A DNA stretch of 64,000 nucleotides from assembly GCA_964523705.1 (NCBI GenBank), contig CAZFYA010000001.1, positions 3,388-67,387 of the forward strand, given 5' to 3'. Below, one piece after another: positions 1 through 64,000 of this stretch. How positions within the stretch are numbered: the first letter of the stretch is position 1; the number at the start of each line of letters is the position of its first letter. Source of the DNA: an uncultured Gammaproteobacteria bacterium (lineage in GTDB: Bacteria > Patescibacteriota > Microgenomatia > Levybacterales > UBA12049). The notes under the pieces were generated by a model. That model did not search any database. It was given only the letters and a program-made list of their open reading frames with translations, and had not been told where the DNA came from. The position numbers and the translations under genes were made by a program.

Positions 1-13
1 GAGTGGAGAAGTT

Positions 14-202
14 TTGATTAAACCATGTAAAAAAGATGAGCCAATATATATTGATATGATTGATAGTCCTTACGCATATAATGAAACATTAAAAAATAGT
101 ATCTATCAAAGGGGCATTGATGAAATTAATTTAACAAAACCTAAAACAATAAATAAAAAAACTAAAACTAAAAGGAAATCGCGCTCTAGAAAAAAACATT
201 AG
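14..202 (+). CDS. Small basic hypothetical protein (TTG start, Lys/Arg-rich tail); possibly spurious
   Basis: 62-aa ORF with a non-ATG start and low-complexity K/R tail; its 3' end overlaps the convergent rfbG-like gene; no recognisable motif. Confidence 0.15.
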
Positions 203-1169
203 CTTTTTTGTACCAACTAATAATTTCCATAAAGGATTTTTTCAAATTATAATTATTTTTCCAGCCTAATTTTTTAATCTTTAAATCGTTTAGGTGCTGA
301 TATGGAATTTCATTTTTTGCTATATTTAAAATCTTATATTTAATTTTTTTACCAATAACTTTTTCTACAGTTTTAATAAGCTCTAATACTGATAATTTAT
401 CTTTAGAAGAAAAATTAAAAGCATTTCCTCTTGTTTTTTCAAATTTCTTAAGTAAAAAAACATATCCACTTACAACATCTTTAACATACAAATAGTCTCT
501 AACATATTTTCCATTGCTTCTTATTTTTAATGTTCTATTTTTTACAACTGCCTCACAGATACCAGGAATAATCCTATTTAGATATAAATCTCCCTCTCCA
601 TAAACGTTTCCAAATCGGGTGATTACAATTGGTAAATTATATGTTTTAATATATGTCTGACAAATTAAATCCATACAAGACTTAGAAACATCATACGGAT
701 GATCTCCCTTAAGGGGAGACTCTTCCGTATATTTTTTAATTGTTTTTCCATATGCTTTATCGGAGGACGCGGCAATCATTCCTTTTATTTTTTTATTTTT
801 TCTTAAAATCTCAAGTAAATTTATTGTTCCGTTAATGTTTGTTTCAAAAGCACTAACAGGATTATCGTATGCTTTTTCAACAATTGGCTCTGCTGCTAAG
901 TGAAAAATGTAATCAGGTGTATATTTTTTAAAGAAATTTTGAAGTTTTTTATTATCTCTTATGTCTATTAATCTTAGGTCTACCTTTTTTTTAAGCTTAT
1001 TTAATGCAAATATTGATTTAGGCTTAATTTTTATATCTATTACCGTAACTTTTGCTCCTAAACCTACTAACTCTTCTACTAAATGACCTCCTATAAACCC
1101 TGCTCCTCCAGTTACCAAAATCTTCTTGTCTTTTATTTCCATATTTTCCATTTTGGATCTTCTTTCCAA
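186..1169 (-). CDS. rfbG: NAD-dependent sugar nucleotide 4,6-dehydratase, CDP-glucose 4,6-dehydratase-like
   Basis: N-terminal Rossmann motif [12 protein letters not shown]; SDKAYG and [10 protein letters not shown] (YxxxK catalytic motif) resemble CDP-glucose 4,6-dehydratases; overlaps the rfbF stop, consistent with a ddhA-ddhB operon. Confidence 0.6.
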
Positions 1170-1909
1170 AGCTTATTTAAAGTATCCATATCGTTGTATG
1201 TATCCATGCAATACCAGAAATCATCATGTGTATAAACGGAAAGTTGTCCTTTTTTAGCCAATCTTTTTAATGCGTCATGTTCATACTCACCCGGATTAAA
1301 ATACTTAAAGGCCTCTCTTTTAAAAACCATAAATCCTCCATTTATTCTTTCTTTTAAAACCGGTTTTTCCATAAAACTTTCTACCCTTGATTTATTATTT
1401 ATTTTTAAAAGACCGTATTTACTTCTTGGGTGTACGCCTGCAACGGTTCCTATTGTTTTTTGTTTTTTATGAAAATTAATTAAATCTTTAATATTAATAT
1501 TTGATACGCCATCCCCATAAGTAACCATAAAGTGCTTATCTTCTTTTGGAATATATTTTTTAAGCTTTAATATTCTTTCGCCAGGAAGGGTATCCTCACC
1601 AGTATCAACAAATGTAATTTTAAAATGATCTGTTTTAGATTTGTCTTTTTTATGAAATTTTGTAAAGCCAGACCTTGTATGAAGAGTGAAATCATGAATA
1701 ATCTGATTTTGATTTAAAAAATACTGCTTTACATAATCACCCTTATACCCAAGCGCAATGATAAAATCATTAAAACCATAATGGGTATAAATCTTCATTA
1801 TGTGCCAGAGAATTGGTTTTCCACCTATATTAACCATTGGCTTTGGTTTAAATTCCGTTTCTTCTTTTAATCTATATCCAATACCTCCAGATAGAATTAT
1901 TGTTTTCAT
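1133..1909 (-). CDS. rfbF: Glucose-1-phosphate cytidylyltransferase
   Basis: Strong match to the RfbF/DdhA N-terminus: MKTIILSGGIGYRLKEETEFKPKPMVNIGGKPILWHIMKIYTHYGFNDFII; size 258 aa. Confidence 0.85.
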   Translation of the reverse strand: MKTIILSGGIGYRLKEETEFKPKPMVNIGGKPILWHIMKIYTHYGFNDFIIALGYKGDYVKQYFLNQNQIIHDFTLHTRSGFTKFHKKDKSKTDHFKITFVDTGEDTLPGERILKLKKYIPKEDKHFMVTYGDGVSNINIKDLINFHKKQKTIGTVAGVHPRSKYGLLKINNKSRVESFMEKPVLKERINGGFMVFKREAFKYFNPGEYEHDALKRLAKKGQLSVYTHDDFWYCMDTYNDMDTLNKLWKEDPKWKIWK

Positions 1910-1965
1910 AAAGTCCTTGCGTGTTTACAAAGATGTTTATATAATAATTAACAAAATAAATCAAC

Positions 1966-3180
1966 ATGGATTGTAAAAACGCGAAAATTAGAATCCCCTA
2001 TGCTTTATCTGTTTACGATGAAAAAGAGATAAAACGAGTAGAAAAAGTACTAAGAGAACACCGGTCCAATATGGGGATTGAAACCCAGGAATTTGAGAAA
2101 AATGTTGCTAAGTATTTTTGTAAAAAATATGGCATTATGGTAAACTCCGGCTCTTCTGCAAATCTTTTAGCACTAGAATTACTAAACTTACCAAAAGGAT
2201 CTGAAATAATAACCCCTATTCTTACTTTTTCAACAACCATCTCTCCGATGATTAAAAAAGGACTTGTCCCAGTTTTTATTGACGTTGAAGAAGGAAAATA
2301 TATAGTTAACGTAGATCAAATTGAAAAGCTGATTACAAAAAAAACTAAAGCCTTAATGATTCCTCTTCTTTTTGGAAATGTACCAGATATGGAAAAATTA
2401 GCAAAAATTGCTAAAAAGCATAATCTTTTCTTTATCGAAGATTCTTGCGACACTCTTGGCGCAAAATATAAGAATAAACCCACAGGAAAATATTCAGATA
2501 TCACAACCACGAGTTTTTTTGGATCGCATATTATTACAGCCGGAGGGAATGGAGGAATGATTATGGTAAATAATCCAAAATGGAGAGATAGACTTAAAGT
2601 ACTTCGCGGTTGGGGAAGAAGCTCTTCTATCTTTAGTGAATCTGAGGATATATCAAAAAGATTTAAAGCTAAACTTGGAAAAATTCCCTACGATGCAAAA
2701 TTTCTTTTTGATGAAATCGGATATAATTTTCTCCCTTGTGAAATTGGTTCAGCCTTCGGCAACGAACAGTTAATAAAATTGCCAAAATTCAGAAAAACAA
2801 GAGAAAAAAATTTCAAAAGATTATGTAATTTCTTTAAGAAATATAATAATTTTTTTATAATCCCCCAGCAGGACAAGTTAGTAAAAACACAATGGCTTGC
2901 GTTTCCTTTAACGATTAAAAAAAATGCTCCTTTTTCAAGAATAGAGATAACGACATATCTTGAAAAAAATAATACGCAAACAAGACCGGTTTTTACAGGA
3001 AACATTTTAAAGCACCCAGGTTTTAAAAAAATACCAAGAAGATTAAACCCTAAAGGATACCCTGTCGCTGATGAAATTACAAAACAAAGTTTTGTAATAG
3101 GCTGCCATCACGGAATGAAAGAAAAACACCTTAATGCACTTGAAAATCTTTTTGATAAATTTTTAGCGAAATATAACTAG
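1966..3180 (+). CDS. rfbH: DegT/DnrJ/EryC1 family PLP/PMP enzyme, likely CDP-6-deoxy-4-keto-glucose 3-dehydrase (E1)
   Basis: DegT-family fold (MVNSGSSANLLALE; SFFGSHIITAGGNGG). His occupies the position of the usual Schiff-base Lys (SFFGSH rather than SFHxxK), as recalled for E1 dehydrases (recollection, not alignment). Divergently adjacent to rfbF/rfbG. Confidence 0.55.
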   Translation: MDCKNAKIRIPYALSVYDEKEIKRVEKVLREHRSNMGIETQEFEKNVAKYFCKKYGIMVNSGSSANLLALELLNLPKGSEIITPILTFSTTISPMIKKGLVPVFIDVEEGKYIVNVDQIEKLITKKTKALMIPLLFGNVPDMEKLAKIAKKHNLFFIEDSCDTLGAKYKNKPTGKYSDITTTSFFGSHIITAGGNGGMIMVNNPKWRDRLKVLRGWGRSSSIFSESEDISKRFKAKLGKIPYDAKFLFDEIGYNFLPCEIGSAFGNEQLIKLPKFRKTREKNFKRLCNFFKKYNNFFIIPQQDKLVKTQWLAFPLTIKKNAPFSRIEITTYLEKNNTQTRPVFTGNILKHPGFKKIPRRLNPKGYPVADEITKQSFVIGCHHGMKEKHLNALENLFDKFLAKYN

Positions 3181-3920
3181 TTTTTTTTATTAAAAACTGC
3201 ATTTCCAAGCCTATATCTTACAAAAATATTTATCGTATCTATAAACATCCAAAATGCTACGTTTATAAAATTAAAATAATTTATAGAGCTTTTTTTTAAA
3301 TTTACATTAATCGGCGCTTCAAAAATTTTTACATATCCTAATTTTTTAGCAATAACTAAAGACTCTATATCGAATGCAAAACCGTTAATTGTAATCTTAG
3401 AAAAGATTTTTTTAGCTATCTCTTTTTTAAATAATTTAAAACCAGCTTGAGTATCCTTAATTTTTAAATCAAATAGCATTTGAATAATAAATCTGTATCC
3501 TTTTGATAAAACTTTTCTAAAAAACGGGTATTTTATTCTAGATTTTGGATGAACTTTACTCCCAACTACGATATCTGCATTGTTCTTATTCATAACAGAC
3601 AACATCGTTGAAATTTCTTTTGGATTTAAATCCATTCCCGCATCCATAAAGCCGACTATTTCTTTACTTGCCTTTTCAACTCCGTATTTAATAGCATACC
3701 CTTTGCCTTTATTTTTTTTATATCCAAAAAGTTTAAAATCAGCTGTTTTTATTTTTTGTGCTTCTTTAAAAGTATTATCATTAAATCCGTCTACCACAAC
3801 AATTATTTCAAAATCAGATGATATCTTTTTTAATGCATTTTTTATTTCTTTAACCTGCTTAATAATTGTTTTTTCTTCTTTATAAGCAGGCACTATAAGG
3901 GAGATTGATTTTGAAGTCAT
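3177..3920 (-). CDS. GT2 polyprenyl-phosphate sugar synthase (Dpm1/GtrB/ArnC-like), soluble type
   Basis: SLIVPAYKEEKTI...VVVDGFNDNT...MDAGMDLNP (DxD)...DTQAGFKLF, typical of dolichyl/undecaprenyl-phosphate glycosyltransferases; 247 aa with no C-terminal TM. Confidence 0.7.
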   Translation of the reverse strand: MTSKSISLIVPAYKEEKTIIKQVKEIKNALKKISSDFEIIVVVDGFNDNTFKEAQKIKTADFKLFGYKKNKGKGYAIKYGVEKASKEIVGFMDAGMDLNPKEISTMLSVMNKNNADIVVGSKVHPKSRIKYPFFRKVLSKGYRFIIQMLFDLKIKDTQAGFKLFKKEIAKKIFSKITINGFAFDIESLVIAKKLGYVKIFEAPINVNLKKSSINYFNFINVAFWMFIDTINIFVRYRLGNAVFNKKN

Positions 3921-3923
3921 AAA

Positions 3924-4475
3924 CTAATCATTATCAGCTAATGCCTTTCTGACTAAATCCCATGAAAATGGTGTTCCGTCAGAAAGTTTTACACCAACTT
4001 CACTAAAAGGTTTTCTTCCTTCTTCTTTAGGATTATACAGGGCTGTTGGAAAATTAAATAGAATTGCCGGTTCCTTTGAGCTAACTAAAAATGCATGATA
4101 TGTATTTTTTGGAATTAATAATAAATATGGATCCTCCAGTGCATTTATTCTAAAAAGATTAACTACATCTTTTGTCTCAGAATTTTCTCTCTTATCTGCG
4201 ATCGCAATTATTACCTCTCCCTGAATTACACCCATTCTGTCTTCCTGAACTGTTGGGTGAAAATGCCAAACATCTTCATCTCTTGCCATGCCTGGTGGGG
4301 TAACTGAATAATACTGCATTGCAAATTCTCTTCCTTTACCGTAAATATCAGGCCAATTGGTTTTTAAAGTCTCAACAAGTACTCCTGAATCATCCTTATT
4401 TACTTTAAGAGGATACATTATTACGTCTTTTATTATTTTTTTTGAGTCTTTATTTTTTAAAGTAATAAATTCCAT
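3924..4475 (-). CDS. RmlC-like cupin sugar-nucleotide 3,5-epimerase
   Basis: 183-aa cupin with WHFHP...QGEVIIAIAD core; sits inside the NDP-sugar module; specificity (dTDP versus CDP substrate) cannot be resolved. Confidence 0.5.
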   Translation of the reverse strand: MEFITLKNKDSKKIIKDVIMYPLKVNKDDSGVLVETLKTNWPDIYGKGREFAMQYYSVTPPGMARDEDVWHFHPTVQEDRMGVIQGEVIIAIADKRENSETKDVVNLFRINALEDPYLLLIPKNTYHAFLVSSKEPAILFNFPTALYNPKEEGRKPFSEVGVKLSDGTPFSWDLVRKALADND

Positions 4476-4518
4476 TACCTGTTAATAATAGCAGACTTGA
4501 GGGATTATTTCCATTAAA

Positions 4519-5838
4519 CTAAAACCTGGAATTACTTGGGGATGCCAAATAATTTTTAATAATTTTAATACTTATATATTCCTTGGCAAAAGTAATTAAT
4601 AAGTAAAAAAGCAATAATAAAGACACTAAAAGTGATACTCCAATTACCTGAAAGAAACTGTTGTGGAAAATATATATTAATGCCACCTGAGCAATAGTTG
4701 TTGCAATTACCGGAATATATACCTTTGTTTTTCCAATTGATAGAAAAAAATTAACACAAACATTAAGGATGCTAAATATTGTCATAAATACTGCAAAAAA
4801 CCCAAGATATGGAACGATACTTAAATAATTTTTGCCTAAAAATATATTAATACTAAGCTCCGGCAGCAAGTAATAAAAAGCGGTTATTAAAACCGAAGGT
4901 AAAGTTACTAAAAATATTGCCAAATAAAAAAGACTAGCTATGTTTTCTCCCTTTTCCTTTCTTTTTACAACCAAAGGAAACATTACTAATGGAATTGAAT
5001 TAGTAAAATAAAAAATTACTCTTCCAATTAATGATAAACCTCCGTAAAGACCTGCCTGGACTGGATTAAAAAAATGCTTTACCAAAATTACATCCATTGT
5101 CATTAATGAAGTAAGTGAAAGTATAGAAAGACAAGCCGGTAAAGCATAAACAACTACTTCCTTTGTTTTAATACTTATTTTTTTATTGTCTTTTATTTTA
5201 AGCAAAGATTTAACGGGAATAAGATAAAGTATAAAAAAGATAATACCGGCAAGTATAATTGCCGTTAGTGCACCGAACACCCTAAAACCCAAAAACACTA
5301 ATACTACTCCGGAAATAAGCCTTACGAAAGCACTGCTAATTAAAGTTATTGCTACAAATGAAAACTTTAATAATCCCTGGGTAAAAGCTCCGCTTGGTAT
5401 ATAAATATAATAAACTACTATAGCAACTCCTGTTAAAACTATATACCAAACATTATCTATTCTTAAAAACTCTTTAATCGGAACAGAAAAAATTAAAAAA
5501 ATAATAAAAAATGCTAATGAAAATATTGCTACAGACTTAAGAGTCTTTTTAAGAAACTTAGAAGCCATTTCTATTTTATTTTGAGAAAAATAACCTGTGG
5601 CAAACTTAACAATAACAGTTGAAATTGATTGAGCCGGAGTTACAGCAATGAGTGTAAAAAGAGAAAGTAAGCTTGCATAAATACCGTAATCCGAAGTTGT
5701 TAAGTTTCTTGCAAAAAAAAGATTTAATATAAAAGCTAAAAAAGCAGAAAAAACAGAGCCTAAAAACATAAAAAAACTGCCTGTAATCAGTTCATGTTTT
5801 AAAAATCTTTTACTAAAATAGGAAATCTTACCTTTCAT
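4519..5838 (-). CDS. Wzx-like oligosaccharide flippase (MOP superfamily polysaccharide biosynthesis protein)
   Basis: 439 aa, about 12-14 predicted TM helices, N-terminal pattern typical of PF01943/PF13440 flippases. Confidence 0.65.
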   Translation of the reverse strand: MKGKISYFSKRFLKHELITGSFFMFLGSVFSAFLAFILNLFFARNLTTSDYGIYASLLSLFTLIAVTPAQSISTVIVKFATGYFSQNKIEMASKFLKKTLKSVAIFSLAFFIIFLIFSVPIKEFLRIDNVWYIVLTGVAIVVYYIYIPSGAFTQGLLKFSFVAITLISSAFVRLISGVVLVFLGFRVFGALTAIILAGIIFFILYLIPVKSLLKIKDNKKISIKTKEVVVYALPACLSILSLTSLMTMDVILVKHFFNPVQAGLYGGLSLIGRVIFYFTNSIPLVMFPLVVKRKEKGENIASLFYLAIFLVTLPSVLITAFYYLLPELSINIFLGKNYLSIVPYLGFFAVFMTIFSILNVCVNFFLSIGKTKVYIPVIATTIAQVALIYIFHNSFFQVIGVSLLVSLLLLFYLLITFAKEYISIKIIKNYLASPSNSRF

Positions 5839-6883
5839 TTAAAACCCTCTTGTACACTTCTACTGTTTCATTAGCAGTTTTTTGCCAGGAGAATTTTTTC
5901 GCTTGCTCTTTTCCTTTTTCTTTTAATTCAACTTGCAGTTTTTCACTATTAAAAACCTTTTTTATTCCGCTTACAATATCATCTTCGCTATATGCGTTAA
6001 CAAAAAACGCCCCGTCTCCTGCGACCTCTTCTAAAGATCCCTCCTTTGATGTAATTACAGGAAGCTCACTTGCCATCGCTTCTAAAACAGGAAGACCAAA
6101 TCCCTCATAAAGAGAAGGCATGGTAAATACTGTTGCCATCTTATAAATTTGAGTTAATTCTTCAGAAGATATAAAACCAAGGCTTGTAATATTTTTATTT
6201 TCTTTTATCAATTCTTGTACTTTAACTAAATCCTTGTTCCAGGGATTTTTTCTATCGTAATCAATTGAGGTTATTGCTTTACCTATCATAACCAAAGGGA
6301 GATTTATCTTTTTAATTGCTCTTAAAAGTCTTGGAAGATTTTTATTCCAGGTTACATCTCCAACATAGAGTGCAAATTTTCCAGGAAGCTTGTGTCTTTC
6401 TCTAATTTCTTTTATTAATTTTTCATTTCTTTTTGAATTAATAAAATTTTCCGCTGCTGCTAAATAAACAACATTTACTTTATACTGATTAACTTTTATA
6501 TGTTTAACAATGTCTTTTTTCGAAGAGTTAGAATCAGTAATAATCGCTTCTGTTTTTAAAAGTGCTGTTTTTTGCATCTGCCACTTAAACCAACCCTTAA
6601 CTCCCTTTGGAAACTGTTTTGGAAAAACAATAGGGGTTAAATCATGAACCGTTACCACCGTTTTGAATCTTTTATATATTGGTCTTGCTAAAAAAAATGG
6701 TTCAAAATATGGAAAATGAACAATATCTACATCAGCTGAAAGTGTCTCTCCCCTATTAAAAAAAACATAAGTATGCTGAGGATAATATTTTACCAGGGCT
6801 TCTTTTAAATTATTTAAATAAAAACCAACTCCTCTAACTCTATGACCTGTATGAAGTGGTGATATATCTATTGCAATTTTCAT
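5828..6883 (-). CDS. GT4 (GT-B fold) glycosyltransferase
   Basis: C-terminal EGFGLPVLEAMASELPVITS motif, the EX7E-type signature of GT4 retaining transferases. Confidence 0.8.
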   Translation of the reverse strand: MKIAIDISPLHTGHRVRGVGFYLNNLKEALVKYYPQHTYVFFNRGETLSADVDIVHFPYFEPFFLARPIYKRFKTVVTVHDLTPIVFPKQFPKGVKGWFKWQMQKTALLKTEAIITDSNSSKKDIVKHIKVNQYKVNVVYLAAAENFINSKRNEKLIKEIRERHKLPGKFALYVGDVTWNKNLPRLLRAIKKINLPLVMIGKAITSIDYDRKNPWNKDLVKVQELIKENKNITSLGFISSEELTQIYKMATVFTMPSLYEGFGLPVLEAMASELPVITSKEGSLEEVAGDGAFFVNAYSEDDIVSGIKKVFNSEKLQVELKEKGKEQAKKFSWQKTANETVEVYKRVLNER

Positions 6884-7857
6884 TAAGACTTTTTCTTACT
6901 ATGCCATTGCCATGCGGATTTCACAATTGTTTCAATATCTGAGTATTGAGGCTTAAAACTTAATTCATTATTTATTTTACTTGGATCCGCAATTAACGTA
7001 TCTGCATCCCCTGGTCTTCTATCAACAATTTCTACTTTAAAATCTTCCCCTGTAACTTTTTTAACCGTATCTGTAATTTCTTTATTAGAATACCCATTTC
7101 CTGTTCCAACATTATAAAAGTAAGAACCAGGGTTTTTAATTAATTTATCTATTGCTAAAACGTGAGCCTCAACTAAATCCAATACGTGAATGTAATCCCT
7201 AACACAAGTCCCATCCTTTGTTTTATAATCTCCACCAAATAACTTGAAGGATCTTTTTTCTAAAACCGCATCTATTACATTAGGAATAATATGAGTTTCC
7301 GGCTCGTGCTGTTCTCCAAGTGATCCATCAAGAGCTGCTCCTGCTGCGTTAAAATACCTTAAGGCAGCAAAACTTAATCCTTTTGTCTTTTCGTACCAGG
7401 ATAATATTTTTTCTACCATTAATTTACTTTCTCCATATGGGTTTTCAGGATTTTTTGGATGATCTTCGGGGATTGGTAGCTTAATAGGATTTCCATAAAC
7501 TCCGGCTGTTGATGAAAAAACAATATTTTTTACCCCATTTTCTACTGCCGTCTGAATAATATTTAACGAACCGAAAGTATTATTTTGAAAATAGACATAG
7601 GGGTTTTCCATTGATTCTCCCATTGAAATATAGCCTGCAAAATGAATAATTGCATCAAACTTTTCTTTCGAAAAAACGCCTTCGAGAAATTTCTTATCTA
7701 AAATATTCCCCTCTTCAAAGCTTGCCCTATTATCTATTACACTTTTATGTCCTCTTTCTAGACTATCAATAATTGTTACATTATCGCCTTTTTCCAAAAG
7801 ACGCCTTACCATAAAGCCTCCAATATACCCAGCACCACCAGTTACTAAAATATTCAT
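6883..7857 (-). CDS. galE: UDP-glucose 4-epimerase
   Basis: [22 protein letters not shown]-terminus, YxxxK (YGESKLMVEK), and GalE-like length of 324 aa. Confidence 0.85.
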   Translation of the reverse strand: MNILVTGGAGYIGGFMVRRLLEKGDNVTIIDSLERGHKSVIDNRASFEEGNILDKKFLEGVFSKEKFDAIIHFAGYISMGESMENPYVYFQNNTFGSLNIIQTAVENGVKNIVFSSTAGVYGNPIKLPIPEDHPKNPENPYGESKLMVEKILSWYEKTKGLSFAALRYFNAAGAALDGSLGEQHEPETHIIPNVIDAVLEKRSFKLFGGDYKTKDGTCVRDYIHVLDLVEAHVLAIDKLIKNPGSYFYNVGTGNGYSNKEITDTVKKVTGEDFKVEIVDRRPGDADTLIADPSKINNELSFKPQYSDIETIVKSAWQWHSKKKS

Positions 7858-8624
7858 AAGATTAAGTATAATATATATGACACAGGAAATCTAAGAGCAG
7901 AAAATAAAGAAAAAACAAAACCAGCCCATAAATCCATAAACCCCTTATGCCTTATAAAGGTTAATAAAAACCAAAATATTGGCTTAATTAATAAATAATC
8001 AAAAAATGAAACGACTTTTAAGAAAATATTTTTCTTCGATTCTTTTTCTTTTATTTCCGCTGCAAATAAATTGTTATATAAATTCCATTTACTTAAATAA
8101 TGTTTAAAGTTTTTATATGGATAATGCAAAAGTGCACTCTTAAAATAACCTACTTTTCCATCTACTTCAGCTTGCTCGTGAACATCTTTTACAGGAAGTC
8201 TGCCTTTTCCTCTTTTATAAAATCTTAAAGTGTAATCAGGATATTGTCCGCCTTTAAGCAAGAACTTATGTATAAACCAATTTTTTCTCGGCATCCAATA
8301 TCCGCTAAATTCCTCACTCTCTTTTTTTAAAACCTCTTTTATCTCTTCTTTTAATTCTTTTGATACATGTTCATCCGCATCCATTTGCAATATCCAATCT
8401 TTAGTTGCCATATCAATAGCCATTTGTTTATTAATATGAAAATTAGGCTTATTAGTAGTTATTTTTACTTTTGCTTTGTACTTTTTTGCAATCTCTATTG
8501 TTTTATCAGTTGATGAACCATCAACAACAATAATCTCATCAGCAATATCTTTTAAACTATCAAGACAAGCGGCGAGATTTTTTTCTTCGTTATAAGTTGC
8601 TAGAACAACAGATAATGATTTCAT
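7854..8624 (-). CDS. GT2 glycosyltransferase, KdtX/LgtF-like
   Basis: LSVVLATYNEEKNLAACLDSL..DEIIVVDGSSTDKTIEIAKKY motif; paralog of 32580..33341 and 34257..35165. Confidence 0.7.
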   Translation of the reverse strand: MKSLSVVLATYNEEKNLAACLDSLKDIADEIIVVDGSSTDKTIEIAKKYKAKVKITTNKPNFHINKQMAIDMATKDWILQMDADEHVSKELKEEIKEVLKKESEEFSGYWMPRKNWFIHKFLLKGGQYPDYTLRFYKRGKGRLPVKDVHEQAEVDGKVGYFKSALLHYPYKNFKHYLSKWNLYNNLFAAEIKEKESKKNIFLKVVSFFDYLLIKPIFWFLLTFIRHKGFMDLWAGFVFSLFSALRFPVSYILYLIL

Positions 8625-8625
8625 A

Positions 8626-10263
8626 TTATGTGAATTTTCTTAATTTTATACTAAATAATACTACTATTGCCAGAAAAGATATAACGGATATCAAATTTGA
8701 AACTTTTCTTAGCTTTGTATCTTCATAAACAACTCTTACGTTATAACTTCCTTTATCTAAGTGAAAAGTCATAATTCCTCTGTATGTCATATTTTGAAAC
8801 TCTACATCAATTGGCTTATTATCAGCCGTTATCTTCCATCCCGGAAAATAAATAGTATTTTCCATAAATAAAGTATTCGTTCTTGCATCAATTTTATACA
8901 CATGCTCTGTGGTAGTTCTTTTTAATTCTAAAATGTCTGCATTACCATCAATAACCTCTAGGTGTGCCTTCGGTCTTTTTTCCATAAATCTAACAGACCA
9001 AATAGGAGAACTCTCCCCTGTATCTGTTGTACTCTCAAAAACACTTGTATAAAAAGACTCCGGTTTTATTAAGTATCCTTTTGGCTTCATATAATTTAAG
9101 CTTAATAAAAAAATAATTATCAACAAGAGTGGTATTATTATTTTTCTTAATTTTCCCTTTAGCAAAGAAACACTTAAAGCGCCAAGAAGAGAGGTAGAAA
9201 ATACAGTAATGGCTAAAAGCCTCCACGGAAATTGAAAGTTTTGCAAAACCATAATATTTCTCCAAATAAAATCAGATTCTTTTAACATCATAAATATTGC
9301 CACAAGCGAATACACTAATCCTCCTAAGAATAAATAGTAATTATCTTTTCTTTTCTTAAAAGAATAAAAAACAATAATTAAAGAGAAAACAATCGCTAAC
9401 CAATGAATCAAACCAAGCTGAAGAGTAAATTCTCCGGATTGACCATAACTCCATGGTCCATAAATTAAAGATTTAAAATCAACAAAGCGATTTACATATG
9501 TCCCTGAAGTTAGAACATTTCTTAAGGTATATTTTCCCTCAAAAAATGCAGGAACCCAAAAAAACGAAGATAAAGTAAAACCTAGTATGATTGAAAATCC
9601 TAATTTTACAATATATGATTTTTTAAATTTTAATTTTGACCAAAGAAAAATTCCATAAAATATTATAAAGGGCAAAAAGATTAAACTTAGAGCATTATGA
9701 GATAAAACCAAAAAAGCAAAAGATATTCCTAGAAATATCGAGTAAATATAATTTTCTTTCTTAAATAATTTATAAGTAAAATATAAAACCAAAGGTAACC
9801 AAATAAATGCAAAATTTTCCCCTATTGCTCCCCTAACATAAAGATCGACAAATCTATAGGGGGCATAGACATAAAGAACAGCACCAAAAACAGAAGCATC
9901 TTTTTTTAAAAATTGAGACAACCAAAGATACATAAAAATTCCTGATAGAAAAAAACCAAGCGCAAAAATAATTTTCGTTGAATCAACAAAATTAAAACCT
10001 ATTAAATGAAAAAATGAAGCAAAATATGAAGGTAGCGGATATAAAAACATTAAAATAGGATGCCCATATCCCCAATTAAGATTTCCTGCCCAACGAGGAA
10101 TAATATTCCCCTCAGATAAACTCTGATAAAAGTTAGCTATTCTTGCTACATGATCTCTTCCATCATGAGTATATGGTAATCCTTGATTTAACAACGAAAT
10201 AAGCGGAATAAGTAAAAATAAGACTAATACAATAAGCAAAAATTTGTTTTTAAACTTAGTCAT
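8626..10263 (-). CDS. Polytopic membrane protein, YfhO-related GT-C-like (family C, HD...FPxRW motif)
   Basis: 545 aa. N-terminal YTHDGRDHVARIANFYQSL...IPRWAGNLNWGYGHPILMFLYPL; C-terminal YFPGWKITADNKPIDVEF beta-sandwich motif shared with YfhO proteins; paralog of 37322..38803 and 39331..40860. Confidence 0.5.
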   Translation of the reverse strand: MTKFKNKFLLIVLVLFLLIPLISLLNQGLPYTHDGRDHVARIANFYQSLSEGNIIPRWAGNLNWGYGHPILMFLYPLPSYFASFFHLIGFNFVDSTKIIFALGFFLSGIFMYLWLSQFLKKDASVFGAVLYVYAPYRFVDLYVRGAIGENFAFIWLPLVLYFTYKLFKKENYIYSIFLGISFAFLVLSHNALSLIFLPFIIFYGIFLWSKLKFKKSYIVKLGFSIILGFTLSSFFWVPAFFEGKYTLRNVLTSGTYVNRFVDFKSLIYGPWSYGQSGEFTLQLGLIHWLAIVFSLIIVFYSFKKRKDNYYLFLGGLVYSLVAIFMMLKESDFIWRNIMVLQNFQFPWRLLAITVFSTSLLGALSVSLLKGKLRKIIIPLLLIIIFLLSLNYMKPKGYLIKPESFYTSVFESTTDTGESSPIWSVRFMEKRPKAHLEVIDGNADILELKRTTTEHVYKIDARTNTLFMENTIYFPGWKITADNKPIDVEFQNMTYRGIMTFHLDKGSYNVRVVYEDTKLRKVSNLISVISFLAIVVLFSIKLRKFT

Positions 10264-10264
10264 C

Positions 10265-11554
10265 TTAATAAACCTCCATGCCTTTTTCTTTTCTCATTAA
10301 ATAATAATAGTAATACGACTCAGGTACCCCCACTTGAAACTCTATTCTTCTTTCGCTATCAACTGCTTCCCTTGCTTTTTTTTCTCTTTCAACAAAATTC
10401 CCTTCATCCTTATATGGCAAAAATTTCAACACTCCATAATATGAATAAACAAGTAAAAATAATATTACCAAAACTTTAACAAATTTATGTTTTATGCTCC
10501 ATATTAAATAAATAAAATAGGATAAAATTAAAAGAACAATAAACCTACTTATTATAAAATAATAATCGCTTATCTCCCCGCTGTAGACTGTAAAAATAAG
10601 CCAGGGAATAATAAACCAAAGAAAAACAAGATATAAAAATCTGATTTTTTTTAATTTTAATGACTGTTTATAAAACACTATAAAAAAAAGAGGTAATAGT
10701 AAAAACTTGTATGGCTTAACTTTATCTAAAACAAGATATGGATCGAATTGAATAAATGCATCGCCTACAATTTGAAACATTCTTTGCAAATGAAAACCAT
10801 GATAATAAGTTGATAGATAAGAAGAAGTTGTTAGATTGACTGAATTATTAGTGATTAAGTAAATAATATTTGGAATTAAAAATATTAAAAAACAAGGAAT
10901 TGAAATTAATATATATTTTAAAGTTTTTTTGTTCTTAGGGAAAAAAGGAAGAGATAATAAAATTATTATTGGAAAGAAAATTGCCGTAAAGTGAAGATTA
11001 AAAGCAATTCCTGTAAAAATAGCCAGGGGAATTAATTTTTTAATATCTTTTGTAATTACTTTGTACAGAAAATAAAAAATTAACATCGAAACTGCCGGAA
11101 GAAGTTGAACAGGCCATTGAATCCCATCAAAAATAATTATACTAAAACAAAAAGTATTTATTACAATCGCAATTATTGCCAACTCGTAAGAAAACAATTT
11201 TTTTGCAACATAAAAAATAGTAAAAAATGTAAAAACACTACTTATAAATGAAATAGTTAGCGAAGCAGCAGGATTTAAACCATAAATCCAATAAAAAAAT
11301 GCAACAAAATAATAATACAAAGGACCAATATATATTCCGCTATTTGCCTTAGCAACCATACCCAAAAGAGGCCAGTTGTTGTTAACTATTAAATTCTTTG
11401 CTGCCCAAGCATTGTCTACCTGATCATATCCAAAAGGGTTTTTTATTTCAGCTTGATATGTACGAAGAAAAATTTCAGATAAAAAAATTATCAACAATAA
11501 AACGTATATTTTATTTTTTTTAATAAATTTTAAATATGTTTTTATTTTTTTCAT
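10265..11554 (-). CDS. Polytopic membrane protein, GT-C-like (family B, short member)
   Basis: 429 aa. FGYDQVDNAWAAKNLIVNNNWPLLGMVAKANSGIYIGPLYYY aligns with the YDxxRD...PLIGP...GP...Y core of the family B members 11554..13062, 19654..21135 and 23451..24953. Confidence 0.45.
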   Translation of the reverse strand: MKKIKTYLKFIKKNKIYVLLLIIFLSEIFLRTYQAEIKNPFGYDQVDNAWAAKNLIVNNNWPLLGMVAKANSGIYIGPLYYYFVAFFYWIYGLNPAASLTISFISSVFTFFTIFYVAKKLFSYELAIIAIVINTFCFSIIIFDGIQWPVQLLPAVSMLIFYFLYKVITKDIKKLIPLAIFTGIAFNLHFTAIFFPIIILLSLPFFPKNKKTLKYILISIPCFLIFLIPNIIYLITNNSVNLTTSSYLSTYYHGFHLQRMFQIVGDAFIQFDPYLVLDKVKPYKFLLLPLFFIVFYKQSLKLKKIRFLYLVFLWFIIPWLIFTVYSGEISDYYFIISRFIVLLILSYFIYLIWSIKHKFVKVLVILFLLVYSYYGVLKFLPYKDEGNFVEREKKAREAVDSERRIEFQVGVPESYYYYYLMRKEKGMEVY

Positions 11555-13062
11555 TAGTTAACTAATCTTTTCTGAACTGTTACTCCACCCTTTAATAATT
11601 TCGATCCGATTATTTGTCCATCTTCTTCTCTTGCCTCAAGCCACCATTTGGGCCTATCGGGGTATCCCTCATCCGGCTCTATAATACAATACATTATATC
11701 CGCCTTTTTAACAGGAGTATATCCGTACTTTTTTTCTCCATACCATATAAAAAGATATTGATAAGTATTATCAAAAACCGGTGGTGTATAAAGTTCGTAT
11801 TTAAAATTCTCTCCTTTTACATCTTTATAGATATAATCAACTACTGCCAGCTGATTTCTATAAACTGCAGCATCGCCTTCAAATAATGGTCTTTGAAAAT
11901 TTTTAACAAATGAAAACGAAATAAAATTTACTACAAAGAGAATGATTAAGATTAATATGCTAACTAAATAATTTTTAGTATTTTTAGAAAATAAATATAA
12001 GCTTATTGATAATAAAAATATATAAACAACAGGTAGCCCAACTAGATAATGCGGCCATATTGCATAAGTAAAGATAAGTGTGCCGATAAAAAATACTACT
12101 AGAGTAATAATTAAAGTTAAAATAAAATCCTTAATAATTTTTTGTGCTTTTTTGTAAAACAATAAAAGCGTAACAGCAATTAATATCAACAATATTAATT
12201 CTAAATATCCTCTTGCTGGTAAAAACGTGTTTGAAAATGAATCAAAATACGTAAGAACTCTATTTTCTAAAAAATGGTATAAATCCAATTTATCCTCAAG
12301 TGTCTTAGCTGATAAAAATGAAAGAGCGGATTTTGTCATTAAAAAACTGTGTCTTAATTCAAAAATTATTCTTGGTGAAAAAATAAACAACCCTCCAAGC
12401 AAAAACAAAAGTATTTGTTTTATTTTTATGCTTTTTTTTAAAATAACCAAACATGAAAAAACTATACCTAATGAAAATAAAAATCCCCATAAAATCTCAA
12501 TATCAATATTTAAGGCAAGAAGAAGTCCTAAAATAAAAAAATACCTTAAATTTGCTTTACTTTTTAATACATATATTCTCTCTAATACCAAAAATGTTAC
12601 AAGAACTAATAACGGAGCAATATTTGGATTCCAAATTTGAGAAGATAATGAAATTAATGTTGATGAGATCGCTGTTAACAAAGCCATTGAAATACCTAAG
12701 AAACTATTTCCAATCTTTTTTCCTAAATAGAAAGAAAGAATAATTGATGCTATTCCAAATAAAGACATCGTAAAAGCAATTCCCTGCGGATCACCCACAA
12801 ATACCACAAAAAAAGGAAGTAATATAAAATACCACCATGGACCATAAAAAACCCCCTGAATCCCTGTTGTAGGCCCAATTAGAGTAAGTTTATGATTATA
12901 AGCAATGTCCCACAGAGAAAGTAAGTCTCTTCCAACGTCATAAGTAAAAGCAAAAGAATTATTTAACACCCCTTCAAGCCTTAAAACTGAACCAATTATT
13001 AAAATAACTAGGAAAACGAGATTTTCTTTTTTAGAAAATATTTTTTTAAAAAGCTTCATCAT
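11554..13062 (-). CDS. Polytopic membrane protein, GT-C-like (family B)
   Basis: 502 aa, more than 10 TM. FTYDVGRDLLSLWDIAYNHKLTLIGPTTGIQGVFYGPWWYF motif shared with three paralogs. Confidence 0.5.
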   Translation of the reverse strand: MMKLFKKIFSKKENLVFLVILIIGSVLRLEGVLNNSFAFTYDVGRDLLSLWDIAYNHKLTLIGPTTGIQGVFYGPWWYFILLPFFVVFVGDPQGIAFTMSLFGIASIILSFYLGKKIGNSFLGISMALLTAISSTLISLSSQIWNPNIAPLLVLVTFLVLERIYVLKSKANLRYFFILGLLLALNIDIEILWGFLFSLGIVFSCLVILKKSIKIKQILLFLLGGLFIFSPRIIFELRHSFLMTKSALSFLSAKTLEDKLDLYHFLENRVLTYFDSFSNTFLPARGYLELILLILIAVTLLLFYKKAQKIIKDFILTLIITLVVFFIGTLIFTYAIWPHYLVGLPVVYIFLLSISLYLFSKNTKNYLVSILILIILFVVNFISFSFVKNFQRPLFEGDAAVYRNQLAVVDYIYKDVKGENFKYELYTPPVFDNTYQYLFIWYGEKKYGYTPVKKADIMYCIIEPDEGYPDRPKWWLEAREEDGQIIGSKLLKGGVTVQKRLVN

Positions 13063-13065
13063 GTT

Positions 13066-14733
13066 TTAGGTTTTTGCAATTATCATTGCCGGAGTTCCGT
13101 CTAGATTATATATAGTTTTAAAAGCTGCTTGCTGAGGAATTTCATCAGGGTTTCCAATATACAATACGTTTTTTTCTAATGAATCATTCCCCCAGTTAAT
13201 TGGCCTAAATTCATATTTTCCATAACTTTGATGAGCCGCAAAACTACCTGAACTATTTTCCCCAACTTTTTGATATTCTTTTGGCGGGTATTTTAAATAG
13301 AAAGCAAAAAACATATAAGACTTATCCATTGGTTGCTTATCTGAAATTACCACTTTTTTAAAATTATCTTGAATTGGTTTTATTTCATTAATTGCTTTTT
13401 CGTATCCATATTGCCAATCCTTCGAATAATAATAATTCTGCTGTACAAAATACTGATTTAGGAAAAATGAAAAATTAAAAATAAAAATAGATACAAAGAT
13501 TATGTATAAAATATATTTTATTTTCTTAAACTTTTGTATTGCTAAAATTAAAGCAATTAATCCAATTGCTGAAAATATATGCCAAGTGGGCAAAAAATTT
13601 AACGTTCTTACCGCATGTGGAACTCCTGTTGTAATCGATGCTGGAATCGGTGCTATTAAAAACCAGGAAAAAATTAGACATCTTGTACGTTTTCCAAATC
13701 CGCCAGCTGACGGACCAAAAATTAAGGCATAAATTCCAATTAAGATAAGAGGAAATTCAAAAAGATATAAAAGCCCCATGCTTGGTGCATGATGACGAGA
13801 AATATCACCTGTTATAAAAAGCCAATTCAAATTAAAATGAGAAATATATCCTGAAACTATTGTTTTTGCATATACAATTCGTCTGTTATCCAATACAAAT
13901 CCTAATTTATTATTATCCTTTAAGTCTCTATCCAGTTTTTTAGTATTTGTTTTTAAAAGTTCTGTTTGGTAAGAAAAAATACTTGTTCCCTTAACTCTTA
14001 AAAGAGATGAGCTGTCGCTTAATATATACATTACCATTGGCATTAAAATTACAATTACCAGAATTAAAGAGGAAATTAAATATTTTTTACCTAAAAGTAG
14101 CAGCTGTTTTCTGTAAATTAAAATTAATGCAATAACAAGAAGCGGCGTAAAAACCCTGGTGCTCTGATATATATATGGAGATAATCCAATAAATATTGCT
14201 GATATTAGCAACAGCCATGGTTTTTTAAGTCCCTTTAGAAAAAATAAAGCAATTAAGATATTAAAAGAAGAACCAACATTTGCCTCGAAAGCAACTCTTG
14301 AGAATTGCATCGACCAAGGAGAAATTGCTAATAAAAAGGCGGATAATAATGCTAAATAATCCCTATATTTATAATCCTTAAATAACTCTCTGATTAAAAA
14401 GAAAACAGAAACAACCGAAATTACTCCAAAAATTGCCGATGGAAATCTTACTGCAAATACATTTAAACCAAAAACCAGAATTGATGGAATCGTAAGATAT
14501 GCATAAAGTGCAGGCTTATAATCATCAAAAGAGCGAAGAACAACCGGTAGGAATTTATTAAACTCATCCCTTCCTGTTTCAATAATTGAATAAGCATTAA
14601 AACCCAGGGCTACTTCATCCCAATCAGGAGAAGGTGGAACATTACCTAATTGCCACAACCTTAACACTAATGCAAAAAGTACAATTATTGAAAATAATAT
14701 CCAGGTAATTTTTTTAGTCATATGTATAAGCAA
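13066..14733 (-). CDS. PMT/ArnT-family GT-C glycosyltransferase (GT39/GT83-like, family A)
   Basis: 555 aa. First extracytoplasmic loop GNVPPSPDWDEVALGFNAYSI carries the DE motif; EFNKFLP...AVRFPSAIFGV...SPWSMQFSRVAFEAN is characteristic of the PMT_2 family. Confidence 0.75.
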   Translation of the reverse strand: MLIHMTKKITWILFSIIVLFALVLRLWQLGNVPPSPDWDEVALGFNAYSIIETGRDEFNKFLPVVLRSFDDYKPALYAYLTIPSILVFGLNVFAVRFPSAIFGVISVVSVFFLIRELFKDYKYRDYLALLSAFLLAISPWSMQFSRVAFEANVGSSFNILIALFFLKGLKKPWLLLISAIFIGLSPYIYQSTRVFTPLLVIALILIYRKQLLLLGKKYLISSLILVIVILMPMVMYILSDSSSLLRVKGTSIFSYQTELLKTNTKKLDRDLKDNNKLGFVLDNRRIVYAKTIVSGYISHFNLNWLFITGDISRHHAPSMGLLYLFEFPLILIGIYALIFGPSAGGFGKRTRCLIFSWFLIAPIPASITTGVPHAVRTLNFLPTWHIFSAIGLIALILAIQKFKKIKYILYIIFVSIFIFNFSFFLNQYFVQQNYYYSKDWQYGYEKAINEIKPIQDNFKKVVISDKQPMDKSYMFFAFYLKYPPKEYQKVGENSSGSFAAHQSYGKYEFRPINWGNDSLEKNVLYIGNPDEIPQQAAFKTIYNLDGTPAMIIAKT

Positions 14734-16366
14734 CTAAAGCTTCTTTTCCGTCTAAACGGTAAAAAGTTTTTAATATGTTTATATTTTCCGGTAATTTATA
14801 AGGCGTATTTACATATAAAACTTTATTCTCTTTACTTAATGAATAATCATAATCCTCTGGAAAAAGGTATTTACCAAAACCTAATATTTTTACAAATCCA
14901 AACGGATCTCTTTGAACTTTCATTGTTTTTCTAAATTCACCAGGCTCTGTTTTTGTGTAGAATAAATAATAAACATAAGGTCTTCCTAATTCATTGGTAA
15001 CTTGTACATAATCGTAATTTCCTTCAACCGACTTTACATACTCAATTGATTCCTTATATCCATATTGCCACTCGCTTGAGTATTCAAAAGAGTAATGATT
15101 AAAATAATTATGTAAAAAGTAAGAAACATTTAAAAACAAAAGAACAAATAAAATAACTATTACTGTATTTTTTATCCATTTTTGTCTGTATTTTTTAAGC
15201 CATAATAAAAAACAAACAAAACCATAAGCAGTCAATATTTGAAACATAGGAAGAGTCGTCTCAATCCTTAGGGCATGAGGTGTTTCCCTTGCAGTTGCAG
15301 CAGGAATTATACCAAGCAACAACCAGCTTGGAATAAGCCACCAATTATCCTCTTTTTTTCGTATTAAAAGAAATATTCCACCAATAAAAAATACGATGTC
15401 CCATATATACATTTGCCCGACATCTTGAATAGAAAACTTTGGATTTCCATCCCCTTTTATAAAAAGAAAATTTGGGTTTAAATTGTCAAAATAATGTCTA
15501 ATATATTCAAGAGAGTATAAAACCCTTCTGTTATTAATGACATTTGACCACAAAGCATTTCCATCATTTTGAATTTGCTGATTAGCTTTCTCAACTACAC
15601 TTATATCAGAGAAAATATTAACCTCTTTAAACCTTAAGCTTGCCTGTGGAGATAATAAAAAGGAAACAACAGGAGCAAGAATTAAAAAACCAAGAATAAT
15701 AGCAAAAATTGTTTGTTTTTTAATTGCTAATAGTTTTTTTCTAAAAGCATATAAAAGAAGCAATAATAAAAGCGGCGCTACTATTCTTGAAGTATTAAAC
15801 GTATATATTGATAAGGCAAATGAAAAGGCCGAAAGTAATAAATACCATTTCCTATCCTGTACGCCTGCTAAAAATGCCCAAACACCCAAAACTATAAAAA
15901 AGCTGGCAACGTTTGCCTCAAATGCTGCACGCGAAAGCATAATGTGCCATGGAGAAATAGCCAAAAATAATGCAGAAAATAAAGCGTATAGATTATTGTT
16001 TTTTGATTTAAAAAATATTCTTTTTACTAAAAAAAACGTCATAAATACCGTTAATACTCCAAAAAAAGCAGATGGGACTCTTACAGCAAACTCATTAAGC
16101 CCAAAAAGAAAAATTGGCAATACTGTTAAATATGCATAAATAGGAGGCTTAAAATCTCCAAATGACTCAAGATAGTCATAAGGTAAAAATCTTCCAAACT
16201 CGTCTTTTCCGTCAATTCCTATTGAGTAGGCATTATACCCCCAGGCTGCCTCATCCCAAGTTAAACTTGGTGGGTTTTGCCCTAAATTATAAAAACGTAG
16301 TGCAAACGCAAGAATAATTATTAAAACTATTAAAAAATTTTTGTTTAAAAACCTATACATCATCAA
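14714..16366 (-). CDS. PMT/ArnT-family GT-C glycosyltransferase (family A)
   Basis: 550 aa. NPPSLTWDEAAWGYNAYSI...AVRVPSAFFGV...SPWHIMLSRAAFEAN; tandem paralog of 13066..14733; 20-nt overlap with the downstream gene. Confidence 0.75.
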   Translation of the reverse strand: MMMYRFLNKNFLIVLIIILAFALRFYNLGQNPPSLTWDEAAWGYNAYSIGIDGKDEFGRFLPYDYLESFGDFKPPIYAYLTVLPIFLFGLNEFAVRVPSAFFGVLTVFMTFFLVKRIFFKSKNNNLYALFSALFLAISPWHIMLSRAAFEANVASFFIVLGVWAFLAGVQDRKWYLLLSAFSFALSIYTFNTSRIVAPLLLLLLLYAFRKKLLAIKKQTIFAIILGFLILAPVVSFLLSPQASLRFKEVNIFSDISVVEKANQQIQNDGNALWSNVINNRRVLYSLEYIRHYFDNLNPNFLFIKGDGNPKFSIQDVGQMYIWDIVFFIGGIFLLIRKKEDNWWLIPSWLLLGIIPAATARETPHALRIETTLPMFQILTAYGFVCFLLWLKKYRQKWIKNTVIVILFVLLFLNVSYFLHNYFNHYSFEYSSEWQYGYKESIEYVKSVEGNYDYVQVTNELGRPYVYYLFYTKTEPGEFRKTMKVQRDPFGFVKILGFGKYLFPEDYDYSLSKENKVLYVNTPYKLPENINILKTFYRLDGKEALVAYTYD

Positions 16367-18078
16367 TTGCTCAATCCTTTCTTATACTCTTTATTATATT
16401 TTAACAGCTCCGATAAGTTAACTGCCTTAAATAGAACATTACCCAATCTATCTTTTACAACAAAAACTGGCTTTACTTCCTTTGGAAAATCTACTGGATT
16501 AGAAATAATAAGAATTTTCTTTGTCGAAAGCTCTGAATTTTCATCAATTACTGGAGGATTTTGAACAAAATAAATATTTTCTATTTTATCTATTGATAGC
16601 CAACTATTTTCTTCTTTGCTATAAGAAACATTTTTTTTACCTTGATATTTTACCGGGTCATATTTATTAAAAAAGAGATAATATATATATTGCTTTGCAT
16701 CATTTAAGTGCCTTGTTATATAAATTCTCTCATAATCATCTTTTAATCCATGTACTTTACCCATTAAGTCTTTATATCCATATTGAGAAAAAATAGAATA
16801 ATTGTTCTTAAAATAAGTGTTATAAGTTATAAAAAGAGAGAAAACACTAAAAAACATAATTAAAGTAATTAATACAATTAACAACTGCTTAAGTCTCTTT
16901 CCTTTTAGAATATTAAAAAGATAATAAAGACCTAGTCCGTTTAAAAGAGCTAAAAACGGTATCATTATTGACGATCTTACATAATTCCCATCACTTGTAA
17001 GTGAATCCGGCACAGGAGACAGCAAAAACAAAATAACAAACGCATAGTTAATCTTCTTATACTTTTTGTCTTTCAACAAAAACAATAATCCCAGTATTAA
17101 AAGCGGCAAACAATAAAGATAGTCCAATCCTCTTTTTGGCAATATTGAAAATTGAGTATCAGTACCACTTATATATAAAAAATTTGTAGAGAAATGAGAT
17201 AAGTAATTTTTTACAAAAGTGCTTGTAAAAAGAAGTGGCTTATTATCAGCAATTTTACAAATAAATGGATCAATGGTATTTTGGCATTGACCTCTTTTGT
17301 CATTAAGTGTATTTATCAAACCCATGCTATTAATATTTGTGTTTAAGCCCACTTGTGAAAACCTAACCGTTGCAGCATTTTTTTGAAAAATAATTGGAGA
17401 TATTAAGATTATAAAAAATATTAACGGTTTTATTAAAGGCTTAAACCCATCTTCTCTTTTGTAATTAATAAATAAGATTACTGCTAAAACAAGAGGCGCA
17501 TAAAGAATATAAGCAGAATATGTATACATAGTAAGAGCTATAAAAAATGCTGATAAAAATAAATCTTTGCTAGTTCTTTTAAATACTCCAAAAAAAAGAG
17601 CAATAATTAGAAAAAATATTGCAATATTTGCTTCATGTGCAATTCTGTTTAAGCCTACGCTCCATGGCATAATTGCTAAAAATAACGAAGAGAAAATAGC
17701 AGCTTTTTTATCAACCAGCTTTCTTGTTAAAAAATACAGAGCAATAACAGCTAATACCCCTGCCAATGCTGATACAAACCTAACAGAAAATTCATTTAAA
17801 CCAAATAAAAATATTGGGATTAGCATTGAGTACCTATTTACAGGAGGTTGAAAATCACCAAAACCAATAAAATTATTTATTGGAAGAAAAGTTCCCCATT
17901 GATCTTTTCCTGTTAGAAGAATTGAATAAGCATCGTATCCTGCATTTGCCTCATCATTTAAAAAACCCGCAGGAATATCTCCTATTTGATAAAATCTTAA
18001 AAAAATTGCGATTAATATTACAAAAAATAAGATTAATCGGTCTTTTGAAAATAAATTCATTTTATATATATTTTCCAA
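16363..18078 (-). CDS. PMT/ArnT-family GT-C glycosyltransferase (family A)
   Basis: 571 aa. IPAGFLNDEANAGYDAYSI...SVRFVSALAGV...MPWSVGLNRIAHEAN. Confidence 0.7.
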   Translation of the reverse strand: MENIYKMNLFSKDRLILFFVILIAIFLRFYQIGDIPAGFLNDEANAGYDAYSILLTGKDQWGTFLPINNFIGFGDFQPPVNRYSMLIPIFLFGLNEFSVRFVSALAGVLAVIALYFLTRKLVDKKAAIFSSLFLAIMPWSVGLNRIAHEANIAIFFLIIALFFGVFKRTSKDLFLSAFFIALTMYTYSAYILYAPLVLAVILFINYKREDGFKPLIKPLIFFIILISPIIFQKNAATVRFSQVGLNTNINSMGLINTLNDKRGQCQNTIDPFICKIADNKPLLFTSTFVKNYLSHFSTNFLYISGTDTQFSILPKRGLDYLYCLPLLILGLLFLLKDKKYKKINYAFVILFLLSPVPDSLTSDGNYVRSSIMIPFLALLNGLGLYYLFNILKGKRLKQLLIVLITLIMFFSVFSLFITYNTYFKNNYSIFSQYGYKDLMGKVHGLKDDYERIYITRHLNDAKQYIYYLFFNKYDPVKYQGKKNVSYSKEENSWLSIDKIENIYFVQNPPVIDENSELSTKKILIISNPVDFPKEVKPVFVVKDRLGNVLFKAVNLSELLKYNKEYKKGLSN

Positions 18079-19670
18079 ATAGTCTCCGTATTCCCAAAAG
18101 TTCTAATTGTATTATCTGGATCACTTTTTTTATGACATTTTTCAGGGCTAATATATATTGAATTTTCTTGAATATAATCTCTTGGATCTCCCAATCCATC
18201 CATTAAGCAATTTCTTTCTAGAATAATGTTGTCAATTATTATCGGATTATTTCTAAACACGACCTGAATTTTATTGGGATCAATCTTGTTATAAAATGCA
18301 TAATGAAGTAATGTATTTTGTGTTCCGCCGGCAATAAAAATTTTTTTATCTTTATTTTTATTTACATAATCCACAAGGTCTTTTGTGCTTTTAGAAAAAT
18401 CCTTTACATGTGAATATGCAAAACGATAATGATATTCCACAAAGTAACCAAAAGCAAAATATGTATAAAGCGTAATCATAATTACCACAAAAACGACTTT
18501 TAGATATTTATTTTTAAAGAAATTGTAAACTGAAAAAATTCCTGCTCCAATAAGAATATATAAAAATGGGATCATCAATTCGGATCTGATTACATATGTA
18601 GGTGTATATGAACCTATTCCTGACGGTAGTGCAGATGATAGAAGCATAAATATTACAAAAACAAGCTCCCTTTTGCGCGATTTGTAAAGATAAAGTGTTC
18701 CTAAGACTAGAAAAAGAGCCTCAAAAAGATAAAGCTCTCCTCTGTCCCACATTGAAAAAATTGCACTAGGTTCTTGATTGATAAACAAAAACTGAGTTGA
18801 GAAAGCATAAAAATATTGATGATTAAAAACTCCAAACCAATAAGTTACTTTATTATTAAAAACAGTTTTAAGAATCTCCGGAGCATTAATATAAGTTCTT
18901 CTTTCCAGCTCTATAACTTCAGCGTCTTTGTAATTATTTGTAAAGAAAAAAGGTCCGCCGGCATACTGGGCTGCTTTTTGAGTCTTATCAAGATAAAAGA
19001 AAGACAAGAACGTAAAAACAGTAAAAAAAATAATTATAAACAATTGTTTTTTACTTAAATCTTTTAATTTATAAATTGTCAAAATTAGTATGAATGGCAG
19101 AAAAATTATCTTAGTAGCAGCATAACTATAGAAACCTAATAAAAAAAATATCATCGACAACAGGGTGATTAAAACAGTTTTTTTCCTCTGATTTACAAAA
19201 AGAAATATTCCCAAAAGATAAAAAAACATAGAAAATGCAGGATCGTATGCAACTCTAGATATCTGGATATGCCAACCTGAAACAGCCATAGCAAAAGAGG
19301 AAATAAGCGCAATTGTATAATTATTTGTAATTTTTTTTGTTATTAAAAATAATAATAAAACTGATAACACGCTTACCAGTGCATACGGCAATCTACTAGA
19401 AAAAACTGATAATTCAAGAATTGAAAAAAATAAACTCGAAATATATATAGAAACTGGGCCAAAGTTGACTGCTTCCATATTAAAGGTCAAAGGAATGTAA
19501 TGTCCATTAACATCCTTTAATGTGTGATAAAAAGAATATGCACTATAGCTTTCTCTAACCTCATCATCTGACAAGCTAATTGGTGCACCTCCTATGTTCC
19601 ACAATCTTAAAAATACTGCAATGAAAACAATTACCAATAGTAATAACTTCCAATTAATTATTTTTTTCAT
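18057..19670 (-). CDS. PMT/ArnT-family GT-C glycosyltransferase (divergent family A member)
   Basis: 537 aa. ISLSDDEVRESYSAYSF...SSRLPYALVSV...SGWHIQISRVAYD; same architecture but more diverged. Confidence 0.6.
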   Translation of the reverse strand: MKKIINWKLLLLVIVFIAVFLRLWNIGGAPISLSDDEVRESYSAYSFYHTLKDVNGHYIPLTFNMEAVNFGPVSIYISSLFFSILELSVFSSRLPYALVSVLSVLLLFLITKKITNNYTIALISSFAMAVSGWHIQISRVAYDPAFSMFFYLLGIFLFVNQRKKTVLITLLSMIFFLLGFYSYAATKIIFLPFILILTIYKLKDLSKKQLFIIIFFTVFTFLSFFYLDKTQKAAQYAGGPFFFTNNYKDAEVIELERRTYINAPEILKTVFNNKVTYWFGVFNHQYFYAFSTQFLFINQEPSAIFSMWDRGELYLFEALFLVLGTLYLYKSRKRELVFVIFMLLSSALPSGIGSYTPTYVIRSELMIPFLYILIGAGIFSVYNFFKNKYLKVVFVVIMITLYTYFAFGYFVEYHYRFAYSHVKDFSKSTKDLVDYVNKNKDKKIFIAGGTQNTLLHYAFYNKIDPNKIQVVFRNNPIIIDNIILERNCLMDGLGDPRDYIQENSIYISPEKCHKKSDPDNTIRTFGNTETIWKIYIK

Positions 19671-21135
19671 TTAAATACCATTCCTCTGTCGATTCGTATA
19701 CTGCACTTGGATTAATACTTACCCAATTTTCATTAATCAACGCACTAGTAGAAGCATTTGTTAAATCAAAAACCTCTATACCTCCTATGTTGCTAATCAA
19801 TTTAGGATATTTTCTGATAACCTTATCGTTTGAAGAGATAACCGCTAATCCAATTTTCTTACCGCTATCGTCTATCCTTTTTACCGTATCCAAAAATAAA
19901 ACTAAAGGCAGTCCTCTTTCAGAATATTGATATTCGTAAAGATAAACTGAAAATTTTTCATTAGGAAGCTTTTCTATTAGCTTATTTGTAAATAAATTTG
20001 CCTCTTTAGCTGTATTATTTGTCGCTGAAGTAATAACACTAATATTTATTCTCATTGTAAAAACAGTAATTATTAAAAGAAAAACCCAAAAAACAAATTT
20101 ATTTAACTGATTAAGCTTATAAAGAACAAAGCTTGAAAAAATTAATAAAAAAGAACTTAAAAATGCTGTATATACTCCAAATATTATTCCCTTATAATAC
20201 CTAAGCATCACAAAGATTAGTAAAAAAGAGATTATTAAAGAAAGCATTTCTTTCGAAATTTTTCTTTTTATTATTTCGTATAATGAAATCATTACTAATA
20301 AAGCAATTAATAAATAGCTAATAATTACATGTCCGCCAATTACTTCAGACCACGTTTTTGGCCAAAAAATTCCAACATATGTTAACCACCTGTTTGGAAC
20401 ATAAATCCTATTTTGGCCATAAAGATAATAATCAAGCATATTTCTAGATTCAAAAAAATTCGTCTTCAAATCAAAAATCAATAATGGAATAAACGGGATT
20501 AAAAAACCAAGAATTAAAAACACTAACTGTTTTAACTTTCTTTTACTAAACAAAAACCCTACTGGAATTAAAAACAGTAACCCTATCGCCTGAAAATGTA
20601 TATTAACTGCATTGGCTATAAAAAAACCAAGCAAAAATAAGTCAAATCCTTTTGAGTACTTAACCGATCTTATAAAAAAGTAAACAGAAATTATTGCAAA
20701 AAATCCAGCCATTGAAGGCGAAACTAAATTAGTAGAATGCATTATTTGTTGAGTTGATATTGCTGTTAAAAAAGCCATTATTAATCCAAATTTCTCATTA
20801 ATAATTTCTTTTCCAATTAAAAACATTATGTAAACGGCAAAAACGTAAAGAATCGTTTGCATTATCCATGGACCAATTAATAGATTTGGAGATAGAAAAA
20901 CAAAAAGTGAAATTATCCAATACCATTGAGGCCCATAAACAAATTGACCAGCTGAGCTAAATGGACCGATTAGGGGAATTAGATGATTATTCAAAGCATA
21001 TATAGAAACTATTAAATCACGAGCATGATCAGATGCTAATCCCCATCTATTCCAGTAATTAATAAACCTCAATACAGTAGCAAGTATTATAATGCAATAA
21101 AGTAATAATTTGTTTTTTTTTAGTATTTTTTTCAT
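19654..21135 (-). CDS. Polytopic membrane protein, GT-C-like (family B)
   Basis: 493 aa. LASDHARDLIVSIYALNNHLIPLIGPFSSAGQFVYGPQWYW; paralog of 11554..13062 and 23451..24953. Confidence 0.5.
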   Translation of the reverse strand: MKKILKKNKLLLYCIIILATVLRFINYWNRWGLASDHARDLIVSIYALNNHLIPLIGPFSSAGQFVYGPQWYWIISLFVFLSPNLLIGPWIMQTILYVFAVYIMFLIGKEIINEKFGLIMAFLTAISTQQIMHSTNLVSPSMAGFFAIISVYFFIRSVKYSKGFDLFLLGFFIANAVNIHFQAIGLLFLIPVGFLFSKRKLKQLVFLILGFLIPFIPLLIFDLKTNFFESRNMLDYYLYGQNRIYVPNRWLTYVGIFWPKTWSEVIGGHVIISYLLIALLVMISLYEIIKRKISKEMLSLIISFLLIFVMLRYYKGIIFGVYTAFLSSFLLIFSSFVLYKLNQLNKFVFWVFLLIITVFTMRINISVITSATNNTAKEANLFTNKLIEKLPNEKFSVYLYEYQYSERGLPLVLFLDTVKRIDDSGKKIGLAVISSNDKVIRKYPKLISNIGGIEVFDLTNASTSALINENWVSINPSAVYESTEEWYLNEKNN

Positions 21136-21731
21136 TTTTTCGCTCTAAACCACATATTCATTCTTAATTCAAAAAAACCACTGTTTATATTATCCTTTTT
21201 AAATCCAATATTTTGCAATAATGAATTTATTTTTACATTACTATGATTATGTTTATGATCTTCTGCTTCTTCATTACTGATTAAATAAATTCTTCCCAAG
21301 AAATGAATTAACCAATCTGACCATGGTGCAGGAGTTGTCATTATAAATAAACCATTTTTCTTAAGCACTCTTTTTATTTCCCTTAAAACAAAATCAAGCT
21401 TATCGTTATTAATATGTTCAAAAACAGCAAGCATTGTCACTACGTCAAAAAAATTATCTTTAAATGGAAGTCTTCTTTTTTCTACATCCATTTTTTTTAA
21501 AAAAAGCTTTTTATCTTTTAATTCCTTTAAGTTTGTATTAGGATCCACTCCATATTTTTCTTTAAAATTTGAATTTATTAAAAAATATGGATAAAACCCA
21601 CAACCGATATCTAAAATTCTATCTTTATTTGTTTTTTTAGAAAATAGCTTACTGGCTTTATTTACTCTTTGTTTTGCTAAAAAATTTTCCAATAAACCAC
21701 TACCACGAGTTACACTGTCTTTTTTAAACAT
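21132..21731 (-). CDS. Class I SAM-dependent methyltransferase
   Basis: Motif I ILDIGCGFYPY, post-I acidic residue, Methyltransf_11-like spacing; 199 aa. Confidence 0.75.
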   Translation of the reverse strand: MFKKDSVTRGSGLLENFLAKQRVNKASKLFSKKTNKDRILDIGCGFYPYFLINSNFKEKYGVDPNTNLKELKDKKLFLKKMDVEKRRLPFKDNFFDVVTMLAVFEHINNDKLDFVLREIKRVLKKNGLFIMTTPAPWSDWLIHFLGRIYLISNEEAEDHKHNHSNVKINSLLQNIGFKKDNINSGFFELRMNMWFRAKK

Positions 21732-21733
21732 AA

Positions 21734-23434
21734 TTATTTTATTGACAATAACTTAAAAGCAGTTGTGCTATCAGGTCTTTTTATTTCCGAAACTAGCAAT
21801 GCTTTATTTTCAGGAACCTCACAAGTACCTTCAACTACATAAAGTATATCTTTTTTTCCCACCAAAATGTTTTCCAATTTTCCTGTTGACTCATTTATTA
21901 ACTCCTCTTCTCTTAATGGACATTTCTCATCTGTAATTTCATAATTATCAAAAGACATACTTCCATATTTTGTACTTTTGCTATTCATAATAACATCTTG
22001 GATTAAAATAGGATCATATTTATTATAAAAAAGTAAAAATATGGTTGGAGCAAAATTCGCATCTGTTATTACAACCTTTTTATAATTTTTAGCATGTGTA
22101 TTTATTTCCTGAACTAATTCTTTATATCCCTCTTGTCTATACCAAGGCCTATGCGATGGTCCATGAATATAATATGAGTGTAAATAGGTTAAAAAACTAT
22201 AAAAAATAATAACTCCCATTGCGACAAAAATAATTTTTGTAATATACTGCCTTTTTATATTCTTTTTTAAAAAAAGAAAAAGCATAATAAATCCTAATCC
22301 CGAAAGAATAGATATTGCAGGAAAAATTGTTAACGTACGCTGAAGATTTGGTACATCATCTGTTGTTAAACCACTACCAATAGGTGCAATTAAAACCCAT
22401 CCAAGAATAAACCAGCCCGTTTTCTTATTAAACGAAAATAAATACCATAATCCCAAAATTAAAAGAGGTAGCTCAAATAGATACAACAAGCTACCACCGG
22501 GAACCCTATATCTATCCGGCAATCCTGCATCTGTAAATAAAAATTCAAAGCTGAAATGTTTAAAATAAGTCTTAGTAAATGCATCTGCGTAATTGGTTAT
22601 TTTATTATGAAAAAATCTTGATTCCAATGGCTTAACTCCCATTATTCCGTCTTCTCTTTGCTGTTCTGAAAGGACAAGACTTGTGTTTTGATGCTGAAAA
22701 ACAGATAAGGTTTTAATCCTATATGAAAGCGTTGGGGAAAAAAGCACTAATACCACCGGGATTATTATTAACAATACATAACCTAAAATTAAAACATAAA
22801 TTTTTAATCTATTAAATTTTCTAACATAAAACCCGTAAGTAAAAAGTAATAGTAAAAAAAGAGGCACAAAACTTCTTGCAGCTTGATAAGTATAAAGAGT
22901 AATAAAAAAAGATAAAAAACTAACTATTAACAAGTGCCATTTATTTTTCTCCAACCAATGAATAAAAAAATATGTTCCTAGAGAAATTAAAAAAACAACA
23001 ATTACGTTGTCTGTACAAACTCTAGAAAGATTGATATGCCATGGAGATATTGCTAAAAAAAATGATGTCAAAATCGCTAATTTATTTTTGTATTTATATT
23101 CCTTAAATAATTTTAAAACCAAAAAAAACACTAAAGGAATTGTTATAGACCCAAAAAAGGCAGATGCAAATCTTGCTGAAAACTCACTTAAACCAAATAT
23201 TGCTATAAATGGAATCGAAAAATACGTATATCCTGCAGGACTATACATAAAAGATTTAAGATTTAAGGGAAGTAAATTTCCGGTAATCTCCTTGCCTGTA
23301 TTAAGAATTGAATAACTATTGTAAGTTAAATATGCTTCATCAACATGAAAACCAGAAGGAATAACCCCGAGTTGATAAAAACGAAGAATTATAGCAAGAA
23401 TAAATATTAAAAATATTGGTAAATATTTTTTCAT
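21734..23434 (-). CDS. PMT/ArnT-family GT-C glycosyltransferase (family A)
   Basis: 566 aa. GVIPSGFHVDEAYLTYNSYSI...SARFASAFFGS...SPWHINLSRVCTDN. Confidence 0.7.
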   Translation of the reverse strand: MKKYLPIFLIFILAIILRFYQLGVIPSGFHVDEAYLTYNSYSILNTGKEITGNLLPLNLKSFMYSPAGYTYFSIPFIAIFGLSEFSARFASAFFGSITIPLVFFLVLKLFKEYKYKNKLAILTSFFLAISPWHINLSRVCTDNVIVVFLISLGTYFFIHWLEKNKWHLLIVSFLSFFITLYTYQAARSFVPLFLLLLFTYGFYVRKFNRLKIYVLILGYVLLIIIPVVLVLFSPTLSYRIKTLSVFQHQNTSLVLSEQQREDGIMGVKPLESRFFHNKITNYADAFTKTYFKHFSFEFLFTDAGLPDRYRVPGGSLLYLFELPLLILGLWYLFSFNKKTGWFILGWVLIAPIGSGLTTDDVPNLQRTLTIFPAISILSGLGFIMLFLFLKKNIKRQYITKIIFVAMGVIIFYSFLTYLHSYYIHGPSHRPWYRQEGYKELVQEINTHAKNYKKVVITDANFAPTIFLLFYNKYDPILIQDVIMNSKSTKYGSMSFDNYEITDEKCPLREEELINESTGKLENILVGKKDILYVVEGTCEVPENKALLVSEIKRPDSTTAFKLLSIK

Positions 23435-23450
23435 TTATAAAAATATATCT

Positions 23451-24953
23451 TTATTCTTCCGGATACCATTTCTCTATGGAATCATAAATTTCACTTGGAT
23501 TTACAAAATGCCATCCCTTATTCTTTAACTCATCATTTTTATACTCACTTATGTCAAATAAAAAATAATGTTTTCCAACAACACCAGTTATTACAGGTAA
23601 GTCATACTCTGAAAGCTGAGCACTATTGGTAGCAGTCGCAAACCCAACTTTAATTCCAGAATCATCTAGTAAATTATTTTTCATAAGAAATAAAACTGTA
23701 GGAACGCTTCTTGAAGTTGATTTATAATCATAATCATAAACAGCAAATTTTTTGTTTGGAAATTTTTTTCCTAAATCATTCATATAATCAGCTGCATATA
23801 TTGCAGTTGTATTTGTTGCATTTTTTATTTCTTCAATGTTTTTCATACTAGTAAATGTAATTATTGCTAATAATAAAATAATCATAAAAAATGGGTTTAT
23901 TTTTTTGATCTTCAATGTAATCCATGCCGTTAATATTAAAATCGCCGGATGAAGATAAACAAGAAAAGCTGAATAAACTTCTCCTTTAAAATAACGAAGA
24001 ATTACTACGTTAATTATAAAAAAAGAAAGTACGAATAAAATAATTTTAGATAATTTACGATAGATAACTGCATAAACGGCAATAATCGCCAAAAGAATTC
24101 CCAAAACATATCCAATTACAGGATACCCTCCTATAACAAGAGAAAATTCTCTTGGCCAATATATACCTAAATAAGTAAGCCACCTTTTTGGAAGAGCCAT
24201 CTCATTACCACCAGAAAGAAAAAATGAAATTAAATTACGACTTTGATAATGGTTACTAATAAAATCAAAAATTATTAATGGTATAAACGTAATAAAAAAA
24301 CCAATTAATAACAAAAATATTTTTTTTATTGAAAAACGACAAAAAAACGGAAGGATAATTAATACAAAGAGAAGACCAACTGCTTGAAAATGAATATTAA
24401 CTGCTAACCCCACAAAAAAAGCTGTAAGAAAGAAGTAAATATCATTATTAAATTTTATTGATTTTATAGCAAACAAAAAAACAAACATTGATACAAAACC
24501 AACAAAAGTTGAATAAGTAAGGTTTGTGGATTGTCCTATTTGTGCAGTAGATATCGCTGTTAACAATGCTAAAAGTAAACCAAGTTTATTATTATGAATA
24601 ATTTTTCCAATTTTATACATTACTAAAGGCATTAATGCAGAAACTCCAGTTTGAACTACCCATAACAAGAGTATATTTGTTGGTTGAAAAAAAGTAACAA
24701 ACATGTAAATCCAATACATATATGGTCCAAATACAAATGGACCAGAGGCTGAAAATGGTCCTATTAAGGGAATCTGATGAGTAAATATTGCATAATGAGC
24801 TACTATTGCGTCTCTCGCTTGATCATATGCCAATCCCCATCTGTTTTGATAATTTATAAATCTTAGAAAAACTGAAATTAACAAAATTATAGTTAGTCCT
24901 ATTTTAATTTCTTTATTTATAATCTTTTTTTTAAATTTTTTATAAAAACTCAT
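23451..24953 (-). CDS. Polytopic membrane protein, GT-C-like (family B)
   Basis: 500 aa. LAYDQARDAIVAHYAIFTHQIPLIGPFSASGPFVFGPYMYW; about 45-50% identity by eye to 19654..21135 in the conserved core. Confidence 0.5.
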   Translation of the reverse strand: MSFYKKFKKKIINKEIKIGLTIILLISVFLRFINYQNRWGLAYDQARDAIVAHYAIFTHQIPLIGPFSASGPFVFGPYMYWIYMFVTFFQPTNILLLWVVQTGVSALMPLVMYKIGKIIHNNKLGLLLALLTAISTAQIGQSTNLTYSTFVGFVSMFVFLFAIKSIKFNNDIYFFLTAFFVGLAVNIHFQAVGLLFVLIILPFFCRFSIKKIFLLLIGFFITFIPLIIFDFISNHYQSRNLISFFLSGGNEMALPKRWLTYLGIYWPREFSLVIGGYPVIGYVLGILLAIIAVYAVIYRKLSKIILFVLSFFIINVVILRYFKGEVYSAFLVYLHPAILILTAWITLKIKKINPFFMIILLLAIITFTSMKNIEEIKNATNTTAIYAADYMNDLGKKFPNKKFAVYDYDYKSTSRSVPTVLFLMKNNLLDDSGIKVGFATATNSAQLSEYDLPVITGVVGKHYFLFDISEYKNDELKNKGWHFVNPSEIYDSIEKWYPEE

Positions 24954-24971
24954 ATTGATTATTTATTATGC

Positions 24972-25688
24972 TTAATTTTTAAACCTATATTTCACAAGTG
25001 TCCATAAAGCTTTTGTTCCGTCTTTTATTGTATTTATCTTTTTCCCTTCATTATATCCCCTTGGGTTTGCTTTAATTGGAACTTCATGTATTTTATAGCC
25101 TTTTTTCAGTAGTTTTGCGGTAATTTCAGGCTCAAGTTCAAAACCTCTAGCATTTAACTTAATATTATTCATTGCTTTTTTAGGAAATAACTTATAACAG
25201 GTTTCCATATCTGTTATCCATTGTCCATAAAGAATACTTGTAATAAAACTTAAAGACCTGTTGCCTAAATAATGAATTAAAAACTGAAACGTTTTTTCTT
25301 CTCCTTTTAAATTAGGGGCTCTTTTAATTCTTGTTCCGTAAACTACTTTTGCCTCTTTTTCTTGAATTGGTTTTAATAAGTCTTTAATGTATTTGGGGTG
25401 ATACTCTAAATCCGCATCTTGAATTAAGACATATTCTCCACTTGCCTTACTTATTCCCGTTCTAACAGCTTTACCTTTTCCTGAGTTTTTTTTATGCTTT
25501 AGTAATTTAATTTCTTTGTTACTCTTAGCAAACTCATCTAATAAACTTAAGGTATTATCGCTTGATCCATCGTCAACGACAATAATTTCTTTTTTTACAT
25601 TTGGTATATTTTCTTTTTTAAGACGATTTAAAAGTTCAACAACCGTCTTTTCCTCGTTATATACGGGAACTATTATGGATAATTTCAT
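24972..25688 (-). CDS. GT2 polyprenyl-phosphate sugar synthase (Dpm1/GtrB-like), soluble type
   Basis: MKLSIIVPVYNEEKTV...VVDDGSSDNT...LIQDADLEYHP...ETCYKLF; 238 aa. Confidence 0.75.
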   Translation of the reverse strand: MKLSIIVPVYNEEKTVVELLNRLKKENIPNVKKEIIVVDDGSSDNTLSLLDEFAKSNKEIKLLKHKKNSGKGKAVRTGISKASGEYVLIQDADLEYHPKYIKDLLKPIQEKEAKVVYGTRIKRAPNLKGEEKTFQFLIHYLGNRSLSFITSILYGQWITDMETCYKLFPKKAMNNIKLNARGFELEPEITAKLLKKGYKIHEVPIKANPRGYNEGKKINTIKDGTKALWTLVKYRFKN

Positions 25689-26633
25689 TTAAATAAATTC
25701 TTGCACAACTTCTTTATCTTTCTTGATAAATAGTTTCTTATCTCTGGCTCTAGATTCTATAATCTTTGGTAATAAAAATAAAGCCTTAAGAAAACCTAAT
25801 ATAAAAGCTAAATCAAAACTAAAAATTGCTCTTATGAAATAAAACGGAATTAAAAATATGTGCCTCATTAATAAATCCAAGTCTGTTAAGTTTTTCCAGG
25901 TAAAAATAAATTGATTTCTATAAGCAATTGTTTTTATTTTAAAAGGTGAATACTTACTTTTTATCGCACCTTTCTCATGCTCATGTAAAACAACACTTTC
26001 TTTTTCAAAAACTACTTTGTATCCTGATTTTAAAGCTCTATATGATAAATCAATATCCTCCCAATAAAACGGATTGAAAAGAGGGTCTAATCCATTAAGT
26101 TTATCCCATACAACTTTTCTAAAAGCACCGCTTCCACCGCTTACCCAAAGTGTATTTGATTTATCCAATCTACCTTTGCTATGAACCAAAAAACCCCTTC
26201 TCCAATTACCAATACCTCTTCCTCTAAGTACAATTCTTTCTTTCTCAACGCTTTTGTCCATACATCCTATTGCAAATACGCTCTCTTTCTTAAAATGCTT
26301 AATCAACGGCTCTAAAAAATTTACTTCTGGAATAATGTCGGTATTAAGAAGAATTAATATTTCTCCTGTTGATGCTTTTACGCCATTATTAACATTTGAA
26401 GAAAAACCAAGGTTTTTTTTATTCTCTAAGATTTTATATGTAAATTTATCTATCTTTATTGAAGATAAAATATTAAAAGCAGTTTTAACTGAATTATCTC
26501 TAGATGCATCATCAGTTAAAATCAGCTCGATTTCATATTTCTTACCAATGGTTAATGCTTCAACAACTTTTGGTAAGTTTTTCTCCAAAAGTTTTTCTCC
26601 GTTATAATTTGGAATAATTACGCTAATTTTCAT
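25689..26633 (-). CDS. GT2 glycosyltransferase with C-terminal hydrophobic segment
   Basis: MKISVIIPNYNGEKLL...LTDDASRDNS...LNTDII...YWEDIDLSYR GT-A motifs; 314 aa. Confidence 0.7.
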   Translation of the reverse strand: MKISVIIPNYNGEKLLEKNLPKVVEALTIGKKYEIELILTDDASRDNSVKTAFNILSSIKIDKFTYKILENKKNLGFSSNVNNGVKASTGEILILLNTDIIPEVNFLEPLIKHFKKESVFAIGCMDKSVEKERIVLRGRGIGNWRRGFLVHSKGRLDKSNTLWVSGGSGAFRKVVWDKLNGLDPLFNPFYWEDIDLSYRALKSGYKVVFEKESVVLHEHEKGAIKSKYSPFKIKTIAYRNQFIFTWKNLTDLDLLMRHIFLIPFYFIRAIFSFDLAFILGFLKALFLLPKIIESRARDKKLFIKKDKEVVQEFI

Positions 26634-26636
26634 AAA

Positions 26637-28928
26637 TTAAAACAATGAGTTTGTAAACTCAATTTTATGTTCTCCCTTAGGAACAATTATGCCTCTGTAA
26701 TTATAGTCTGTTAAATAAATTTTTGTTTCTCTATTATCAATTGTAGCTTTCCAGCTTGGATAATACGAATCCGTTAAAACTAAAAATCCATCTCCATTAT
26801 TAGTGGTTTTAAGTATTACTTTGTTTTCCCCATATTCTAAAACCTCAACTTTTCCCATACTCCAATCATTTTTAAAAACATCTTTATTACCAACATTTTC
26901 AACAACCGCAACGCTGCTTAGAGGAATTTTTTCATCAAACATTACATTTATTGCCTCTTGCTTAGAGTTAATAAGTTTAGTATTTATTACAAAGAATGCT
27001 CTTGGGAATACTTTTGTATTTTCATAAACAAAAACACTGCCATTTTTAAAAACTAAATTTAACTTGGGCTCATCCAACTTATTTTTACTTAAGACATATT
27101 TTACATTTAAAAAATCAACTAATCTTGATGAAACATTTTGCGGTGTAATAATTCTATTGAATCCAAACGGAGGTGATATGTCAGGCTTTCCTCTGCCCAT
27201 TGCTGCCATAAATTCAGCATATCTTTGTAAATACAAAGGGTCATATCCATCAAGAGTTTGAAGCTTATACATTATTGAAAAATTAGGCGGAAGAATTGTT
27301 GAATCAGAGGACATTGTTCTAAATGGTCCTTTTTGTTTTTGTAAAAAGGAAGTAATTTCGGTTTTTGGATATAGATAGTCCTTTTTTGCAAAGGTTTCAA
27401 ATTTTAATCCGAATCTGAATAAATCAAATACCGAAATGGTGATTATTACAAAAACCAGTGAAAATAAAATTGTGTTTGATGCTTTTTCTTTTTTTCTTTG
27501 TGAATAAATAATTATTGCAAGAAAAGCAATTAAAGAGGCTAAAAATATTAAACTTGGGAGAATAAGATTATGTTTTGCAACATTTAAGTTTTCCGAAGAT
27601 ATCAAGCCTCCATTAAAAAATAAAACAAATGACCAAAGTAAAATAAAAAGTAAAAAGATAAATCCAAAGATATATAAAATATTTATTCTTTTTATTCTTT
27701 TTGAAAAATAATCAAAACCAAGTGCAGCTAAAACACTTAGACAAAAATCTGTAATAAATAAAAGCCTTGTAGGCTGTGATGTTGAAATAAAGGGTAGTTC
27801 AAATTTATACGGTAGTTTTGCAAAAACAGTTGGAAGTGCAAAAATTAATGAAATAAAAAATATTGTTCCAAAAAATAAAGTTTTTTTATCTTTTCTAAAA
27901 AACAAGGCAAAAAGAGCAAAAATTAAAGGAATTATTCCAATATAACCGATAAACTCTGCATAATTCCAGATACCAAAGTAATTAAGGGTTGAGGGATTTC
28001 CAAAAAAATCAGGAGCTATAAATTGAATTAAATTCTGCCAAGGAATAAACCACCCCTGGCTATTAAAACCAACAATATCTAAGCTTCTGGCTGAAAGATT
28101 TATGAAATTAACTGTTGGAAACCATTGAATAAAAGTAATTATTAAAAATAAGATAAAAAGAAAAATTAAAAAAATTAAATTTCTAAATTTCTTATTAGCA
28201 AGAATTAATTTCGAAATTACATAAAGCAATACAAAAATGGCTAAATAGAAAAAGGTTTGCAAATGACCTGCTAGAAATGAAAAAACCAATGATAATATAA
28301 ATACAATTGACCAGGATAAAACGCTCTTATTAAAAAGGCCTTTTTTACTAAAATAAAAAAACAGTTTATCTATAGACAAAAGAACTAAAGGTAAATATAA
28401 AGCTGTATGAAGCACCGTACCCCATTCAAGCCAGGCAATAAAAAAACCGCTAAATGAAAAAGAGAAAGCGCCAATAAAAGAAGGAGATTCTTTAAGCCCT
28501 TGGTTTCTTAAATACATATAGAGAAAAAAACCAGCTAGTAATGGTTGAAGAAAAATTAAGAAGCTAAAAGCATATTCAAACGGCATTATAAAAAATAAGA
28601 AATTAAAAGGGTAAAATACACTTGATTGAAAATTAGCAACAAGAGGTGTTCCTGAAAAATTATATGGATTCCATAAAGGCAAATGACCTTCTTTAATGTT
28701 TTCCACTGCTAAATGTTTCCATGGATAAAGCTGTCTTACAGGATCGGTTATTAAATGGTTTTTAAACGGAATTCCATTTGGGTTTGTTTTTGCATAAACA
28801 TCTCTAAACGGGTAATACATTCCAACAATAGTGTCTGTTGGAATTGGTAGCAGTCCCTTAAAAATAAATTGATAAAAAAAGACAACTACTAAAAGAAAAT
28901 ATAATACTGGAAATAAAAATTTCTTCAC
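26637..28928 (-). CDS. YfhO-family GT-C membrane glycosyltransferase (family D)
   Basis: 763 aa. N-terminal ...QLYPWKHLAVENIKEGHLPLWNPYNFSGTPLVANFQSSVFYPFN; C-terminal YYPSWKATIDNRETKIY...YRGIIVPKGEHKIEF beta-sandwich typical of YfhO. Confidence 0.7.
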   Translation of the reverse strand: MKKFLFPVLYFLLVVVFFYQFIFKGLLPIPTDTIVGMYYPFRDVYAKTNPNGIPFKNHLITDPVRQLYPWKHLAVENIKEGHLPLWNPYNFSGTPLVANFQSSVFYPFNFLFFIMPFEYAFSFLIFLQPLLAGFFLYMYLRNQGLKESPSFIGAFSFSFSGFFIAWLEWGTVLHTALYLPLVLLSIDKLFFYFSKKGLFNKSVLSWSIVFILSLVFSFLAGHLQTFFYLAIFVLLYVISKLILANKKFRNLIFLIFLFILFLIITFIQWFPTVNFINLSARSLDIVGFNSQGWFIPWQNLIQFIAPDFFGNPSTLNYFGIWNYAEFIGYIGIIPLIFALFALFFRKDKKTLFFGTIFFISLIFALPTVFAKLPYKFELPFISTSQPTRLLFITDFCLSVLAALGFDYFSKRIKRINILYIFGFIFLLFILLWSFVLFFNGGLISSENLNVAKHNLILPSLIFLASLIAFLAIIIYSQRKKEKASNTILFSLVFVIITISVFDLFRFGLKFETFAKKDYLYPKTEITSFLQKQKGPFRTMSSDSTILPPNFSIMYKLQTLDGYDPLYLQRYAEFMAAMGRGKPDISPPFGFNRIITPQNVSSRLVDFLNVKYVLSKNKLDEPKLNLVFKNGSVFVYENTKVFPRAFFVINTKLINSKQEAINVMFDEKIPLSSVAVVENVGNKDVFKNDWSMGKVEVLEYGENKVILKTTNNGDGFLVLTDSYYPSWKATIDNRETKIYLTDYNYRGIIVPKGEHKIEFTNSLF

Positions 28929-29995
28929 TGTTTAAAAATTTTTCTTATATTCTCACAAAATATTTCATTACTGAATTCTTTTGCTTTCTTACTTGCTTTA
29001 GCTGACATTTTTATTCTTAAGTCATCGTCTTTTATAATTTCCAATGTTTTTTTAATTAATTCATCTTTTGTATCCCAAAGAAAACCGTTTTCTTTATTAT
29101 CAACAATTTCTTTTTGTCCTCCGGCGTTAATAACAACAGGAACTGCTTTTGAGGACATTGCCTCAACCGTTGAGATACCAAAGTGCTCTGCTCTTTCAGG
29201 GTTTTTTTTCAAATCTTCATTAAAACCTGATGCATGCCAGTAGATTTTTGCTTTTTGATAAATTTTTGACAAGTTATCAAAGCTTGAGTTTTCAATAAAT
29301 TCAATCGGATAATTCTTAGCTGTTTTCTTTAGCTTTTCAAGTTCTTCTTTATATTTTTCAATATAACTTACCACTATTACTAACTTCCAATTTTTTAAAC
29401 CCTTATCAATCATTTCCTTAAAAGTATTAATCATAAAATCCTGCTTTTTAAAATAACCACCGTTTGGAAGTAATCCAAATCTTCCAACAGTTAAAATAAT
29501 ATTTTCTTTTTTAATCTTTGAGTCATTAAAATAAACACTTGATGGGGGATAAACGACAATGCTTTTTGTTCCAAGCTTTTTATCTACAAAATCTTTTGTA
29601 AAATTGCTGTTACAAATAACCTTATGTATTCTTTTAAGTTTTACATTTTGCCATGCTCCGCTTTTCTCTACCCACTCTATTGGAAACTGAAGATGAATAA
29701 ATAATTTGCTTTTTACAAAAGGAATACTTCCATCACTTAAGAAAAGAATTGCATCGTATTTTTTGGAAAGATTAAATCTTTTTAAAAAGCTTTCGTATTT
29801 AAAAAAGTTTTCTGATAATTTTACTTTTTTTAAATCTAGGGAAAAGCGCTTTTCAGCCTTTTTTAAAATATTTAAGTCCTTATCCCATAAAACAAAAACC
29901 TCATGGTCCATAGCAAGGCATGAGGCTGCTGTAAGCATGTATTTTTCTCCTCCACCTAAGGTATCCAGGTATGGATCAAATATTCCAACTCTCAT
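28925..29995 (-). CDS. GT4 (GT-B fold) glycosyltransferase
   Basis: EHFGISTVEAMSSKAVPVVINAGGQKEIV C-terminal GT4 signature. Confidence 0.75.
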   Translation of the reverse strand: MRVGIFDPYLDTLGGGEKYMLTAASCLAMDHEVFVLWDKDLNILKKAEKRFSLDLKKVKLSENFFKYESFLKRFNLSKKYDAILFLSDGSIPFVKSKLFIHLQFPIEWVEKSGAWQNVKLKRIHKVICNSNFTKDFVDKKLGTKSIVVYPPSSVYFNDSKIKKENIILTVGRFGLLPNGGYFKKQDFMINTFKEMIDKGLKNWKLVIVVSYIEKYKEELEKLKKTAKNYPIEFIENSSFDNLSKIYQKAKIYWHASGFNEDLKKNPERAEHFGISTVEAMSSKAVPVVINAGGQKEIVDNKENGFLWDTKDELIKKTLEIIKDDDLRIKMSAKASKKAKEFSNEIFCENIRKIFKQ

Positions 29996-30024
29996 GTTTC
30001 TATTTTAGCAAGTTTATAATGCTA

Positions 30025-30054
30025 TTGCATTTACAAGAAGAGTAATAATATAAT
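30025..30054 (+). promoter_or_regulatory. Sigma70-like promoter (TTGCAT-N18-TATAAT) feeding a near-leaderless transcript for the 30061 gene
   Basis: TATAAT at 30049-30054 lies 6 nt before the ATG at 30061; no SD possible. Confidence 0.5.
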
Positions 30055-30060
30055 TAAGAT

Positions 30061-30297
30061 ATGAATGATGCTTATACAGGTCTTCCACTCCCCTCATATG
30101 TAATGTATATAATTATGGTCTGGTCTATAGTCTGGAAGGGACTTGCCCTTTGGAGATCAGCAAAAAATGATCAAAGGAATTGGTTTTTAATAATGCTTAT
30201 CATAAATACAGTTGGATTACTTGAAATAATTTACCTATTTGGCTTTGCAAAGAAAAAATTAACCCTTAAAGAGCTTGCGTTTTGGAAGACTAAATAA
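30061..30297 (+). CDS. Small 2-TM membrane protein (78 aa), the only opposite-strand gene inside the glycan cluster
   Basis: Two hydrophobic helices with conserved-looking Trp/Lys pattern (VWSIVWKGLALWRSAKND); own consensus -10; 3' end overlaps the start of the convergent YfhO gene. Confidence 0.45.
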   Translation: MNDAYTGLPLPSYVMYIIMVWSIVWKGLALWRSAKNDQRNWFLIMLIINTVGLLEIIYLFGFAKKKLTLKELAFWKTK

Positions 30298-32580
30298 AAC
30301 AACTCCCACTATTCCAATTACAAAAAGAATTAAACCGTTTTTAAAACTTTGAGGAAAATAATAAAATTCAACTAAATGTTTTCCCTTGTTAACTACAACA
30401 CCTCTAAAAGTATAATCAGTTCTATAAATCTCCTCTTTCTCCTCATTAACCCTTACATTCCAACCAGGATAATATGTGTCTGATAGGAAAAGCAAGGAAT
30501 CTGTTTTTGCATCAACTGAAAGCAAAATTTTATTTGGTGAATATTCTAGTATTTTTACCTCTCCAGGGTTATCATCAGATTCCTTAATATTAATGTCTTT
30601 TTCAACTACAACCTCATTTCTTAAATTGAAATCGGGCAAGAACATGGTATTTAGTATTTCTTTGTCCTCTTTTATTACCTGGTATTTATTAACCAAAAAA
30701 GCCCTTGGAAAAACATTGTTATTTTCAAGAATCTGATATTTTTCATCTTCATAAATTAAACTGAACGAATCCTCTTCATATTCCCAAAAAGGAAAAGCCC
30801 AAATTGCCCTGGCATCTGCCTTTTTATGAACAATGTATTTTATACCAAGTAAATTAATTGCCTTTGGTGTAAACTCTCCTCTTTTGGAAAGATGAACAAT
30901 TGACCTTTCAGGAGTCTTAAGTCTTCCATCACTTAAGTAATTTATAAATTCACCATATCTTTTAATATAAACCGCATCATACCCCTCAACTGATGGTAAT
31001 CCATAGTAAATTACAGTTTCCCCACCAAGGTTTCCTAAAAACCTATCATAATTAGACAATTCTTTAAGCTTTGTTAAAGTTTCTGTCTCTTTAAAAACCA
31101 AGTCTCTTGGATCAAAAGGCATCCACTTAGTTGCAAACCTTAACATATCAAAAGAAACTAAAATTAGTAATGCTGCTGAAAATAAAACAATAATTTTTTT
31201 TCTTTTTTTAAATTTAATTAAAAGAAAAATTAAAAATACAAAAGCAATATATATTAGAGTTGGTAAAATTAAATTCTGTCTTGCAATAATTGTTTTATCA
31301 AATGGTAAAACATTTAATAACACAATTAACCACATCGAAATAAACAACAAAAACATAAATAAGATTAATAAAAATATTTTTTTATTTACTCCCTTTTTAA
31401 TATCTTCAAGTAAATTATCAAAGCCAAAAGCAGCAAGAACACAAAACAAGAAACTAAATAGAACAATAATTCTACTGGCAGCACTGGTTGAGAGCACCGG
31501 AATTTTTAAAGCAATAATAAGTGATAAAAGAGGCGTATTAAACGCTAAAAGAAGAGCTATTATTGAAAATATGAATAAATAAAGTGTCTGTTTATTTTTT
31601 TTATTCAAAATGCTATAAATTGAAAGTATTAACGCTATTACCCCAATATATGCATTCCATTCTGCATAATGTCCAAACCAATCATTTCTGGTTACAGGAT
31701 TTCCATAAAAATCAGGAGACAAAAGCGTTGGTAAATAACTTATTGGGATTGCTTCAAGTTTTAAAAAAAGTCCGCTTCTTAAAGATGCAAAATATGCCTC
31801 AATTGAGGGAAGTAATTGAGGCATAGATAAAAGAAGGCCGAAAAAGGAATATAAAATACAAAATAAGCTTTTTTTAATATCTTTAGTTAAGAGATATTTA
31901 ATAAAGATATAAGCAAGTACTGATATTAAAAAATATAAACTGATTTGAAAGTGCCCACTAAAAAAAGATAAAGGAACTGTAATTGAAGTTAAAATTAAAT
32001 ATCTTTTTTTACAATTGTTAAAATATTTTTCAATTCCAAAAAGAGAAAGTGGCAAGAAAAGAATTGCAAAAGCTAAGGTCTCATAGCCCATCCAGCAGGT
32101 TATAAAACCGCAAAACATAAATGATACAGATGAGATTAATCCTCCGGCCGTTGATCTTCCTAAAGACTTTGTAAAAAGAAACATAAAAAGAGCAGCTAAA
32201 AGCGGCTGAAGAAGAACAAGAAGACTCCAGGCATCAATAAAAGGCAGGATAAAAAAGAACAGATTAAAAGGAGAAAGAACAGCTGATTGATAATTAGCAA
32301 TATGAGGTGTCCCTGAAAAACTGTATGGATTCCAAAAAGGAATTTGACCTAAAAGATAAGTTTGAATTGTAAAATGCTTCCATGGATATATCTGATTAAT
32401 AATATCAGGCATGGCGTTGTTTTTAACAGGACTGGAAAGTTCCTGATAAGTATTCCAGGGTGCAAAAAAATTTACCTGATAGGTTGAAGGATATGGAACA
32501 TTTCCTTTTAGAAAAAAGGGGGATGAGAAAATAAACCAGATTAAAAAAATAAAAAGGTATGACCAGTATTTTTTAAGCAT
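30259..32580 (-). CDS. YfhO-family GT-C membrane glycosyltransferase (family D)
   Basis: 773 aa. QIYPWKHFTIQTYLLGQIPFWNPYSFSGTPHIANYQSAVLSPFN; C-terminal YYPGWNVRVNEEKEEIY...FRGVVVNKGKHLVEF. Confidence 0.7.
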   Translation of the reverse strand: MLKKYWSYLFIFLIWFIFSSPFFLKGNVPYPSTYQVNFFAPWNTYQELSSPVKNNAMPDIINQIYPWKHFTIQTYLLGQIPFWNPYSFSGTPHIANYQSAVLSPFNLFFFILPFIDAWSLLVLLQPLLAALFMFLFTKSLGRSTAGGLISSVSFMFCGFITCWMGYETLAFAILFLPLSLFGIEKYFNNCKKRYLILTSITVPLSFFSGHFQISLYFLISVLAYIFIKYLLTKDIKKSLFCILYSFFGLLLSMPQLLPSIEAYFASLRSGLFLKLEAIPISYLPTLLSPDFYGNPVTRNDWFGHYAEWNAYIGVIALILSIYSILNKKNKQTLYLFIFSIIALLLAFNTPLLSLIIALKIPVLSTSAASRIIVLFSFLFCVLAAFGFDNLLEDIKKGVNKKIFLLILFMFLLFISMWLIVLLNVLPFDKTIIARQNLILPTLIYIAFVFLIFLLIKFKKRKKIIVLFSAALLILVSFDMLRFATKWMPFDPRDLVFKETETLTKLKELSNYDRFLGNLGGETVIYYGLPSVEGYDAVYIKRYGEFINYLSDGRLKTPERSIVHLSKRGEFTPKAINLLGIKYIVHKKADARAIWAFPFWEYEEDSFSLIYEDEKYQILENNNVFPRAFLVNKYQVIKEDKEILNTMFLPDFNLRNEVVVEKDINIKESDDNPGEVKILEYSPNKILLSVDAKTDSLLFLSDTYYPGWNVRVNEEKEEIYRTDYTFRGVVVNKGKHLVEFYYFPQSFKNGLILFVIGIVGVVLFSLPKRKLFKG

Positions 32581-33341
32581 TAGTTTTGTTTTTTATCAAA
32601 TCCGTTTTGAATTTCCCAAAGTCTTGCGTAAGTAATAAACATACTAAAAGATTGATAAATGCTTTCTATTAAACCGCCTGTTCCTGCCTTGTAACCTTTT
32701 TGCTTTACATATGAATTAAAAAAAGCCGTAAACATGACTCTTGGAAACCTCCACCAGGTCATCTTAGGGTGATTTGACTCTTTTCTTAAATCAGCTTCTA
32801 TTTTTGACCACTCAATAGTTTTTTCAAGCATTGAGGATAAATCATTATGAGTAAAATGCAAAAGATAGCCCTCAAGCTCTCCAATATCTCCATTAACAAT
32901 GGGGCTTTCATGAATTCTTCCAACCCATTCTTTTAAAGCACTTTTTTTAAATAGCCTTTCAATTTTTTCAATACATGGCCATTCTACGTCTTTGAAATAA
33001 AAGTTTTTTCTTTGCAGTTTATATGCTGCGTAGGACTTACTATCATTATTTATTAAACTTTTTATATTTTTCTTAAGTTCATCAGACACTCTTTCATCCG
33101 AATCAATATATAAAATCCAAGTTGAATTTGCTTTTGTTAAACCAAAATTTCTAAGTTTTGAAAAATCAGATGAGCTACTTTTAAAAACTTTAGCTTTCAT
33201 TCTTTTAGCAATCTCTTCGGTTCTGTCTTTTGAATTATTATCAATTACTATTACTTCATCACAAAATAAAACAGAATCTATTGCATCTGCAATTATATTT
33301 TCACTGTCTTTGGCAATAATTACTGCTGAAATTTTACTCAT
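32580..33341 (-). CDS. GT2 glycosyltransferase, KdtX/LgtF-like
   Basis: ISAVIIAKDSENIIADAIDSVLFCDEVIVIDNNSKDRTEEIAKRMKAKV; paralog of 7854..8624 and 34257..35165. Confidence 0.7.
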   Translation of the reverse strand: MSKISAVIIAKDSENIIADAIDSVLFCDEVIVIDNNSKDRTEEIAKRMKAKVFKSSSSDFSKLRNFGLTKANSTWILYIDSDERVSDELKKNIKSLINNDSKSYAAYKLQRKNFYFKDVEWPCIEKIERLFKKSALKEWVGRIHESPIVNGDIGELEGYLLHFTHNDLSSMLEKTIEWSKIEADLRKESNHPKMTWWRFPRVMFTAFFNSYVKQKGYKAGTGGLIESIYQSFSMFITYARLWEIQNGFDKKQN

Positions 33342-34255
33342 GGATTAAAACTTCCTCTCCCAAATTTTCTTTTATAAAAATCTTCTATTCCTTTTTTTTG
33401 CCACTCCCGCCCATTTTTTAAAAGCTTAAGGCTTTCTTTAATTAAGGCAATTTTTGACCTTACAGGTGCATATTTTAAACCAAATAACATTCTATTTCTA
33501 GAGATATAATAATCCTGTAAAGCAGATCCTGAACCGCCGCCTGAGCCTGCGTTTTCATGAATACAGATTGCTTTTGGTTCATAAATTATTTTAAAGCCTT
33601 TTTTCTTTACCCTTTGACTTAAATCACCGTCTTCATAGTAAAGAAAGTAGTTTTCGTCAAATAAACCTACCTTTTCTAAAACCTCTCTTGATATAAGCAT
33701 GCAGCATCCTGTTGCGTAATTTGTTTCTTCCCTTTTTTCATATTGCCCTTTATCTACCTCATCAACGCCTCTATGAAACCCAATAACATTTTTCCAGTCA
33801 ACTTCTCCTCCTGCATACCAAAAAACTTTTCCCAGCTCATTTTCCTTATATCTTTTTTTATGATATTCAAATCCTTTAGCAAAATATATTTTTGGCACTA
33901 CTATACCGATTCTTTTATCTGATTCTGCTGCTTTTAACATCTCCAAAAGCGCATTCTTTTTTAAAGTCGCATCATTATTTAAAACCAAAGCATAATCAGC
34001 ATTATTTCCAAAAGCAAACCTCAAACCAACATTATGTCCACCTGCAAAACCCAAGTTCTCTTTATTTTCAATAATTTTAAGCGGAATTGGACTTATAAAA
34101 TCCTCTTTTAGGTTAAGCTTTTCTTCTGAACCATTATCAATTAATAAGACATTAATCTTGTAATCATTAACATCAAGTTCTTTTAAGGATTTTAAGCATT
34201 TTATGGTATTCTCCCTACTATTAAAGTTTAGTATGGAAATATAGATATTTTTCAT
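33338..34255 (-). CDS. GT2 glycosyltransferase, WbbL-like (rhamnosyl/hexosyl transferase type)
   Basis: ISILNFNSRENTIKCLKSL...LIDNGS...ATGCCMLISREVLEKVGLFDENYFLYYEDGDLSQR, typical of GT2 WbbL-like enzymes. Confidence 0.7.
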   Translation of the reverse strand: MKNIYISILNFNSRENTIKCLKSLKELDVNDYKINVLLIDNGSEEKLNLKEDFISPIPLKIIENKENLGFAGGHNVGLRFAFGNNADYALVLNNDATLKKNALLEMLKAAESDKRIGIVVPKIYFAKGFEYHKKRYKENELGKVFWYAGGEVDWKNVIGFHRGVDEVDKGQYEKREETNYATGCCMLISREVLEKVGLFDENYFLYYEDGDLSQRVKKKGFKIIYEPKAICIHENAGSGGGSGSALQDYYISRNRMLFGLKYAPVRSKIALIKESLKLLKNGREWQKKGIEDFYKRKFGRGSFNP

Positions 34256-34256
34256 A

Positions 34257-35165
34257 TTATGATGAAAGTTTTCTTTTTACCTTGAGGAAAGTTTTTTTTG
34301 TATGATTTTTGGTTTTTTTAATTTCGGCATTTAAAAACCAATAATTAATTTCTTTATACGCTCGCTTTAGTTCTTTTTTACCACCCTCTAATAACTCTTT
34401 TTCCTCAATCTGCTTGTATTTCTCAACTTCCCAGATATAGGCAAAAATTAAAAAGTGATAAAACGCCATTAAAAGGGAGAGCATAAGGCCATAAAAACCG
34501 TCTTTGTATCCTTCTTTTGCAAAAAACCTGTTTAAAAATTCTCTTAAAGGAAATCTTATGGCATCAAAAAAGGAAAATTTATATCCTTTTTCTAAAATAT
34601 TTTTTGCCTCATTTGGGACATAAATAAATGTTTTTTGAATAAACTGGGCGACACTATCATAATTTTCATGCAAAATGTGATTATTAAGATGTCCTAATTC
34701 CCCGTCTATTTTTATATGTTCATGCACATGCTCTGATTCAAACTTGCCACTGCCCTTTTTAAACAATCTTAACTGACTATCAGGATACCAACCGGTATAC
34801 TTAATCCACTTGCCAAAAATATAATTTTTTCTTGGTATCCAAAAACCAACAAATTGACTATTCGTTTTTATGGTTTTTTGTATCTCCAGGGCTAATTCCC
34901 TCTCAACTCTTTCATCTGCATCCAGACTTAATATCCACTCACAGCTTGCCTTTTCAAAGCCAAAGTTTTTTTGAAGATCTATTCTCTCTAAATCATTTGG
35001 CTGTTTATAAACATGTTTTGTGTATTTTTTAGCAATCTCCTCAGTCCTGTCGGTTGAGGAATTATTAACTACAACAATTTCATCGGCAAAACTTACTGAT
35101 TTTAAACATTCCTCTATTTTTTTCTCCTCATTAAAGGCTGAAATTACAACAGATAATTTACTCAT
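34257..35165 (-). CDS. GT2 glycosyltransferase, KdtX/LgtF-like
   Basis: LSVVISAFNEEKKIEECLKSVSFADEIVVVNNSSTDRTEEIAKKY. Confidence 0.7.
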   Translation of the reverse strand: MSKLSVVISAFNEEKKIEECLKSVSFADEIVVVNNSSTDRTEEIAKKYTKHVYKQPNDLERIDLQKNFGFEKASCEWILSLDADERVERELALEIQKTIKTNSQFVGFWIPRKNYIFGKWIKYTGWYPDSQLRLFKKGSGKFESEHVHEHIKIDGELGHLNNHILHENYDSVAQFIQKTFIYVPNEAKNILEKGYKFSFFDAIRFPLREFLNRFFAKEGYKDGFYGLMLSLLMAFYHFLIFAYIWEVEKYKQIEEKELLEGGKKELKRAYKEINYWFLNAEIKKTKNHTKKTFLKVKRKLSS

Positions 35166-35166
35166 A

Positions 35167-36621
35167 TTATTTTTTCAAGTTTCTTTTAATCATTTCAAGG
35201 TTTGAAATCAGTTGGTTTTTAGAAAACACAAGCATTGATAAAAAGTATAACACAGCTCCTATAACAATCATAAATATTACGCCTAACAAACTACCGGCAG
35301 CAAATGGAGACAGGAAAAAAAGCACTATTCCCATAATCACAGTTGATAAAAGAGGATAAAAAATTATTCTTAAAAGGTTAAGTTCAATATATTTTTTAAC
35401 AAAATATACTACTAAAACAACCGATGCTGAAATTATAGCTGAAGCAACAGCTACACCGTTGAAACCCATGTAAATAATTGCCAAAGGCGTAAGTATCCAG
35501 GTTAATGCTGTCCAGAAAATCATTAAGTACAAAGTTATCTTTATTTTTCCGATTGCATTTAAAACATTGGTTAGCGGAGTTGAAATAGATGAGAAAGCTG
35601 CGTTAATTGCAAAAAAAGAAAGGGCTAAAAGTGCGGGCTCCCACTTTATATATTTTGGAATAACCTGAATAAAGTAAGGGGATAAAATGACCAGTCCCAT
35701 AAGACAGGGAAAAATTATAAAACAGGCTGCAAAAATTGCTTTCTCAAGTGCTGATTTTAAATAGTCTTTATTATCCTGAAGCCTTGAAAAGGATGGAAAA
35801 GTAATCCTTATTACATTATCCATAATTAGTCTTAAAGGTAAAAATGCCCATTTTTGGGCAAAACCAAGATACCCAACCTGTGCAATTGGCAAAACTTTTC
35901 CAAGATAAACAATTAGTAAGTCATCTTTTACTAATGCTAAAAGGCTGTTTAGCTGAAACGGTACTCCAAATGATAATAATTTTTTAGCCGACTCTCTTGA
36001 ATAGCCAATTGCAATTCTCCAAGGTGCAATAATGTAAATTGAAATAAGTCCTGATAATCCTCTTGCTAAGACTGCATAGGTAAATGAAGCTACTCCAAAT
36101 CCTTTAATTGCTAATACTACAGCTACCACATTAAAAAATAGTGTTTCTACGATTTGAGGAATAACTAATCTTTCAAAACGAAGACTTCGCTCAAGTATAA
36201 TTGAGGGAATTGTTTTTAAGGAAGATAGGAAAAAAGATACAACTAAGGCTTGAAACAAAAGAAGACTACTTGCATCTAAATTGTAAAATCGTCCAATAGA
36301 GGGTGAGAAAACAAGCGCAATTATTACCAAAGTTATAACTAAGCTTTGCTGAATTGTAAAAGTGGTTCTTAAATCTTTTTCTTCAATTTTTTCTTTTTTT
36401 TGAATTAAAGCAGCTGCAAGACCAATATCTGAAAAATAAGTAAGAAATGCAATTATTGCCGAGACAACAAAATATACTCCAAAAATTTGTGGGGATAGAA
36501 AAATTGTTAAAAGAAGGTTTGAAACAAAAGTAATCAGCTGCATTACAAAAGTCCTTGAAGTTAATGCAAGAACTCCCCTGATTGATCTTTTTTTAACAGA
36601 AGCAATATCAATTTCTTCCAC
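35167..36621 (-). CDS. Wzx-like oligosaccharide flippase (MOP superfamily)
   Basis: 484 aa, about 12-14 TM; the N-terminal region (KRSIRGVLALTSRTFVMQLITFVSNLLLTIFLSPQIFGVYFVVSAIIAFL...DIGLAAALIQ) is characteristic of Wzx/polysaccharide biosynthesis proteins. Confidence 0.7.
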   Translation of the reverse strand: MEEIDIASVKKRSIRGVLALTSRTFVMQLITFVSNLLLTIFLSPQIFGVYFVVSAIIAFLTYFSDIGLAAALIQKKEKIEEKDLRTTFTIQQSLVITLVIIALVFSPSIGRFYNLDASSLLLFQALVVSFFLSSLKTIPSIILERSLRFERLVIPQIVETLFFNVVAVVLAIKGFGVASFTYAVLARGLSGLISIYIIAPWRIAIGYSRESAKKLLSFGVPFQLNSLLALVKDDLLIVYLGKVLPIAQVGYLGFAQKWAFLPLRLIMDNVIRITFPSFSRLQDNKDYLKSALEKAIFAACFIIFPCLMGLVILSPYFIQVIPKYIKWEPALLALSFFAINAAFSSISTPLTNVLNAIGKIKITLYLMIFWTALTWILTPLAIIYMGFNGVAVASAIISASVVLVVYFVKKYIELNLLRIIFYPLLSTVIMGIVLFFLSPFAAGSLLGVIFMIVIGAVLYFLSMLVFSKNQLISNLEMIKRNLKK

Positions 36622-37321
36622 TGTTTAATTCCCTCCAAAGAGCAAAGCTTTCTCTTATGGCTCTTACTACTACTCTTAAGTTTCCTCCGCTTTGATCACC
36701 AAAAATTCTTGGATAGTGAAAAACTTCAACCTGATTAATTTTAAGTTTTTCCTTTTTTGCCTTTGCTAATATTTCAGTTGTAATCATTGCTCCCTCCGAA
36801 TGAAAAGGCATAATTCTATTTAGCGCCTCTTTTTTAAACAACTTAAAGCCGCAATCAATATCTCTAAAATAAAAACCAAAGAAAAACAAATCCCACACTT
36901 TTAAAAGATTCATAAGTACGTGTCTAAAAGGATTATCATTTCGTTTTTTCCTGTACCCAATTACCATATCAGCATTTTTAATTTTTTTTAAAAACTTTGG
37001 AAGCTCTGAAAAATCAAACTGCCCATCGCCGTCATTAAATACAACCAGATTATATTTTGCATTCTCAAAGCCTTCTCTTAAAGCAGCGCCATAACCTCTG
37101 TTTGGCTGATGAGTTATTGCTCTTAAATTTTCATTTTTTGAAGCTAAGTCTTTAGCGATTTTATAAGTATTATCATCTGAGCCGTCATCAATCATTAATA
37201 TTTCCCATTTTTTAGCGTACTTTTTAGCAATAGGAATGGCCTTTTCAACAACTTTTTCCAAGTTTTTTTCTTCATTCCAAAACGGAAAAAAGATTGATAA
37301 TTCATCTACCTTTTGTGTCAT
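36608..37321 (-). CDS. GT2 polyprenyl-phosphate sugar synthase (Dpm1/GtrB-like), soluble type
   Basis: LSIFFPFWNEEKNL...LMIDDGSDDNT...HQPNRGYGAALREGF...NDGDGQFD...IDCGFKLF; 237 aa. Confidence 0.75.
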   Translation of the reverse strand: MTQKVDELSIFFPFWNEEKNLEKVVEKAIPIAKKYAKKWEILMIDDGSDDNTYKIAKDLASKNENLRAITHQPNRGYGAALREGFENAKYNLVVFNDGDGQFDFSELPKFLKKIKNADMVIGYRKKRNDNPFRHVLMNLLKVWDLFFFGFYFRDIDCGFKLFKKEALNRIMPFHSEGAMITTEILAKAKKEKLKINQVEVFHYPRIFGDQSGGNLRVVVRAIRESFALWRELNSGRN

Positions 37322-38803
37322 TTATTTTCTCTTTCTGGTATAAATTATACCAAGAACAGCCACCACTATACCAGCAAGAGAAAGAAGATTAGCATTTCTT
37401 TCTATTGGGGTTTCCTTAAATGAAAAGGCTTGTTTGTTTTTCAATGCCTCGCTAGCACTATTTGGTTTTTTTACTCCTTTTGGAAGATACTCATCTGAAA
37501 TCTTTGAAGTTGTCCACTTTAAACTGTATTCACTTGTGTAATCACTAACTTTTACATTTAGTATCTTTTGAGGCTGAAAAAATTTAGAATTAATAGTTAA
37601 AATTAAAACAATTAAAATCAGAAATTCAGCAAAAACTATTTTTTTATTTTTAATAAACTTACTTGTTAATGGAACAACTGCCCCTCCTAAAACTGCTGTG
37701 AAAAATCCAACCATATTTAAAAAACGCCAGGGGTATTGAAAATATTCCATTGGTGGAAGCGCTTCCCAAATAAACCTTGAGTAAGGAAGTGTTAAAAAGA
37801 TAGATAAAAAAAGGCCAATTGTTGATATTAAAAGAATAACAATAGATTTTTTTTCTATTTTTTTCTTTAATAATAAAACAGCTATTAGACCAACTATTGA
37901 TAATAAAACAAAAATAATGTTTAATTTTCCAAGCATAAAAGATAATCCGTCATTACAGCTTGCTGTTGATCCTCCAAAACCCCATTGACTGTACCAAAGC
38001 TGATTTATGCAGATAAAATGATTTCTAAAATCAGCTGTTTTGCCAATAGTTGATATAACATTTGTCCCTTCCATCTCCAAAAGCGCCGGAAGCCAATAAA
38101 ATGCGGATACTAAAAGTCCAAGAGAAAATGCAAAAATTAAATGAAGCGTATTAAGATTATTTTTCTTTTTATAATTTAATATTGCAAAAATAATAATTAA
38201 AGTTATTAAAAACGGAGTAATCATCATTGCGGTTAAGTTATGTGAAAGAATTACTCCTGAAAAACCAATTGCTAAAATAAGTACATAAAGATATTTATTT
38301 TCCTTAAATAACTTATACGCCCCAAAAAAACAAAGAGGAATAAAAGCATACGCAAAAAGTTCGCTTATTGCCCCCCTAACATATAAATTTACAGCGTGAT
38401 AGGGAAAATATACATATAAGAGAGCTGAAATTACTGCACCATTTTTACCAAAAAACTCTTTTGCCAGTAAATACATTAAAACTCCTGATAAAAGCATTCC
38501 AAATACAATCATTATTTTTGTGGCAATTAGCGCATCAAATCCTAAAATTACAAACTTTGCGCCAAAATAATATGCCAAAGGAGCATAGAAATTAAAAATC
38601 GGATAGCCTAAGCCATAGCCCAAATCACTTACCCATCTGACAGGAAACATGCCAACGGATAAAGATTTTGCCATTTCATAAACTCTTTGCACCTGGGTAT
38701 TATCATGCATTGGAAAAAAACCAGGCTGAAAAAGAGGCAAAATACTAAATATAGATAGTAAAATTACCAAAATATGAGGGATAATTTTTTTAAATAAAGT
38801 CAT
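37322..38803 (-). CDS. Polytopic membrane protein, YfhO-related GT-C-like (family C)
   Basis: 493 aa. FFPMHDNTQVQRVYEMAKSLSVGMFPVRWVSDLGYGLGYPIFNFYAPL; lacks the C-terminal YYPGW domain found in its two paralogs. Confidence 0.5.
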   Translation of the reverse strand: MTLFKKIIPHILVILLSIFSILPLFQPGFFPMHDNTQVQRVYEMAKSLSVGMFPVRWVSDLGYGLGYPIFNFYAPLAYYFGAKFVILGFDALIATKIMIVFGMLLSGVLMYLLAKEFFGKNGAVISALLYVYFPYHAVNLYVRGAISELFAYAFIPLCFFGAYKLFKENKYLYVLILAIGFSGVILSHNLTAMMITPFLITLIIIFAILNYKKKNNLNTLHLIFAFSLGLLVSAFYWLPALLEMEGTNVISTIGKTADFRNHFICINQLWYSQWGFGGSTASCNDGLSFMLGKLNIIFVLLSIVGLIAVLLLKKKIEKKSIVILLISTIGLFLSIFLTLPYSRFIWEALPPMEYFQYPWRFLNMVGFFTAVLGGAVVPLTSKFIKNKKIVFAEFLILIVLILTINSKFFQPQKILNVKVSDYTSEYSLKWTTSKISDEYLPKGVKKPNSASEALKNKQAFSFKETPIERNANLLSLAGIVVAVLGIIYTRKRK

Positions 38804-38857
38804 ATTTGTATTATACAGATAACAGGTTTGAAATAAAAGAAATTTAGCTATGATTTC

Positions 38858-39295
38858 TTAAGCAGAAGGTTGAAGGTTATTTTTTAAAAAATTTAAAAAA
38901 TGATTAGCTTGACCTATTGCATCTCTTGTATTTGTATAAACTCTGTCTTTTCTCCTACCATCATCATTTACATATGACCATTTGATTAAAGGCTCATCAG
39001 GGGATAAGACAACTTTTGAAGTATCATCATCTCCTCTAAGCTCAACTGAGATGCTTTTTCTTGGATCATATTTTACAATTACACCATGCTCGCTGCTTAA
39101 TCTAAATTCAACTAATCTAGTTTTATCCTCAGAATTAGCAGTAATTTCTTGATCGCTAAGAAGTGCTAATGCACTTGCTCTTTGAAACGCAGGAGATTTC
39201 ATTAATACTACTTTATAATTACTGTACAAGCCGTAAGCTTCTCTTGAAAGCTCTTCTTTTGGAAGTGACCTTTCAGCCATTTGTATTTCTGACAT
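38858..39295 (-). CDS. Hypothetical soluble protein (145 aa) embedded between family C paralogs
   Basis: No TM or recognisable motifs; has its own promoter (TTGACT-N18-TAAAAT) ending a few nt before the ATG. Confidence 0.5.
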   Translation of the reverse strand: MSEIQMAERSLPKEELSREAYGLYSNYKVVLMKSPAFQRASALALLSDQEITANSEDKTRLVEFRLSSEHGVIVKYDPRKSISVELRGDDDTSKVVLSPDEPLIKWSYVNDDGRRKDRVYTNTRDAIGQANHFLNFLKNNLQPSA

Positions 39296-39304
39296 AATCA
39301 GTAT

Positions 39305-39334
39305 ATTTTATGAAAAATTTAACCTAAAAGTCAA
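39305..39334 (-). promoter_or_regulatory. Sigma70-like promoter TTGACT-N18-TAAAAT for 38858..39295, near-leaderless; -35 embedded in the shared TCCCATAGTTGACTT element
   Basis: Minus strand reads AGTTGACTTTTAGGTTAAATTTTTCATAAAATATACTGATTATG. Confidence 0.5.
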
Positions 39335-40860
39335 CTATGGGACTTTTTGTATCTTAACTTAAATGCTAAGAATATTAATCCCAAAAATGAAACAAAAGAA
39401 ATGATATTTACTGTAAGTCTTAAATTTGTTTCTTTAAAATAAGCTTTAACAAAATGATTTCCCTTATTTAAATTAAATTGAATTAATCCAGAATCATTTT
39501 TATAACTAATCAAGACATTTTTATTATCAACTTCTAAAACCCATCCAGGATAATAGATTGTATTAATTGAGAGTAATGAATCTTTTTGTAAATCAGCATT
39601 AAAACTAACGCTATTTCCATTATTTATTAAATTAAAAACACTGCCTTCTCCTTTTAATATTTCTACCTTTTCATTTTTTGAAGAACTTGGGATTTCTTTT
39701 ACCCATTTTGGCATATATTCATTTTTAACAGTTGTTGTGTCTTGGTTTGTTGAATAAAAAGTATCTGGATAGTTTGTAAAACCTTTAGGATAGATAAAAT
39801 CTTTAGCATCAAAAATTAATAAAAATAAATAAATAATTATTAAAATTTTTTTATTTCTTCCCTTTAGGAAATTTAGCTGAAATGCTACAAAAAATGCTGT
39901 TGTTAAAATTAAAACTGAAATTAATCTAAATGGAAATTGAATAAAACTTGAAAACAAAGGCCATAAGAATGAGGAGATTGGAAAAATTAAAAAAAGACAA
40001 ACTACAGAAACTATAAAAAATAACCAATAATTTTTATCTTTTATTCTTCTAAAGATTAAAAAAGTTAACAAGAAAGAAAGTAAAAACACTAAACCAATCA
40101 GGTTTATATTCTGTAAATTTACAAAATACTCTGAAAAGTCGGATACCAAAACCTTATCAAAAATTACAAATCTTTTCTCTATAAGCGCCGGCAACCAGAA
40201 AAAACTGGACATTCCAAGGCCAAAAACTAAGCTGAATAATATTTTTTTAATATCTTTTTTTGAAAGGTAATAATAAATAAGAATTATCGGTAAAAACAGC
40301 AAAGCCAAGCTGTTATGAGAAAGAATAAGAAGTGCTATACCAATTGATATAAAAAATAGACTTTGTCTTTCTATTTGCCATAAGATAAACGGAACAATAG
40401 CCAATGCCAAGACCTCACCAACTGATCCTCTTTTATAAACATCCCATAAATGATATGGAAAATATAAATAAACCAATGAACCGATAAGGGATGATAAGTT
40501 ATCAAACTTTTTTCTAAGCCAAAGAAGTGAAAAAACAGCAGAAGATAATAGACTTATTCCAAAAATTATTTTTATCGTACTGACAAAACTAAAACCTAAT
40601 ATATGAATAGGTGTACCGATATACATAAATAACGGATATAAAAAGTTGGCAACCGGATAACCAAAACCGTTATTAAGTCTTGCTAAAAACCTTACCGGAA
40701 ATTGACCGTTTCTTAAGGCTTCATAAAATGCTGAAAATCGAATAATCATCCAGTTCCCATCATCAGTTACAAAAAATCCAGGCTTTAAAAGAGCGAAAAC
40801 TGAAGGAATGGATAAAATTAAAACAATAATTAAATATTTCAAAAGTTTCTTATTTTTCAT
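39331..40860 (-). CDS. Polytopic membrane protein, YfhO-related GT-C-like (family C)
   Basis: 509 aa. FFVTDDGNWMIIRFSAFYEALRNGQFPVRFLARLNNGFGYPVANFLYPL; C-terminal IYYPGWVLEVDNKNVLISY. Confidence 0.5.
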   Translation of the reverse strand: MKNKKLLKYLIIVLILSIPSVFALLKPGFFVTDDGNWMIIRFSAFYEALRNGQFPVRFLARLNNGFGYPVANFLYPLFMYIGTPIHILGFSFVSTIKIIFGISLLSSAVFSLLWLRKKFDNLSSLIGSLVYLYFPYHLWDVYKRGSVGEVLALAIVPFILWQIERQSLFFISIGIALLILSHNSLALLFLPIILIYYYLSKKDIKKILFSLVFGLGMSSFFWLPALIEKRFVIFDKVLVSDFSEYFVNLQNINLIGLVFLLSFLLTFLIFRRIKDKNYWLFFIVSVVCLFLIFPISSFLWPLFSSFIQFPFRLISVLILTTAFFVAFQLNFLKGRNKKILIIIYLFLLIFDAKDFIYPKGFTNYPDTFYSTNQDTTTVKNEYMPKWVKEIPSSSKNEKVEILKGEGSVFNLINNGNSVSFNADLQKDSLLSINTIYYPGWVLEVDNKNVLISYKNDSGLIQFNLNKGNHFVKAYFKETNLRLTVNIISFVSFLGLIFLAFKLRYKKSHS

Positions 40861-43222
40861 AAATTTTTTTAAAAGACAAAAGATAAATTAGAAAAAGTAT
40901 TAGCGCAACAAGTGATACTTTAATTCCAACGTCAAATGAGTAAGGATAATAATTCATTACCAGTTTATGTTCTCCTTTTAGAATAGGTACTGCTCTAAAG
41001 CTATAATTTGCCTTATATATTTTTACTTCTTTCCCATCAATAAAAGCTCTCCATCCTGGAAAATAGTTATCAGAAATAAAAAATAAGGCATTTTCATCTG
41101 TTGTTATTTCAAATTCAACCCTATTTGGCTCATATACTAAAAGTTTTATATTGCTATCAGTTATTTCTCCAAGTTTAATGTTTGGTTTTTCTTCTAAAAT
41201 TAAGGTTTTTCTTAAATCAATATTCTCATCATAAATTTTTGCTATTCTTTTTTCTTTTTCTTTTACAACTTTAAAGTCGCTTGCAAGATAAAATCTATCA
41301 AACACATTTTTATTCTCGTAAATCTGCCAAGGTTTTTTTTGCCAAACTAGCTCATATGACTTTTGAGGAAACGTAATGTAATCAGGTTCTATTTTTTCTG
41401 TTAATAAATCGTTTTTATGTAAAACATACTTTATTCCAAGTAAATTAATAAGTCTTTGCCGATAATTATTTGTTTTTAAATCCGTATCACCGTAACCTGG
41501 TGCAATGTTTGCATCAGGCCTTGGCAAAACTTCTGGTAATTCTCCATATTTTGATGCTGCCAGTAATTCTCCGTAGGATGAGATATGCAAGGGATCGTTT
41601 CCTTCAGGAGAAAAGGTCTTATCAACGCTTTGAAAGTTGGGTGGGATATAACCTGAACCATATCCCCAAAATCTACTTATATTTGCATTTTCCTTTAAGA
41701 AGCTTACAACTTCTGTTTTAGGATAAGTAAAGCTGCTTGGTGAAAAAGGAGTTATTTTATTAAAGAAATAAAAGAAATCAAAAACAAGAATAATAGTTAT
41801 TAAAACTAAACTTACTTTTTTTAATCTATTTTTAAGATAAAAAATGACAACAGTTGCAAAAACTAAAGCTGTTGGCAAAATCATGTTTCTTATTGCAACT
41901 TTAAAATTAATATCTGTTAAGAAACCAAGTTTATAAATTATAAAAACAATTGGAAAAATTAAAATTAAAAGAAGAAAAAAGAAAATTGGATATTTTGTTT
42001 TATTTTTATTCTCCATCCAGTAATTTATTCCCATTGCTCCTAGAACTATTACTGAAAAAATAAAAATACTAAGCTCCCTGGTTGGAATTGTTGTTGAGAT
42101 AACCGGAATAGGAAGTAAATAAAAATATTTAACAAGCGGAATATTTGTTGCAATTATTAAAGATACTGCTGCCAGAATAGCAAAAAACTTTTTATTAATA
42201 TCCTTTACTTTAAAAATGGCAAAAATTGCAAAAAATAAGATAATTACTCCCGGATACATTACTCTTTCAATATATGTCCCATCAAGATAGTAGTTTCTGC
42301 TTGCCGGATTTCCAAAAAAATCAGGAAAAACTACAGTTATCCAGTAATAAATTGGGGCTAGACTTTTTGAGAATTGAGCTAATGAGTAAGAACCCCTGGT
42401 TGAGTTTCTAAATATTTCAAGTGTTGGAAGTAGCTGAAATAAAGATAAAATTATTGGAAAAATTAAAGCACTTAAAAAAACAATGCCTTTTTTAATTTTA
42501 TTTTTAATCTTTTTTGAAAACAATAAAAAGAGAAAATATAAAACACAAACTGTATAAACATAGAAAAATCCCTGAATATAACCTGCCAGAAAACTTAAAG
42601 TAAAAACAATTACTAATAATAGAAAATCCTTAAGGCTTATTTTTTCAACTATTCTTTTTATTAAAAGCAAAGCTAAAGGAAGATAGGAAATAGTTGATGC
42701 GATATTTCCATACTGAATCCAAACCACCATATACGATGAAAAAGCAAAAGCTATCCCGCCTAAAACAGAAGCAAGTTTTTTAAGTCCTATTCCTCTATTT
42801 AGAAGCAGGAACATAAATACTGCTGCCAAAAGAGGCTGAAGCATTATAAAAATAGCAAAGGAGATATTAAACGGAAAAACAAAAAAGATTAAATTAAGAG
42901 GGTAAAATACAGCTGTTTGAAAATTAGCCATTTGCACATTTCCTGAAAAGTTATAAGGATTCCAAAAAGGAATATTACCATTTTTTAATTCTTCAATTGA
43001 AAAATATTTCCAAGGATAAATTTCTGTGATAACATCTGCTCCTTGAGCTTTATTAGGATAGCTTCCCGGTAAATATCCTAAAAAAGATTCAGAAGAATAA
43101 GGATTTGTATTTATTAATAAGTCTCCTGGAAATGGAATATATCCTTTAAAAATAGGGTTGAAAAAAAATAAAACAATAAAAAGAATTAATAAAAACGGAT
43201 AAAATTTTTTAAAAAATTTCAT
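40850..43222 (-). CDS. YfhO-family GT-C membrane glycosyltransferase (family D)
   Basis: 790 aa. EIYPWKYFSIEELKNGNIPFWNPYNFSGNVQMANFQTAVFYPLN; C-terminal YFPGWRAFIDGKEVKIY...FRAVPILKGEHKLVM. Confidence 0.7.
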   Translation of the reverse strand: MKFFKKFYPFLLILFIVLFFFNPIFKGYIPFPGDLLINTNPYSSESFLGYLPGSYPNKAQGADVITEIYPWKYFSIEELKNGNIPFWNPYNFSGNVQMANFQTAVFYPLNLIFFVFPFNISFAIFIMLQPLLAAVFMFLLLNRGIGLKKLASVLGGIAFAFSSYMVVWIQYGNIASTISYLPLALLLIKRIVEKISLKDFLLLVIVFTLSFLAGYIQGFFYVYTVCVLYFLFLLFSKKIKNKIKKGIVFLSALIFPIILSLFQLLPTLEIFRNSTRGSYSLAQFSKSLAPIYYWITVVFPDFFGNPASRNYYLDGTYIERVMYPGVIILFFAIFAIFKVKDINKKFFAILAAVSLIIATNIPLVKYFYLLPIPVISTTIPTRELSIFIFSVIVLGAMGINYWMENKNKTKYPIFFFLLLILIFPIVFIIYKLGFLTDINFKVAIRNMILPTALVFATVVIFYLKNRLKKVSLVLITIILVFDFFYFFNKITPFSPSSFTYPKTEVVSFLKENANISRFWGYGSGYIPPNFQSVDKTFSPEGNDPLHISSYGELLAASKYGELPEVLPRPDANIAPGYGDTDLKTNNYRQRLINLLGIKYVLHKNDLLTEKIEPDYITFPQKSYELVWQKKPWQIYENKNVFDRFYLASDFKVVKEKEKRIAKIYDENIDLRKTLILEEKPNIKLGEITDSNIKLLVYEPNRVEFEITTDENALFFISDNYFPGWRAFIDGKEVKIYKANYSFRAVPILKGEHKLVMNYYPYSFDVGIKVSLVALILFLIYLLSFKKIYEK

Positions 43223-44754
43223 TAATCTTTGGGCGGAATAACTTTATAAACTCTATATAAATAATCACTGTTCCCCATTTTTACTTGAAAAACCAGCTCA
43301 AGTGGATAATCTTTGGAAATTACCTGATTGTTTGGCTGATAAAAAACAAAAAAAGTTGGCATTTTTTCCGAGTATTCAATTACTTCTTTGGGAAGCTGGT
43401 GTTCAACAGGCCAATACCCTTTAATTGTTATATTTTTGTTATCTATTAAATAAAGCTCCAAAGATAAAGGCATTAATCCAAAAGTTCCCTCGGTTGCTAT
43501 AAAAATCTTTTTGTCTTCCCCCTCTTTTTTAAAGAATTCAATACTTTCCTTAACTCCCCATCCGGCTGACCAGCTATTAATATATTGCCTGCTGTCACTT
43601 TTAGCTATTGGGGCATTAACAGGGTCTTTGGCAATTGAAAAAGAGACAAAAGCGGGATAAGAAATAAAAATAACTGCTACTATTACATAAACTAAGGCTA
43701 CTTTCTTTTTTATCTTTAATTTTTTATTTACAAACTGAATCACTTCATTTAAAGACCAGGCAGCAAGAGGAAGCAAGAATACGCTCATGAAAAAGATAAA
43801 TCTTGGAAAGATTACCTTTCCAAAAAGAGCAAGGGCTAAAAACGGTAATAAAAAGTAAATTATTAAAAGTATTTTTTCTTTTGTAAATTTATAAATAAAA
43901 ATTAAAGAAAGAATAATTAGCAAGATATAAGGAATTGTTAAATAACTAAGTAGCCAATCAAAAAGACCATATAAGTTGCCGATGAAAAAAGTAAAAGGAT
44001 GATTTATCCACTCGGAAAACGGATAAACAAAAGTTGCATTTTTGGTTTGAATCATTTGAAAAAGAGGAGAAAGACGAAGCATGTTATAAATAACCTGAGC
44101 AATAATTACAGAAAGCAAAGCAAAGAAAACCCACTTAAAAAATCTTTTTAAGAAATCTTTTTTTGAAAAGTTAAAAAGAAGAATGGTAAACGGTAAAAGA
44201 TAAAGACTGAAAAAATTACTGCTTTTAGTCAATGCTCCAAGTCCGGCAGTAATTCCCAAGGTATACATCACGCTTAATTTTGTTTTTCTTACTAAAAGAA
44301 TAGAAAAATATAAAGCAAGAATAGAAAATGTAGCAACCATGCTATCCATTAAGGCCATTCGATCATTTATTTGGGCAAACGGATAAAAAACATAAAGAAA
44401 TGAAGTTAAATAAGCAATTTTTCTGTTTTTAAACAACTCAAGCGATAAAAAGAAAAGCCCAATTAGTGTTAAAAATCCAGTTAATACAGAAACCAGTCTT
44501 GCTGCAATTAAAGGATCTTTAATAAATTTCATAAAAACCATTGCTACCCAAACAAAAAGAGGCTGTTTACCATCAGTTAATGAAATAAAACGCCAATTTG
44601 CATCATTTAAGGCAATTTGTGCCCACCTGGTATAAATTGCTTCATCTGTAAAAATAGGCATTGAGGAAAAATAGATTAAGCGAAGGAAAAAATAGGAAGC
44701 CACTAATAATAAAATTGTTATGATTTCCAAAAGGTTTTTTTTAATAAAGGGCAT
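43222..44754 (-). CDS. PMT/ArnT-family GT-C glycosyltransferase (family A, ArnT-like)
   Basis: 510 aa. SSMPIFTDEAIYTRWAQIAL DE-motif loop followed by many TM helices. Confidence 0.6.
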   Translation of the reverse strand: MPFIKKNLLEIITILLLVASYFFLRLIYFSSMPIFTDEAIYTRWAQIALNDANWRFISLTDGKQPLFVWVAMVFMKFIKDPLIAARLVSVLTGFLTLIGLFFLSLELFKNRKIAYLTSFLYVFYPFAQINDRMALMDSMVATFSILALYFSILLVRKTKLSVMYTLGITAGLGALTKSSNFFSLYLLPFTILLFNFSKKDFLKRFFKWVFFALLSVIIAQVIYNMLRLSPLFQMIQTKNATFVYPFSEWINHPFTFFIGNLYGLFDWLLSYLTIPYILLIILSLIFIYKFTKEKILLIIYFLLPFLALALFGKVIFPRFIFFMSVFLLPLAAWSLNEVIQFVNKKLKIKKKVALVYVIVAVIFISYPAFVSFSIAKDPVNAPIAKSDSRQYINSWSAGWGVKESIEFFKKEGEDKKIFIATEGTFGLMPLSLELYLIDNKNITIKGYWPVEHQLPKEVIEYSEKMPTFFVFYQPNNQVISKDYPLELVFQVKMGNSDYLYRVYKVIPPKD

Positions 44755-44799
44755 ATGGCTAAATTATACAAGAACAAAAGAATTGTTGGCAAATAGATT

Positions 44800-45972
44800 T
44801 TATTTACTAAATCTTTTAAATGGAAAAATAAAGGAGAACAAAAGAAAAACTAAAGGAGTAATAATAGTTACGTAAAGTTTTATTGGAATAACTATTCCGC
44901 TCCAGTCCCCTTGATATAAAAATGGAGCATATCTTAGCAAAAGCCCCAATGTTAAACCAAGAATAAAAAATAATAAATGCCTCTTTAGTTTTATTAACGC
45001 TAAAAAGGGCATAACCCATAAAAAATACCAAGGCTGTACTTCAATTTTGGTTAATACAAAAACAAAACCCAGAATTGAAAATAAGACGCAAAGTTTTAAA
45101 AAGGTATCACTGCTGATTTTTATTTTCTTAACATAATTTGCTAAGAAATATAAAAGTATCGGAATAGCTAAAACTATCATTACTTCTTTTGTAAGATAAG
45201 AAAAAACAATAAATAAAATACTTAAAATCCACCTCTTTTTTAAGGCATAAAAAACGGAACACAGGGCAAAAAACATCATTGCGATGTCATTATGTCCTGA
45301 TACCAAACATTCAATTAAAATCAAGGGGTTAAGTGCAAAAAAAGCTAAATTAAAATTTAAATTCTTACTGTCAATTGTTTGTAAAATCTTTTTAATAACA
45401 AAACAGGAACCAAGGTACAAAACAGCTGCTAAGGCTTTAAAAAGAATAAGAGTTGGTAAGAAAAAATTTAAACCGATAAACGATAAAGGAATAGTTAATA
45501 CTAACCAAATTGGGCCATACGGATAAACTCTATGCGTCCAATGCATAAATGAAAGCATCGGATCACCTGGAAAATCTAAAGGCTTAAAAAGATAGGGGTT
45601 TTGACCGTAATGGGTAAAAATCTTGGCATCAAAAACATAATTAAATAAATCGTAAGAAAACGCATTGTATGACAAAAGTAAAATTCCAGCTGATAAAAAA
45701 ATAAGCTTTGTAATTTGTTTTAAGCTAATTTTATTTTTATGCGTTTTATACAAAGTATAAAAATATAATCCAAATAATAAAACTAATATTGCTAAAAATA
45801 AATAAGTTGATAAAGGCCGATTAAAATAACCAACGTACTGAAAGCTCTTTTGAATTCCCTGCCAGATAGATACTTTTGATAAGGTTAAGCTTAAATCAAC
45901 TTGGGTAAAAGAATATAAAAAAAGACTAAAAAGTATTACCGCGTATCCTATAAATAATCCTTTAAATTTCAT
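44800..45972 (-). CDS. Polytopic membrane protein, possible GT-C (DUF2029/GT87-like) or polymerase-like
   Basis: 390 aa, about 10-12 TM; conserved-looking MHWTHRVYPYGPIWL loop; family assignment uncertain. Confidence 0.35.
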   Translation of the reverse strand: MKFKGLFIGYAVILFSLFLYSFTQVDLSLTLSKVSIWQGIQKSFQYVGYFNRPLSTYLFLAILVLLFGLYFYTLYKTHKNKISLKQITKLIFLSAGILLLSYNAFSYDLFNYVFDAKIFTHYGQNPYLFKPLDFPGDPMLSFMHWTHRVYPYGPIWLVLTIPLSFIGLNFFLPTLILFKALAAVLYLGSCFVIKKILQTIDSKNLNFNLAFFALNPLILIECLVSGHNDIAMMFFALCSVFYALKKRWILSILFIVFSYLTKEVMIVLAIPILLYFLANYVKKIKISSDTFLKLCVLFSILGFVFVLTKIEVQPWYFLWVMPFLALIKLKRHLLFFILGLTLGLLLRYAPFLYQGDWSGIVIPIKLYVTIITPLVFLLFSFIFPFKRFSK

Positions 45973-45982
45973 TATTGAGGTT

Positions 45983-46738
45983 TTAATTATATTTTCCTTT
46001 AATAATATTATTTCTTATCTTTATTAAATCCAAAAAACCATTTATTGAATCATTAACAGGACTTACTCTTCTTGTTTCAACATAAAGCCACTTAACAGGA
46101 ACTTCCTTAATCTTGTAATTTCTTTTTTGGGCAAGATACAAAAGCTCCACGTCAAAACCGGCTGTTACAGATGAGCCTGAAATATGCTTAAAACCATTGT
46201 GAATTTTTTTAATTTTCTCAAAAAGATCCTCGGTTGCTTTTTTGTTAAATATTTTAAAACCGCATTGAGTATCACTAATTCCTATAACGCCAACTATTAC
46301 TGTTCTAAGTAAAATCATTCCTTTTGCCATTACTGCTCTTGTAAAAGGAGCTCCTTTTCGCTGAGAATTTCTGCTGCCGATAACAATATCATAACCTTCT
46401 TTTAAAAAAGGTAAAAGTTTATCAACTTCTTCAATTGGAGTAGCCTGATCCATGTCAGTAAACAACCTATATTCTCCTTTTGCTTCAAGCATTCCGGTTG
46501 TTACAGCTCCTGCTTTTCCCATGTGTGAATTTTTAATTAACCTGAATTTTTTGTTAGTTTTAACAAAATTTTCAATAAATTCAATACTTTCATCATCTGA
46601 TCCATCATCAACAATTACCACTTCATATTCAAATTTTTCCTTATTTAAAAAACTCTCTATTTTATCCAATACTCCTTTTTGAAGATTTGCCATTTCGTTA
46701 TAACATGGGATTACAACTGAGAGGTAAATTTTGCTCAT
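45983..46738 (-). CDS. GT2 polyprenyl-phosphate sugar synthase (Dpm1/GtrB-like), soluble type
   Basis: IYLSVVIPCYNEMANL...VVIVDDGSDDES...GKAGAVTTGMLEAKGEYRLFTDMDQATP...DTQCGFKIF; first gene of the minus-strand cluster. Confidence 0.75.
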   Translation of the reverse strand: MSKIYLSVVIPCYNEMANLQKGVLDKIESFLNKEKFEYEVVIVDDGSDDESIEFIENFVKTNKKFRLIKNSHMGKAGAVTTGMLEAKGEYRLFTDMDQATPIEEVDKLLPFLKEGYDIVIGSRNSQRKGAPFTRAVMAKGMILLRTVIVGVIGISDTQCGFKIFNKKATEDLFEKIKKIHNGFKHISGSSVTAGFDVELLYLAQKRNYKIKEVPVKWLYVETRRVSPVNDSINGFLDLIKIRNNIIKGKYN

Positions 46739-46788
46739 AAGAGGATTATACTAGAAAAATATAAACAATTAAAGTAAAATAAGGCTAC

Positions 46789-46862
46789 GCCGCCATCGTC
46801 TAGTGGCCCAGGACGTCACGTTCTCAACGTGAAGATCGCGGGTTCGATTCCCGCTGGCGGTA
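46789..46862 (+). tRNA. tRNA-Glu (anticodon CUC)
   Basis: Cloverleaf by hand: acceptor GCCGCCA/TGGCGGT (G1-U72 wobble), D-arm GTCT-AGTGGCCCA-GGAC (Glu-type), anticodon stem TCACG/CGTGA with loop TTCTCAA, T-arm GCGGG-TTCGATT-CCCGC, discriminator A; no encoded CCA. Confidence 0.8.
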
Positions 46863-46864
46863 CT
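46835..46864 (+). repeat. 30-nt tRNA-Glu 3' end, left copy of direct repeat (att-like)
   Basis: ATCGCGGGTTCGATTCCCGCTGGCGGTACT recurs exactly at 47518..47547. Confidence 0.85.
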
Positions 46865-46895
46865 ATACAACAAAATAACATGAAAATAATTACTC

Positions 46896-47444
46896 TTAAT
46901 CTGATGAGTGGTGTTCTGTTATCTCCCTGCCTGTAACTATCTTCTGTTCTCTAGCAAATGGTGGTATCTCAAAAGCGCTCGGAGGATAGAGAGAATGAGT
47001 TGTACCACCTTGACTTCTCATTTCTTGTTCACGTTCTTCTTCTAGCTTTCTTAATACAGTATGAATAGTGCTATCAATTATTTTAAAAACATTATCTATG
47101 GTTAAATCCTCTCCTCCTTGCATGGATCTAATTTTATTAAACCGAGCCGTAACTGATGATTCACTTGTTAGATAGCTACCGTATATCTCTTCAAGCTTAT
47201 CTCTTCTTTCTGGTTCTCCTTTTAAACGATGATCTATATACCAGTATTCTCTACTGAGCGCATCAAGTCCTTTATACAATGCACTTTGAAACACTTCATA
47301 TTGCAACCCAACAAGCTCTATTTGAGCTCTAGATCCTTGTGTATCTATTTTTCTAAGCGTTTTATGAAACGTATCTCTATTAAATATACACACTAAACCA
47401 GAAACTGCTTGCTCCATCGGATAGTAACTTGGTCTTTCTACCAT
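46896..47444 (-). CDS. Hypothetical protein (182 aa) on a GC-richer islet between the tRNA-derived direct repeats
   Basis: Codon usage visibly less AT-rich than its neighbours; own TTGACA-N17-TATATG promoter; no recognisable domain. Confidence 0.45.
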   Translation of the reverse strand: MVERPSYYPMEQAVSGLVCIFNRDTFHKTLRKIDTQGSRAQIELVGLQYEVFQSALYKGLDALSREYWYIDHRLKGEPERRDKLEEIYGSYLTSESSVTARFNKIRSMQGGEDLTIDNVFKIIDSTIHTVLRKLEEEREQEMRSQGGTTHSLYPPSAFEIPPFAREQKIVTGREITEHHSSD

Positions 47445-47517
47445 ACTATAATTTTCAATCTACATATATCAAATTGCTATTTTTTTGTCAATATTTGTTT
47501 TATTTACAAATATAAAA

Positions 47518-47547
47518 ATCGCGGGTTCGATTCCCGCTGGCGGTACT
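47518..47547 (+). repeat. Right copy of the 30-nt tRNA-Glu 3'-end direct repeat
   Basis: Exact 30/30 match to 46835..46864; ends at the lon stop codon. Confidence 0.85.
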
Positions 47548-49922
47548 TAATCTGCTTTTTGAGGTACCTGCGCATGAAGAACTTGAGGTTGAAAAATCTC
47601 TTCTTTGATTTTTACTTTTGGTAATTGTCTTTTTAGGGCAAGTCCTAAAACTTCATCCATGTGAGTCACAAATTTAAAGTTTAAATCTTTTAATACTTCT
47701 TTTGGAACATCTTCTAAATCTTTTTTATTGTCTTTTGGTAGAATTATTGTCTTAAGACCGGCTCTATGAGCAGCAATAACTTTTTCTTTAATTCCACCAA
47801 TCTCCAAAACTCTTCCTCTTAAGGTAACTTCTCCTGTCATACCAACTTTTCTATTAGCCGGTATTTTAGTTAAAGCTGAAACAATTGCAGTTGTAATTGC
47901 CGTTCCGGCACTGGGTCCATCTTTTGGAACAGCGCCTTCCGGAACATGAACATGAACATCCATTTTTTGATAAAACTTATCGGCAAGACCTAAGCTCTTT
48001 GCTCTTGCTCTAATATATGACATTGCAGCAGTACAGGACTCTTTCATAACATCTCCTAATTGTCCTGTTAAAATAAGGTTTCCTTTACCCGGCATTAGAG
48101 CTACCTCGATAAATAAGATATCTCCCCCTGCTTCTGTCCAAGCAAGTCCTGTTGACATGCCAACTTCATCTTTTTTCTCAGCTATTGTTGCATTGAATTT
48201 AACCGGGCCTAAAAACTTTGGTACTATCTTTTCTGTTACATTTACTTTTTTCTTTTTCCCCTCAGCTACCATTTTGGCTACTTTTCTAAAAATCGCTGAT
48301 ATTTGCCTCTCTAAACTTCTAACTCCGGCTTCTCTTGTGTAATGCTGAATAATAAATTTAATAGCACCATCTGTTAAGTTTACAGTTTTCTTATTCAACC
48401 CATGGTTTTCCATTTGTTTTTTAAGTAAAAAGTCTTTGGCAATTCTAAATTTTTCATCATGGGTATATCCTGAAAACTGGATAACCTCAAGCCTATCTTT
48501 TAAAGCCGGTGGAATTGTTTCTAGGATATTTGCAGTTGTAATAAACATGGCATCGGATAAATCAAAAGGAACCTCTAGGTAGTGATCTGAAAACATGTTG
48601 TTTTGTTCAGGATCTAGTGCTTCTAAAAGAGCAGATGATGGATCTCCTCTAAAGTCTGTTCCAACCTTATCTATTTCATCAAGCATAAAGACCGGATTTT
48701 TAGCTTCTGCGTCCTTAATTCCCTGGATAATTCTTCCAGGCATTGCCCCAACATAAGTTCTTCGATGTCCTCTAATTTCTGCTTCGTCTCTAATTCCTCC
48801 CAAGGACATCTTTACAAACTTTCTACCCAAGGCTCTGGCAATAGATTTTCCAATTGAGGTTTTTCCAACTCCAGGTGGTCCTGTAAAACAAAGAATTGGT
48901 CCTTTCATTTTACCGGCTAACTTGTGAACCGCTAAATATTCAACTATTCTTTCTTTAACTTTTTTAAGACCAAAATGATCCTCATCTAAAATTTTTTCTG
49001 CCTGTTTAATATTTAAGTTACTTTTTGTTTCAACTGACCAGGGGAGACTCAACACCCAATCCAGGTAGTTTCTAATATATCCTGCTTCAGGATTAAACTG
49101 ATTCATCTGAGACAATTTCTTAATTTCTTTTTTCATTTTTGTCTCAATGTCCTCTGGCATTTTTGCCTTTTTTACTCTTTCTAAGAGTTCTCTAACCTCA
49201 CTGTCTTCCTCTCCTTCACCCAGTTCCCTTTCAATAGTTTTTAGTCTTTCCCTAAGCAAAGCCTCTTTTGCTCCTTTTTCAAACCTTTCCTGTGTTTTTG
49301 AGGCAATCTTTTTCTCAAGTTCTAAAACCTTTATTTCCTTGGATAAGTAAGTTATTAATTTACCAAGTCGTTTTTTAGTATTTACTTCTTCTAAAAGCTC
49401 TTGCTTTTCAGAGGGTTTTAAATCAAGAACAGATGAAACAAGGTTTGCCAGCTGTTCAGGGGTATTTTTAGACATTACATTCATAAAAACCAAAAAATCA
49501 ACAAATTTTCCAAGATTCATTGCTTTTCTGAATTCATTTGTTAAATGGTTGCAAAGTGCTTTTATTTCAGGGCTATTGGTAATAATGTCTGGCACTTCAA
49601 CAACTTTTGCTAAAAGAAAAGGGGCTTTTTGTTCATATGAAACTATTTTAACTCTGGATAATCCTTTTACCTGAGCATTTATTTCCTGATCAGTTTTTAT
49701 CATTCTTTCAATGTGTGATAAGGTTCCTATTTCATAAAGATCAGATACTTCAGGATCATTTAGTCTTGGATTCTTCTGGGCTACAAAGCCGACAATTCTA
49801 TCCTGTGAAAATGCAGCTTCTAAGGCTGATAAGCTTTTGGGTCTTCCAAAGGTTAAAACTGAATCTGTATTTGGAAAGATTATTCCGTCTCTAATTGGAA
49901 TTATTGGGATTATTTTCTCCAT
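47547..49922 (-). CDS. lon: ATP-dependent Lon protease
   Basis: N-terminal LON substrate-binding domain; Walker A GPPGVGKTSIGKSIA; catalytic PKDGPSAGTA serine motif; 791 aa. Confidence 0.95.
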   Translation of the reverse strand: MEKIIPIIPIRDGIIFPNTDSVLTFGRPKSLSALEAAFSQDRIVGFVAQKNPRLNDPEVSDLYEIGTLSHIERMIKTDQEINAQVKGLSRVKIVSYEQKAPFLLAKVVEVPDIITNSPEIKALCNHLTNEFRKAMNLGKFVDFLVFMNVMSKNTPEQLANLVSSVLDLKPSEKQELLEEVNTKKRLGKLITYLSKEIKVLELEKKIASKTQERFEKGAKEALLRERLKTIERELGEGEEDSEVRELLERVKKAKMPEDIETKMKKEIKKLSQMNQFNPEAGYIRNYLDWVLSLPWSVETKSNLNIKQAEKILDEDHFGLKKVKERIVEYLAVHKLAGKMKGPILCFTGPPGVGKTSIGKSIARALGRKFVKMSLGGIRDEAEIRGHRRTYVGAMPGRIIQGIKDAEAKNPVFMLDEIDKVGTDFRGDPSSALLEALDPEQNNMFSDHYLEVPFDLSDAMFITTANILETIPPALKDRLEVIQFSGYTHDEKFRIAKDFLLKKQMENHGLNKKTVNLTDGAIKFIIQHYTREAGVRSLERQISAIFRKVAKMVAEGKKKKVNVTEKIVPKFLGPVKFNATIAEKKDEVGMSTGLAWTEAGGDILFIEVALMPGKGNLILTGQLGDVMKESCTAAMSYIRARAKSLGLADKFYQKMDVHVHVPEGAVPKDGPSAGTAITTAIVSALTKIPANRKVGMTGEVTLRGRVLEIGGIKEKVIAAHRAGLKTIILPKDNKKDLEDVPKEVLKDLNFKFVTHMDEVLGLALKRQLPKVKIKEEIFQPQVLHAQVPQKAD

Positions 49923-50013
49923 ACTCTACTTTTGTATTTAGCACTCTATCATATAGTCTGCTAGTTGTCAAGAAGCTGATTACTATATGATACAAAGATT
50001 GTACTTTTAATGG

Positions 50014-50041
50014 TTGACAAATATATTATGAGGTTTACAAT
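50014..50041 (+). promoter_or_regulatory. Sigma70-like promoter TTGACA-N16-TACAAT, 6 nt upstream of the ATG at 50048 (near-leaderless); divergent from the lon promoter
   Basis: ggTTGACAaatatattatgaggttTACAATttaattATG. Confidence 0.5.
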
Positions 50042-50047
50042 TTAATT

Positions 50048-50566
50048 ATGGAGGCTAAAAACAAAAAAACACAAAAAACAACAGGAAAATCTTTAAAACA
50101 GATAAGGCTTTTACGTCAGCTTCATTCTGTTGAGGGAAAAATAGCTGAGAAAATCTCAGACTTTGCCGGTAGTATGGGCTTTGTATATTTTCATGCAGTC
50201 TGGTTTACCCTATGGATTTTAGGCGGAGAGGGACTTTTAACACCATATATTAATAAGTTTGATCCATTCCCCTACGGACTTTTGACAATGATCGTCTCCT
50301 TAGAGGCGATTTTTTTAGCGACCTTTATTATGATCAACCAGAACAGACAAGCCTTAGTTGAGGAGTATAGAGAACTTGAAGAGGAACAGGAAGCATTAGA
50401 AGAAGAAAGAGAACAACAGGAATTAGAAGAAGACGTTGAGGATATTCAAAAAGACCTTGATGATATTAAAAACGCAATTTCATTTATCCAGCAAAAAGTT
50501 ACCTTGGTTGAGAAAGCAAAGCATACTAACGGAAACGGCAACGTAGGAGAAAACAGTAATAAATAA
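50048..50566 (+). CDS. DUF1003-like membrane protein with acidic coiled-coil C-terminus
   Basis: Two TM helices (FHAVWFTLWILGG; LTMIVSLEAIFLATFIM) flanking FDPFPYGLL, followed by an E/Q-rich helix; DUF1003 assignment from memory. Confidence 0.5.
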   Translation: MEAKNKKTQKTTGKSLKQIRLLRQLHSVEGKIAEKISDFAGSMGFVYFHAVWFTLWILGGEGLLTPYINKFDPFPYGLLTMIVSLEAIFLATFIMINQNRQALVEEYRELEEEQEALEEEREQQELEEDVEDIQKDLDDIKNAISFIQQKVTLVEKAKHTNGNGNVGENSNK

Positions 50567-50628
50567 ATTTTATTTACAAAAATTAAAATCCTGTCCAAAT
50601 TATTAAACAACCATCGTGTTAGAATTTT

Positions 50629-50776
50629 TATATGCTTTTTTTAAGGCTTTATCTATTAATTCAGGTTTCTTAACCCATCTTTTATTTCTAATTAGAAATA
50701 ACAAGGATGTTTATATGCTTTTTTTAAGGCTTTATCTATTAATTCAGGTTTTTTAACCCATCTTTTTCTTCTAATT
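50629..50776. repeat. Tandem direct duplication (2 x ~65 bp, period 82) of the 3' end of gene 50692..51063
   Basis: TTATATGCTTTTTTTAAGGCTTTATCTATTAATTCAGGTTT(C/T)TTAACCCATCTTTT... occurs at 50629-50693 and 50711-50776 with 3-4 mismatches. Confidence 0.8.
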
Positions 50777-51063
50777 CTTGATGTACCAATAAACAAATTC
50801 CCCTGAATTTCTATTGTGCCACTAGAGAAAACACGTATTATTATACTACTGCCTGGCTTTTTACCGTTAGCCGAGTACGCAATTAAGCCTTTTTCAGGAA
50901 AACAATAACCAGTACTTACATCATGATCCCTTTGTTTTAATTGATCAATTATATCCCCTAATCCGCTTTCAGCGAGATAAGAATTTGCTTTTTTTATTTT
51001 TTCTTCTTTTTGTTGATTAGTATCTTTAACAACATCTATAAAACTACCGGTTTCTAATTTCAT
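50692..51063 (-). CDS. Hypothetical protein (123 aa)
   Basis: No recognisable motif; near-leaderless consensus promoter; C-terminal coding region duplicated downstream. Confidence 0.5.
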   Translation of the reverse strand: MKLETGSFIDVVKDTNQQKEEKIKKANSYLAESGLGDIIDQLKQRDHDVSTGYCFPEKGLIAYSANGKKPGSSIIIRVFSSGTIEIQGNLFIGTSRIRRKRWVKKPELIDKALKKAYKHPCYF

Positions 51064-51069
51064 TACGGA

Positions 51070-51098
51070 AGTATAACAAATTAACGTTTTTAAGTCAA
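51070..51098 (-). promoter_or_regulatory. Sigma70-like promoter TTGACT-N17-TATACT, 6 nt upstream of the ATG at 51063; -35 inside TCCCATAGTTGACTT
   Basis: Minus strand reads CCCATAGTTGACTTAAAAACGTTAATTTGTTATACTTCCGTAATG. Confidence 0.55.
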
Positions 51099-51166
51099 CT
51101 ATGGGATATTCAAATTTTCTTAAACTAATCCAAAGCTAATTATCGTGGATAATTTCTCAAATCCTT

Positions 51167-51778
51167 TCAATAACTTATCCCACTAGTCTTTTTAATCTCA
51201 AAGTTTTTGCCATTAAATTCCAATACCATGTATGCTAAATTTTTTATTCCTATATATTTAATATTTGTATCTATCTTTTTAAGAACAGCTAAAAACATCC
51301 ACATTGGTCCCCCATGAGTAACAACTAAGATAGTTTTGTTTTTATTTTTATTTGCAATTTGTTTTAAATGGTTTAAAAAACGATCCATAACCTCTTTTAT
51401 GCTTTCTATTTTGGGATGATGTTTATATATAAATTGTTCTTTTTTGCTAAGTAAGGCAATTTTTTCATCTATTTCTTTTAATTCAGATTTATCCTTTCCC
51501 TCAAGATGTGCATAATTTCTTTCCCTTAAATCTTTTGAAACTTCAATTTCTAATTTATGCTCAATTGCGATTAATTCTGCAGTTTTTCTTGCCCTTAATA
51601 AATCCGATGCATAAGCTTTATCAAACTTAATCCCTTTTAGTTCTTTTATTAAAGACTTTATTTCTAACTCCCCTTTTCTATTTAGGGGAATATCTGTATG
51701 CCCTTGAATTAGTCTTTTTTCATTCCATTCTGTTTTACCGTGCCTTACTAAATATATTGTGCAGTAGTTTTTTTGCAT
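51167..51778 (-). CDS. Histidine phosphatase family protein (phosphoglycerate mutase-like)
   Basis: LVRHGKTEWN RHG catalytic motif, downstream RARKTAE, C-terminal H in VVTHGGP. Confidence 0.8.
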   Translation of the reverse strand: MQKNYCTIYLVRHGKTEWNEKRLIQGHTDIPLNRKGELEIKSLIKELKGIKFDKAYASDLLRARKTAELIAIEHKLEIEVSKDLRERNYAHLEGKDKSELKEIDEKIALLSKKEQFIYKHHPKIESIKEVMDRFLNHLKQIANKNKNKTILVVTHGGPMWMFLAVLKKIDTNIKYIGIKNLAYMVLEFNGKNFEIKKTSGISY

Positions 51779-51784
51779 TGGATA

Positions 51785-51812
51785 ATTATATCATTTTGAG
51801 ACTAATCCGAAG
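51785..51812 (-). promoter_or_regulatory. Perfect TATAAT -10 placed 6 nt upstream of the ATG at 51778, with the AGCTTCGGATTAG motif in the -35 region
   Basis: Minus strand reads GCTTAGCTTCGGATTAGTCTCAAAATGATATAATTATCCAATG. Confidence 0.5.
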
Positions 51813-51855
51813 CTAAGCATGTCGGTCAAGACCCATTCAGTCGTTATAAACTTCC

Positions 51856-52251
51856 CTATGGTGTTAAGCGAAAGCTAACTCTTATTCCATTCCATCTCCT
51901 TGGTCCTTTACTGTACTTTTTAACATCTGATCCTTCATATATTACTTTATCTTTTATGATGGGGACATCTGTTTCTATGTGGGATTCTAAATCTTTAGAA
52001 CCAAGGAAAGGTATTTTTGTTAAGCTCATATCCCAAGCTTCAGGAGAAGCTTCTTGAACAAATTCGTCTGCGTAAATTCCACTCGTAATTTCAATAGAAT
52101 TAGATGGTGTTATCTTAATATAAACATATTTCTTTTCCGTACCAGGACTTCTTAAAAGTAGAGGAGGATGTGATAATTCTTCGCCATAACCAACGTCACA
52201 GTTTGTCCTTTTTACAGGAATTCCTAAAAAATCTACTCGTCTTTCAATCAT
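51856..52251 (-). CDS. Hypothetical protein (131 aa); start trimmed to the internal Met because the upstream part of the six-frame ORF is tRNA-Gln
   Basis: Consensus TTGACA-N17-TATAAT promoter at 52270-52298 sits between tRNA-Gln and the ATG at 52251 (MIERRVDFLG...). Confidence 0.5.
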   Translation of the reverse strand: MIERRVDFLGIPVKRTNCDVGYGEELSHPPLLLRSPGTEKKYVYIKITPSNSIEITSGIYADEFVQEASPEAWDMSLTKIPFLGSKDLESHIETDVPIIKDKVIYEGSDVKKYSKGPRRWNGIRVSFRLTP

Positions 52252-52269
52252 AGAACAAGATATTAAAGG

Positions 52270-52298
52270 ATTATATGGTAATAAAAAAATGGTGTCAA
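52270..52298 (-). promoter_or_regulatory. Consensus sigma70 promoter TTGACA-N17-TATAAT immediately downstream of tRNA-Gln
   Basis: Minus strand reads CAGCTTGACACCATTTTTTTATTACCATATAATCC...ATG at 52251. Confidence 0.6.
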
Positions 52299-52316
52299 GC
52301 TGAAGATAATCCGAAG

Positions 52317-52387
52317 CTGCGGAGCAGGGATTCGAACCCCAATACCGACATTCAGAGTGTCGTGTCCTACCATTAGACGACTCCGCA
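52317..52387 (-). tRNA. tRNA-Gln (anticodon CUG)
   Basis: Minus strand TGCGGAGTCGTCTAATGGTAGGACACGACACTCTGAATGTCGGTATTGGGGTTCGAATCCCTGCTCCGCAG: U1-A72 and G73 (Gln identity), anticodon loop CTCTGAA, T-loop TTCGAAT; T-stem has two G-U pairs. Confidence 0.7.
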
Positions 52388-52428
52388 CTATAATGCATGT
52401 TTATTCTACTAAATTAAGGGATAAAATG

Positions 52429-52797
52429 CTATCTAAACAGCTTTAAAACATAGGGGATAAAAATAAGAAAACCAACGATCACAGAACCGATTGCAGTTAA
52501 TAATACCATTCCTGCTGAAACATCTTTAGCAATTTTTGCTTCCAACCTGTGTTCACTTGTAATTAAATTCGTCATCTCCTCAATTGCAGTATTAATCATT
52601 TCTGAAGAGATTACCAAAAGAATCATAACACCCAATATTCCCATTTCAAATGCATTAACATGAAAGTAAATTGAAGCAATAATTACTAAAAATGCTACAA
52701 AAAAATGAATTCTTAAATTCTGGTTATATTTTAAAGCTAAATAAACACCGGCAAAGGCGTTTTTAAAAGAAATTAATAATGTTTTGTGTTTTATCAT
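52429..52797 (-). CDS. dgkA: Diacylglycerol/undecaprenol kinase
   Basis: 122 aa, 3 TM; conserved EMINTAIEE and VSAGMVLLTAI regions of the prokaryotic DAGK family. Confidence 0.85.
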   Translation of the reverse strand: MIKHKTLLISFKNAFAGVYLALKYNQNLRIHFFVAFLVIIASIYFHVNAFEMGILGVMILLVISSEMINTAIEEMTNLITSEHRLEAKIAKDVSAGMVLLTAIGSVIVGFLIFIPYVLKLFR

Positions 52798-53405
52798 ACG
52801 TATGCTTGGTATATTAATATTTTAGCTGCCATTAAAAAAGTTGCAAGTGTTATTATCACCCCAAGTAATCCTCCAACTATTAATTCTTTTTTTGTATGTC
52901 TTTTAAGATAAAGTCTTGACCAGAAAACAAATGGTACTATCCAAAAGGTAAGCCAAAAATAGTTTAAGCCAAACAATATACTGATTGTGACAATAAAGGC
53001 ACAAAGAGAAGCTAAATGTATACTTGCCTTAAGATATTTATTTATAAAAGTGAAAATGATAATGGCAAAAAATATTCCAAGGCCTAGGATTGAAAGATGG
53101 AAAAATATTCCCCTTAAAAAGAGTGCAATGATTAAATAAATAAAGGACAAAACTAAGGCAAAATAATAAAACTCTTCCCGCTCCTTTCTTTTAGATAAAT
53201 CTCCGTCTGAAAAGACTCCACCCCTAATCCCCAAATAAATTATTAAAAGACCTATTCCAACAAAAAGCCCTGAAAACATTTCCCACTTTATTGCAGATGA
53301 TAGGTTAGTTGTTTGTCTGTAAACTACTAAGAATGGCAGAGAAAAAAGAAAAACAACCGGATTAAAGATAAGAGAGATTATTTCAGCAAAGTTCTTTTTT
53401 TTCAT
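52794..53405 (-). CDS. PAP2-like membrane phosphatase (possible polyprenyl-diphosphate/lipid phosphatase)
   Basis: About 6 TM; KASIHLAS (motif 2-like) and SRLYLKRHTKKE (SRx5Hx3D/E-like motif 3); 4-nt overlap with dgkA. Confidence 0.45.
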   Translation of the reverse strand: MKKKNFAEIISLIFNPVVFLFSLPFLVVYRQTTNLSSAIKWEMFSGLFVGIGLLIIYLGIRGGVFSDGDLSKRKEREEFYYFALVLSFIYLIIALFLRGIFFHLSILGLGIFFAIIIFTFINKYLKASIHLASLCAFIVTISILFGLNYFWLTFWIVPFVFWSRLYLKRHTKKELIVGGLLGVIITLATFLMAAKILIYQAYV

Positions 53406-54649
53406 TTTATACTACTTTCTATTATAGCGATTGTTTTGTCTTTCCCTAAAATCTCCATTGATTCATTAAGCGGTGGTGAAATCTTTTTTCCTGTAACAGA
53501 TACTCTTAAGACCATAAAAAACTCACTTGTTTTAATCCCTAGGTCTTTTGCTAAACTTTGCATCTTATCTCCAATTACTTTAGCTTTCCAATTATTAACT
53601 TTACTTAGTTTTTCAACAATTTTTTTAAGTGTTTGGCTATACTTTGATAAATCTATTTCATATTTTTTTGGATTAGTAAAGAAAAATTCCGAAAGAGGGT
53701 AAAAATCTGAAAGCTTTTTTATCCTCTCCTGAATTAAAGGGGAAATTTTCTCAATAGTTTTTTTATCATACTTATTATTATAAAATTCATTAATTTTTTC
53801 AGCTAATTCTTCTTTATTTAACTTTCTAATATATTCTCCATTCATCCACTCAAGCTTTACCTGGTCAAACTTAGGATTTGAAGTATTAATGTCTTTAATA
53901 TCAAAAGCTTTAATCATTTCACTAAGAGATAGAATTTCATTATTGTCTTTTGGACTCCAGCCCAAAATTGCAATAAAGTTTAATACTGCTTCTTTTAAAT
54001 AACCCTCTTTTTTATAATCTAAAACCGACTTTGCTCCATGTCTTTTGGAAAGTTTTCCTTTATCCGGTCCTAGAATTACCGGCTGATGGGCAAAGAATGG
54101 AAGCTCCCAACCAAAGCTTTGATAAAGAAAAATATGTTTTGGAGTTGATGAAATCCACTCCTCTCCTCTTATTACATGAGTAATTTCCATTAAGTGATCA
54201 TCTACTACGTTTGCCAAGTGATAGGTTGGATAATTATCAGACTTTAAAATGACAAAATCCTCAATATCTTTTCCGCTAAATTTTATTTTTTTATCTCCAA
54301 CTAAATCTATCCATGTAAAATCCTTATTATCAGGTACCTTAACCCAAATAGCATTATCTTTTTTATATGCCACTTTTTTATCAAGTAATTCCTGGGCATA
54401 TTTTTGATAAAGCTCAAGTCTTTTTGACTGATAAATAATCTCATTGTCCCAATCTAAATTAAGCCATTTTAAGGAATTGATAATTGCACTTTCTGCCTCT
54501 TTAACAAATCTTTTTCTATCCGTATCCTCAATTCTTAAGAAAAACTTGCCGTTTTTGCTTTTTGCAAAAAGGAAATTATAAAGGGCTGTTCTTATTCCTC
54601 CAACGTGTGGAATTCCGGTTGGACTTGGTGCAAATCGTGTTCTAACCAT
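53402..54649 (-). CDS. gltX: Glutamate--tRNA ligase (short form)
   Basis: Class I HIGH-type motif SPTGIPHVGGIRTALYN and KLSKR (KMSKS); 415 aa. Confidence 0.85.
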   Translation of the reverse strand: MVRTRFAPSPTGIPHVGGIRTALYNFLFAKSKNGKFFLRIEDTDRKRFVKEAESAIINSLKWLNLDWDNEIIYQSKRLELYQKYAQELLDKKVAYKKDNAIWVKVPDNKDFTWIDLVGDKKIKFSGKDIEDFVILKSDNYPTYHLANVVDDHLMEITHVIRGEEWISSTPKHIFLYQSFGWELPFFAHQPVILGPDKGKLSKRHGAKSVLDYKKEGYLKEAVLNFIAILGWSPKDNNEILSLSEMIKAFDIKDINTSNPKFDQVKLEWMNGEYIRKLNKEELAEKINEFYNNKYDKKTIEKISPLIQERIKKLSDFYPLSEFFFTNPKKYEIDLSKYSQTLKKIVEKLSKVNNWKAKVIGDKMQSLAKDLGIKTSEFFMVLRVSVTGKKISPPLNESMEILGKDKTIAIIESSIK

Positions 54650-54704
54650 ATTATACTAGCTTTCTTGCATTGTACCCCAAAATTAAATTATACTCAATAT
54701 AAAC

Positions 54705-55754
54705 ATGCCTACTTTAAGCCAAACCACTAAGGAAACAAAACTAATAATGAAATGGGGAATAATTGGTATAGTTTTAATTGCATTAGTTTTCTTAGGCGTT
54801 AAAGCAGGAGGATTTTTAAAAGAAGTCTTTTTTCCAACACCACCACCTGCCCCAACCGTTTCTTTTGGAAAATTGCCAAAAATTAGTTTTCCTGAAAATA
54901 AACAAGTAGAAAACTACACCTACTCAATAGACACTCTAACAGGTAAGCTTCCTGTCTTTTCAGACAGAGCTATTGTTTTTAAAACAAAAGAACAAAAATC
55001 AGACCTTTTAGCATTTGAAAAAGCAAAAGAAAAAGCTCAAAGACTAGACTTTGACCAAAGCCCGCAAACCTTGTCTGATGGAGTTTATAGATGGGTGGAT
55101 AAAAGCTCAATAGAAAGAAAACTAATTCTAACCGTACTTGAACCAAAACTTACCCTTGATTCAAACTTCTATACAAATGAATCAATTCTTAAGGGAGAAA
55201 GATTACCATCAGAAGAAGAAGCAAAATCAATGGCCAAAGACATGCTAAGTAAGATAGCAATGTTTCCAGAAGGGATTGATACAGAAAAAACAACCACGAC
55301 TCTTTTTACAATTAAAAATTATGCTTTAATTCCGGCTACCAGTTTTGCTAATTCTCAAGTTATTCAGGTTAATTTTTTCCAAAAAGACATTGATGAAAAA
55401 CCGGTTTTTTATAAAAGTCCGTATACTCCAAATATTTCAGTCTATATTACCGGCGGAGAAAGAAGAGGACAAATAGTAAAAGCAGATTATTATTACCAGG
55501 AGTTGTTAAATGATGAAAAGGCAACCTATCCGATTAAAACAGCTGATGAAGCATTTGAGGAGTTAAAAAACGGCAAAGCGTTTTATGCTTCATTACCAAC
55601 CGAAAAAAAGGATGTTGCTATAAAAGAAATAAAGCTTGGCTATTATATTCCTGATAAATCAACTAAATACATAATGCCAATTATTGTTTTTCAGGGAGAT
55701 GAAGGATTTTTTGCCTATATTTCAGCAATTAAGGACGAATGGATAGAAAATTAA
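54705..55754 (+). CDS. Hypothetical membrane-anchored extracytoplasmic protein
   Basis: N-terminal TM anchor (WGIIGIVLIALVFLGV) followed by a Pro-rich linker FFPTPPPAPTVSF and a 300-aa domain of unknown function. Confidence 0.5.
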   Translation: MPTLSQTTKETKLIMKWGIIGIVLIALVFLGVKAGGFLKEVFFPTPPPAPTVSFGKLPKISFPENKQVENYTYSIDTLTGKLPVFSDRAIVFKTKEQKSDLLAFEKAKEKAQRLDFDQSPQTLSDGVYRWVDKSSIERKLILTVLEPKLTLDSNFYTNESILKGERLPSEEEAKSMAKDMLSKIAMFPEGIDTEKTTTTLFTIKNYALIPATSFANSQVIQVNFFQKDIDEKPVFYKSPYTPNISVYITGGERRGQIVKADYYYQELLNDEKATYPIKTADEAFEELKNGKAFYASLPTEKKDVAIKEIKLGYYIPDKSTKYIMPIIVFQGDEGFFAYISAIKDEWIEN

Positions 55755-56694
55755 TATTTCCCGAAACTAAATTCAGTAATTTTCTGGTATCTTCAAACCT
55801 ATCCTTGCTGTCCATAACAACCATAATCAGCTGATGTTGCTCTTCTTTGTTTTCCAAACTTGATGGTTCAAGTTTTGAAGTAACTAATACCTGACCTGCT
55901 CCTCTTGTATAACCTGTTTTTACTCCGTTTACACCGTCAATGCCCAGTAATTCATTTAAATTACCAACTGAATAGCTATATCTCCCATCAACACTTGTAA
56001 AAGACTTATTCCTAGTTGAAACTGCTTTTGAAAAAGTAGTGTTTTTTAAAGCTATACTTGCCAGTTGTGCAAGTTCATGTGGAGTTGTATAGTTTCCCTC
56101 ATCTATTAATCCTGCCGGATCAACAAAATGAGTATTTAGAAGATGAAATTTTTTAGCATTATTATTCATCTCTAAAACAAACTCTTCCTGTCCACCTTTA
56201 TAGTTTTGGGCAATTGTTAAAGCAGCATCGTTTCCTGAAGGTAAAAGAAGTGCATATAAAAGACTTTCAAAGCTTAGCTTTTCGCCAACATCTAAGCCTA
56301 TTAATGCTCCTTCATCGGTTGCTGTTTTTACTACCAATACATTATTTAAATCAAAATGTGAAAGAGCAGTTAAAGCTGTCATTATTTTTGCAGTAGAAGC
56401 AGTTGAAAAACGAAGATTACTGTTTTTCTCATATAAAACTACTTTTGAGTCAGCATCCATTATTATTGCTCCCCTTGCGCTAATACCTGGATCAAAGTTT
56501 TGTTTTAAAACCGGATATTTTGAAAAGCTGGTTTTTTGAATAGGATCCGGGAGAAGATAGTGTTTATTAATTTTATCTAAAAAATAGAATTCCAGACCTA
56601 ATAGCACCACAAAGACCAAAGCTAAAACTGAAAGTAAAACAATGTGCAGTTTTTTTTTGAGGATTTTATTTATTAATTTTTGAAAATCTTTCAT
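55729..56694 (-). CDS. D-alanyl-D-alanine carboxypeptidase (peptidase S11, PBP5-like)
   Basis: N-terminal anchor; SxxK (ASTAKIMT), SGN (LLPSGNDAA) and KTG (VKTGYT) motifs in the correct order. Confidence 0.75.
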   Translation of the reverse strand: MKDFQKLINKILKKKLHIVLLSVLALVFVVLLGLEFYFLDKINKHYLLPDPIQKTSFSKYPVLKQNFDPGISARGAIIMDADSKVVLYEKNSNLRFSTASTAKIMTALTALSHFDLNNVLVVKTATDEGALIGLDVGEKLSFESLLYALLLPSGNDAALTIAQNYKGGQEEFVLEMNNNAKKFHLLNTHFVDPAGLIDEGNYTTPHELAQLASIALKNTTFSKAVSTRNKSFTSVDGRYSYSVGNLNELLGIDGVNGVKTGYTRGAGQVLVTSKLEPSSLENKEEQHQLIMVVMDSKDRFEDTRKLLNLVSGNINFLSIRP

Positions 56695-58045
56695 CTACTC
56701 TATCCATGTCTCTTGGAAACAAGCTTGCTTCTCTGATGTTTAAAAGGCCTAAAATATCTTTAGTTACTCTTTCAAGCCCAATTGCAAATCCGCCTTCAGG
56801 AGGCATTCCATATTTAAAAGCCTGAAGATAAAGTTCAAAGTTTTCTTTTTTTCCTCCTCTTTCTTCAATTCTTTCTAAAAGCATCTTGTAATCATTAATT
56901 CTTTGTCCACCTGTTACCCACTCCTCATTAACCCCAAGTAAATCAAAGCTTAAAGTATATCCTTTATCATCTAAATCAGGCATTGTGTAAAAAGGTCTTT
57001 TTTTAACAGGATAATGGGTAATAAAAACAAAAGGAGCGCCAGTTTCCTCCATTGCCCATTTGCAGATTTCCTTCTCATCTGAAGGGTCTAAATCAGAAGC
57101 TTTGCGATGATCCGCTTTTGTTCTCTTAAAAATAATCTCCTGGGCTTCTCTTAATTTTATTCTTGGAATTGGTTTTGTAAGCTTTGGCAATTTAGCTTTA
57201 AATAAGGCTAATTCTTCTTTATTCTCTTTTTCTACTGTCTCAAGAATGTTTTTTACCACCTTTTCAGCTGTGTCCATAATGTCTGTCCAAGAAGTAATAA
57301 AGCCCATTTCAGCATCAAGGCTAACATATTCTGCTAAATGCCTTGTTGTAATTGAAGGCTCTGCTCTGTAGGCATGAACAATAGTAAATACCCTTTCAAA
57401 TACGCCAACCATTATTTGCTTATATAATTGCGGTGATTGAGCCAAATACGCACGATGTGAATAGTACTCAATTGGAAATACTTCAGCTCCGCCTTCAGTA
57501 GCTACAGGCACAATTGTTGGAGGAAAAATCTCAGTAAAACCCTCACTTTTTAAGGTATTTGAAAAAGCAGAGGTAATTGTTTCCTGTACTTTAAAAATTG
57601 CCATAACCTTAGGATTTCTTAAAGTAAGTGCTCTATGGTCTAAAAGCGTTGGAAGCTCTAAATTAAGCTCATTTGAACCCATGTCAAAAGGCAGTGTATC
57701 AGCCTTGGAGATTATCTTAATATCTTTGGCCTCAATTTCTACATCTCCTGTTTTAAGCTCCTTATTTACTGTTCCTGAGGGCCTTTTATTTACCTTACCA
57801 GTGATTTCCACGACAAACTCAGGTTTTAACTCACAGGCAGCCTTATATGCCTCTTCAGATACCTTTGGATTAACTACTACCTGAATAAGCCCTGCTTTAT
57901 CCCTGATGTCCAAAAAAATTAGCTTCCCATGATCTCTTCTTAGCCTCACCCAGCCACAAAGTTTAATTTCCTTACCAATAAAGTCTGAGGCTAATTCAGA
58001 AAGAGTTCTTTTGTTAACACTCATATGATTAATTAGGAATATCAT
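56666..58045 (-). CDS. Aspartate/asparagine--tRNA ligase, archaeal/class IIb type (possibly non-discriminating AspRS); true start may be the ATG at 58024
   Basis: N-terminal OB fold, motif 2 YRAEPSITTRHLAEYVSLDAEM, motif 3 PPEGGFAIGLERV; a -10 element overlaps the annotated first ATG. Confidence 0.65.
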   Translation of the reverse strand: MIFLINHMSVNKRTLSELASDFIGKEIKLCGWVRLRRDHGKLIFLDIRDKAGLIQVVVNPKVSEEAYKAACELKPEFVVEITGKVNKRPSGTVNKELKTGDVEIEAKDIKIISKADTLPFDMGSNELNLELPTLLDHRALTLRNPKVMAIFKVQETITSAFSNTLKSEGFTEIFPPTIVPVATEGGAEVFPIEYYSHRAYLAQSPQLYKQIMVGVFERVFTIVHAYRAEPSITTRHLAEYVSLDAEMGFITSWTDIMDTAEKVVKNILETVEKENKEELALFKAKLPKLTKPIPRIKLREAQEIIFKRTKADHRKASDLDPSDEKEICKWAMEETGAPFVFITHYPVKKRPFYTMPDLDDKGYTLSFDLLGVNEEWVTGGQRINDYKMLLERIEERGGKKENFELYLQAFKYGMPPEGGFAIGLERVTKDILGLLNIREASLFPRDMDRVDERFSKINK

Positions 58046-58234
58046 ACCTTAATTCGGCCTACTTGACAAGCAATTCTAAAAGTGATATATTTCGATAGTA
58101 TCCTATAATATGAAACTTACTAACAAAGCTAATAACAAGTTTATTTATACGCGAGCTTCCTTTAAGTAAAAGGGGCCAGTACTATTTGTATTGTGCTTAT
58201 ATTTTACAGCGGGAAGTTTTTTTATTGAAAAAAT

Positions 58235-58429
58235 ATGAGTCCAAAAGAACGCGATAATTACGAAATTCCAGGACAAATTAATCCATCAGATGATCAGTTA
58301 AAAGGGATACCATCTCGTTATCTCTCTGATGAACTTTTAGCAAGAAAAATGAGGTTAACTGGAGAAAAACCAGTAAGAGAAATTCGAATAGCTACACCAT
58401 TTTACTCTATGTCTAAACGAATTGTTTAA
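58235..58429 (+). CDS. Candidate small protein (64 aa), low confidence
   Basis: Preceded by a plus-strand TTGACA-N17-TATATT promoter (58063-58091) and a leader of about 140 nt; overlaps the recJ stop by 4 nt. Confidence 0.25.
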   Translation: MSPKERDNYEIPGQINPSDDQLKGIPSRYLSDELLARKMRLTGEKPVREIRIATPFYSMSKRIV

Positions 58430-60078
58430 ACAATATCTTTAACCTTAAGCTCTAGGTTTATATACCCATTCCAAATATTTTCTCCTATTGTATAAACTAC
58501 ATCTACTTTATCGCCTACGTCTATCTTTAGTTCTTTATTATAGTTAAACCAAATTCCCCAAATTCTAAAATTAGAAGCATAATCTACAAGTTTAATCTTA
58601 AGATGTTTTTTATCTTTCCCAACATATCTTAACTCCTCAATTGTTAACTTTTTACTTATAAATACAGGTTGAGGATTTCCCATACCAAAAGGCTCAAGTT
58701 CTTTTATTTCTTTTATTAAATCTTTATTAATTAATTTAACCGGCAAATCACAATCTATTCTTAAAACTTTAGTAAGTTTTTCTTTATTCAGTAATTTTCC
58801 TGCTAATCCTTCAAGTTTTTCTTTTACTAAATCCAGTTTTTCATTTTCAACTGTAAAACCTGCTGCCATTGGGTGTCCACCTGCATCAACTAAGAACTCA
58901 GAAACTTCTCTAATAAATTCAATAATATTAAAGCCGCTAATAGACCTTGCAGAAGCCTTGGTAAATTTTTCTCCTTTTGCTAAAACAATTGAAGGAAGAT
59001 AATACTCTTCAACTAATTTTCCGGCAACCAAACCAATTATGCCTTGTTCATATATTTCATCATAAACAAAAATTAATTTTTTCCTTTCCTGCCCTGAGCG
59101 AAGTCGAAGGGTTATTTTTGACTTGGCGTGAAGCAATGTCTCTTCTGTAATTCTTTGTCTTCTCTTATTAGTCATCCCAAGCTTTAAAGCAAGCAATCTT
59201 GCTGCCTCTTTATCTTTAGTACACAAAAGCCTTAAGGAATCCATTGCTTTCTCAATTCTTCCTGAAGCATTAATTCTTGGAGAAATAATGTGGCTTATCT
59301 CATATACTCCTAAAGTTTTTTCTTCAATTTCCGCCTCTTTTAAAATCTCTAAAAGTCCTGTTCTTTTAGTTTTTCTTAATGCTTCTAAAGCATATTTTAC
59401 AATTGCTCTGTTTTCCTCTTTTAAAGGTACTAAATCAGCAATTGTAGCAATACCTGAAAGTTCTAAATATTCACTGTTCTTTTCCTTACTTAACTTATTT
59501 GCTAAAAGATAAGCAATTCCGGCACCGCAAAGTTTAGTTGTATGAATAATTGAGTATGCTTTTGGTAGTTTTTCAAGCCTTAAGTGATGATCTGTAATTA
59601 TAACGTCTATTCCCTTTTCTTTTGCATAATCAACTGCCTCGTTTGCAATTATTCCATTATCAACCGTTATAATTAGACTACAATCCTTATGAATTTTCTT
59701 AAGGTTTTCAATCCCAACTATAGATAGTCCATACCCCTCGTCAACTCGATGCGGAATATATGGTAAAACATTTGCACCTAATTTCTTTAAAGCTTCCCAA
59801 AGAATAGCTGTTGCGCAAATTCCATCTGCATCATAATCTCCGAAAATAACTATTTTTTCCTTTCTTTTAACTGCTTTTTTAATTCTTTGAAGTGTTTTTT
59901 TAAACTGATGGCTATTTATTCCAACGCTTTTAATAGTTATTTTTCCAAGGCTTGGGTTTAAAAAATTATTAATTTTTTCTTTTTGTTTTATTCCCCTGTT
60001 CTCAAGAATTTGCTTAATTACATCTTCTATTTTTAAAATGTTTTTCTTACCAACTATTTCCCATTTCATTTTTTTCAA
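58426..60078 (-). CDS. recJ: Single-stranded-DNA-specific exonuclease RecJ
   Basis: DHH motifs (IVIFGDYDADGICA; VIITDHH), DHHA1 region and C-terminal OB fold; 550 aa. Confidence 0.85.
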   Translation of the reverse strand: MKKMKWEIVGKKNILKIEDVIKQILENRGIKQKEKINNFLNPSLGKITIKSVGINSHQFKKTLQRIKKAVKRKEKIVIFGDYDADGICATAILWEALKKLGANVLPYIPHRVDEGYGLSIVGIENLKKIHKDCSLIITVDNGIIANEAVDYAKEKGIDVIITDHHLRLEKLPKAYSIIHTTKLCGAGIAYLLANKLSKEKNSEYLELSGIATIADLVPLKEENRAIVKYALEALRKTKRTGLLEILKEAEIEEKTLGVYEISHIISPRINASGRIEKAMDSLRLLCTKDKEAARLLALKLGMTNKRRQRITEETLLHAKSKITLRLRSGQERKKLIFVYDEIYEQGIIGLVAGKLVEEYYLPSIVLAKGEKFTKASARSISGFNIIEFIREVSEFLVDAGGHPMAAGFTVENEKLDLVKEKLEGLAGKLLNKEKLTKVLRIDCDLPVKLINKDLIKEIKELEPFGMGNPQPVFISKKLTIEELRYVGKDKKHLKIKLVDYASNFRIWGIWFNYNKELKIDVGDKVDVVYTIGENIWNGYINLELKVKDIV

Positions 60079-60127
60079 AAATTTAATCTGCTATACTATA
60101 ACAAATTATATTAAGTTTTAACAATTT

Positions 60128-61486
60128 ATGCTTAAGTTCATTCCAAAAGAAATCCTTGAGGTATATAAAAAGATAAGTGATAGAAAACATCAAGTATATT
60201 TTGTTGGCGGATGTGTAAGGGATATTTTTCTTCAAAAAGAAACTAAAGACTTTGATTTAGCAACCTCTGCTAAGCCTGAAGAAGTTTTAAAAATCTTTAA
60301 AAACGGTTTTTATGATAATAAGTTTGGAACTGTTGGTGTACCGGTTAAAATCAAGAACAAAAAAGAAGTTGTTGAAATAACTACCTTTAGAACAGAAAGA
60401 GGCTATAAGGACAGAAGACACCCTGAAGTTATTAAATGGGGAAAAACAATTGAAGAGGATTTATCAAGAAGAGACTTTACCATAAATGCAATTGCCGTAA
60501 AAATTGAAAATGAAAAAATAATTGTTATTGATCCATTTGGCGGCCAAAAAGATATTGATAAAAAAATTATTAAAGCAGTTGGAAACCCTAAGGAAAGATT
60601 TAAAGAAGACGCTTTAAGGCTAATGCGGGCAATAAGACTGGCAACAGAACTTTCCTTTACAATTGATAAAGAAACTTTTGAGGAGATTAAAAATGACTCA
60701 AGCCTTATTGAAAACATTTCAAAAGAAAGAGTAAGAGATGAATTGCTAAGAATTTTAGCCAGTAAATATCCATATGAGGGGGTAATGCTTCTTAAAAACA
60801 GCGAACTACTAAAGCATATCTTACCTGAACTTATTGAAGGTATTGGAGTTTCCCAGCAAAGGCCGGGAAGACACCACACCAGTGATGTTTTTACCCATAA
60901 TCTCCTTTCTTTAAAGTTTTGCCCATCAAAAGATCCAATTGTTAGGTTTGCTACTCTTATTCATGATGTTGGAAAACCAAAGGTTGCTGCAAAAGATGAG
61001 AAAGGATTAGTTGTGTTTCATAATCACGAACTTGAGGGAACAAGACTTGCCTTTGAAATCTGCAACAGGCTAAAGTTTTCCAAAAAAGAAAGGAAAAGAA
61101 TCGTAAACCTATCAAGGTGGCACATGTTCACAGTTGATGAGAAGATAACTGATGCTGCTGTTAGACGCTTTATTCGAAAAGTAGGAGTTGAAAATGTTAA
61201 GGATATGATTGATTTAAGAATTGGAGACAGGCTTGGTGGTGGAACCCAAAGAGCTGAAAGTTGGAGACTTAAGCTTTTTAAAAAAAGAATTGAAGAACAA
61301 TTAAAACCAAAGCCTTTTTCAATAGATGATTTGGCAATTGACGGAAATGATATCATGAAGGAGCTAAATATAAAGCCTGGTAAAAAAGTCGGAGAGATAC
61401 TTCAAAAGCTCTTTGAAGAAGTAGATGAGGATTTATCAAAAAACAAAAAAGAATACCTACTTAAAAGATTAAAAGATTTCTCTTAA
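60128..61486 (+). CDS. cca: CCA-adding tRNA nucleotidyltransferase with HD domain
   Basis: PolyA_pol head [31 protein letters not shown]; HD motif HDVGK. Confidence 0.85.
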
Positions 61487-61524
61487 AATCTAAAAGCTTT
61501 TATGCTATACTTTCCCCTATTGAA

Positions 61525-62676
61525 ATGAAAAAGTATTTTACTTCAGAATCAGTAACTGAGGGGCATCCTGATAAAATCTGTGATCAAATAGCAGATGCTA
61601 TTTTAGACGAAGTATTAAGAAACGATAAAAATGCTGCTTGCTGCTGTGAAGTTTTTACAACAACCGGAATGGTTGTAATTGGCGGGGAAATAACTACCAA
61701 AGCATATATTGATGTTGAAAAAATTGCAAGAGAAGTATTAAAAGACATTGGCTACATTAATGCAGATTACGGCATAGATTATAAATCCTGCGCAATAATT
61801 AATGTAATTCATGAACAAAGTAAAGATATTGCCCAAGGTGAAAACCCCAAAAAAGCACTTCATAAAGCCCAGGGTGCTGGAGATCAGGGAATGATGGTAG
61901 GCTTTGCCTGCAAAGAAACACCGGAGCTGATGCCTCTTCCGATAATGCTTGCTCACAGGCTAACAAAAAAACTATCAGAGGTTAGAAAGAAAAAGATAAT
62001 CCCCTATTTAAGGCCTGATGGAAAAGCTCAAGTTACGGTTGAATACGAGGAAAATAAACCAATTTCAATTGAAACAGTTGTTATTGCTGCACAACATCAT
62101 GACAACATCCCTTATAAAAGAATTAGAAACGATATTATAAAACACGTTATTAAACCAATTTGCCAAAAGCTCTTACATAAAAATGTAAAAATATACATTA
62201 ATGAAACAGGAAAGTTTGTAACAGGAGGCCCACAAGGAGATACAGGAGTAACGGGGAGAAAAATAATTGTTGATACATACGGTGGAATGGCAAGGCACGG
62301 AGGAGGAGCGTTTAGCGGAAAAGTGCCAAACAAGCAAGACAGAAGTGGAGCATATATGGCGCGCTACATTGCTAAAAATGTAGTAGCAGCAGGGCTTTCT
62401 AATAAATGTGAGGTGCAACTTGCTTATGCAATTGGCTTTCCTCAACCGGTTTCAGTTCATGTAACTACTTTTAACGAGGGAAAAATAGCTGATGAGAAAA
62501 TTGAAAAAGCAATAAAAAAAGTTTTTGATATGAGCCCAGGTGGAATAATTAAAACTTTAAATCTTAAACGACCAATATATAGAAATACTGCAAATTATGG
62601 ACATTTCGGAAGAAAAGAATTTCCCTGGGAAAAAACAGATAAGATTGCAGCTTTAAAAAAAGCTGCTAAAATATAA
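61525..62676 (+). CDS. metK: S-adenosylmethionine synthetase
   Basis: [25 protein letters not shown] and GGGAFSGK signatures; 383 aa. Confidence 0.95.
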
Positions 62677-62888
62677 GCATATGGAAAAGAGTAGAGGCTT
62701 TTTTACAGGAAGATTAAAAAGATTGCATGGTAGTGTTTCCATGGCAAATCAAGAACAAATATCTCCAATAGGTATTGTTTTAGGGAAAAAGGGAAAGGAT
62801 AGGCCGACGCAATCAGGAAGAGAAAAAAAAGGAGCATGGGGATTTCAAGGAAGTAGAATTTTTTACGATAGAACTTCTCATAAATAAT

Positions 62889-63344
62889 ATGACAAAACAA
62901 CAGCTTCGTGATGAATTAAAACAAGCAATGCTTTCTAAAGACGAATTAAAAACTTCTGTTTTAAGAATGATTTTATCTGCTATTAACTACTTTGAAATTC
63001 AAAAAGGTGGCGCAGGATACGAAGCAACTGAGGAGGATGTATTAGCAGTTTTAGAAAAAGAAGTAAAACAGCATAGAGACTCAATTGAACAATTTAAACT
63101 TGGTAAAAGAGAAGAATTAGTTGATAAGGAAACAAAGGAACTTGAAATAATTCAAAAATACCTTCCAGAACAATTAAGCGAGGAAGAAGTTAAAAACTTA
63201 GTTAAGGATGCAGTCTCAAAAACAGGTGCATCAACAATTTCTGATATGGGAAAAGTGATGGGAGCATTAATGCCAAAAGTAAAAGGCAAAGCAGATGGGA
63301 GCATGGTCAGTAAGCTCGTAAAAGAGGCTTTAACTACTTCTTAA
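62889..63344 (+). CDS. GatB/YqeY domain protein
   Basis: 151 aa; typical YqeY helical pattern (LKQAMLSKDELKTSVLRMILSAINY...IQKYLPEQLSEEEV). Confidence 0.75.
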   Translation: MTKQQLRDELKQAMLSKDELKTSVLRMILSAINYFEIQKGGAGYEATEEDVLAVLEKEVKQHRDSIEQFKLGKREELVDKETKELEIIQKYLPEQLSEEEVKNLVKDAVSKTGASTISDMGKVMGALMPKVKGKADGSMVSKLVKEALTTS

Positions 63345-64000
63345 GTTTTCTTTTCAAAGCCCATTTCTCCCAAACAACCAACAAAGGAGATGCAAAAAAG
63401 ATTGATGAGTATGTTCCAGCAATTATTCCTATAAGAAGAGCAACTACAAACCATTTTATACTTTCCCCGCCAAAGAAAAGAAGTGCAACTAAGACCAAAA
63501 CAACGGTTAAAGAAGTATTAAGTGATCTGTCTAAAGTTTGTAAGATTGACTCATTAACAATTTTTTCAAACGGGTCATCTATCATCCTTTTAAGGTTTTC
63601 CCTAATCCTGTCAAAAACAACAATTGTATCGTGAACTGAAAAACCAATTACCGTTAAAACTGCTGTTACAAAAAGACTATCTATCTCAACTCTTAAAAAG
63701 TGGCCCAAAATTGCAAACGCACCAATAATTATTAAAACATCATGTATTAATGCTAAGATTGTACAAACTCCAAACCTAAAGCTACTCGCCGGTTTTGGTA
63801 CTTTTCTAAAAGCAAAAGTAATATATAAAACTATTAAAAGAGAAGCAATAATAATTGCTTTTATTGCATTAGCTGTTGTTTCAGAACCCATTGTCGGACC
63901 AATTGTTTCCAAGTCCTCTTCTTTTACTTCTTTTATTTCCTTTTTAAGACTTTCTACTAACTTATCATTTGTACCCTGGTCTATGGCTTCTGTTTTTATA
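63334..64000 (-). CDS. Protein-export membrane protein SecD/SecF family (partial, continues past window end)
   Basis: C-terminal TM bundle ...LYITFAFRKV...ALIHDVLIIIGAFAILG...GFSVHDTIVVFDRIREN; reading frame stays open to position 64000. Confidence 0.7.
   Translation of the reverse strand, partial: IKTEAIDQGTNDKLVESLKKEIKEVKEEDLETIGPTMGSETTANAIKAIIIASLLIVLYITFAFRKVPKPASSFRFGVCTILALIHDVLIIIGAFAILGHFLRVEIDSLFVTAVLTVIGFSVHDTIVVFDRIRENLKRMIDDPFEKIVNESILQTLDRSLNTSLTVVLVLVALLFFGGESIKWFVVALLIGIIAGTYSSIFFASPLLVVWEKWALKRKLKK

Follow-up and report, generated by a model that had tools for sequence, protein, structure and literature searches.

Four integral-membrane protein genes (P1 to P4) in the analysed window, a stretch of 64,000 nucleotides from a Levybacteria-like genome of the candidate phyla radiation, very probably encode glycosyltransferases of the GT-C(A) fold within the PMT_2 (PF13231)/ArnT-like (COG1807) superfamily. 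Judging from profile alignments, their loop motif, described as YDxxRD, is a modified form of the catalytic loop found in ArnT and the protein O-mannosyltransferases (PMTs), its first Asp being homologous in position to the catalytic-loop Asp of these enzymes. The genes would therefore belong to a known enzyme class, as an uncharacterised subfamily, and would not represent a new kind of protein. The preliminary description had proposed an uncharacterised family and possibly a distinct GT-C clade; both proposals were retained at the subfamily level, but the genes are nested in PMT_2/COG1807, and their relatives have already been machine-annotated as 'glycosyltransferase family 39 protein' or 'ArnT-like' (NCBI/JGI).

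The four genes and their loop motif

Table 1. Features of the window discussed in the text; positions are those of the window.
Feature	Positions	Strand	Description
P1	10265..11554	(-)	429 aa, GT-C of the third subfamily; PMT_2 match
P2	11554..13062	(-)	502 aa, GT-C of the second subfamily
P3	19654..21135	(-)	493 aa, same subfamily as P4
P4	23451..24953	(-)	500 aa, PMT_2-like GT-C, D-x-x-[RH]-D subfamily
P1 motif YDQVDN	11411-11428	(-)	position checked
P2 motif YDVGRD	12925-12942	(-)	position checked
P3 motif SDHARD	21016-21033	(-)	position checked
P4 motif YDQARD	24810..24827	(-)	Y43-D44-Q45-A46-R47-D48; position checked
GT2b	24972..25688	(-)	238 aa, 18 bp upstream of P4; resembles DPMS/AglJ/PpgS/GtrB/ArnC
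GT2a	7854..8624	(-)	256-aa GT2 with hydrophobic C-terminus; Pfam
B, C, D, E	13066..19670	(-)	DE-motif PMT_2/PMT paralogs between P2 and P3; Pfam PMT_2/PMT
F	21734..23434	(-)	one more DE-motif PMT_2/PMT paralog (the fifth), flanked by P4 and the methyltransferase gene; Pfam
SAM-dependent methyltransferase	21132..21731	(-)	199 aa, directly upstream of P3; Methyltransf_11 E 7e-16
DegT/ArnB-type aminotransferase	1966-3180		

The open reading frames, motif strings and homology of the four genes were confirmed, but the shared motif is narrower than first described, as only its first Asp is common to all four. The P1 loop reads D-Q-V-D-N: its second Asp is at +3, and it has neither the Arg nor the R-D pair. 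A PL(L/I)GP stretch had been reported after the motif, and it is present in P3 and P4 (both PLIGP) but not in P1 (PLLGM) or P2 (TLIGP). The G-rich Y/W segment further on was found in each gene (GPLYY in P1, GPWWY in P2, GPQWY in P3, and GPYMY in P4). P1 is without the large C-terminal domain.

Mutual homology of the four genes is far above chance by sequence comparison, and they fall into three subfamilies (P1; P2; P3 and P4) and not into one tight family. P3 and P4 share 42% identity (374-384 bits), and P2 scored 80 bits against P3 and 66 bits against P4. With hhalign, the P3/P4-family profile matched P2 (probability 99.8%, E 2.5e-30, 342 columns) and P1 (probability 99.4%, E 7e-22, 362 columns), and the P2-family and P1-family profiles matched each other at E 2.8e-13 over 406 columns. 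Because P1 and P2 matched the DE-type paralogs of the window more weakly (E 1e-9 to 1e-10 only, 138-182 columns) than they matched the P3/P4 profile, the four genes group together, and by these alignments they are nearer one another than to the six canonical DE-motif PMT_2 paralogs of the window.

A total of 102 homologues were found for P4, and the family comprises about 1000 clusters at 50% identity. All named relatives in the databases searched here belong to Patescibacteria, mostly Levybacteria (Microgenomates). Pfam PMT_2 matched 50 of 56 family members at E<=0.01; among the four genes, P1 (33.3 bits) and P3 (29.9 bits) exceeded the Pfam cut-off of 26.1 bits, P4 (17.6 bits) fell below it, and P2 alone had no Pfam match. 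Residue conservation was counted in 142 representatives at 50% identity using P4 numbering. Position D44 was occupied by D or E in 139 of 139 ungapped representatives, R47 by R or H in 125, and D48 by D or E in 124, while H188, W258, and R320 were kept in 141, 140, and 135, respectively. D42, R45, and D46 were invariant in the P2 orthologues (n=43); in the P1 subfamily, D44, Q45, and V46 were invariant and D47 and N48 nearly so.

Fold, topology, and correspondence to ArnT and PMT

The high-confidence AF2 models of P4 (pLDDT 93.7, pTM 0.92) and P2 (pLDDT 87.9) were compared with the PDB using Foldseek. At E<=0.1, they matched the GT-C fold clan only, nearly all of the matches being glycosyltransferases (AglB/PglB/STT3, ArnT, ALG9/12, PMT, and AftB); the two weakest matches of P4 were the PIG-U subunit of GPI transamidase. 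The top TM-scores were obtained for ArnT (0.57-0.60; 0.60 for P4 against 5ezm) and ALG9/ALG12 (0.55-0.59). No sequence-level match was obtained when the P1, P2, and P3/P4 profiles were compared with PDB sequences.

The P4 model has about 11 readable TM helices in total, consistent with the 10 or more reported earlier; ArnT has 13. The N-terminus is Lys-rich and cytoplasmic, TM1 ends in a conserved L-R, loop 1 lies outside, and about ten more TM helices follow. In external loop 1, the P4 motif lies where the first juxtamembrane helix begins, and the invariant Asp opens this helix. P2 to P4 end in an alpha/beta domain (about 125 aa in P4) that is predicted to lie outside the cytoplasm. ArnT likewise has its N-terminus inside, its catalytic loop as the first one on the periplasmic side, and an extracytoplasmic domain at the C-terminus. 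Lys and Arg account for 12 of 33 inside-loop residues in the P4 topology, compared with 7 of 119 residues in the short outside loops, and the positive-inside rule and homology predict that the motif loop is outside the cytoplasm. All the conserved polar residues are carried on the predicted outside face. Placement in a non-glycosyltransferase family and a cytoplasmic loop, which the preliminary description had named as contrary to a glycosyltransferase, were not observed.

HMM-HMM comparison, suggested at that stage along with structure prediction, matched the family profile to the DE-type PMT/PMT_2 paralogs of the window (hhalign probability 99.2%, E 7.8e-20, 329 columns), with D44 falling on the D of 'DE' (WDEV, WDEA, NDEA, and DDEV in B, C, D, and E, respectively). 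The DE of these paralogs fell on the DE of yeast Pmt4 in a weak alignment. A profile of B, C, D, E, F, and the gene at 43222-44754 (A3), serving as a bridge to PMT and ArnT, matched ArnT 5ezm at E 1.6e-5. The family itself was matched by a two-sequence ArnT profile (probability 89.7%, E 1.8e-6), a likeness seen profile-to-profile only. P-D-E-x-R-Y-A of ArnT was in register with Y-D-Q-A-R-D-A: D-E-T-R-Y lay over D-Q-A-R-D, D44 on the D of 'PDETRY' (the same in a second alignment), and the motif Arg on the Arg of RYA. The proposed resemblance of the motif site to the GT-C catalytic loop agrees with this register, and D44 is the putative catalytic Asp of P4. The motif had also been considered different from the DE and DxD signatures, but it is a variant of the D-E-x-R-Y of ArnT.

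Three residues are not kept: the Glu of DE (Gln, Val, or His in the four genes), the Tyr of RYA (Asp), and the Lys of YFEKP (V/Q/T in the family). The RYA and YFEKP motifs are needed for ArnT function, with an essential Tyr and Lys (PMC5377068). Loss of the Glu and of the donor-phosphate Lys may, from the alignments, mean that the mechanism or the donor differs, or that some paralogs are inactive.

Alternative assignments

We consider it unlikely that some or all of the four proteins act as a GT-C-like polymerase or ligase (Wzy/EpsG/WaaL-like), or are catalytically dead scaffold subunits partnering the DE-type paralogs. Such roles are compatible with the loss of Glu from the DE motif and of Lys from KPP, and with weak EpsG (PF14897) matches of P1 (E 1.3e-4, below the cut-off), P3, and a few P1 relatives, and the conserved-order interleaving with DE-type paralogs fits heteromers such as Pmt1-Pmt2 or EmbA-EmbB. 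However, the loop-1 Asp is essentially invariant and H188, Q190, D230, W258, and R320 are kept across about 1000 clusters; an invariant Asp together with conserved outward-facing polar residues argues for a retained active site. The Foldseek matches at E<=0.1 included no Wzy/WaaL-type polymerase or ligase, and fusion to a GT2 resembling polyprenyl-phosphate-sugar synthases (see below) suits a donor-consuming transferase.

It is quite improbable that the genes encode bona fide protein O-mannosyltransferases (CAZy GT39) mannosylating Ser/Thr of secreted proteins from polyprenyl-phosphate-mannose. The GT39 name given by NCBI, the Pfam description of PMT_2 as dolichyl-phosphate-mannose-protein mannosyltransferase, the Dol-P-Man synthase that is the best solved relative of GT2b, and Pmt1/2/4 among the Foldseek matches point to this activity. 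The generic PMT_2 model is the most likely source of the label. The four genes share with PMT and the DE-type paralogs the superfamily, the aligned Asp, the L-R closing TM1, and P-x-Y after loop 1, but they carry D-Q, D-V or D-H where PMT has DE, the motif on which PMT activity depends, as PMC7801869 notes with reference to Lommel et al. 2011. PF02366 (PMT) matched none of the four genes, compared with four of the five DE-type paralogs in the span (C, D, E, and F), and Pfam detected no MIR domain in the four. PMT structures aligned over about 260 columns with a TM-score of about 0.33, against 0.57-0.60 for ArnT. The R-D, PLxGPF, and H-x-Q signatures of the family are absent from the DE-type paralogs.

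ArnT orthology (GT83), with transfer of L-Ara4N from undecaprenyl phosphate to lipid A, is highly improbable: the 'ArnT-like' names from JGI, the highest global TM-score, the common D-x-x-R register, and an ArnC-like GT2 and DegT/ArnB-type aminotransferase in the window speak for it, but P4 has R-D-A and F-V-F-G-P in place of the ArnT-defining RYA and YFEKP, the matches of ArnT to the P2 and P1 profiles were not significant, no ArnA or ArnD homologues of an arn pathway were among the Pfam assignments of the cluster, each genome has at least four paralogs, and the host belongs to Patescibacteria, which are generally held to be without lipid A and an outer membrane.

Neighbouring GT2 genes and a possible mechanism

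The genes lie in a tight row (gaps <=43 bp or overlaps). Many GT2/GT4 genes belong to this row as well, as do NDP-sugar enzymes and two Wzx-like flippases. GT2b, which has no TM segment, gave a full-length PDB match to P. furiosus DPMS (5mlz, E 3.5e-18) and also matched GtrB and ArnC; its NCBIfam matches (AglJ, PpgS, and dolichyl-P-hexose transferase) were all below the curated cut-offs. In at least 12 related loci, a P3/P4-type gene has a GT2b gene directly upstream of it. GT2 and GT-C are fused in P0088 (GT2b-type with P3/P4-type GT-C), P0092 (GT2a-like N-terminus with a GT-C containing GDDGRD), and P0440. The GT2a type is directly upstream of a P3-type gene in two loci (L018 and L020), and a methyltransferase homologue adjoins a P3-type gene in L002, and L009 and L025 each have such a homologue within the cluster. 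The adjacency of a DPMS/GtrB-like GT2 to this GT-C type, together with the fusions seen in some relatives, suggests a polyprenyl-phosphate-sugar donor, which GT2b would make; a GT2 beside a GT-C is to some extent expected in any glycan cluster.

The neighbouring cytoplasmic GT2 would place a monosaccharide on polyprenyl phosphate, the lipid-linked sugar would be flipped across the membrane, and each GT-C would then transfer it with inversion onto an acceptor outside the cytoplasm, either a cell-surface glycan or a protein. The catalytic base would be the loop-1 Asp (D44 in P4), the role that its counterpart has in PMT and ArnT. The Arg at +3 is the homologue of the RYA Arg and may stand in for the YFEKP lysine by binding the phosphate of a lipid-monophosphate donor. 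The conserved, outward-facing H188-x-Q190, D230, R257-W258, and R320 could participate further.

ArnT also has a GtrB/ArnC-type GT2 as its partner, and, like GtrB/GtrA/GtrX, CsbB-YfhO, PpgS-Rv3779, and the GT136 system, the arrangement here pairs a GT-C, by adjacency or fusion, with a GT2 resembling polyprenyl-phosphate-sugar synthases. The GT-C proposed here would, as in such three-component extracytoplasmic glycosylation systems (PMC11127046), use a lipid-linked monosaccharide outside the membrane. Unlike those systems, no GtrA-type flippase gene was found in the cluster, only the two Wzx-like genes, and one GT-C there compares with 17 in one cluster here. The surrounding cluster with its 17 GT-C-type genes is a more striking feature than the four paralogs.

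The P-type proteins and their kinship

The four open reading frames previously picked out as paralogous membrane-protein genes with a variant YDxxRD loop motif, referred to as P1 to P4, were recovered with identical coordinates, and the motif strings YDQVDN, YDVGRD, SDHARD and YDQARD (P1 to P4) were confirmed in their translations. Each motif lies about 10 residues past the first hydrophobic helix, with (P/T)L(L/I)G and G-P-x-(Y/W)-Y further along the chain. The coordinates of these genes and of the features discussed with them are listed in the table.

P3 and P4 share 42% identity (374-384 bits from BLASTP), and the remaining BLASTP scores were 80 bits for P2-P3, 66 for P2-P4, 43 for P1-P4 and 34 for P1-P2. 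When compared using hhalign with a profile of 56 P3/P4 homologues (A2), P2 (probability 99.8%, E 2.5e-30, 342 columns) and P1 (probability 99.4%, E 7e-22, 362 columns) were aligned with their motifs in register, and the profiles of the P2 and P1 families (A5 and A6) matched each other at E 2.8e-13 over 406 columns. Judged by sequence comparison, the kinship of P1-P4 is beyond chance. Against A3, the profile of the six paralogs in the window carrying the canonical Asp-Glu motif (DE-type), P2 and P1 gave E-values of 7e-11 and 1e-9 over only 138-182 columns. As the P-type proteins matched one another more strongly than they matched A3, they form a group whose members are nearer to each other than to the DE-type genes; the group comprises three subfamilies (P1, P2, and P3 with P4). 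The claim of a motif common to all four stood for its first Asp, but P1 orthologues keep D-Q-V-D-N and not D-x-x-R-D.

The public copy of P2 (P0103) has 501 residues against 502 here, and therefore begins one residue later, at the second of the two Met residues with which the present ORF opens. No public protein was identical to the P4 ORF, while P1, P2, and P3 share an NCBI contig of 252,136 bp; the annotated P4 probably has a different start codon from the ORF used here.

Coordinates of the P-type genes and of other features of the window
Feature	Position	Strand	Length	Remark
Wzx-like gene	4519-5838
GT2a	7854-8624	minus		glycosyltransferase family 2
PTPS_related (PF10131)	8626-10263			loop-1 motif THDGRDH
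P1	10265-11554	minus	429 aa
P2	11554-13062	minus	502 aa
P3	19654-21135	minus	493 aa
SAM-dependent methyltransferase	21132-21731			between DE-type gene F and P3
P4	23451-24953	minus	500 aa
GT2b	24972-25688	minus	238 aa	glycosyltransferase family 2; 18 bp, directly upstream of P4
YfhO	at 26637
Intergenic gap	29996-30258		263 bp
YfhO	at 30259
Wzx-like gene	35167-36621
PTPS_related (PF10131)	37322-38803			loop-1 motif MHDNTQ
ORF	38858-39295		145 aa	between PTPS_related genes
PTPS_related (PF10131)	39331-40860			loop-1 motif TDDGNW
YfhO	at 40850
Weak GT87 match	at 44800
ORF	51856-52398	minus	180 aa
tRNA-Gln (CTG anticodon)	52316-52387	minus		predicted

Fold, topology and catalytic-loop motif

AlphaFold2 produced models of high quality for P4 (pLDDT 93.7, pTM 0.92) and P2 (pLDDT 87.9, pTM 0.88). 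The PDB matches of both models retrieved using Foldseek at E<=0.1 were all from the GT-C fold clan (AglB, PglB, STT3, ArnT, ALG12/9/3, Pmt1/2/4, AftA/B/D, Emb, and DPY19), the weakest being the PIG-U subunit of GPI transamidase; unrelated transporters were listed only at E>0.1, with TM-scores of about 0.1. The best TM-scores were obtained for ArnT (0.57-0.60) and ALG9/12. Sequence searches of the PDB with P4 and with the P3/P4, P2 and P1 family profiles returned nothing meaningful, and the link to solved enzymes came solely from the fold comparison and from profile alignments by way of the DE-type paralogs and ArnT.

Among family models, NCBIfam gave no informative match for P1-P4. PMT_2 (PF13231; gathering cut-off of 26.1 bits) matched P1 (33.3 bits) and P3 (29.9) above the cut-off, matched P4 below it (17.6) and did not match P2, and 50 of the 56 P3/P4-family members matched it at E<=0.01. 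This model spans residues 77-228, and the motif is therefore excluded from it. P1-P4 are enzymes of the GT-C(A) fold that belong to the PMT_2 superfamily as peripheral members. Their relatives are labelled 'glycosyltransferase family 39 protein' at NCBI and '4-amino-4-deoxy-L-arabinose transferase-like glycosyltransferase' at JGI; these automatic 'GT39' and 'ArnT-like' labels should better be read as 'PMT_2-superfamily GT-C', and the present assignment helps to correct them. Literature searches on GT-C or GT39 proteins of Patescibacteria/CPR found nothing. Existing models already recognise the family, and both its enzyme class and the logic of its pathway are well known; the P-type genes constitute an experimentally uncharacterised group within that class, with its own subfamily-level catalytic-loop signature, and do not establish a new class of enzyme.

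The transmembrane segments were taken from the helices of the P4 model, and the orientation was assigned from Lys and Arg counts by the positive-inside rule; a crude Kyte-Doolittle hydropathy scan under-called helices and was unreliable in parity, and the model helices and counts were used in its place. P4 has 11 transmembrane helices in the model. Its N-terminal tail contains six Lys/Arg and no Asp/Glu, the 'inside' loops contain 12 Lys/Arg in 33 residues vs 7 in 119 for the short 'outside' loops, and more Lys residues are found at the cytoplasmic ends of the helices. From this distribution, the motif-bearing loop 1 is predicted to be on the outside face, together with H188/Q190, D230, R257/W258, and R320. 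The preliminary description had taken the motif loop to be extracytoplasmic, and this prediction agrees, with no cytoplasmic placement seen. The C-terminal alpha/beta domain (about 375-500) is also predicted from the model to lie outside the cytoplasm, as in ArnT.

The A2 profile aligned with A3 at a probability of 99.2% (E 7.8e-20, 329 columns), with WGLAYDQARD over PSLTWDEAAW, which pairs D44 (P4 numbering) with the Asp, and Q45 with the Glu, of the DE motif. The DE of the DE-type profile was in turn aligned with the DE of yeast Pmt4, although this match was weak (E 0.27), and the same profile matched ArnT (5ezm) at E 1.6e-5. For a direct reference, E. coli ArnT was aligned to C. metallidurans ArnT, whose common loop reads P-D-E-x-R-Y-A-E ... 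Y-F-E-K-P. This two-sequence profile matched A2 (probability 89.7%, E 1.8e-6, 215 columns) with D-E-T-R-Y over D44-Q45-A46-R47-D48 and the Lys of YFEKP over V74, and the register was identical in the single-sequence comparison. ArnT gave no significant match to the P2 and P1 profiles, and the register is established for the P3/P4 family only. ArnT has conserved RYA and YFEKP motifs in its first periplasmic loop and depends on Y43, K69, and R254 for function (PMC5377068). Taken together with the alignments, this indicates that the P-type motif has its Asp and +3 Arg in common with ArnT, while Glu is replaced with Gln, Val, or His, Tyr is replaced with Asp, and Lys is lost. On these alignments, the P-type motif is a variant of the catalytic-loop motif.

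Conservation was assessed in 142 diverse representatives of 999 clusters (50% identity) retrieved by an exhaustive HMM search at E<=1e-30. D44 was Asp or Glu in all 139 ungapped representatives and was 100% conserved in each of the four subfamily alignments. At position 45, the five commonest residues among 143 aligned sequences (the representatives and P4) were Gln (71), Asp (14), Ser (14), Ala (11), and Thr (8), a list that does not include Glu. Among the 142 representatives, position 47 was Arg in 97 and His in 28, and position 48 was Asp in 119; H188 was conserved in 141 of 143. R31, R38, P62, G65, F67, G71, F73, G76, W98, S135, Q190, P225, D230, W258, and R320 were further conserved. The segment of P4 aligned with YFEKP reads P-F-V-F-G-P, and the Lys position was occupied by Val (46), Gln (44), or Thr (29). 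In the P-type subfamily, the Glu of the acidic pair of PMT/ArnT and the Lys of YFEKP have been lost while the loop-1 Asp is invariant, and this loss pattern is useful for defining a minimal GT-C(A) catalytic core.

The labels in public databases suggest two established identities. Orthology with ArnT (GT83) would agree with the Arg retained at R47 in the RYA motif and with two arn-like genes in the cluster (an ArnC-like GT2 and a DegT aminotransferase). However, the essential Tyr is replaced with Asp (R-D-A), the essential Lys of YFEKP is replaced, and, with the E. coli operon as the comparison, none of the Pfam families assigned in the cluster was ArnA, ArnD, or ArnE/F. Membership in PMT (GT39) is opposed by D-Q, D-V, D-H, and D-Q in place of the DE motif in P1-P4, and by the lack of any match at E<=1 to PF02366, which four of the five DE-type paralogs inside the P1-P4 span matched, or to the MIR domain. 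Both identities were rejected because their defining motifs were tested and found not to be conserved.

Probable supply of lipid-linked sugars

GT2b matched the Pyrococcus Dol-P-Man synthase 5mlz as its best full-length solved relative (E 3.5e-18, residues 1-234), followed by GtrB and ArnC, and its NCBIfam matches, all under the curated cut-offs, included AglJ, PpgS, and dolichyl-phosphate hexose transferase. Synteny was examined in 26 loci from GTDB genomes, searched for with a 23-sequence alignment. The recurrent gene order was YfhO - GT4 - YfhO - GT2c - GT2b - P3/P4-type - DE-type; GT2b was immediately upstream of a P3/P4-type gene in at least 12 loci, and a GT2a-type gene adjoined a GT-C gene in two (L018 and L020). 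Outside the window, GT2 and D-x-x-[RH]-D GT-C enzymes were also found fused in single polypeptides of 730-760 aa, with a GT2b-like N-terminus in P0088 (GT-C motif LAYDQTHD) and a GT2a-like N-terminus in P0092 (GDDGRD) and P0440. Such fusions connect the two enzyme types in the Rosetta-stone sense.

In extracytoplasmic glycosylation, a GT2 makes a polyprenyl-phosphate-linked sugar, which is then used by a GT-C on the outer side of the membrane (PMC11127046). By this analogy, the donor of the P-type enzymes is probably a polyprenyl-phosphate-linked sugar from the adjacent or fused DPMS/GtrB-like GT2. As GT2/GT-C adjacency and fusion are a signature of such systems, a three-step model is considered the most likely. 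GT2b (and GT2a) would charge polyprenyl phosphate with a monosaccharide, the lipid-linked sugar would then be flipped across the membrane, and P1-P4 would each pass the sugar, with inversion, to an extracytoplasmic acceptor, with the loop-1 Asp as the base. R47/D48 and the other conserved outside-facing residues may serve in phosphate and sugar binding.

The P-type genes share with the GtrB/GtrA/GT-C three-component systems the linkage to a GT2 resembling polyprenyl-phosphate-sugar synthases. No GtrA match was found in the cluster to represent a small flippase of the GtrA or SMR type dedicated to such a system; the two Wzx-like genes are the only flippase candidates there. The small ORF between the PTPS_related genes was rejected as a GtrA flippase because its product is soluble and charged and has no Pfam match.

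The glycan cluster and its hosts

The window (G+C of about 28-30%) contains a nearly unbroken row of minus-strand genes from about 3177 to 46738, with intergenic gaps of at most 43 bp or overlapping genes in 3177-29995. The sole sizeable gap of the row may hold an internal promoter or terminator between two transcription units. Positions 186-46738 constitute one very large glycan-biosynthesis cluster with 17 GT-C-type genes (four P-type, six DE-type PMT_2/PMT, three PTPS_related, three YfhO, and one weak GT87), together with about ten GT2 and two GT4 genes, the two Wzx-like genes, and genes for GalE, an NDP-sugar dehydratase, a nucleotidyltransferase, a DegT aminotransferase, and a dTDP-sugar isomerase. 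The genomes of the relatives are about 0.6-0.8 Mb, as judged from contig sizes.

Bacteria of the candidate phyla radiation have tiny genomes and are mostly uncultured, and their cell surface matters for an episymbiotic lifestyle. About 45 kb is given to this one cluster, a very large part of a genome smaller than a megabase, and the cluster with its 17 GT-C-type genes is more remarkable than the P-type family itself. The reading of the YDxxRD genes as coding for lipid-sugar transferases of the ArnT/PMT-like kind, which probably add one sugar apiece outside the membrane, provides a concrete and testable model of how such a surface is built. A far-reaching extension, which we consider unlikely, is that the D-x-x-[RH]-D / H-x-Q clade is a separate GT-C family at the CAZy level that binds its donor in an altered way, in which the Arg and Asp of the motif replace the Glu and Lys of ArnT/PMT, and that this clade and the cluster's 13 other GT-C-type genes together build a complex surface glycopolymer wholly outside the membrane from polyprenyl-phosphate monosaccharides. 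The cluster would then parallel, in Patescibacteria, the arabinogalactan/LAM assembly of mycobacteria, and would occupy about 5% of a sub-megabase genome.

The acidic loop-1 motifs of the three PTPS_related paralogs lie at the same distance after TM1 as those of the P-type genes; HDGRD resembles D-x-x-R-D, but with a D-to-D spacing of 3. The PTPS_related families seem to have no characterised member. A homologue of the methyltransferase adjoins a P3-type gene in L002 and is present in the same cluster in L009 and L025, and the gene may point to methylated sugars in the product.

In the 26 GTDB loci, for which the taxonomic picture is skewed towards close relatives by two peptide patterns in the genome scan, the informatively titled members were all Levybacteria or other Patescibacteria. 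About 11 loci bear generic MAG titles, namely 'uncultured Gammaproteobacteria bacterium' (L001, L003, L005, L012, L016-L019, L021, and L023) and Bacteriovorax (L022). L001, L003, and L005 contain a Levybacteria-type cluster with the gene order of Levybacteria-titled records. Such titles seem to be placeholders or taxonomic mis-assignments of Patescibacteria MAGs.

Downstream in the window, the tRNA-Gln gene lies inside the 5' end of a minus-strand ORF, which probably has its true start downstream of the tRNA or is spurious.

Follow-up and report, generated by a model that had tools for sequence, protein, structure and literature searches.

The genes at 13066-19670 probably encode anciently diverged glycosyltransferases of the GT-C type, a conserved core with exchangeable accessory members, which would use polyprenyl-phosphate sugars to build a surface glycan that varies between strains. 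They lie in a window (the whole 64,000-nt stretch of DNA that was analysed) from a tiny groundwater-type bacterium of the Levybacteria, within the CPR. The genes and their immediate neighbours are as follows.

8626-10263, minus: A, PTPS_related/PMT_2 GT-C-like protein (PF10131, E 8e-9)
10265-11554, minus: B, GT-C-like (PMT_2) membrane protein, downstream variable slot (PMT_2, E 7e-8)
11554-13062, minus: C, GT-C-like membrane protein of the D/E/C subfamily, downstream variable slot (BLASTP to D and E)
13066-14721, minus: G1, core GT-C (PMT_2) glycosyltransferase (Pfam PMT_2, E 1.5e-10; longest ORF to 14733)
14714-16363, minus: G2, GT-C glycosyltransferase, the best-conserved core gene (PMT_2, E 2.5e-13; PMT, E 3.2e-11)
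16363-18078, minus: G3, accessory GT-C paralog bordering the variable slot (PMT_2, E 5.7e-15)
18057-19670, minus: G4, rare accessory GT-C paralog, variable slot (PMT_2, 25.9 bits, cutoff 26.1)
19654-21135, minus: D, GT-C of the second (D/E/C) subfamily, variable slot (PMT_2, E 7.7e-7)
21132-21731, minus: MT, SAM-dependent methyltransferase (Methyltransf_11, E 7e-16)
21734-23434, minus: G5, accessory, fifth member of the G subfamily (26-35% identity to G1-G4, full length)
23451-24953, minus: E, GT-C of the D/E/C subfamily, variable slot (42% identity to D, E 1e-128; weak PMT_2)
24972-25688, minus: GT2a, Dpm1/AglJ/GtrB-like GT2, candidate polyprenyl-phosphate sugar synthase (5MLZ match)
25689-26633, minus: GT2b, GT2 glycosyltransferase, C-terminus hydrophobic (Glycos_transf_2, E 2.6e-23)

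An earlier note on this DNA described G1-G4 as four head-to-tail PMT/ArnT-like paralogs, and this description stands. All four ORFs are present on the minus strand, they are 26-38% identical over ~490-550 aa (E 1e-27 to 1e-106) in an all-vs-all BLASTP with composition-based statistics, and GT-C folds are predicted for G2 and G4. The same search confirms that the more distant copy at 21734-23434, G5, belongs to their subfamily. The supposed sixth copy at 43222-44754 does not; it is of another PMT_2 lineage and gives only partial matches to G1 and G5 (E ~1e-4). The family comprises 3,028 clusters at 50% identity with E ≤1e-30. The flanks of the four-gene run, overlooked in that first reading, are also of the GT-C type: ten GT-C genes follow one another from 8626 to 24953, with the methyltransferase as the sole interruption. 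Gene C has no Pfam match; BLASTP relates it to D (E 7e-19) and E (2e-14).

Comparison with other Levybacteria divides the array into two parts. G2 has an ortholog in 80 of 80 species and G1 in at least 72, and the gene directly downstream of the G2 ortholog is G1 in all 80. The pair overlap by 4 or 8 nt at 44 of 77 junctions and are ≤10 nt apart at 20 more. G2 and G1 are thus a core pair, adjacent in every species and usually overlapping. G3, by contrast, occurs in 10 of the 80 species, G5 in ~23, and G4 in one to four, with a nearest non-self relative of just 50% identity. In 54 loci an ortholog of GT2a is found upstream of G2, with GT2b beside it as part of a conserved scaffold. GT2a and G2 enclose a slot, of which GT2a is the conserved upstream boundary and which holds 0-5 genes (6-8115 bp) in 41 different compositions across 54 species. 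Methyltransferase orthologs are frequent occupants of the slot. On the downstream side gene B comes and goes among species, and orthologs of gene A, present in most loci, mark the conserved boundary of the array.

The turnover is apparent even between close strains. In locus L081, G2 is 92% identical at the amino acid level and the flanks are 82-89% identical in nucleotide sequence, but E-G5-MT-D-G4-G3 has been swapped for a different set of genes, without G3. In L001, G2 is 96% identical and identity along the locus is a mosaic of 91%, ~70% and 89%. The comparison loci are MAG contigs, and some differences in gene content could be assembly artefacts (an N-run in L001 was corrected for). G3 and G4, like D, MT, G5 and E, are exchangeable occupants of the slot, and the locus has the conserved flanks and non-homologous gene content between close relatives that define a flexible glycosylation (‘glycotype’) island. 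A conserved core beside such turnover means that the array is a core plus exchangeable accessory transferases rather than a dosage amplification.

A refinement of this reading, possible but on balance improbable, is that G2 and G1 form an obligate heterodimer like yeast Pmt1-Pmt2 or mycobacterial EmbA-EmbB, with G3 and G4 as independent additions. It would account for the universal adjacency of the pair and their overlapping start and stop codons; the 64 of 77 junctions that overlap or are ≤10 nt apart would favour 1:1 co-translation, both proteins retain the DE motif, and heterodimeric GT-C enzymes (6P25, 7BVF) are among their structural relatives. Tight spacing is, however, general in this operon, and the best full-length structural matches, ArnT and PglB, are not obligate heterodimers.

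The overlaps themselves need some revision. Values of 20, 4 and 22 nt had been reported between successive genes, but these follow a longest-ORF convention with TTG starts, and two of the three hinge on the choice of start. For G1 the most likely start is the ATG at 14721, favoured by the N-termini of its orthologs (M-x-K-K...), which would reduce the overlap with G2 to 8 nt. G2 probably starts at ATG 16363 (1 nt overlap) or TTG 16366 (4 nt). The 22-nt overlap is plausible for G3: a GGAG precedes TTG 18078 by 5 nt, and the G3 ortholog in L019 has an ATG start with the identical 22-nt overlap, the alternative being ATG 18060 with a 4-nt ATGA overlap. The 17-nt overlap of D with the ATG start of G4 is robust. 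The tight translational coupling proposed from these overlaps is plausible, although the whole of the tightly packed operon would share it, and start calling accounts for part of the long overlaps.

The AlphaFold model of G2 (pLDDT 84, pTM 0.86) has ~12 hydrophobic helices and finds ArnT (5EZM; E 8e-7, TM 0.56) as its top Foldseek match, followed by PglB, AglB, ALG9, Pmt4, AftD and EmbC. The model of G4 (pLDDT 91.6, pTM 0.91) has the same helix layout and matches PglB, STT3, AglB and ArnT (E 1e-7 to 1e-6), as well as Pmt4. Both models match all eight of these solved GT-C enzymes with a Foldseek probability of 1.00, whereas the next matches, to transporters, are at ~0.1. With its polytopic TM domain, within the roughly 8-13 helices typical of the class, its DE in the first loop (D37-E38 in G2 numbering) and this structural similarity, the family fits the GT-C_A class. 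Within that class TM-scores are ~0.5 for ArnT-, OST- and PMT-like enzymes alike and the top matches of G2 and G4 differ; the family is about equally related to ArnT, oligosaccharyltransferases and PMTs.

PMT_2 (PF13231, threshold 26.1 bits) is found in G1 (42), G2 (51), G3 (56.3) and G5 (39.2); G4, at 25.9, is marginally under the threshold, yet it is a full-length homolog of G1-G3 and G5. PF02366 exceeds its cutoff only in G2 (43.7 bits) and G5 (24.3), falls below it in G3 (18.5) and G4 (19.9), and has no match in G1; a Pfam search found neither PMT_4TMC nor MIR in any of them. Membership of GT39, the PMTs proper, was rejected as PF02366 is not in all and PMT_4TMC and MIR are absent, and that of GT83 (ArnT) was rejected on a profile match to 5EZM confined to the TM region (E 2.6e-4) and the absence of an NCBIfam ArnT match.

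It had been suggested that the TM cores of these proteins are conserved and the loops diverged. The reverse is nearer the truth for one loop: the catalytic first extracytoplasmic loop is the best-kept region between paralogs (41%), and the TM helices are average (32%). In the long loop at 237-315 identity falls from 79% for orthologs to 21% for paralogs, and in the C-terminal extracytoplasmic domain from 70% to 23%. The pattern in these two regions nevertheless fits the earlier proposal of transferases with diverged specificity, and differences in specificity would sit mainly there.

The array is part of a much larger glycan-biosynthesis cluster of at least 46.5 kb, which contains 16-17 GT-C genes within the window and also encodes sugar-nucleotide enzymes and GT2 and GT4 transferases. 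Its other main features are these.

186-46738, minus except DegT (1966-3180, plus): the whole glycan-biosynthesis cluster, ending at tRNA-Glu 46789-46863
3177, 24972, 36608 and 45983, minus: four Dpm1/ArnC-like small GT2s, best matches polyprenyl/dolichyl-P sugar synthases
4519-5838 and 35167-36621, minus: two Wzx-like flippases
26637-28928, minus: Y1, YfhO-family GT-C, conserved scaffold (YfhO, E 5e-25)
30259-32580, minus: Y2, YfhO-family paralog of Y1 (YfhO, E 6e-33)
37322-38803, minus: P1, PTPS_related GT-C-like paralog of A (PF10131, E 5e-13)
39331-40860, minus: P2, PTPS_related GT-C-like paralog of A (PF10131, E 3.5e-7)
40850-43222, minus: Y3, YfhO-family paralog of Y1 (YfhO, E 1.5e-31)
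43222-44754, minus: G6, PMT_2/PMT GT-C of a separate lineage (PMT_2, E 1.5e-12)

By all-vs-all BLASTP Y1, Y2 and Y3 are 31-34% identical to one another; P1 and P2 are 29-34% identical to A and have a soluble 145-aa ORF between them. The genome is ~29% GC and the array proteins are very hydrophobic. Gene spacing suggests that the cluster may be transcribed as a single operon; promoter and terminator scans gave nothing informative on transcription units.

The fold and the adjacent GT2 genes suggest that G1-G4 use a polyprenyl-phosphate sugar donor on the extracytoplasmic face. In the PDB, GT2a is closest in sequence to dolichol-P-mannose synthase (5MLZ), which it matches along its full length (residues 1-234, E 3.5e-18), and next to GtrB and ArnC. 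Its NCBIfam matches, AglJ, PgfS, ArnC and PpgS, are all far below the equivalog cutoffs, and the matches of every GT2 in the cluster to named polyprenyl-P sugar synthases likewise fall below these cutoffs. In the proposed mechanism GT2a, and up to three other Dpm1/GtrB-like GT2s, would charge polyprenyl phosphate at the cytoplasmic face, and a putative flippase would carry the lipid-linked sugar across the membrane. No GtrA, SMR or MATE-type flippase ORF was found in the window, only the two Wzx-like proteins; the un-nested small ORFs (38858-39295 and 46896-47444) both encode soluble proteins. On the outer side of the membrane a GT-C would then use its first-loop Asp-Glu to pass the sugar to an acceptor at the cell surface, where each GT-C perhaps serves its own position or linkage. 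Given the Wzx, GT2, GT4 and sugar-nucleotide genes around the array, this acceptor is more likely to be a glycopolymer of the wall or surface, or a lipid-linked oligosaccharide, than a protein.

The opposite view, that these are PMT-type protein O-glycosyl (O-mannosyl) transferases, each for different secreted, S-layer or pilin substrates, with no part in glycopolymer synthesis, seems to us doubtful. PF02366 does match G2, G5 and G6, and weakly G3 and G4; NCBI names the orthologs ‘glycosyltransferase family 39’; the DE in loop 1 is as in PMTs, the structural matches include Pmt4 and Pmt1-Pmt2, and GT2a resembles Dpm1, AglJ and PgfS, which supply protein glycosylation. The missing PMT_4TMC and MIR domains argue against it, as do structural matches to PMTs that span only ~260-280 columns (TMq ~0.3) where ArnT and PglB align at full length. 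Furthermore, the neighbouring genes are typical of polysaccharide loci and no conserved candidate acceptor protein is found in the locus.

It is very unlikely that the array decorates a membrane lipid (lipid A-like or a glycolipid head group) and so alters surface charge, as ArnT does. ArnT is the best sequence-profile as well as structural match of G2, and ArnB-like (DegT) and ArnC-like genes are in the cluster. The profile match is remote, however, at 12-14% identity over the TM region only, NCBIfam returns no ArnT, and why lipid modification should need 16-17 GT-Cs is hard to see. CPR bacteria, moreover, are generally regarded as having no LPS.

The earlier note headed the run a tandem amplification array. 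That a single transferase gene was recently amplified in tandem, for dosage or adaptively and with a copy number varying between strains, is now scarcely credible. Four genes of the same family and strand do follow one another with overlapping ends, and genomes differ in how many G-family genes the run contains, from 2 to 5. But at the protein identities given above, DNA similarity between copies is confined to stretches of ≤325 nt at ~67-70%, and synonymous differences (0.49-0.65) are at the level expected from codon usage alone (0.51-0.55), i.e. saturated. Each copy has its own orthologs elsewhere, at identities of 55-96% for G2, 44-85% for G1 and 52-87% for G3, all above the identity to its array neighbours. 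The duplications are therefore older than the radiation of the Levybacteria. Gene content does differ among relatives, but through the presence or absence of different orthogroups, not of copies of one gene.

The note itself named one outcome that would refute it, namely that AT-rich composition and hydrophobicity alone produce the motifs in common. This can be dismissed, low GC content and strong hydrophobicity notwithstanding, since BLAST E-values corrected for composition reach 1e-106, the predicted folds are confident, and polar or charged columns (D37, E38, R95, R145, N278, R366) are kept across 250 sequences. The first-loop DE, as claimed, is kept throughout, in 247 of 247 complete family members; R145 is present in 250 of 250 sequences and R95 in 248, and conservation is thus position-specific. 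The other proposed signatures, AVR(F/V)PSA, SPW and EAN, are complete in G1 and G2 only, G3 having SVRFVSA, MPW and EAN and G4 SSRLPYA, SGW and DPA.

Among known systems, ArnT (GT83; C. metallidurans 5EZM/5F15) is similar in size (~540 aa), in the small extracytoplasmic alpha/beta domain that it carries at the C-terminus after a multi-helix TM domain, and in its presumed polyprenyl-phosphate monosaccharide donor from an ArnC/Dpm1-like GT2; it is the best full-length structural match for G2 and a close one for G4. Identity is only 10-14%, however, there are many paralogs here in place of one enzyme, and the host probably lacks lipid A. The PMTs (GT39; 6P25, Pmt4 9E61/9I5K, actinobacterial Pmt with Ppm1) share the first-loop Asp-Glu, the PMT/PMT_2 matches and a nearby gene for a Dpm1-like donor synthase, and their paralogs function as pairs, as G2 and G1 might. 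The array proteins differ in their lack of MIR and PMT_4TMC, in aligning structurally over the N-terminal half only, and in their polysaccharide-like locus.

Three-component systems, namely GtrA/GtrB/GtrC of Shigella and Salmonella, CsbB-YfhO and GtlA-GtlB of Firmicutes, and the GT136 pentofuranose system, have a gene for a GT2 polyprenyl-P sugar synthase beside GT-C genes, a role predicted here for GT2a. In these systems serotype- or strain-specific GT-Cs acting on a shared backbone cause surface variation (PMC11127046, PMC5836110). The three-component systems (PMC11127046) and CsbB/YfhO (PMC5836110) are precedents for the reading proposed here, and YfhO-family members are present in our cluster as well. 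The cluster differs in its 16-17 GT-Cs against one, in the lack of a GtrA/SMR/MATE gene in the window, and in that the array is chromosomal and part of what appears to be a single giant operon; a search for phage-borne relatives found none. Mycobacteria and corynebacteria (EmbA/B/C, AftA-D, MptA/B, PimE) likewise have many GT-C paralogs, which use polyprenyl-P sugars outside the membrane and each make a single linkage of a large envelope glycan; Foldseek matches include Emb and Aft structures, and gene F gives weak matches to MptA/MptB. Unlike the array proteins, these enzymes have CBM domains and a larger size, and their genes are dispersed over the genome and conserved rather than swapped between strains; at the sequence level, no membership of their families was found for the array genes.

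In Rhizobium the ArnT-like GT-C paralogs RgtA and RgtB add the same sugar at different acceptor positions (PMC4402001). These galacturonosyltransferases act on the Kdo of the LPS core, and there are 2-4 paralogs with no hypervariable slot, unlike the array. The RgtA and RgtB genes are reportedly adjacent. The locus as a whole is reminiscent of ‘glycotype’ islands, such as O-antigen, capsule and S-layer glycosylation loci exchanged through recombination, with their conserved flanks, sharp drops in identity and whole-gene replacement between close strains, although the cargo exchanged here is mostly GT-C membrane transferases rather than cytoplasmic GT-A/GT-B enzymes. We found no description of a GT-C-dominated island of this kind in CPR bacteria in the literature searched. 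For these tiny bacteria, turnover of the slot probably varies the sugar coat of the cell surface.

The window has a GC content of ~29%, and all its genes between 186 and 46738 lie on the minus strand except for one DegT aminotransferase gene on the plus strand. A tRNA-Glu gene (46789-46863) marks the end of this cluster, and the other 17 kb carry housekeeping genes. The four head-to-tail ORFs of the earlier note, G1-G4, were found exactly at the coordinates it gave, but the array exceeds these four genes: the run of GT-C genes is ten consecutive genes long and is broken only by a methyltransferase gene.

GT-C-like genes of the run and the gene that breaks it
8626, minus strand: A, PTPS_related/PMT_2
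10265, minus strand: B, PMT_2
11554, minus strand: C, without a Pfam match, E 7e-19 to D
13066-14733, minus strand: G1, 555 aa, TTG start
14714-16366, minus strand: G2, 550 aa, TTG start
16363-18078, minus strand: G3, 571 aa, TTG start
18057-19670, minus strand: G4, 537 aa, ATG start
19654, minus strand: D, PMT_2
21132-21731, minus strand: methyltransferase, the sole break in the run
21734-23434, minus strand: G5, fifth member of the G1-G4 subfamily
23451, minus strand: E, 42% identical to D

G1-G4 all match Pfam PMT_2, G1-G3 over the gathering score and G4 0.2 bits under it. Farther along, this strand carries three genes of the YfhO family, another two PTPS_related genes, a separate PMT_2 gene (43222) and a weak GT87/MptA-like gene, giving 16-17 GT-C-type genes from five subfamilies in the cluster. 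The GT87/MptA-like gene (44800-45972) encodes a 390-aa membrane protein with weak matches, all below cutoffs, to GT87 and to the mycobacterial polyprenol-phosphomannose-dependent mannosyltransferases MptA/MptB, a hint of possible mannan-type chemistry. Between two PTPS_related genes lies a gene for a 145-aa soluble protein without a Pfam match (38858-39295). The cluster also encodes sugar-nucleotide enzymes, two Wzx-like flippases, and GT4 and GT2 transferases; no GtrA, SMR or MATE flippase gene was found within the window. Four small GT2s of ~240-250 aa (3177-3920, 24972-25688, 36608-37321 and 45983-46738) have polyprenyl- or dolichyl-phosphate sugar synthases as their best matches (PpgS, AglJ/DPMS, ArnC and PgfS), all below equivalog cutoffs. 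Their number suggests that several different lipid-linked monosaccharide donors may be made by one cluster. An Rfam search returned two tRNAs only. A tRNA-Gln gene (52316-52387, minus strand) lies near the 5' end of the longest minus-strand ORF at 51856-52398, the start of which is therefore over-called.

High-probability structural matches of the AlphaFold models of G2 (pLDDT 84, pTM 0.86) and G4 (pLDDT 91.6, pTM 0.91) are to GT-C enzymes only. For G2 the top match is ArnT (5EZM; E 8e-7, TM 0.56), followed by PglB, AglB, ALG9, Pmt4, AftD and EmbC; for G4, PglB, STT3 and AglB lead, with ArnT and Pmt4 close behind. A profile of G2 orthologs reaches ArnT only (E 2.6e-4), over the TM helices. These proteins therefore have a GT-C_A fold but, by the tests run, no membership of GT83, GT39 or GT66; the structural ranking does not assign them to ArnT, OST or PMT, as the scores are too alike and the top match differs between G2 and G4. 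The family comprises 3,028 clusters at 50% identity (E<=1e-30), and public records already name the proteins generically as 'glycosyltransferase family 39' or 'ArnT-like'.

That the shared motifs are a compositional artefact of hydrophobic proteins can be rejected. In all-versus-all BLASTP with composition correction, G1-G4 are full-length homologs with 26-38% identity (E 1e-27 to 1e-106), and alignment reveals position-specific conservation. Of the two further copies claimed, that at 21734-23434 (G5) is a member of their subfamily, but that at 43222-44754 gives partial matches only (E ~1e-4) and falls outside it. The PDWDE, TWDE, LNDE and SDDE strings reported for the first loop are present in a six-way alignment; the AVR(F/V)PSA, SPW and EAN strings, attributed to all four genes, are complete in G1 and G2 only. 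The Asp-Glu pair (DE) of this loop is kept in 247/247 complete G-family members and R145 (G2 numbering) in 250/250, so none of the copies has the appearance of an inactive enzyme.

The genes had also been called a tandem amplification array, which was assessed here as a claim of recent duplication. The organism is a CPR/Patescibacteria bacterium of Levybacteria type. Relatives of G2 are found at 96, 92, 86 and 78% identity, and over 100 clusters named Levybacteria or Patescibacteria share 65-72%. For comparison we took 80 loci, all of different GTDB species and all carrying a G2 ortholog (55-96% identity), and clustered their 250 G-family proteins into orthogroups. Each window paralog falls into its own orthogroup. 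G2 has an ortholog in 80/80 species, G1 in 72/80 (complete copies), G5 in ~23/80, G3 in 10/80 and G4 in 1-4/80, and at least 10 further G-family orthogroups are absent from the window's genome. The nearest non-self relative of G4 in a search of 5.8 billion clusters is 50% identical. DNA similarity among the window paralogs is confined to stretches of <=325 nt in the catalytic-loop region (~67-70%), and agreement of third codon positions at identical residues, 0.49-0.65, is that expected from codon usage (0.51-0.55). Separate orthogroups, short DNA similarity and third positions at expectation, together with the low protein identity, therefore rule out recent amplification.

Divergence between the paralogs differs by region. 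Conservation was mapped onto the G2 model, in G2 numbering, as follows.

Identity by region, among paralogs and then among G2 orthologs
25-73, first extracytoplasmic loop with DE: 0.41, 0.88
TM helices: 0.32, 0.65
Short loops: 0.33, 0.75
237-315, long loop: 0.21, 0.79
423-549, C-terminal domain: 0.23, 0.70

It had been supposed that the loops diverge while the TM cores are conserved; in fact, the most conserved region is the DE loop, predicted to be catalytic, rather than the TM helices. The idea of specialisation nevertheless gains support. The long loop and C-terminal domain are strongly constrained within the orthogroup and diverged among paralogs, which reads as a signature of specialised function, most simply in acceptor or linkage specificity.

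The overlaps of 20, 4 and 22 nt from which tight translational coupling had been argued are reproduced with the longest ORFs, but not all are secure. N-termini of G1 orthologs start M-x-K-K ahead of TM1, and several offer only an ATG with an 8-nt overlap, which supports ATG 14721 as the probable G1 start. G2 may start at ATG 16363 (1-nt overlap) or TTG 16366 (4 nt). The TTG of G3 at 18078 has GGAG 5 nt upstream, and the ortholog in locus L019 has an ATG at the equivalent position with a 22-nt overlap; the long G3 overlap may therefore be real, with ATGA at 18060 as the alternative. The 17-nt overlap of D with G4, which has an ATG start, is robust. All intergenic gaps from 8626 to 28928 are <=18 nt, and it is plausible that the entire close-packed block, rather than these four genes in particular, is co-transcribed and translationally coupled. 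Scans for promoter-like and terminator-like motifs gave nothing above shuffled expectation and were uninformative. The only sizeable intergenic gap inside the minus-strand cluster, 263 nt at 29996-30258, may be an internal promoter site or an operon boundary.

What is conserved across species is a pair. A G1 ortholog directly follows G2 in 80/80 species, and with one consistent start rule 44 of 77 G2-G1 junctions overlap (by 4 nt in 23 and 8 nt in 11), with 20 more <=10 nt apart. The number of G-family genes does vary among related genomes, the contiguous G-family run that includes G2 being two genes in 35 species, three in 32, four in 12 and five in one, but the extra members come from different orthogroups. 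The order G4-like, G3, G2, G1 recurs in L019 only. Two slots vary in content. The first, between G2 and the conserved GT2a, the Dpm1-like GT2 at 24972-25688, ranges from 6 bp and no gene to 8,115 bp and five genes, with 41 compositions in 54 species. At 8,608 bp and six genes (E, G5, the methyltransferase, D, G4 and G3; 16340-24972) the window's slot is larger than in all 54, so that among the genomes compared the variable region is at its most extended in this one. A second slot, between G1 and A, has 20 compositions in 44 species. A high density of GT-C genes is a property of the clade (median 9 GT-C-like genes per 21.6 kb in 44 species).

Exchange is apparent even between close strains. In L081, whose G2 is 92% identical in amino acids, DNA identity is 89% through the YfhO-family gene Y1 (26637-28928), the GT2 gene GT2b (25689-26633) and GT2a, 83% through G2-G1-C-B and 81% through A-GT2. 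L081 lacks orthologs of E, G5, D, G4 and G3; in its slot we find a different G-family gene, the methyltransferase, a YfhO gene in inverted orientation and a further G-family gene. The gene set of L082 (76%) differs again. L001 (96%) is a mosaic: G3, G2 and the N-terminal part of G1 are 91% identical, the C-terminal part of G1 with C and B ~70%, and A 89%, and it has one extra gene. G1 only seems to be lost from L001 because of a stretch of 100 N (L001 3934-4033), a scaffold gap or mask inside the G1 ortholog that corresponds to ~460 nt of the window. L001, L003, L008, L011, L017 and many other CAY*/CAZ* loci were deposited as 'uncultured Gammaproteobacteria' MAGs; their G2 orthologs (55-96%) and synteny are clearly Levybacteria-like, so these labels are probably wrong. 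In L081 (19320-21626) and L082 (20385-21641, running off the locus end) a GT2 is fused to a D/E-like GT-C domain in a protein of 765-768 aa (Glycos_transf_2 plus weak PMT_2), its GT2 part 93% identical to the stand-alone GT2 at 7854-8624; in the Rosetta-stone sense, the fusion connects a cytoplasmic GT2 with a GT-C of this pathway. No phage-borne relatives of the Gtr-like seroconversion kind were found in IMG/VR, a search of limited sensitivity.

The data establish the family, its fold and catalytic motif, the gene neighbourhood, the division into core and accessory genes and the regional divergence; by analogy we infer the kind of donor that the GT-Cs use, where they act and that their specificities differ. 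The small GT2s would load sugars onto polyprenyl phosphate, the lipid-linked sugars would be flipped across the membrane, and on its outer side each GT-C would then attach one residue, or form one linkage, on a surface acceptor. Analogous systems are GtrA/B/C, CsbB-YfhO, ArnC-ArnT, Ppm1-Pmt and the mycobacterial Emb/Aft/Mpt enzymes (PMC11127046, PMC5836110, PMC4402001). Given the Wzx, GT4, GT2 and sugar-nucleotide genes around them, the favoured acceptor is a glycopolymer or a lipid-linked oligosaccharide, with protein O-glycosylation a live rival. Because the G2-G1 pair is invariant and overlapping, a heterodimer is suggested as possible, for which Pmt1-Pmt2 and EmbA-EmbB are precedents.

The mechanism class is well known, and none of its elements, GT-C enzymes, polyprenyl-phosphate sugar donors and variable glycan islands, is new. 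The literature searched yielded no account of GT-C arrays in CPR bacteria, which is not proof of absence, nor of this combination of a GT-C-dominated operon, a universal paralog pair and flanking slots that exchange whole GT-C genes even between close strains. The locus is a good experimental entry point rather than a surprising mechanism; the G2-G1 pair, GT2a and the slot boundaries offer handles, and a very large uncharacterised GT-C family (~3,000 clusters at 50% identity) is available for enzyme discovery.

To our knowledge, the surface chemistry of CPR/Patescibacteria is essentially unknown, and the locus is informative on this point. Their genomes are tiny, two complete Levybacteria chromosomes in the comparison set measuring 0.76 and 1.14 Mb, and the members in cultivation are attached to other cells. 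In this lineage at least 46 kb and 16-17 GT-C enzymes go to one glycan operon. This, with a universally conserved pair beside slots that differ in nearly every species, suggests that a surface glycan assembled outside the cell is under strong diversifying selection. A more far-reaching and tentative reading, of rather less than even probability, is that Levybacteria, and perhaps other CPR, vary their cell surface through a recombination-swapped island with mainly GT-C cargo, the envelope glycan being built up mostly outside the cell, from lipid-monophosphate sugars, by a conserved, possibly heterodimeric G2-G1 core and strain-specific accessory GT-Cs. If true, CPR bacteria would have their own equivalent of O-antigen or capsule serotype variation, which would bear on attachment to hosts or escape from phages in episymbionts with genomes of ~1 Mb.

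Follow-up and report, generated by a model that had tools for sequence, protein, structure and literature searches.

The 3' end of the tRNA-Glu(CTC) gene is present twice in the window (the whole 64-kb stretch of DNA that was analyzed), and the two copies bracket a small islet with a single gene next to lon. The islet very probably arose by insertion through site-specific recombination at the tRNA 3' end. It is probably a relic of such integration into the tRNA-Glu(CTC) 3' end that lacks an integrase and resembles a CIME, that is, an element in which attL and attR are kept and the integration genes are lost, as described for streptococcal ICE/IME loci (PMC5704250). In Candidatus Levybacteria, the lon/tRNA-Glu region is a hot spot where insertions recur.

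The repeat and the geometry of the insert

The 30-mer ATCGCGGGTTCGATTCCCGCTGGCGGTACT occurs in exactly two copies in the window, at 46835-46864 and 47518-47547, both on the plus strand. None of 100 shuffled sequences contained any match to it with up to three mismatches allowed, and an exact repeat of 30 nt is unexpected by chance; the repeat that an earlier, sequence-only reading of this DNA had placed at both coordinates thus holds. The bases beside the two copies differ, which sets the exact length at 30 nt, while an extended alignment covers 33 nt at 97% identity.

In the left copy, the 3'-terminal 29 nt of tRNA-Glu(CTC) are followed by one further base. The intact tRNA gene occupies 46789-46863 on the plus strand (ARAGORN; Rfam RF00005, 64.4 bits) and would be the regenerated target on the attL side; the same allele, identical in 76 of 76 positions, is found in two other loci (L002 and L010). 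The repeat spans three nucleotides of the variable loop (ATC), the T-arm, the 3' acceptor strand, the discriminator and two bases after the discriminator (C, T), and CCA is not encoded. Only two tRNA genes, both intact, are called in the window by ARAGORN and Rfam. The right copy (47518-47547, plus strand), the displaced 3' fragment of tRNA-Glu on the putative attR side, is not called, and no tRNA similarity was found to the left of it. This copy abuts the lon stop codon, as had been noted before, its last T being the third base of the lon TAA stop. The lon protease gene itself (47547-49922, minus strand; Pfam Lon_C, LON_substr_bdg, AAA) forms the conserved flank of the integration site.

Between the copies lies an insert of 653 bp (46865-47517) with one ORF and a G+C content of 33.2%, so that the inserted unit is 683 bp long when one repeat copy is counted. 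The insert is specific to this genome, as neither its DNA nor its translation resembles any of the 80 lon loci described below or the rest of the window, and the 653-bp interval was seen in no related genome, either among the lon loci or in metagenome scans. From this geometry, the empty attB is predicted to read CAACGTGAAG-ATCGCGGGTTCGATTCCCGCTGGCGGTACT-TAATCTGCTTTTTGAGG, and the junction of the circular form, attP, TTGTTTTATTTACAAATATAAAA-ATCGCGGGTTCGATTCCCGCTGGCGGTACT-ATACAACAAAATAACATGAAAATAATTAC.

Two other interpretations of these sequences were considered and rejected. An IS or MITE does not agree with the insert termini, where no inverted repeat is present (the best pairs are internal or reach the flanks), and target-site duplications are usually shorter than the 30 nt duplicated here. 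A terminator-like hairpin (47511-47537, minus strand), in which the T-arm of the displaced fragment (GCGGGAATCGAACCCGC) is followed by GATTTTTATA, was called just downstream of lon by a consensus scan, but its fold is weak and not significant (-11.7 kcal/mol, z = -1.3), and a terminator role for the displaced T-arm, being a consensus match only, was not retained.

Gene order and empty sites in Levybacteria

The comparison set comprised 80 loci retrieved with the Lon protein, most of them from MAGs of Candidatus Levybacteria/Levyibacteriota (CPR/Patescibacteria), with Lon identity of 56-93% over all loci and about 70-93% in the Levybacteria-type ones. tRNA-Glu(CTC) lies within 6 kb downstream of lon in 36 of the 80 loci, and in most of these 36 it is followed by homologues of the GT2 glycosyltransferase and of the 390-aa and 510-aa membrane proteins encoded in the window. 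Since the order lon, tRNA-Glu, GT2, membrane proteins is kept in dozens of Levybacteria species, it represents the ancestral arrangement. The loci vary mostly between the lon stop codon and the tRNA 3' end, and several of them also have an additional 1.5-5 kb between the tRNA and GT2.

Empty sites were observed in two relatives with the same flanking genes, where the intact tRNA-Glu ends 4 nt (L013) and 1 nt (L068) from the lon stop; both belong to species different from that of the window (lon 79% identical) and are not strains of the same species. In the window, the 30-nt fragment, 0 nt from the lon stop, takes the place that the tRNA end has at the empty sites, and the intact tRNA lies 683 bp beyond, as predicted by recombination between attB and attP with regeneration of the tRNA (for the principle of tRNA regeneration with a displaced 3' fragment upon integration, see PMC4383910). 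The comparison with relatives that had been proposed earlier therefore yields variants with an empty site and none with the interval, and the position of the fragment, together with an attB shared with the recombinase-bearing loci described below, supports the sequence-only reading of the locus as the attL/attR footprint of integration into a tRNA gene.

The same fragment could be the remnant of a tRNA pseudogene, if the ancestor had tandem tRNA-Glu genes and the 5' 46 nt of the lon-proximal copy were replaced by an unrelated insertion or deletion. Tandem genes do exist at this locus, namely in L026, where two tRNA-Glu(CTC) genes lie 11 nt apart, and the fragments in another locus (L024) come from another tRNA-Glu allele, which indicates that tRNA copies turn over here. 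However, the tandem copies in L026 share only 22 identical nt, while in the window identity over 30 of 30 positions stops abruptly and leaves no residual similarity to the tRNA 5' part. Moreover, the empty sites have a single tRNA abutting lon exactly at the fragment position, and other species show the same architecture with repeats of other lengths, as expected from the use of different att cores. This origin of the fragment is accordingly improbable.

Other occupants of the gap between lon and tRNA-Glu

In other species the gap between lon and the tRNA is 241-4542 bp long, and its contents are unrelated from species to species. By all-against-all BLASTP, 193 of 291 ORFs downstream of lon are singletons; for the 76 ORFs located in the gap itself, Pfam gave matches to 62 families, e.g. 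GNAT, AhpC/thioredoxin, Vut_1, DUF2079, GIY-YIG, Fic and CopG. Even loci with very similar Lon proteins differ, the cargo being a ParE toxin and a 282-aa protein without relatives in one of them (L078, Lon 93% identical), and a DUF2079 protein and a 117-aa protein in another (L069, Lon 89% identical). This heterogeneity of the cargo identifies the site as a hot spot.

Traces of the tRNA are also present at the lon side of the gap. Fragments of the tRNA-Glu 3' end, 11-13 nt long, abut the lon stop in L008, L022 and L024, and small inserts bounded by tRNA-Glu 3' fragments are found in four other loci. They are an insert of 364 nt with a 17-nt repeat and one GIY-YIG ORF according to Pfam (L072), two shorter ones of 101 nt (L001, 21-nt repeat) and 142 nt (L059, 20-nt repeat), and one of 37 nt, where the fragment comes from a tRNA-Glu allele different from that of the intact gene (L024).

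The only other tRNA gene in the window, tRNA-Gln, is also associated with a single-gene insert, which is 504 bp long, encodes a 130-aa ORF and has direct repeats at both ends. The corresponding site is empty in the closest relative, L069, and the islet is reproduced in an independent Logan contig (L092). The tRNA-Gln region of this strain is also present in run SRR10812145. The tRNA-Glu and tRNA-Gln islets share no sequence, and their end sequences show no visible likeness.

Recombinases at the same attachment site

A scan of metagenome contigs with a 29-mer yielded ten loci, and viral contigs contained no exact match to it. In one of these contigs (L083), the tRNA allele of the window is directly followed by the gene of a large serine recombinase of 540 aa (Resolvase, Recombinase, Zn_ribbon_recom), which reads into the tRNA, its last 12 codons and stop being the reverse complement of the tRNA. 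The element is approximately 9.6 kb long, and its far end is marked by the 12-nt repeat CTGGCGGTACAA with a degenerate T-arm before it. The same arrangement of the recombinase (HMM E = 2e-21) at the same tRNA-Glu allele is seen in L087, while in L018 a homologue of the L083 recombinase reads into tRNA-Gln, and in an IMG/VR contig (L096) the 3' end of the gene of a distant homologue is a tRNA 3' fragment. The L083 recombinase used alone as a query in IMG/VR gave nothing, and a two-sequence profile gave four loci there, L096 being one of them.

Thus, a large serine recombinase is present at this very tRNA-Glu allele in L083 and L087 and absent from it in the window. No recombinase domain was found by Pfam in ten ORFs flanking the islet, and an HMM of large serine recombinases had no match in the whole 64-kb window, in agreement with the earlier statement that no integrase remains. 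A search with a XerD seed, which is a weak test, likewise detected no tyrosine recombinase in the window or in any of 96 loci. The window also differs from L083 in its repeat (30 nt, compared with 12 nt and a degenerate T-arm), and the arms of its repeat have no similarity to the L083 element. The recombinases of L083 and L087 are therefore a lead on the mechanism and do not define membership of the islet in their group. Neither a recombinase nor an excised circle nor another copy of the element was found, and the integration is therefore read from its footprint only.

Typical sites of large serine recombinases share few bases, and identity over 30 nt is more usual for tyrosine integrases. The same difference in the length of the identity block is given in the Islander paper, and at that time (2014) only tyrosine recombinases were known to target tDNAs, and serine integrases were not (PMC4383910). 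Unlike this tyrosine-only pattern, the recombinases found in relatives at the attB considered here are of the large serine type.

The arrangement in L083, L087, L018 and L096, with the recombinase gene reading into the tRNA-derived core, resembles prophages and islands of the large-serine-recombinase type, where attP overlaps the integrase gene; in L083 and L087 the attB is the same as in the window, and in L018 and L096 it is of the same kind. A known phage counterpart is Mx8, whose IntP is a tyrosine integrase. The analogous location of attP within its int gene is described in PMC4383910.

The cargo gene

The only ORF between the repeats (ORF182; 46896-47444, minus strand) encodes 182 aa and converges on the tRNA, from whose end its stop codon is 32 nt away. 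Both the length of its stop-free run and its codon-position G+C suggest a real gene. The longest stop-free run is 187 codons, compared with 67 +/- 17 (maximum 182) in 5000 shuffles, and the G+C content of the three codon positions (0.49/0.38/0.22) follows the same coding-like pattern as that of lon (0.49/0.33/0.24).

The sequence-only reading had described the product as an orphan, and no homologue was found in any database searched. Among 5.8 billion clustered proteins the only match of the product is to itself, and the same holds for 1.84 billion representatives searched with full HMMER. No match resulted from tblastn against phages and plasmids, a search that had been suggested earlier, from tblastn against loci L001-L090, or from degenerate-pattern scans of IMG/VR and JGI metagenomes; Pfam, PHROGs, PADLOC and NCBIfam contain no matching family, and PDB no matching sequence. 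A conserved core gene, which would have spoken against a mobile origin of the interval, is not what these searches reveal. Possible kinship with the ORF of the tRNA-Gln islet and with a 182-aa neighbour in L091 was rejected for lack of similarity. AlphaFold2, run on the single sequence, gives a mostly helical model in which the C-terminal tail has no predicted structure (mean pLDDT 48, unreliable). ORF182 thus appears to be a lineage-specific protein, predicted to be mostly helical.

Being the sole gene between the repeats, located beside attL and pointing at the tRNA like the recombinase gene of L083, ORF182 could itself be a novel recombinase or integration factor of very small size, mediating the insertion of its own gene into the tRNA end; its size is within the range of small serine recombinases. 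This is highly improbable, as neither Resolvase, Phage_integrase nor any other family is matched in Pfam, PHROGs, NCBIfam and PADLOC, and the searches of PDB and with the large-serine-recombinase HMM agree with that. The predicted structure, mostly helical with a tail and of low confidence, also counts against this role, and a self-mobilizing gene should have relatives, while ORF182 has none.

Base composition and promoter-like signals

The interval had been described as visibly richer in G+C than its surroundings. The difference exists (33.2% compared with the window mean of 30.1%, SD 3.0), but it is within the spread of the window, where 17% of segments of the same size are as high, and it carries no foreign signature. 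A check of G+C and codon usage had also been proposed earlier. At 36.6%, ORF182 shares the top rank in total G+C among the 54 ORFs of the window, and its synonymous-codon score is the fourth lowest (about -1.6 SD). Its GC3 (0.225), however, holds an ordinary rank (17 of 54) and matches the host, and thus the higher G+C reflects the amino acid composition. G+C as a sign of foreign origin is ruled out by the third codon positions. Either the donor was equally AT-rich, or ORF182 has had time to adapt to the host.

Composition also bears on the possibility that the islet is an assembly artefact, i.e. a chimeric join or loop at the shared 30-mer in a metagenome contig. The contig is of the MAG type, ORF182 is on record only in a single 252-kb NCBI contig, and no second, independent contig with the exact protein was found. 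On the other hand, both junctions would need to be wrong at one 30-mer, and common assemblers end with k-mers longer than the 30 nt of the repeat. The third-position G+C of the insert and, to a lesser extent, its codon usage fit the host, analogous structures are present in independent assemblies, and the neighbouring tRNA-Gln islet is reproduced in the Logan contig, all of which makes an artefact very doubtful.

The stretch upstream of ORF182 (47445-47492, minus strand) is promoter-like by consensus matches only. The promoter proposed by the sequence-only reading, TTGACA (47492-47487)-N17-TATATG (47469-47464), is present as a sequence, but the consensus scan rejects it, as the final T is absent, and calls TTGATA-N16-TATAGT (47472-47445) instead; promoter-like sites are not enriched in the region (7 compared with 5.4 +/- 2.0 in shuffles). 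A Shine-Dalgarno-like motif precedes only 9 of the 54 ORFs of the window, and in many of them a TATAAT-like box lies 6-9 nt ahead of the start codon; therefore, very short leaders or leaderless transcripts may be normal in this genome.

Origin of the islet

The following sequence of events would account for the locus. A circular element whose attP contained the terminal ~30 nt of the tRNA sequence may have recombined with the chromosomal tRNA gene (attB), which would originally have abutted the lon stop codon. The crossover would have rebuilt the intact tRNA at its present place and left the displaced 30-nt 3' fragment beside lon, at the opposite end of the element. The recombinase was probably of the large serine type, as at the same attB in related contigs, though a tyrosine integrase is also possible, and its gene was probably lost later by internal deletion. 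Deletions extending outwards would damage the tRNA, presumably needed by the cell, on one side or the lon stop on the other, so that only internal ones would be tolerated, which would explain the survival of both repeats. What is left would be a lineage-specific cargo gene with host-like third codon positions, ORF182, probably expressed from its own promoter.

Not everything agrees with a relic. A promoter, an ORF and short flanks form a tidy unit, which is not an obvious outcome of random internal deletion, and the host-like third-position G+C of ORF182 provides no compositional proof of foreign origin. The 683-bp unit may then be a minimal cassette that is still mobile, consisting of attP and a gene with its own promoter and moved in trans by a recombinase encoded elsewhere, e.g. 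one of the large serine type belonging to an element that is resident in the cell or infects it; the unit would be a tRNA-end analogue of integron cassettes. In line with this, the unit is compact and complete, the repeat copies are 100% identical, large serine recombinases are present at this attB in L083 and L087, and two further single-gene inserts exist, one of them bounded by direct repeats at tRNA-Gln (empty in L069), the other being the GIY-YIG islet of L072 with a matching architecture. However, a mobile cassette should recur, and no second copy of ORF182 or of the insert was present in any collection searched. The two islets of the window, moreover, have neither shared sequence nor visible similarity of the ends, no recombinase was detected in the 64 kb, and the inserts of 37-142 nt in L001, L059 and L024 resemble products of erosion. 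We consider this scenario unlikely and, of the two alternatives named in the sequence-only reading, favour a decayed relic over an active mini-cassette, because the unit is unique, the window has no detectable recombinase, and the relatives show a continuum of ever smaller inserts with repeats at their ends.

Comparison with known integrative elements

Islands integrated in tDNA are recognized by Islander from a regenerated tRNA gene and a displaced 3' fragment marking the island ends (PMC4383910). As in such islands, the islet is bracketed by an intact tRNA and its cognate 3' fragment, which are in the same orientation (plus strand) and identical in 30 of 30 positions, and its identity block starts at the T-stem region, as in 1836 of 3919 islands (Islander Table 1, PMC4383910). 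The 30-nt core is within the range of 25-76 bp typical of common cores that rebuild the tRNA 3' end at tRNA attB sites (PMC8092301), and the islet is absent, with the tRNA uninterrupted, from relatives (L013 and L068, of different species). Unlike Islander islands, which are multi-gene and kilobases long, the islet is a 683-bp unit with one gene; it has no integrase gene, and ORF182 contains no recombinase domain, while an integrase is required by design in both Islander and TIGER (PMC4383910, PMC12424338).

The islet shares with CIMEs the presence of both repeats, here perfect, with apparently no recombinase or transfer gene left, as well as its location, namely the 3' end of a target gene at a site of accretion and decay of elements. 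It has no similarity to the L083 element or any other element, though the eroded inserts of L001, L059 and L024 fit decay. The described CIMEs appear to be much larger, and, unlike those of streptococci, the islet resides in a CPR bacterium with no conjugation machinery in evidence.

Integron cassettes are also single-gene units inserted site-specifically without a recombinase of their own, and in both cases several different units occupy equivalent sites. The islet is nevertheless not an integron cassette: no IntI (by a weak test) and no apparent attI or attC accompany it, the attachment sequence is the tRNA 3' end, and the repeats are direct tRNA-derived copies and not imperfect palindromes of the attC type. 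The units seem to carry their own promoters, and no arrays are formed.

Implications

The islet is a usual integration scar, unusual only in its tiny size and the missing integrase. More interesting leads are the Levybacteria hot spot, the tRNA-Gln islet, and the large serine recombinases overlapping tRNA 3' ends. Insertion in trans of ORF182 at tRNA-Glu, the 130-aa ORF at tRNA-Gln and the GIY-YIG gene of L072 by large serine recombinases of one clade, with genes that overlap att cores derived from tRNAs, is an unlikely scenario; if true, it would mean an integron-like capture of genes built on tRNA genes, contrary to the tyrosine-only statement of 2014. Large serine recombinases reading into tRNA genes would, if confirmed, extend the range of targets known for this family and provide new attB/attP pairs of a simple kind.

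The hot spot between lon and tRNA-Glu, which is phylum-wide, points to turnover of accessory genes in very small CPR genomes, where lineage-specific genes without relatives enter at this site. As island finders requiring an integrase miss such islets, gene flux in reduced genomes may be underestimated.

A second islet, at tRNA-Gln

A second mini-islet of the window (51803-52318) lies beside the tRNA-Gln(CTG) gene, located on the minus strand (52316-52387). The 504-bp insert immediately follows the tRNA and is bounded by the 12-nt direct repeat AGCTTCGGATTA (positions 52307-52318 and 51803-51814). It contains a 130-aa ORF (51856-52248, minus strand), for which no family match was found, and a predicted promoter, being a perfect sequence match to TTGACA-N17-TATAAT (52298..52270). 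In L069, the closest relative having the tRNA-Gln region, the site is empty, with TTCGGATTAGCCTCAAAATGATATAATT directly after tRNA-Gln. Thus, both tRNA genes of the window, tRNA-Glu and tRNA-Gln, bear a single-gene insert at the 3' end.

Among 5.8 billion proteins the 130-aa ORF has a single homologue, P0003 (55% identity), encoded in region 1312-1882 of the Logan contig ERR10755943_1636940 (L091). The P0003 gene also adjoins a tRNA-Gln, but at the 5' side of the tRNA and in the inverted orientation, and has the same perfect sequence match to the TTGACA-N17-TATAAT promoter as the islet of the window.

Other genes adjoining tRNAs in the comparison loci

In four comparison loci, the 3' end of a large serine recombinase gene extends into the 3' portion of a tRNA gene. 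In L083 (19-1641) and L087 (2390-3031) the tRNA is tRNA-Glu, in L018 (1656-3095, stop-to-stop frame 1548-3197) it is tRNA-Gln, and in the IMG/VR contig L096 (about 2822-4393) the gene runs into a tRNA 3' fragment. According to the Islander paper on tDNA-integrated genomic islands (PMC4383910), targeting of tRNA genes by serine integrases was not known.

Small ORFs with the GIY-YIG nuclease domain neighbor tRNA-Glu in three further loci. In L072 (9214-9667), a 364-nt islet bounded by a 17-nt tRNA repeat carries a 103-aa GIY-YIG gene as its only cargo. GIY-YIG-like ORFs abut the 5' end of tRNA-Glu in L082 (2422-2754, confirmed by Pfam) and L090 (528-779, assigned by sequence resemblance only).

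Locus L024 contains two tRNA-Glu fragments (8372-8384 and 9510-9539) and an intact tRNA-Glu (9579-9652), the acceptor stem being of the GCCGCCA type in both fragments, while the intact gene has GGCGCTA. This difference suggests that an incoming tRNA-Glu copy replaced the resident tRNA. In L026 (9646-9805), there is a tandem pair of tRNA-Glu(CTC) genes spaced by 11 nt.

Gene organization of the window

Across about 46 kb (186-46738) nearly all ORFs are on the minus strand, and many of the encoded proteins are approximately 500 aa long. The final few ORFs of this block before the tRNA encode GT2, GT87-like and PMT-like glycosyltransferase membrane proteins, and the block is possibly a large gene cluster for glycosylation of the cell envelope.

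A Shine-Dalgarno-like motif precedes few of the window ORFs (9 of 54), and in many ORFs (e.g. at 44754, 46738, 51778) a TATAAT-like box ends 6-9 nt ahead of the start codon. Together, these sequence features suggest that mRNAs of the source genome commonly lack a leader or have a very short one.
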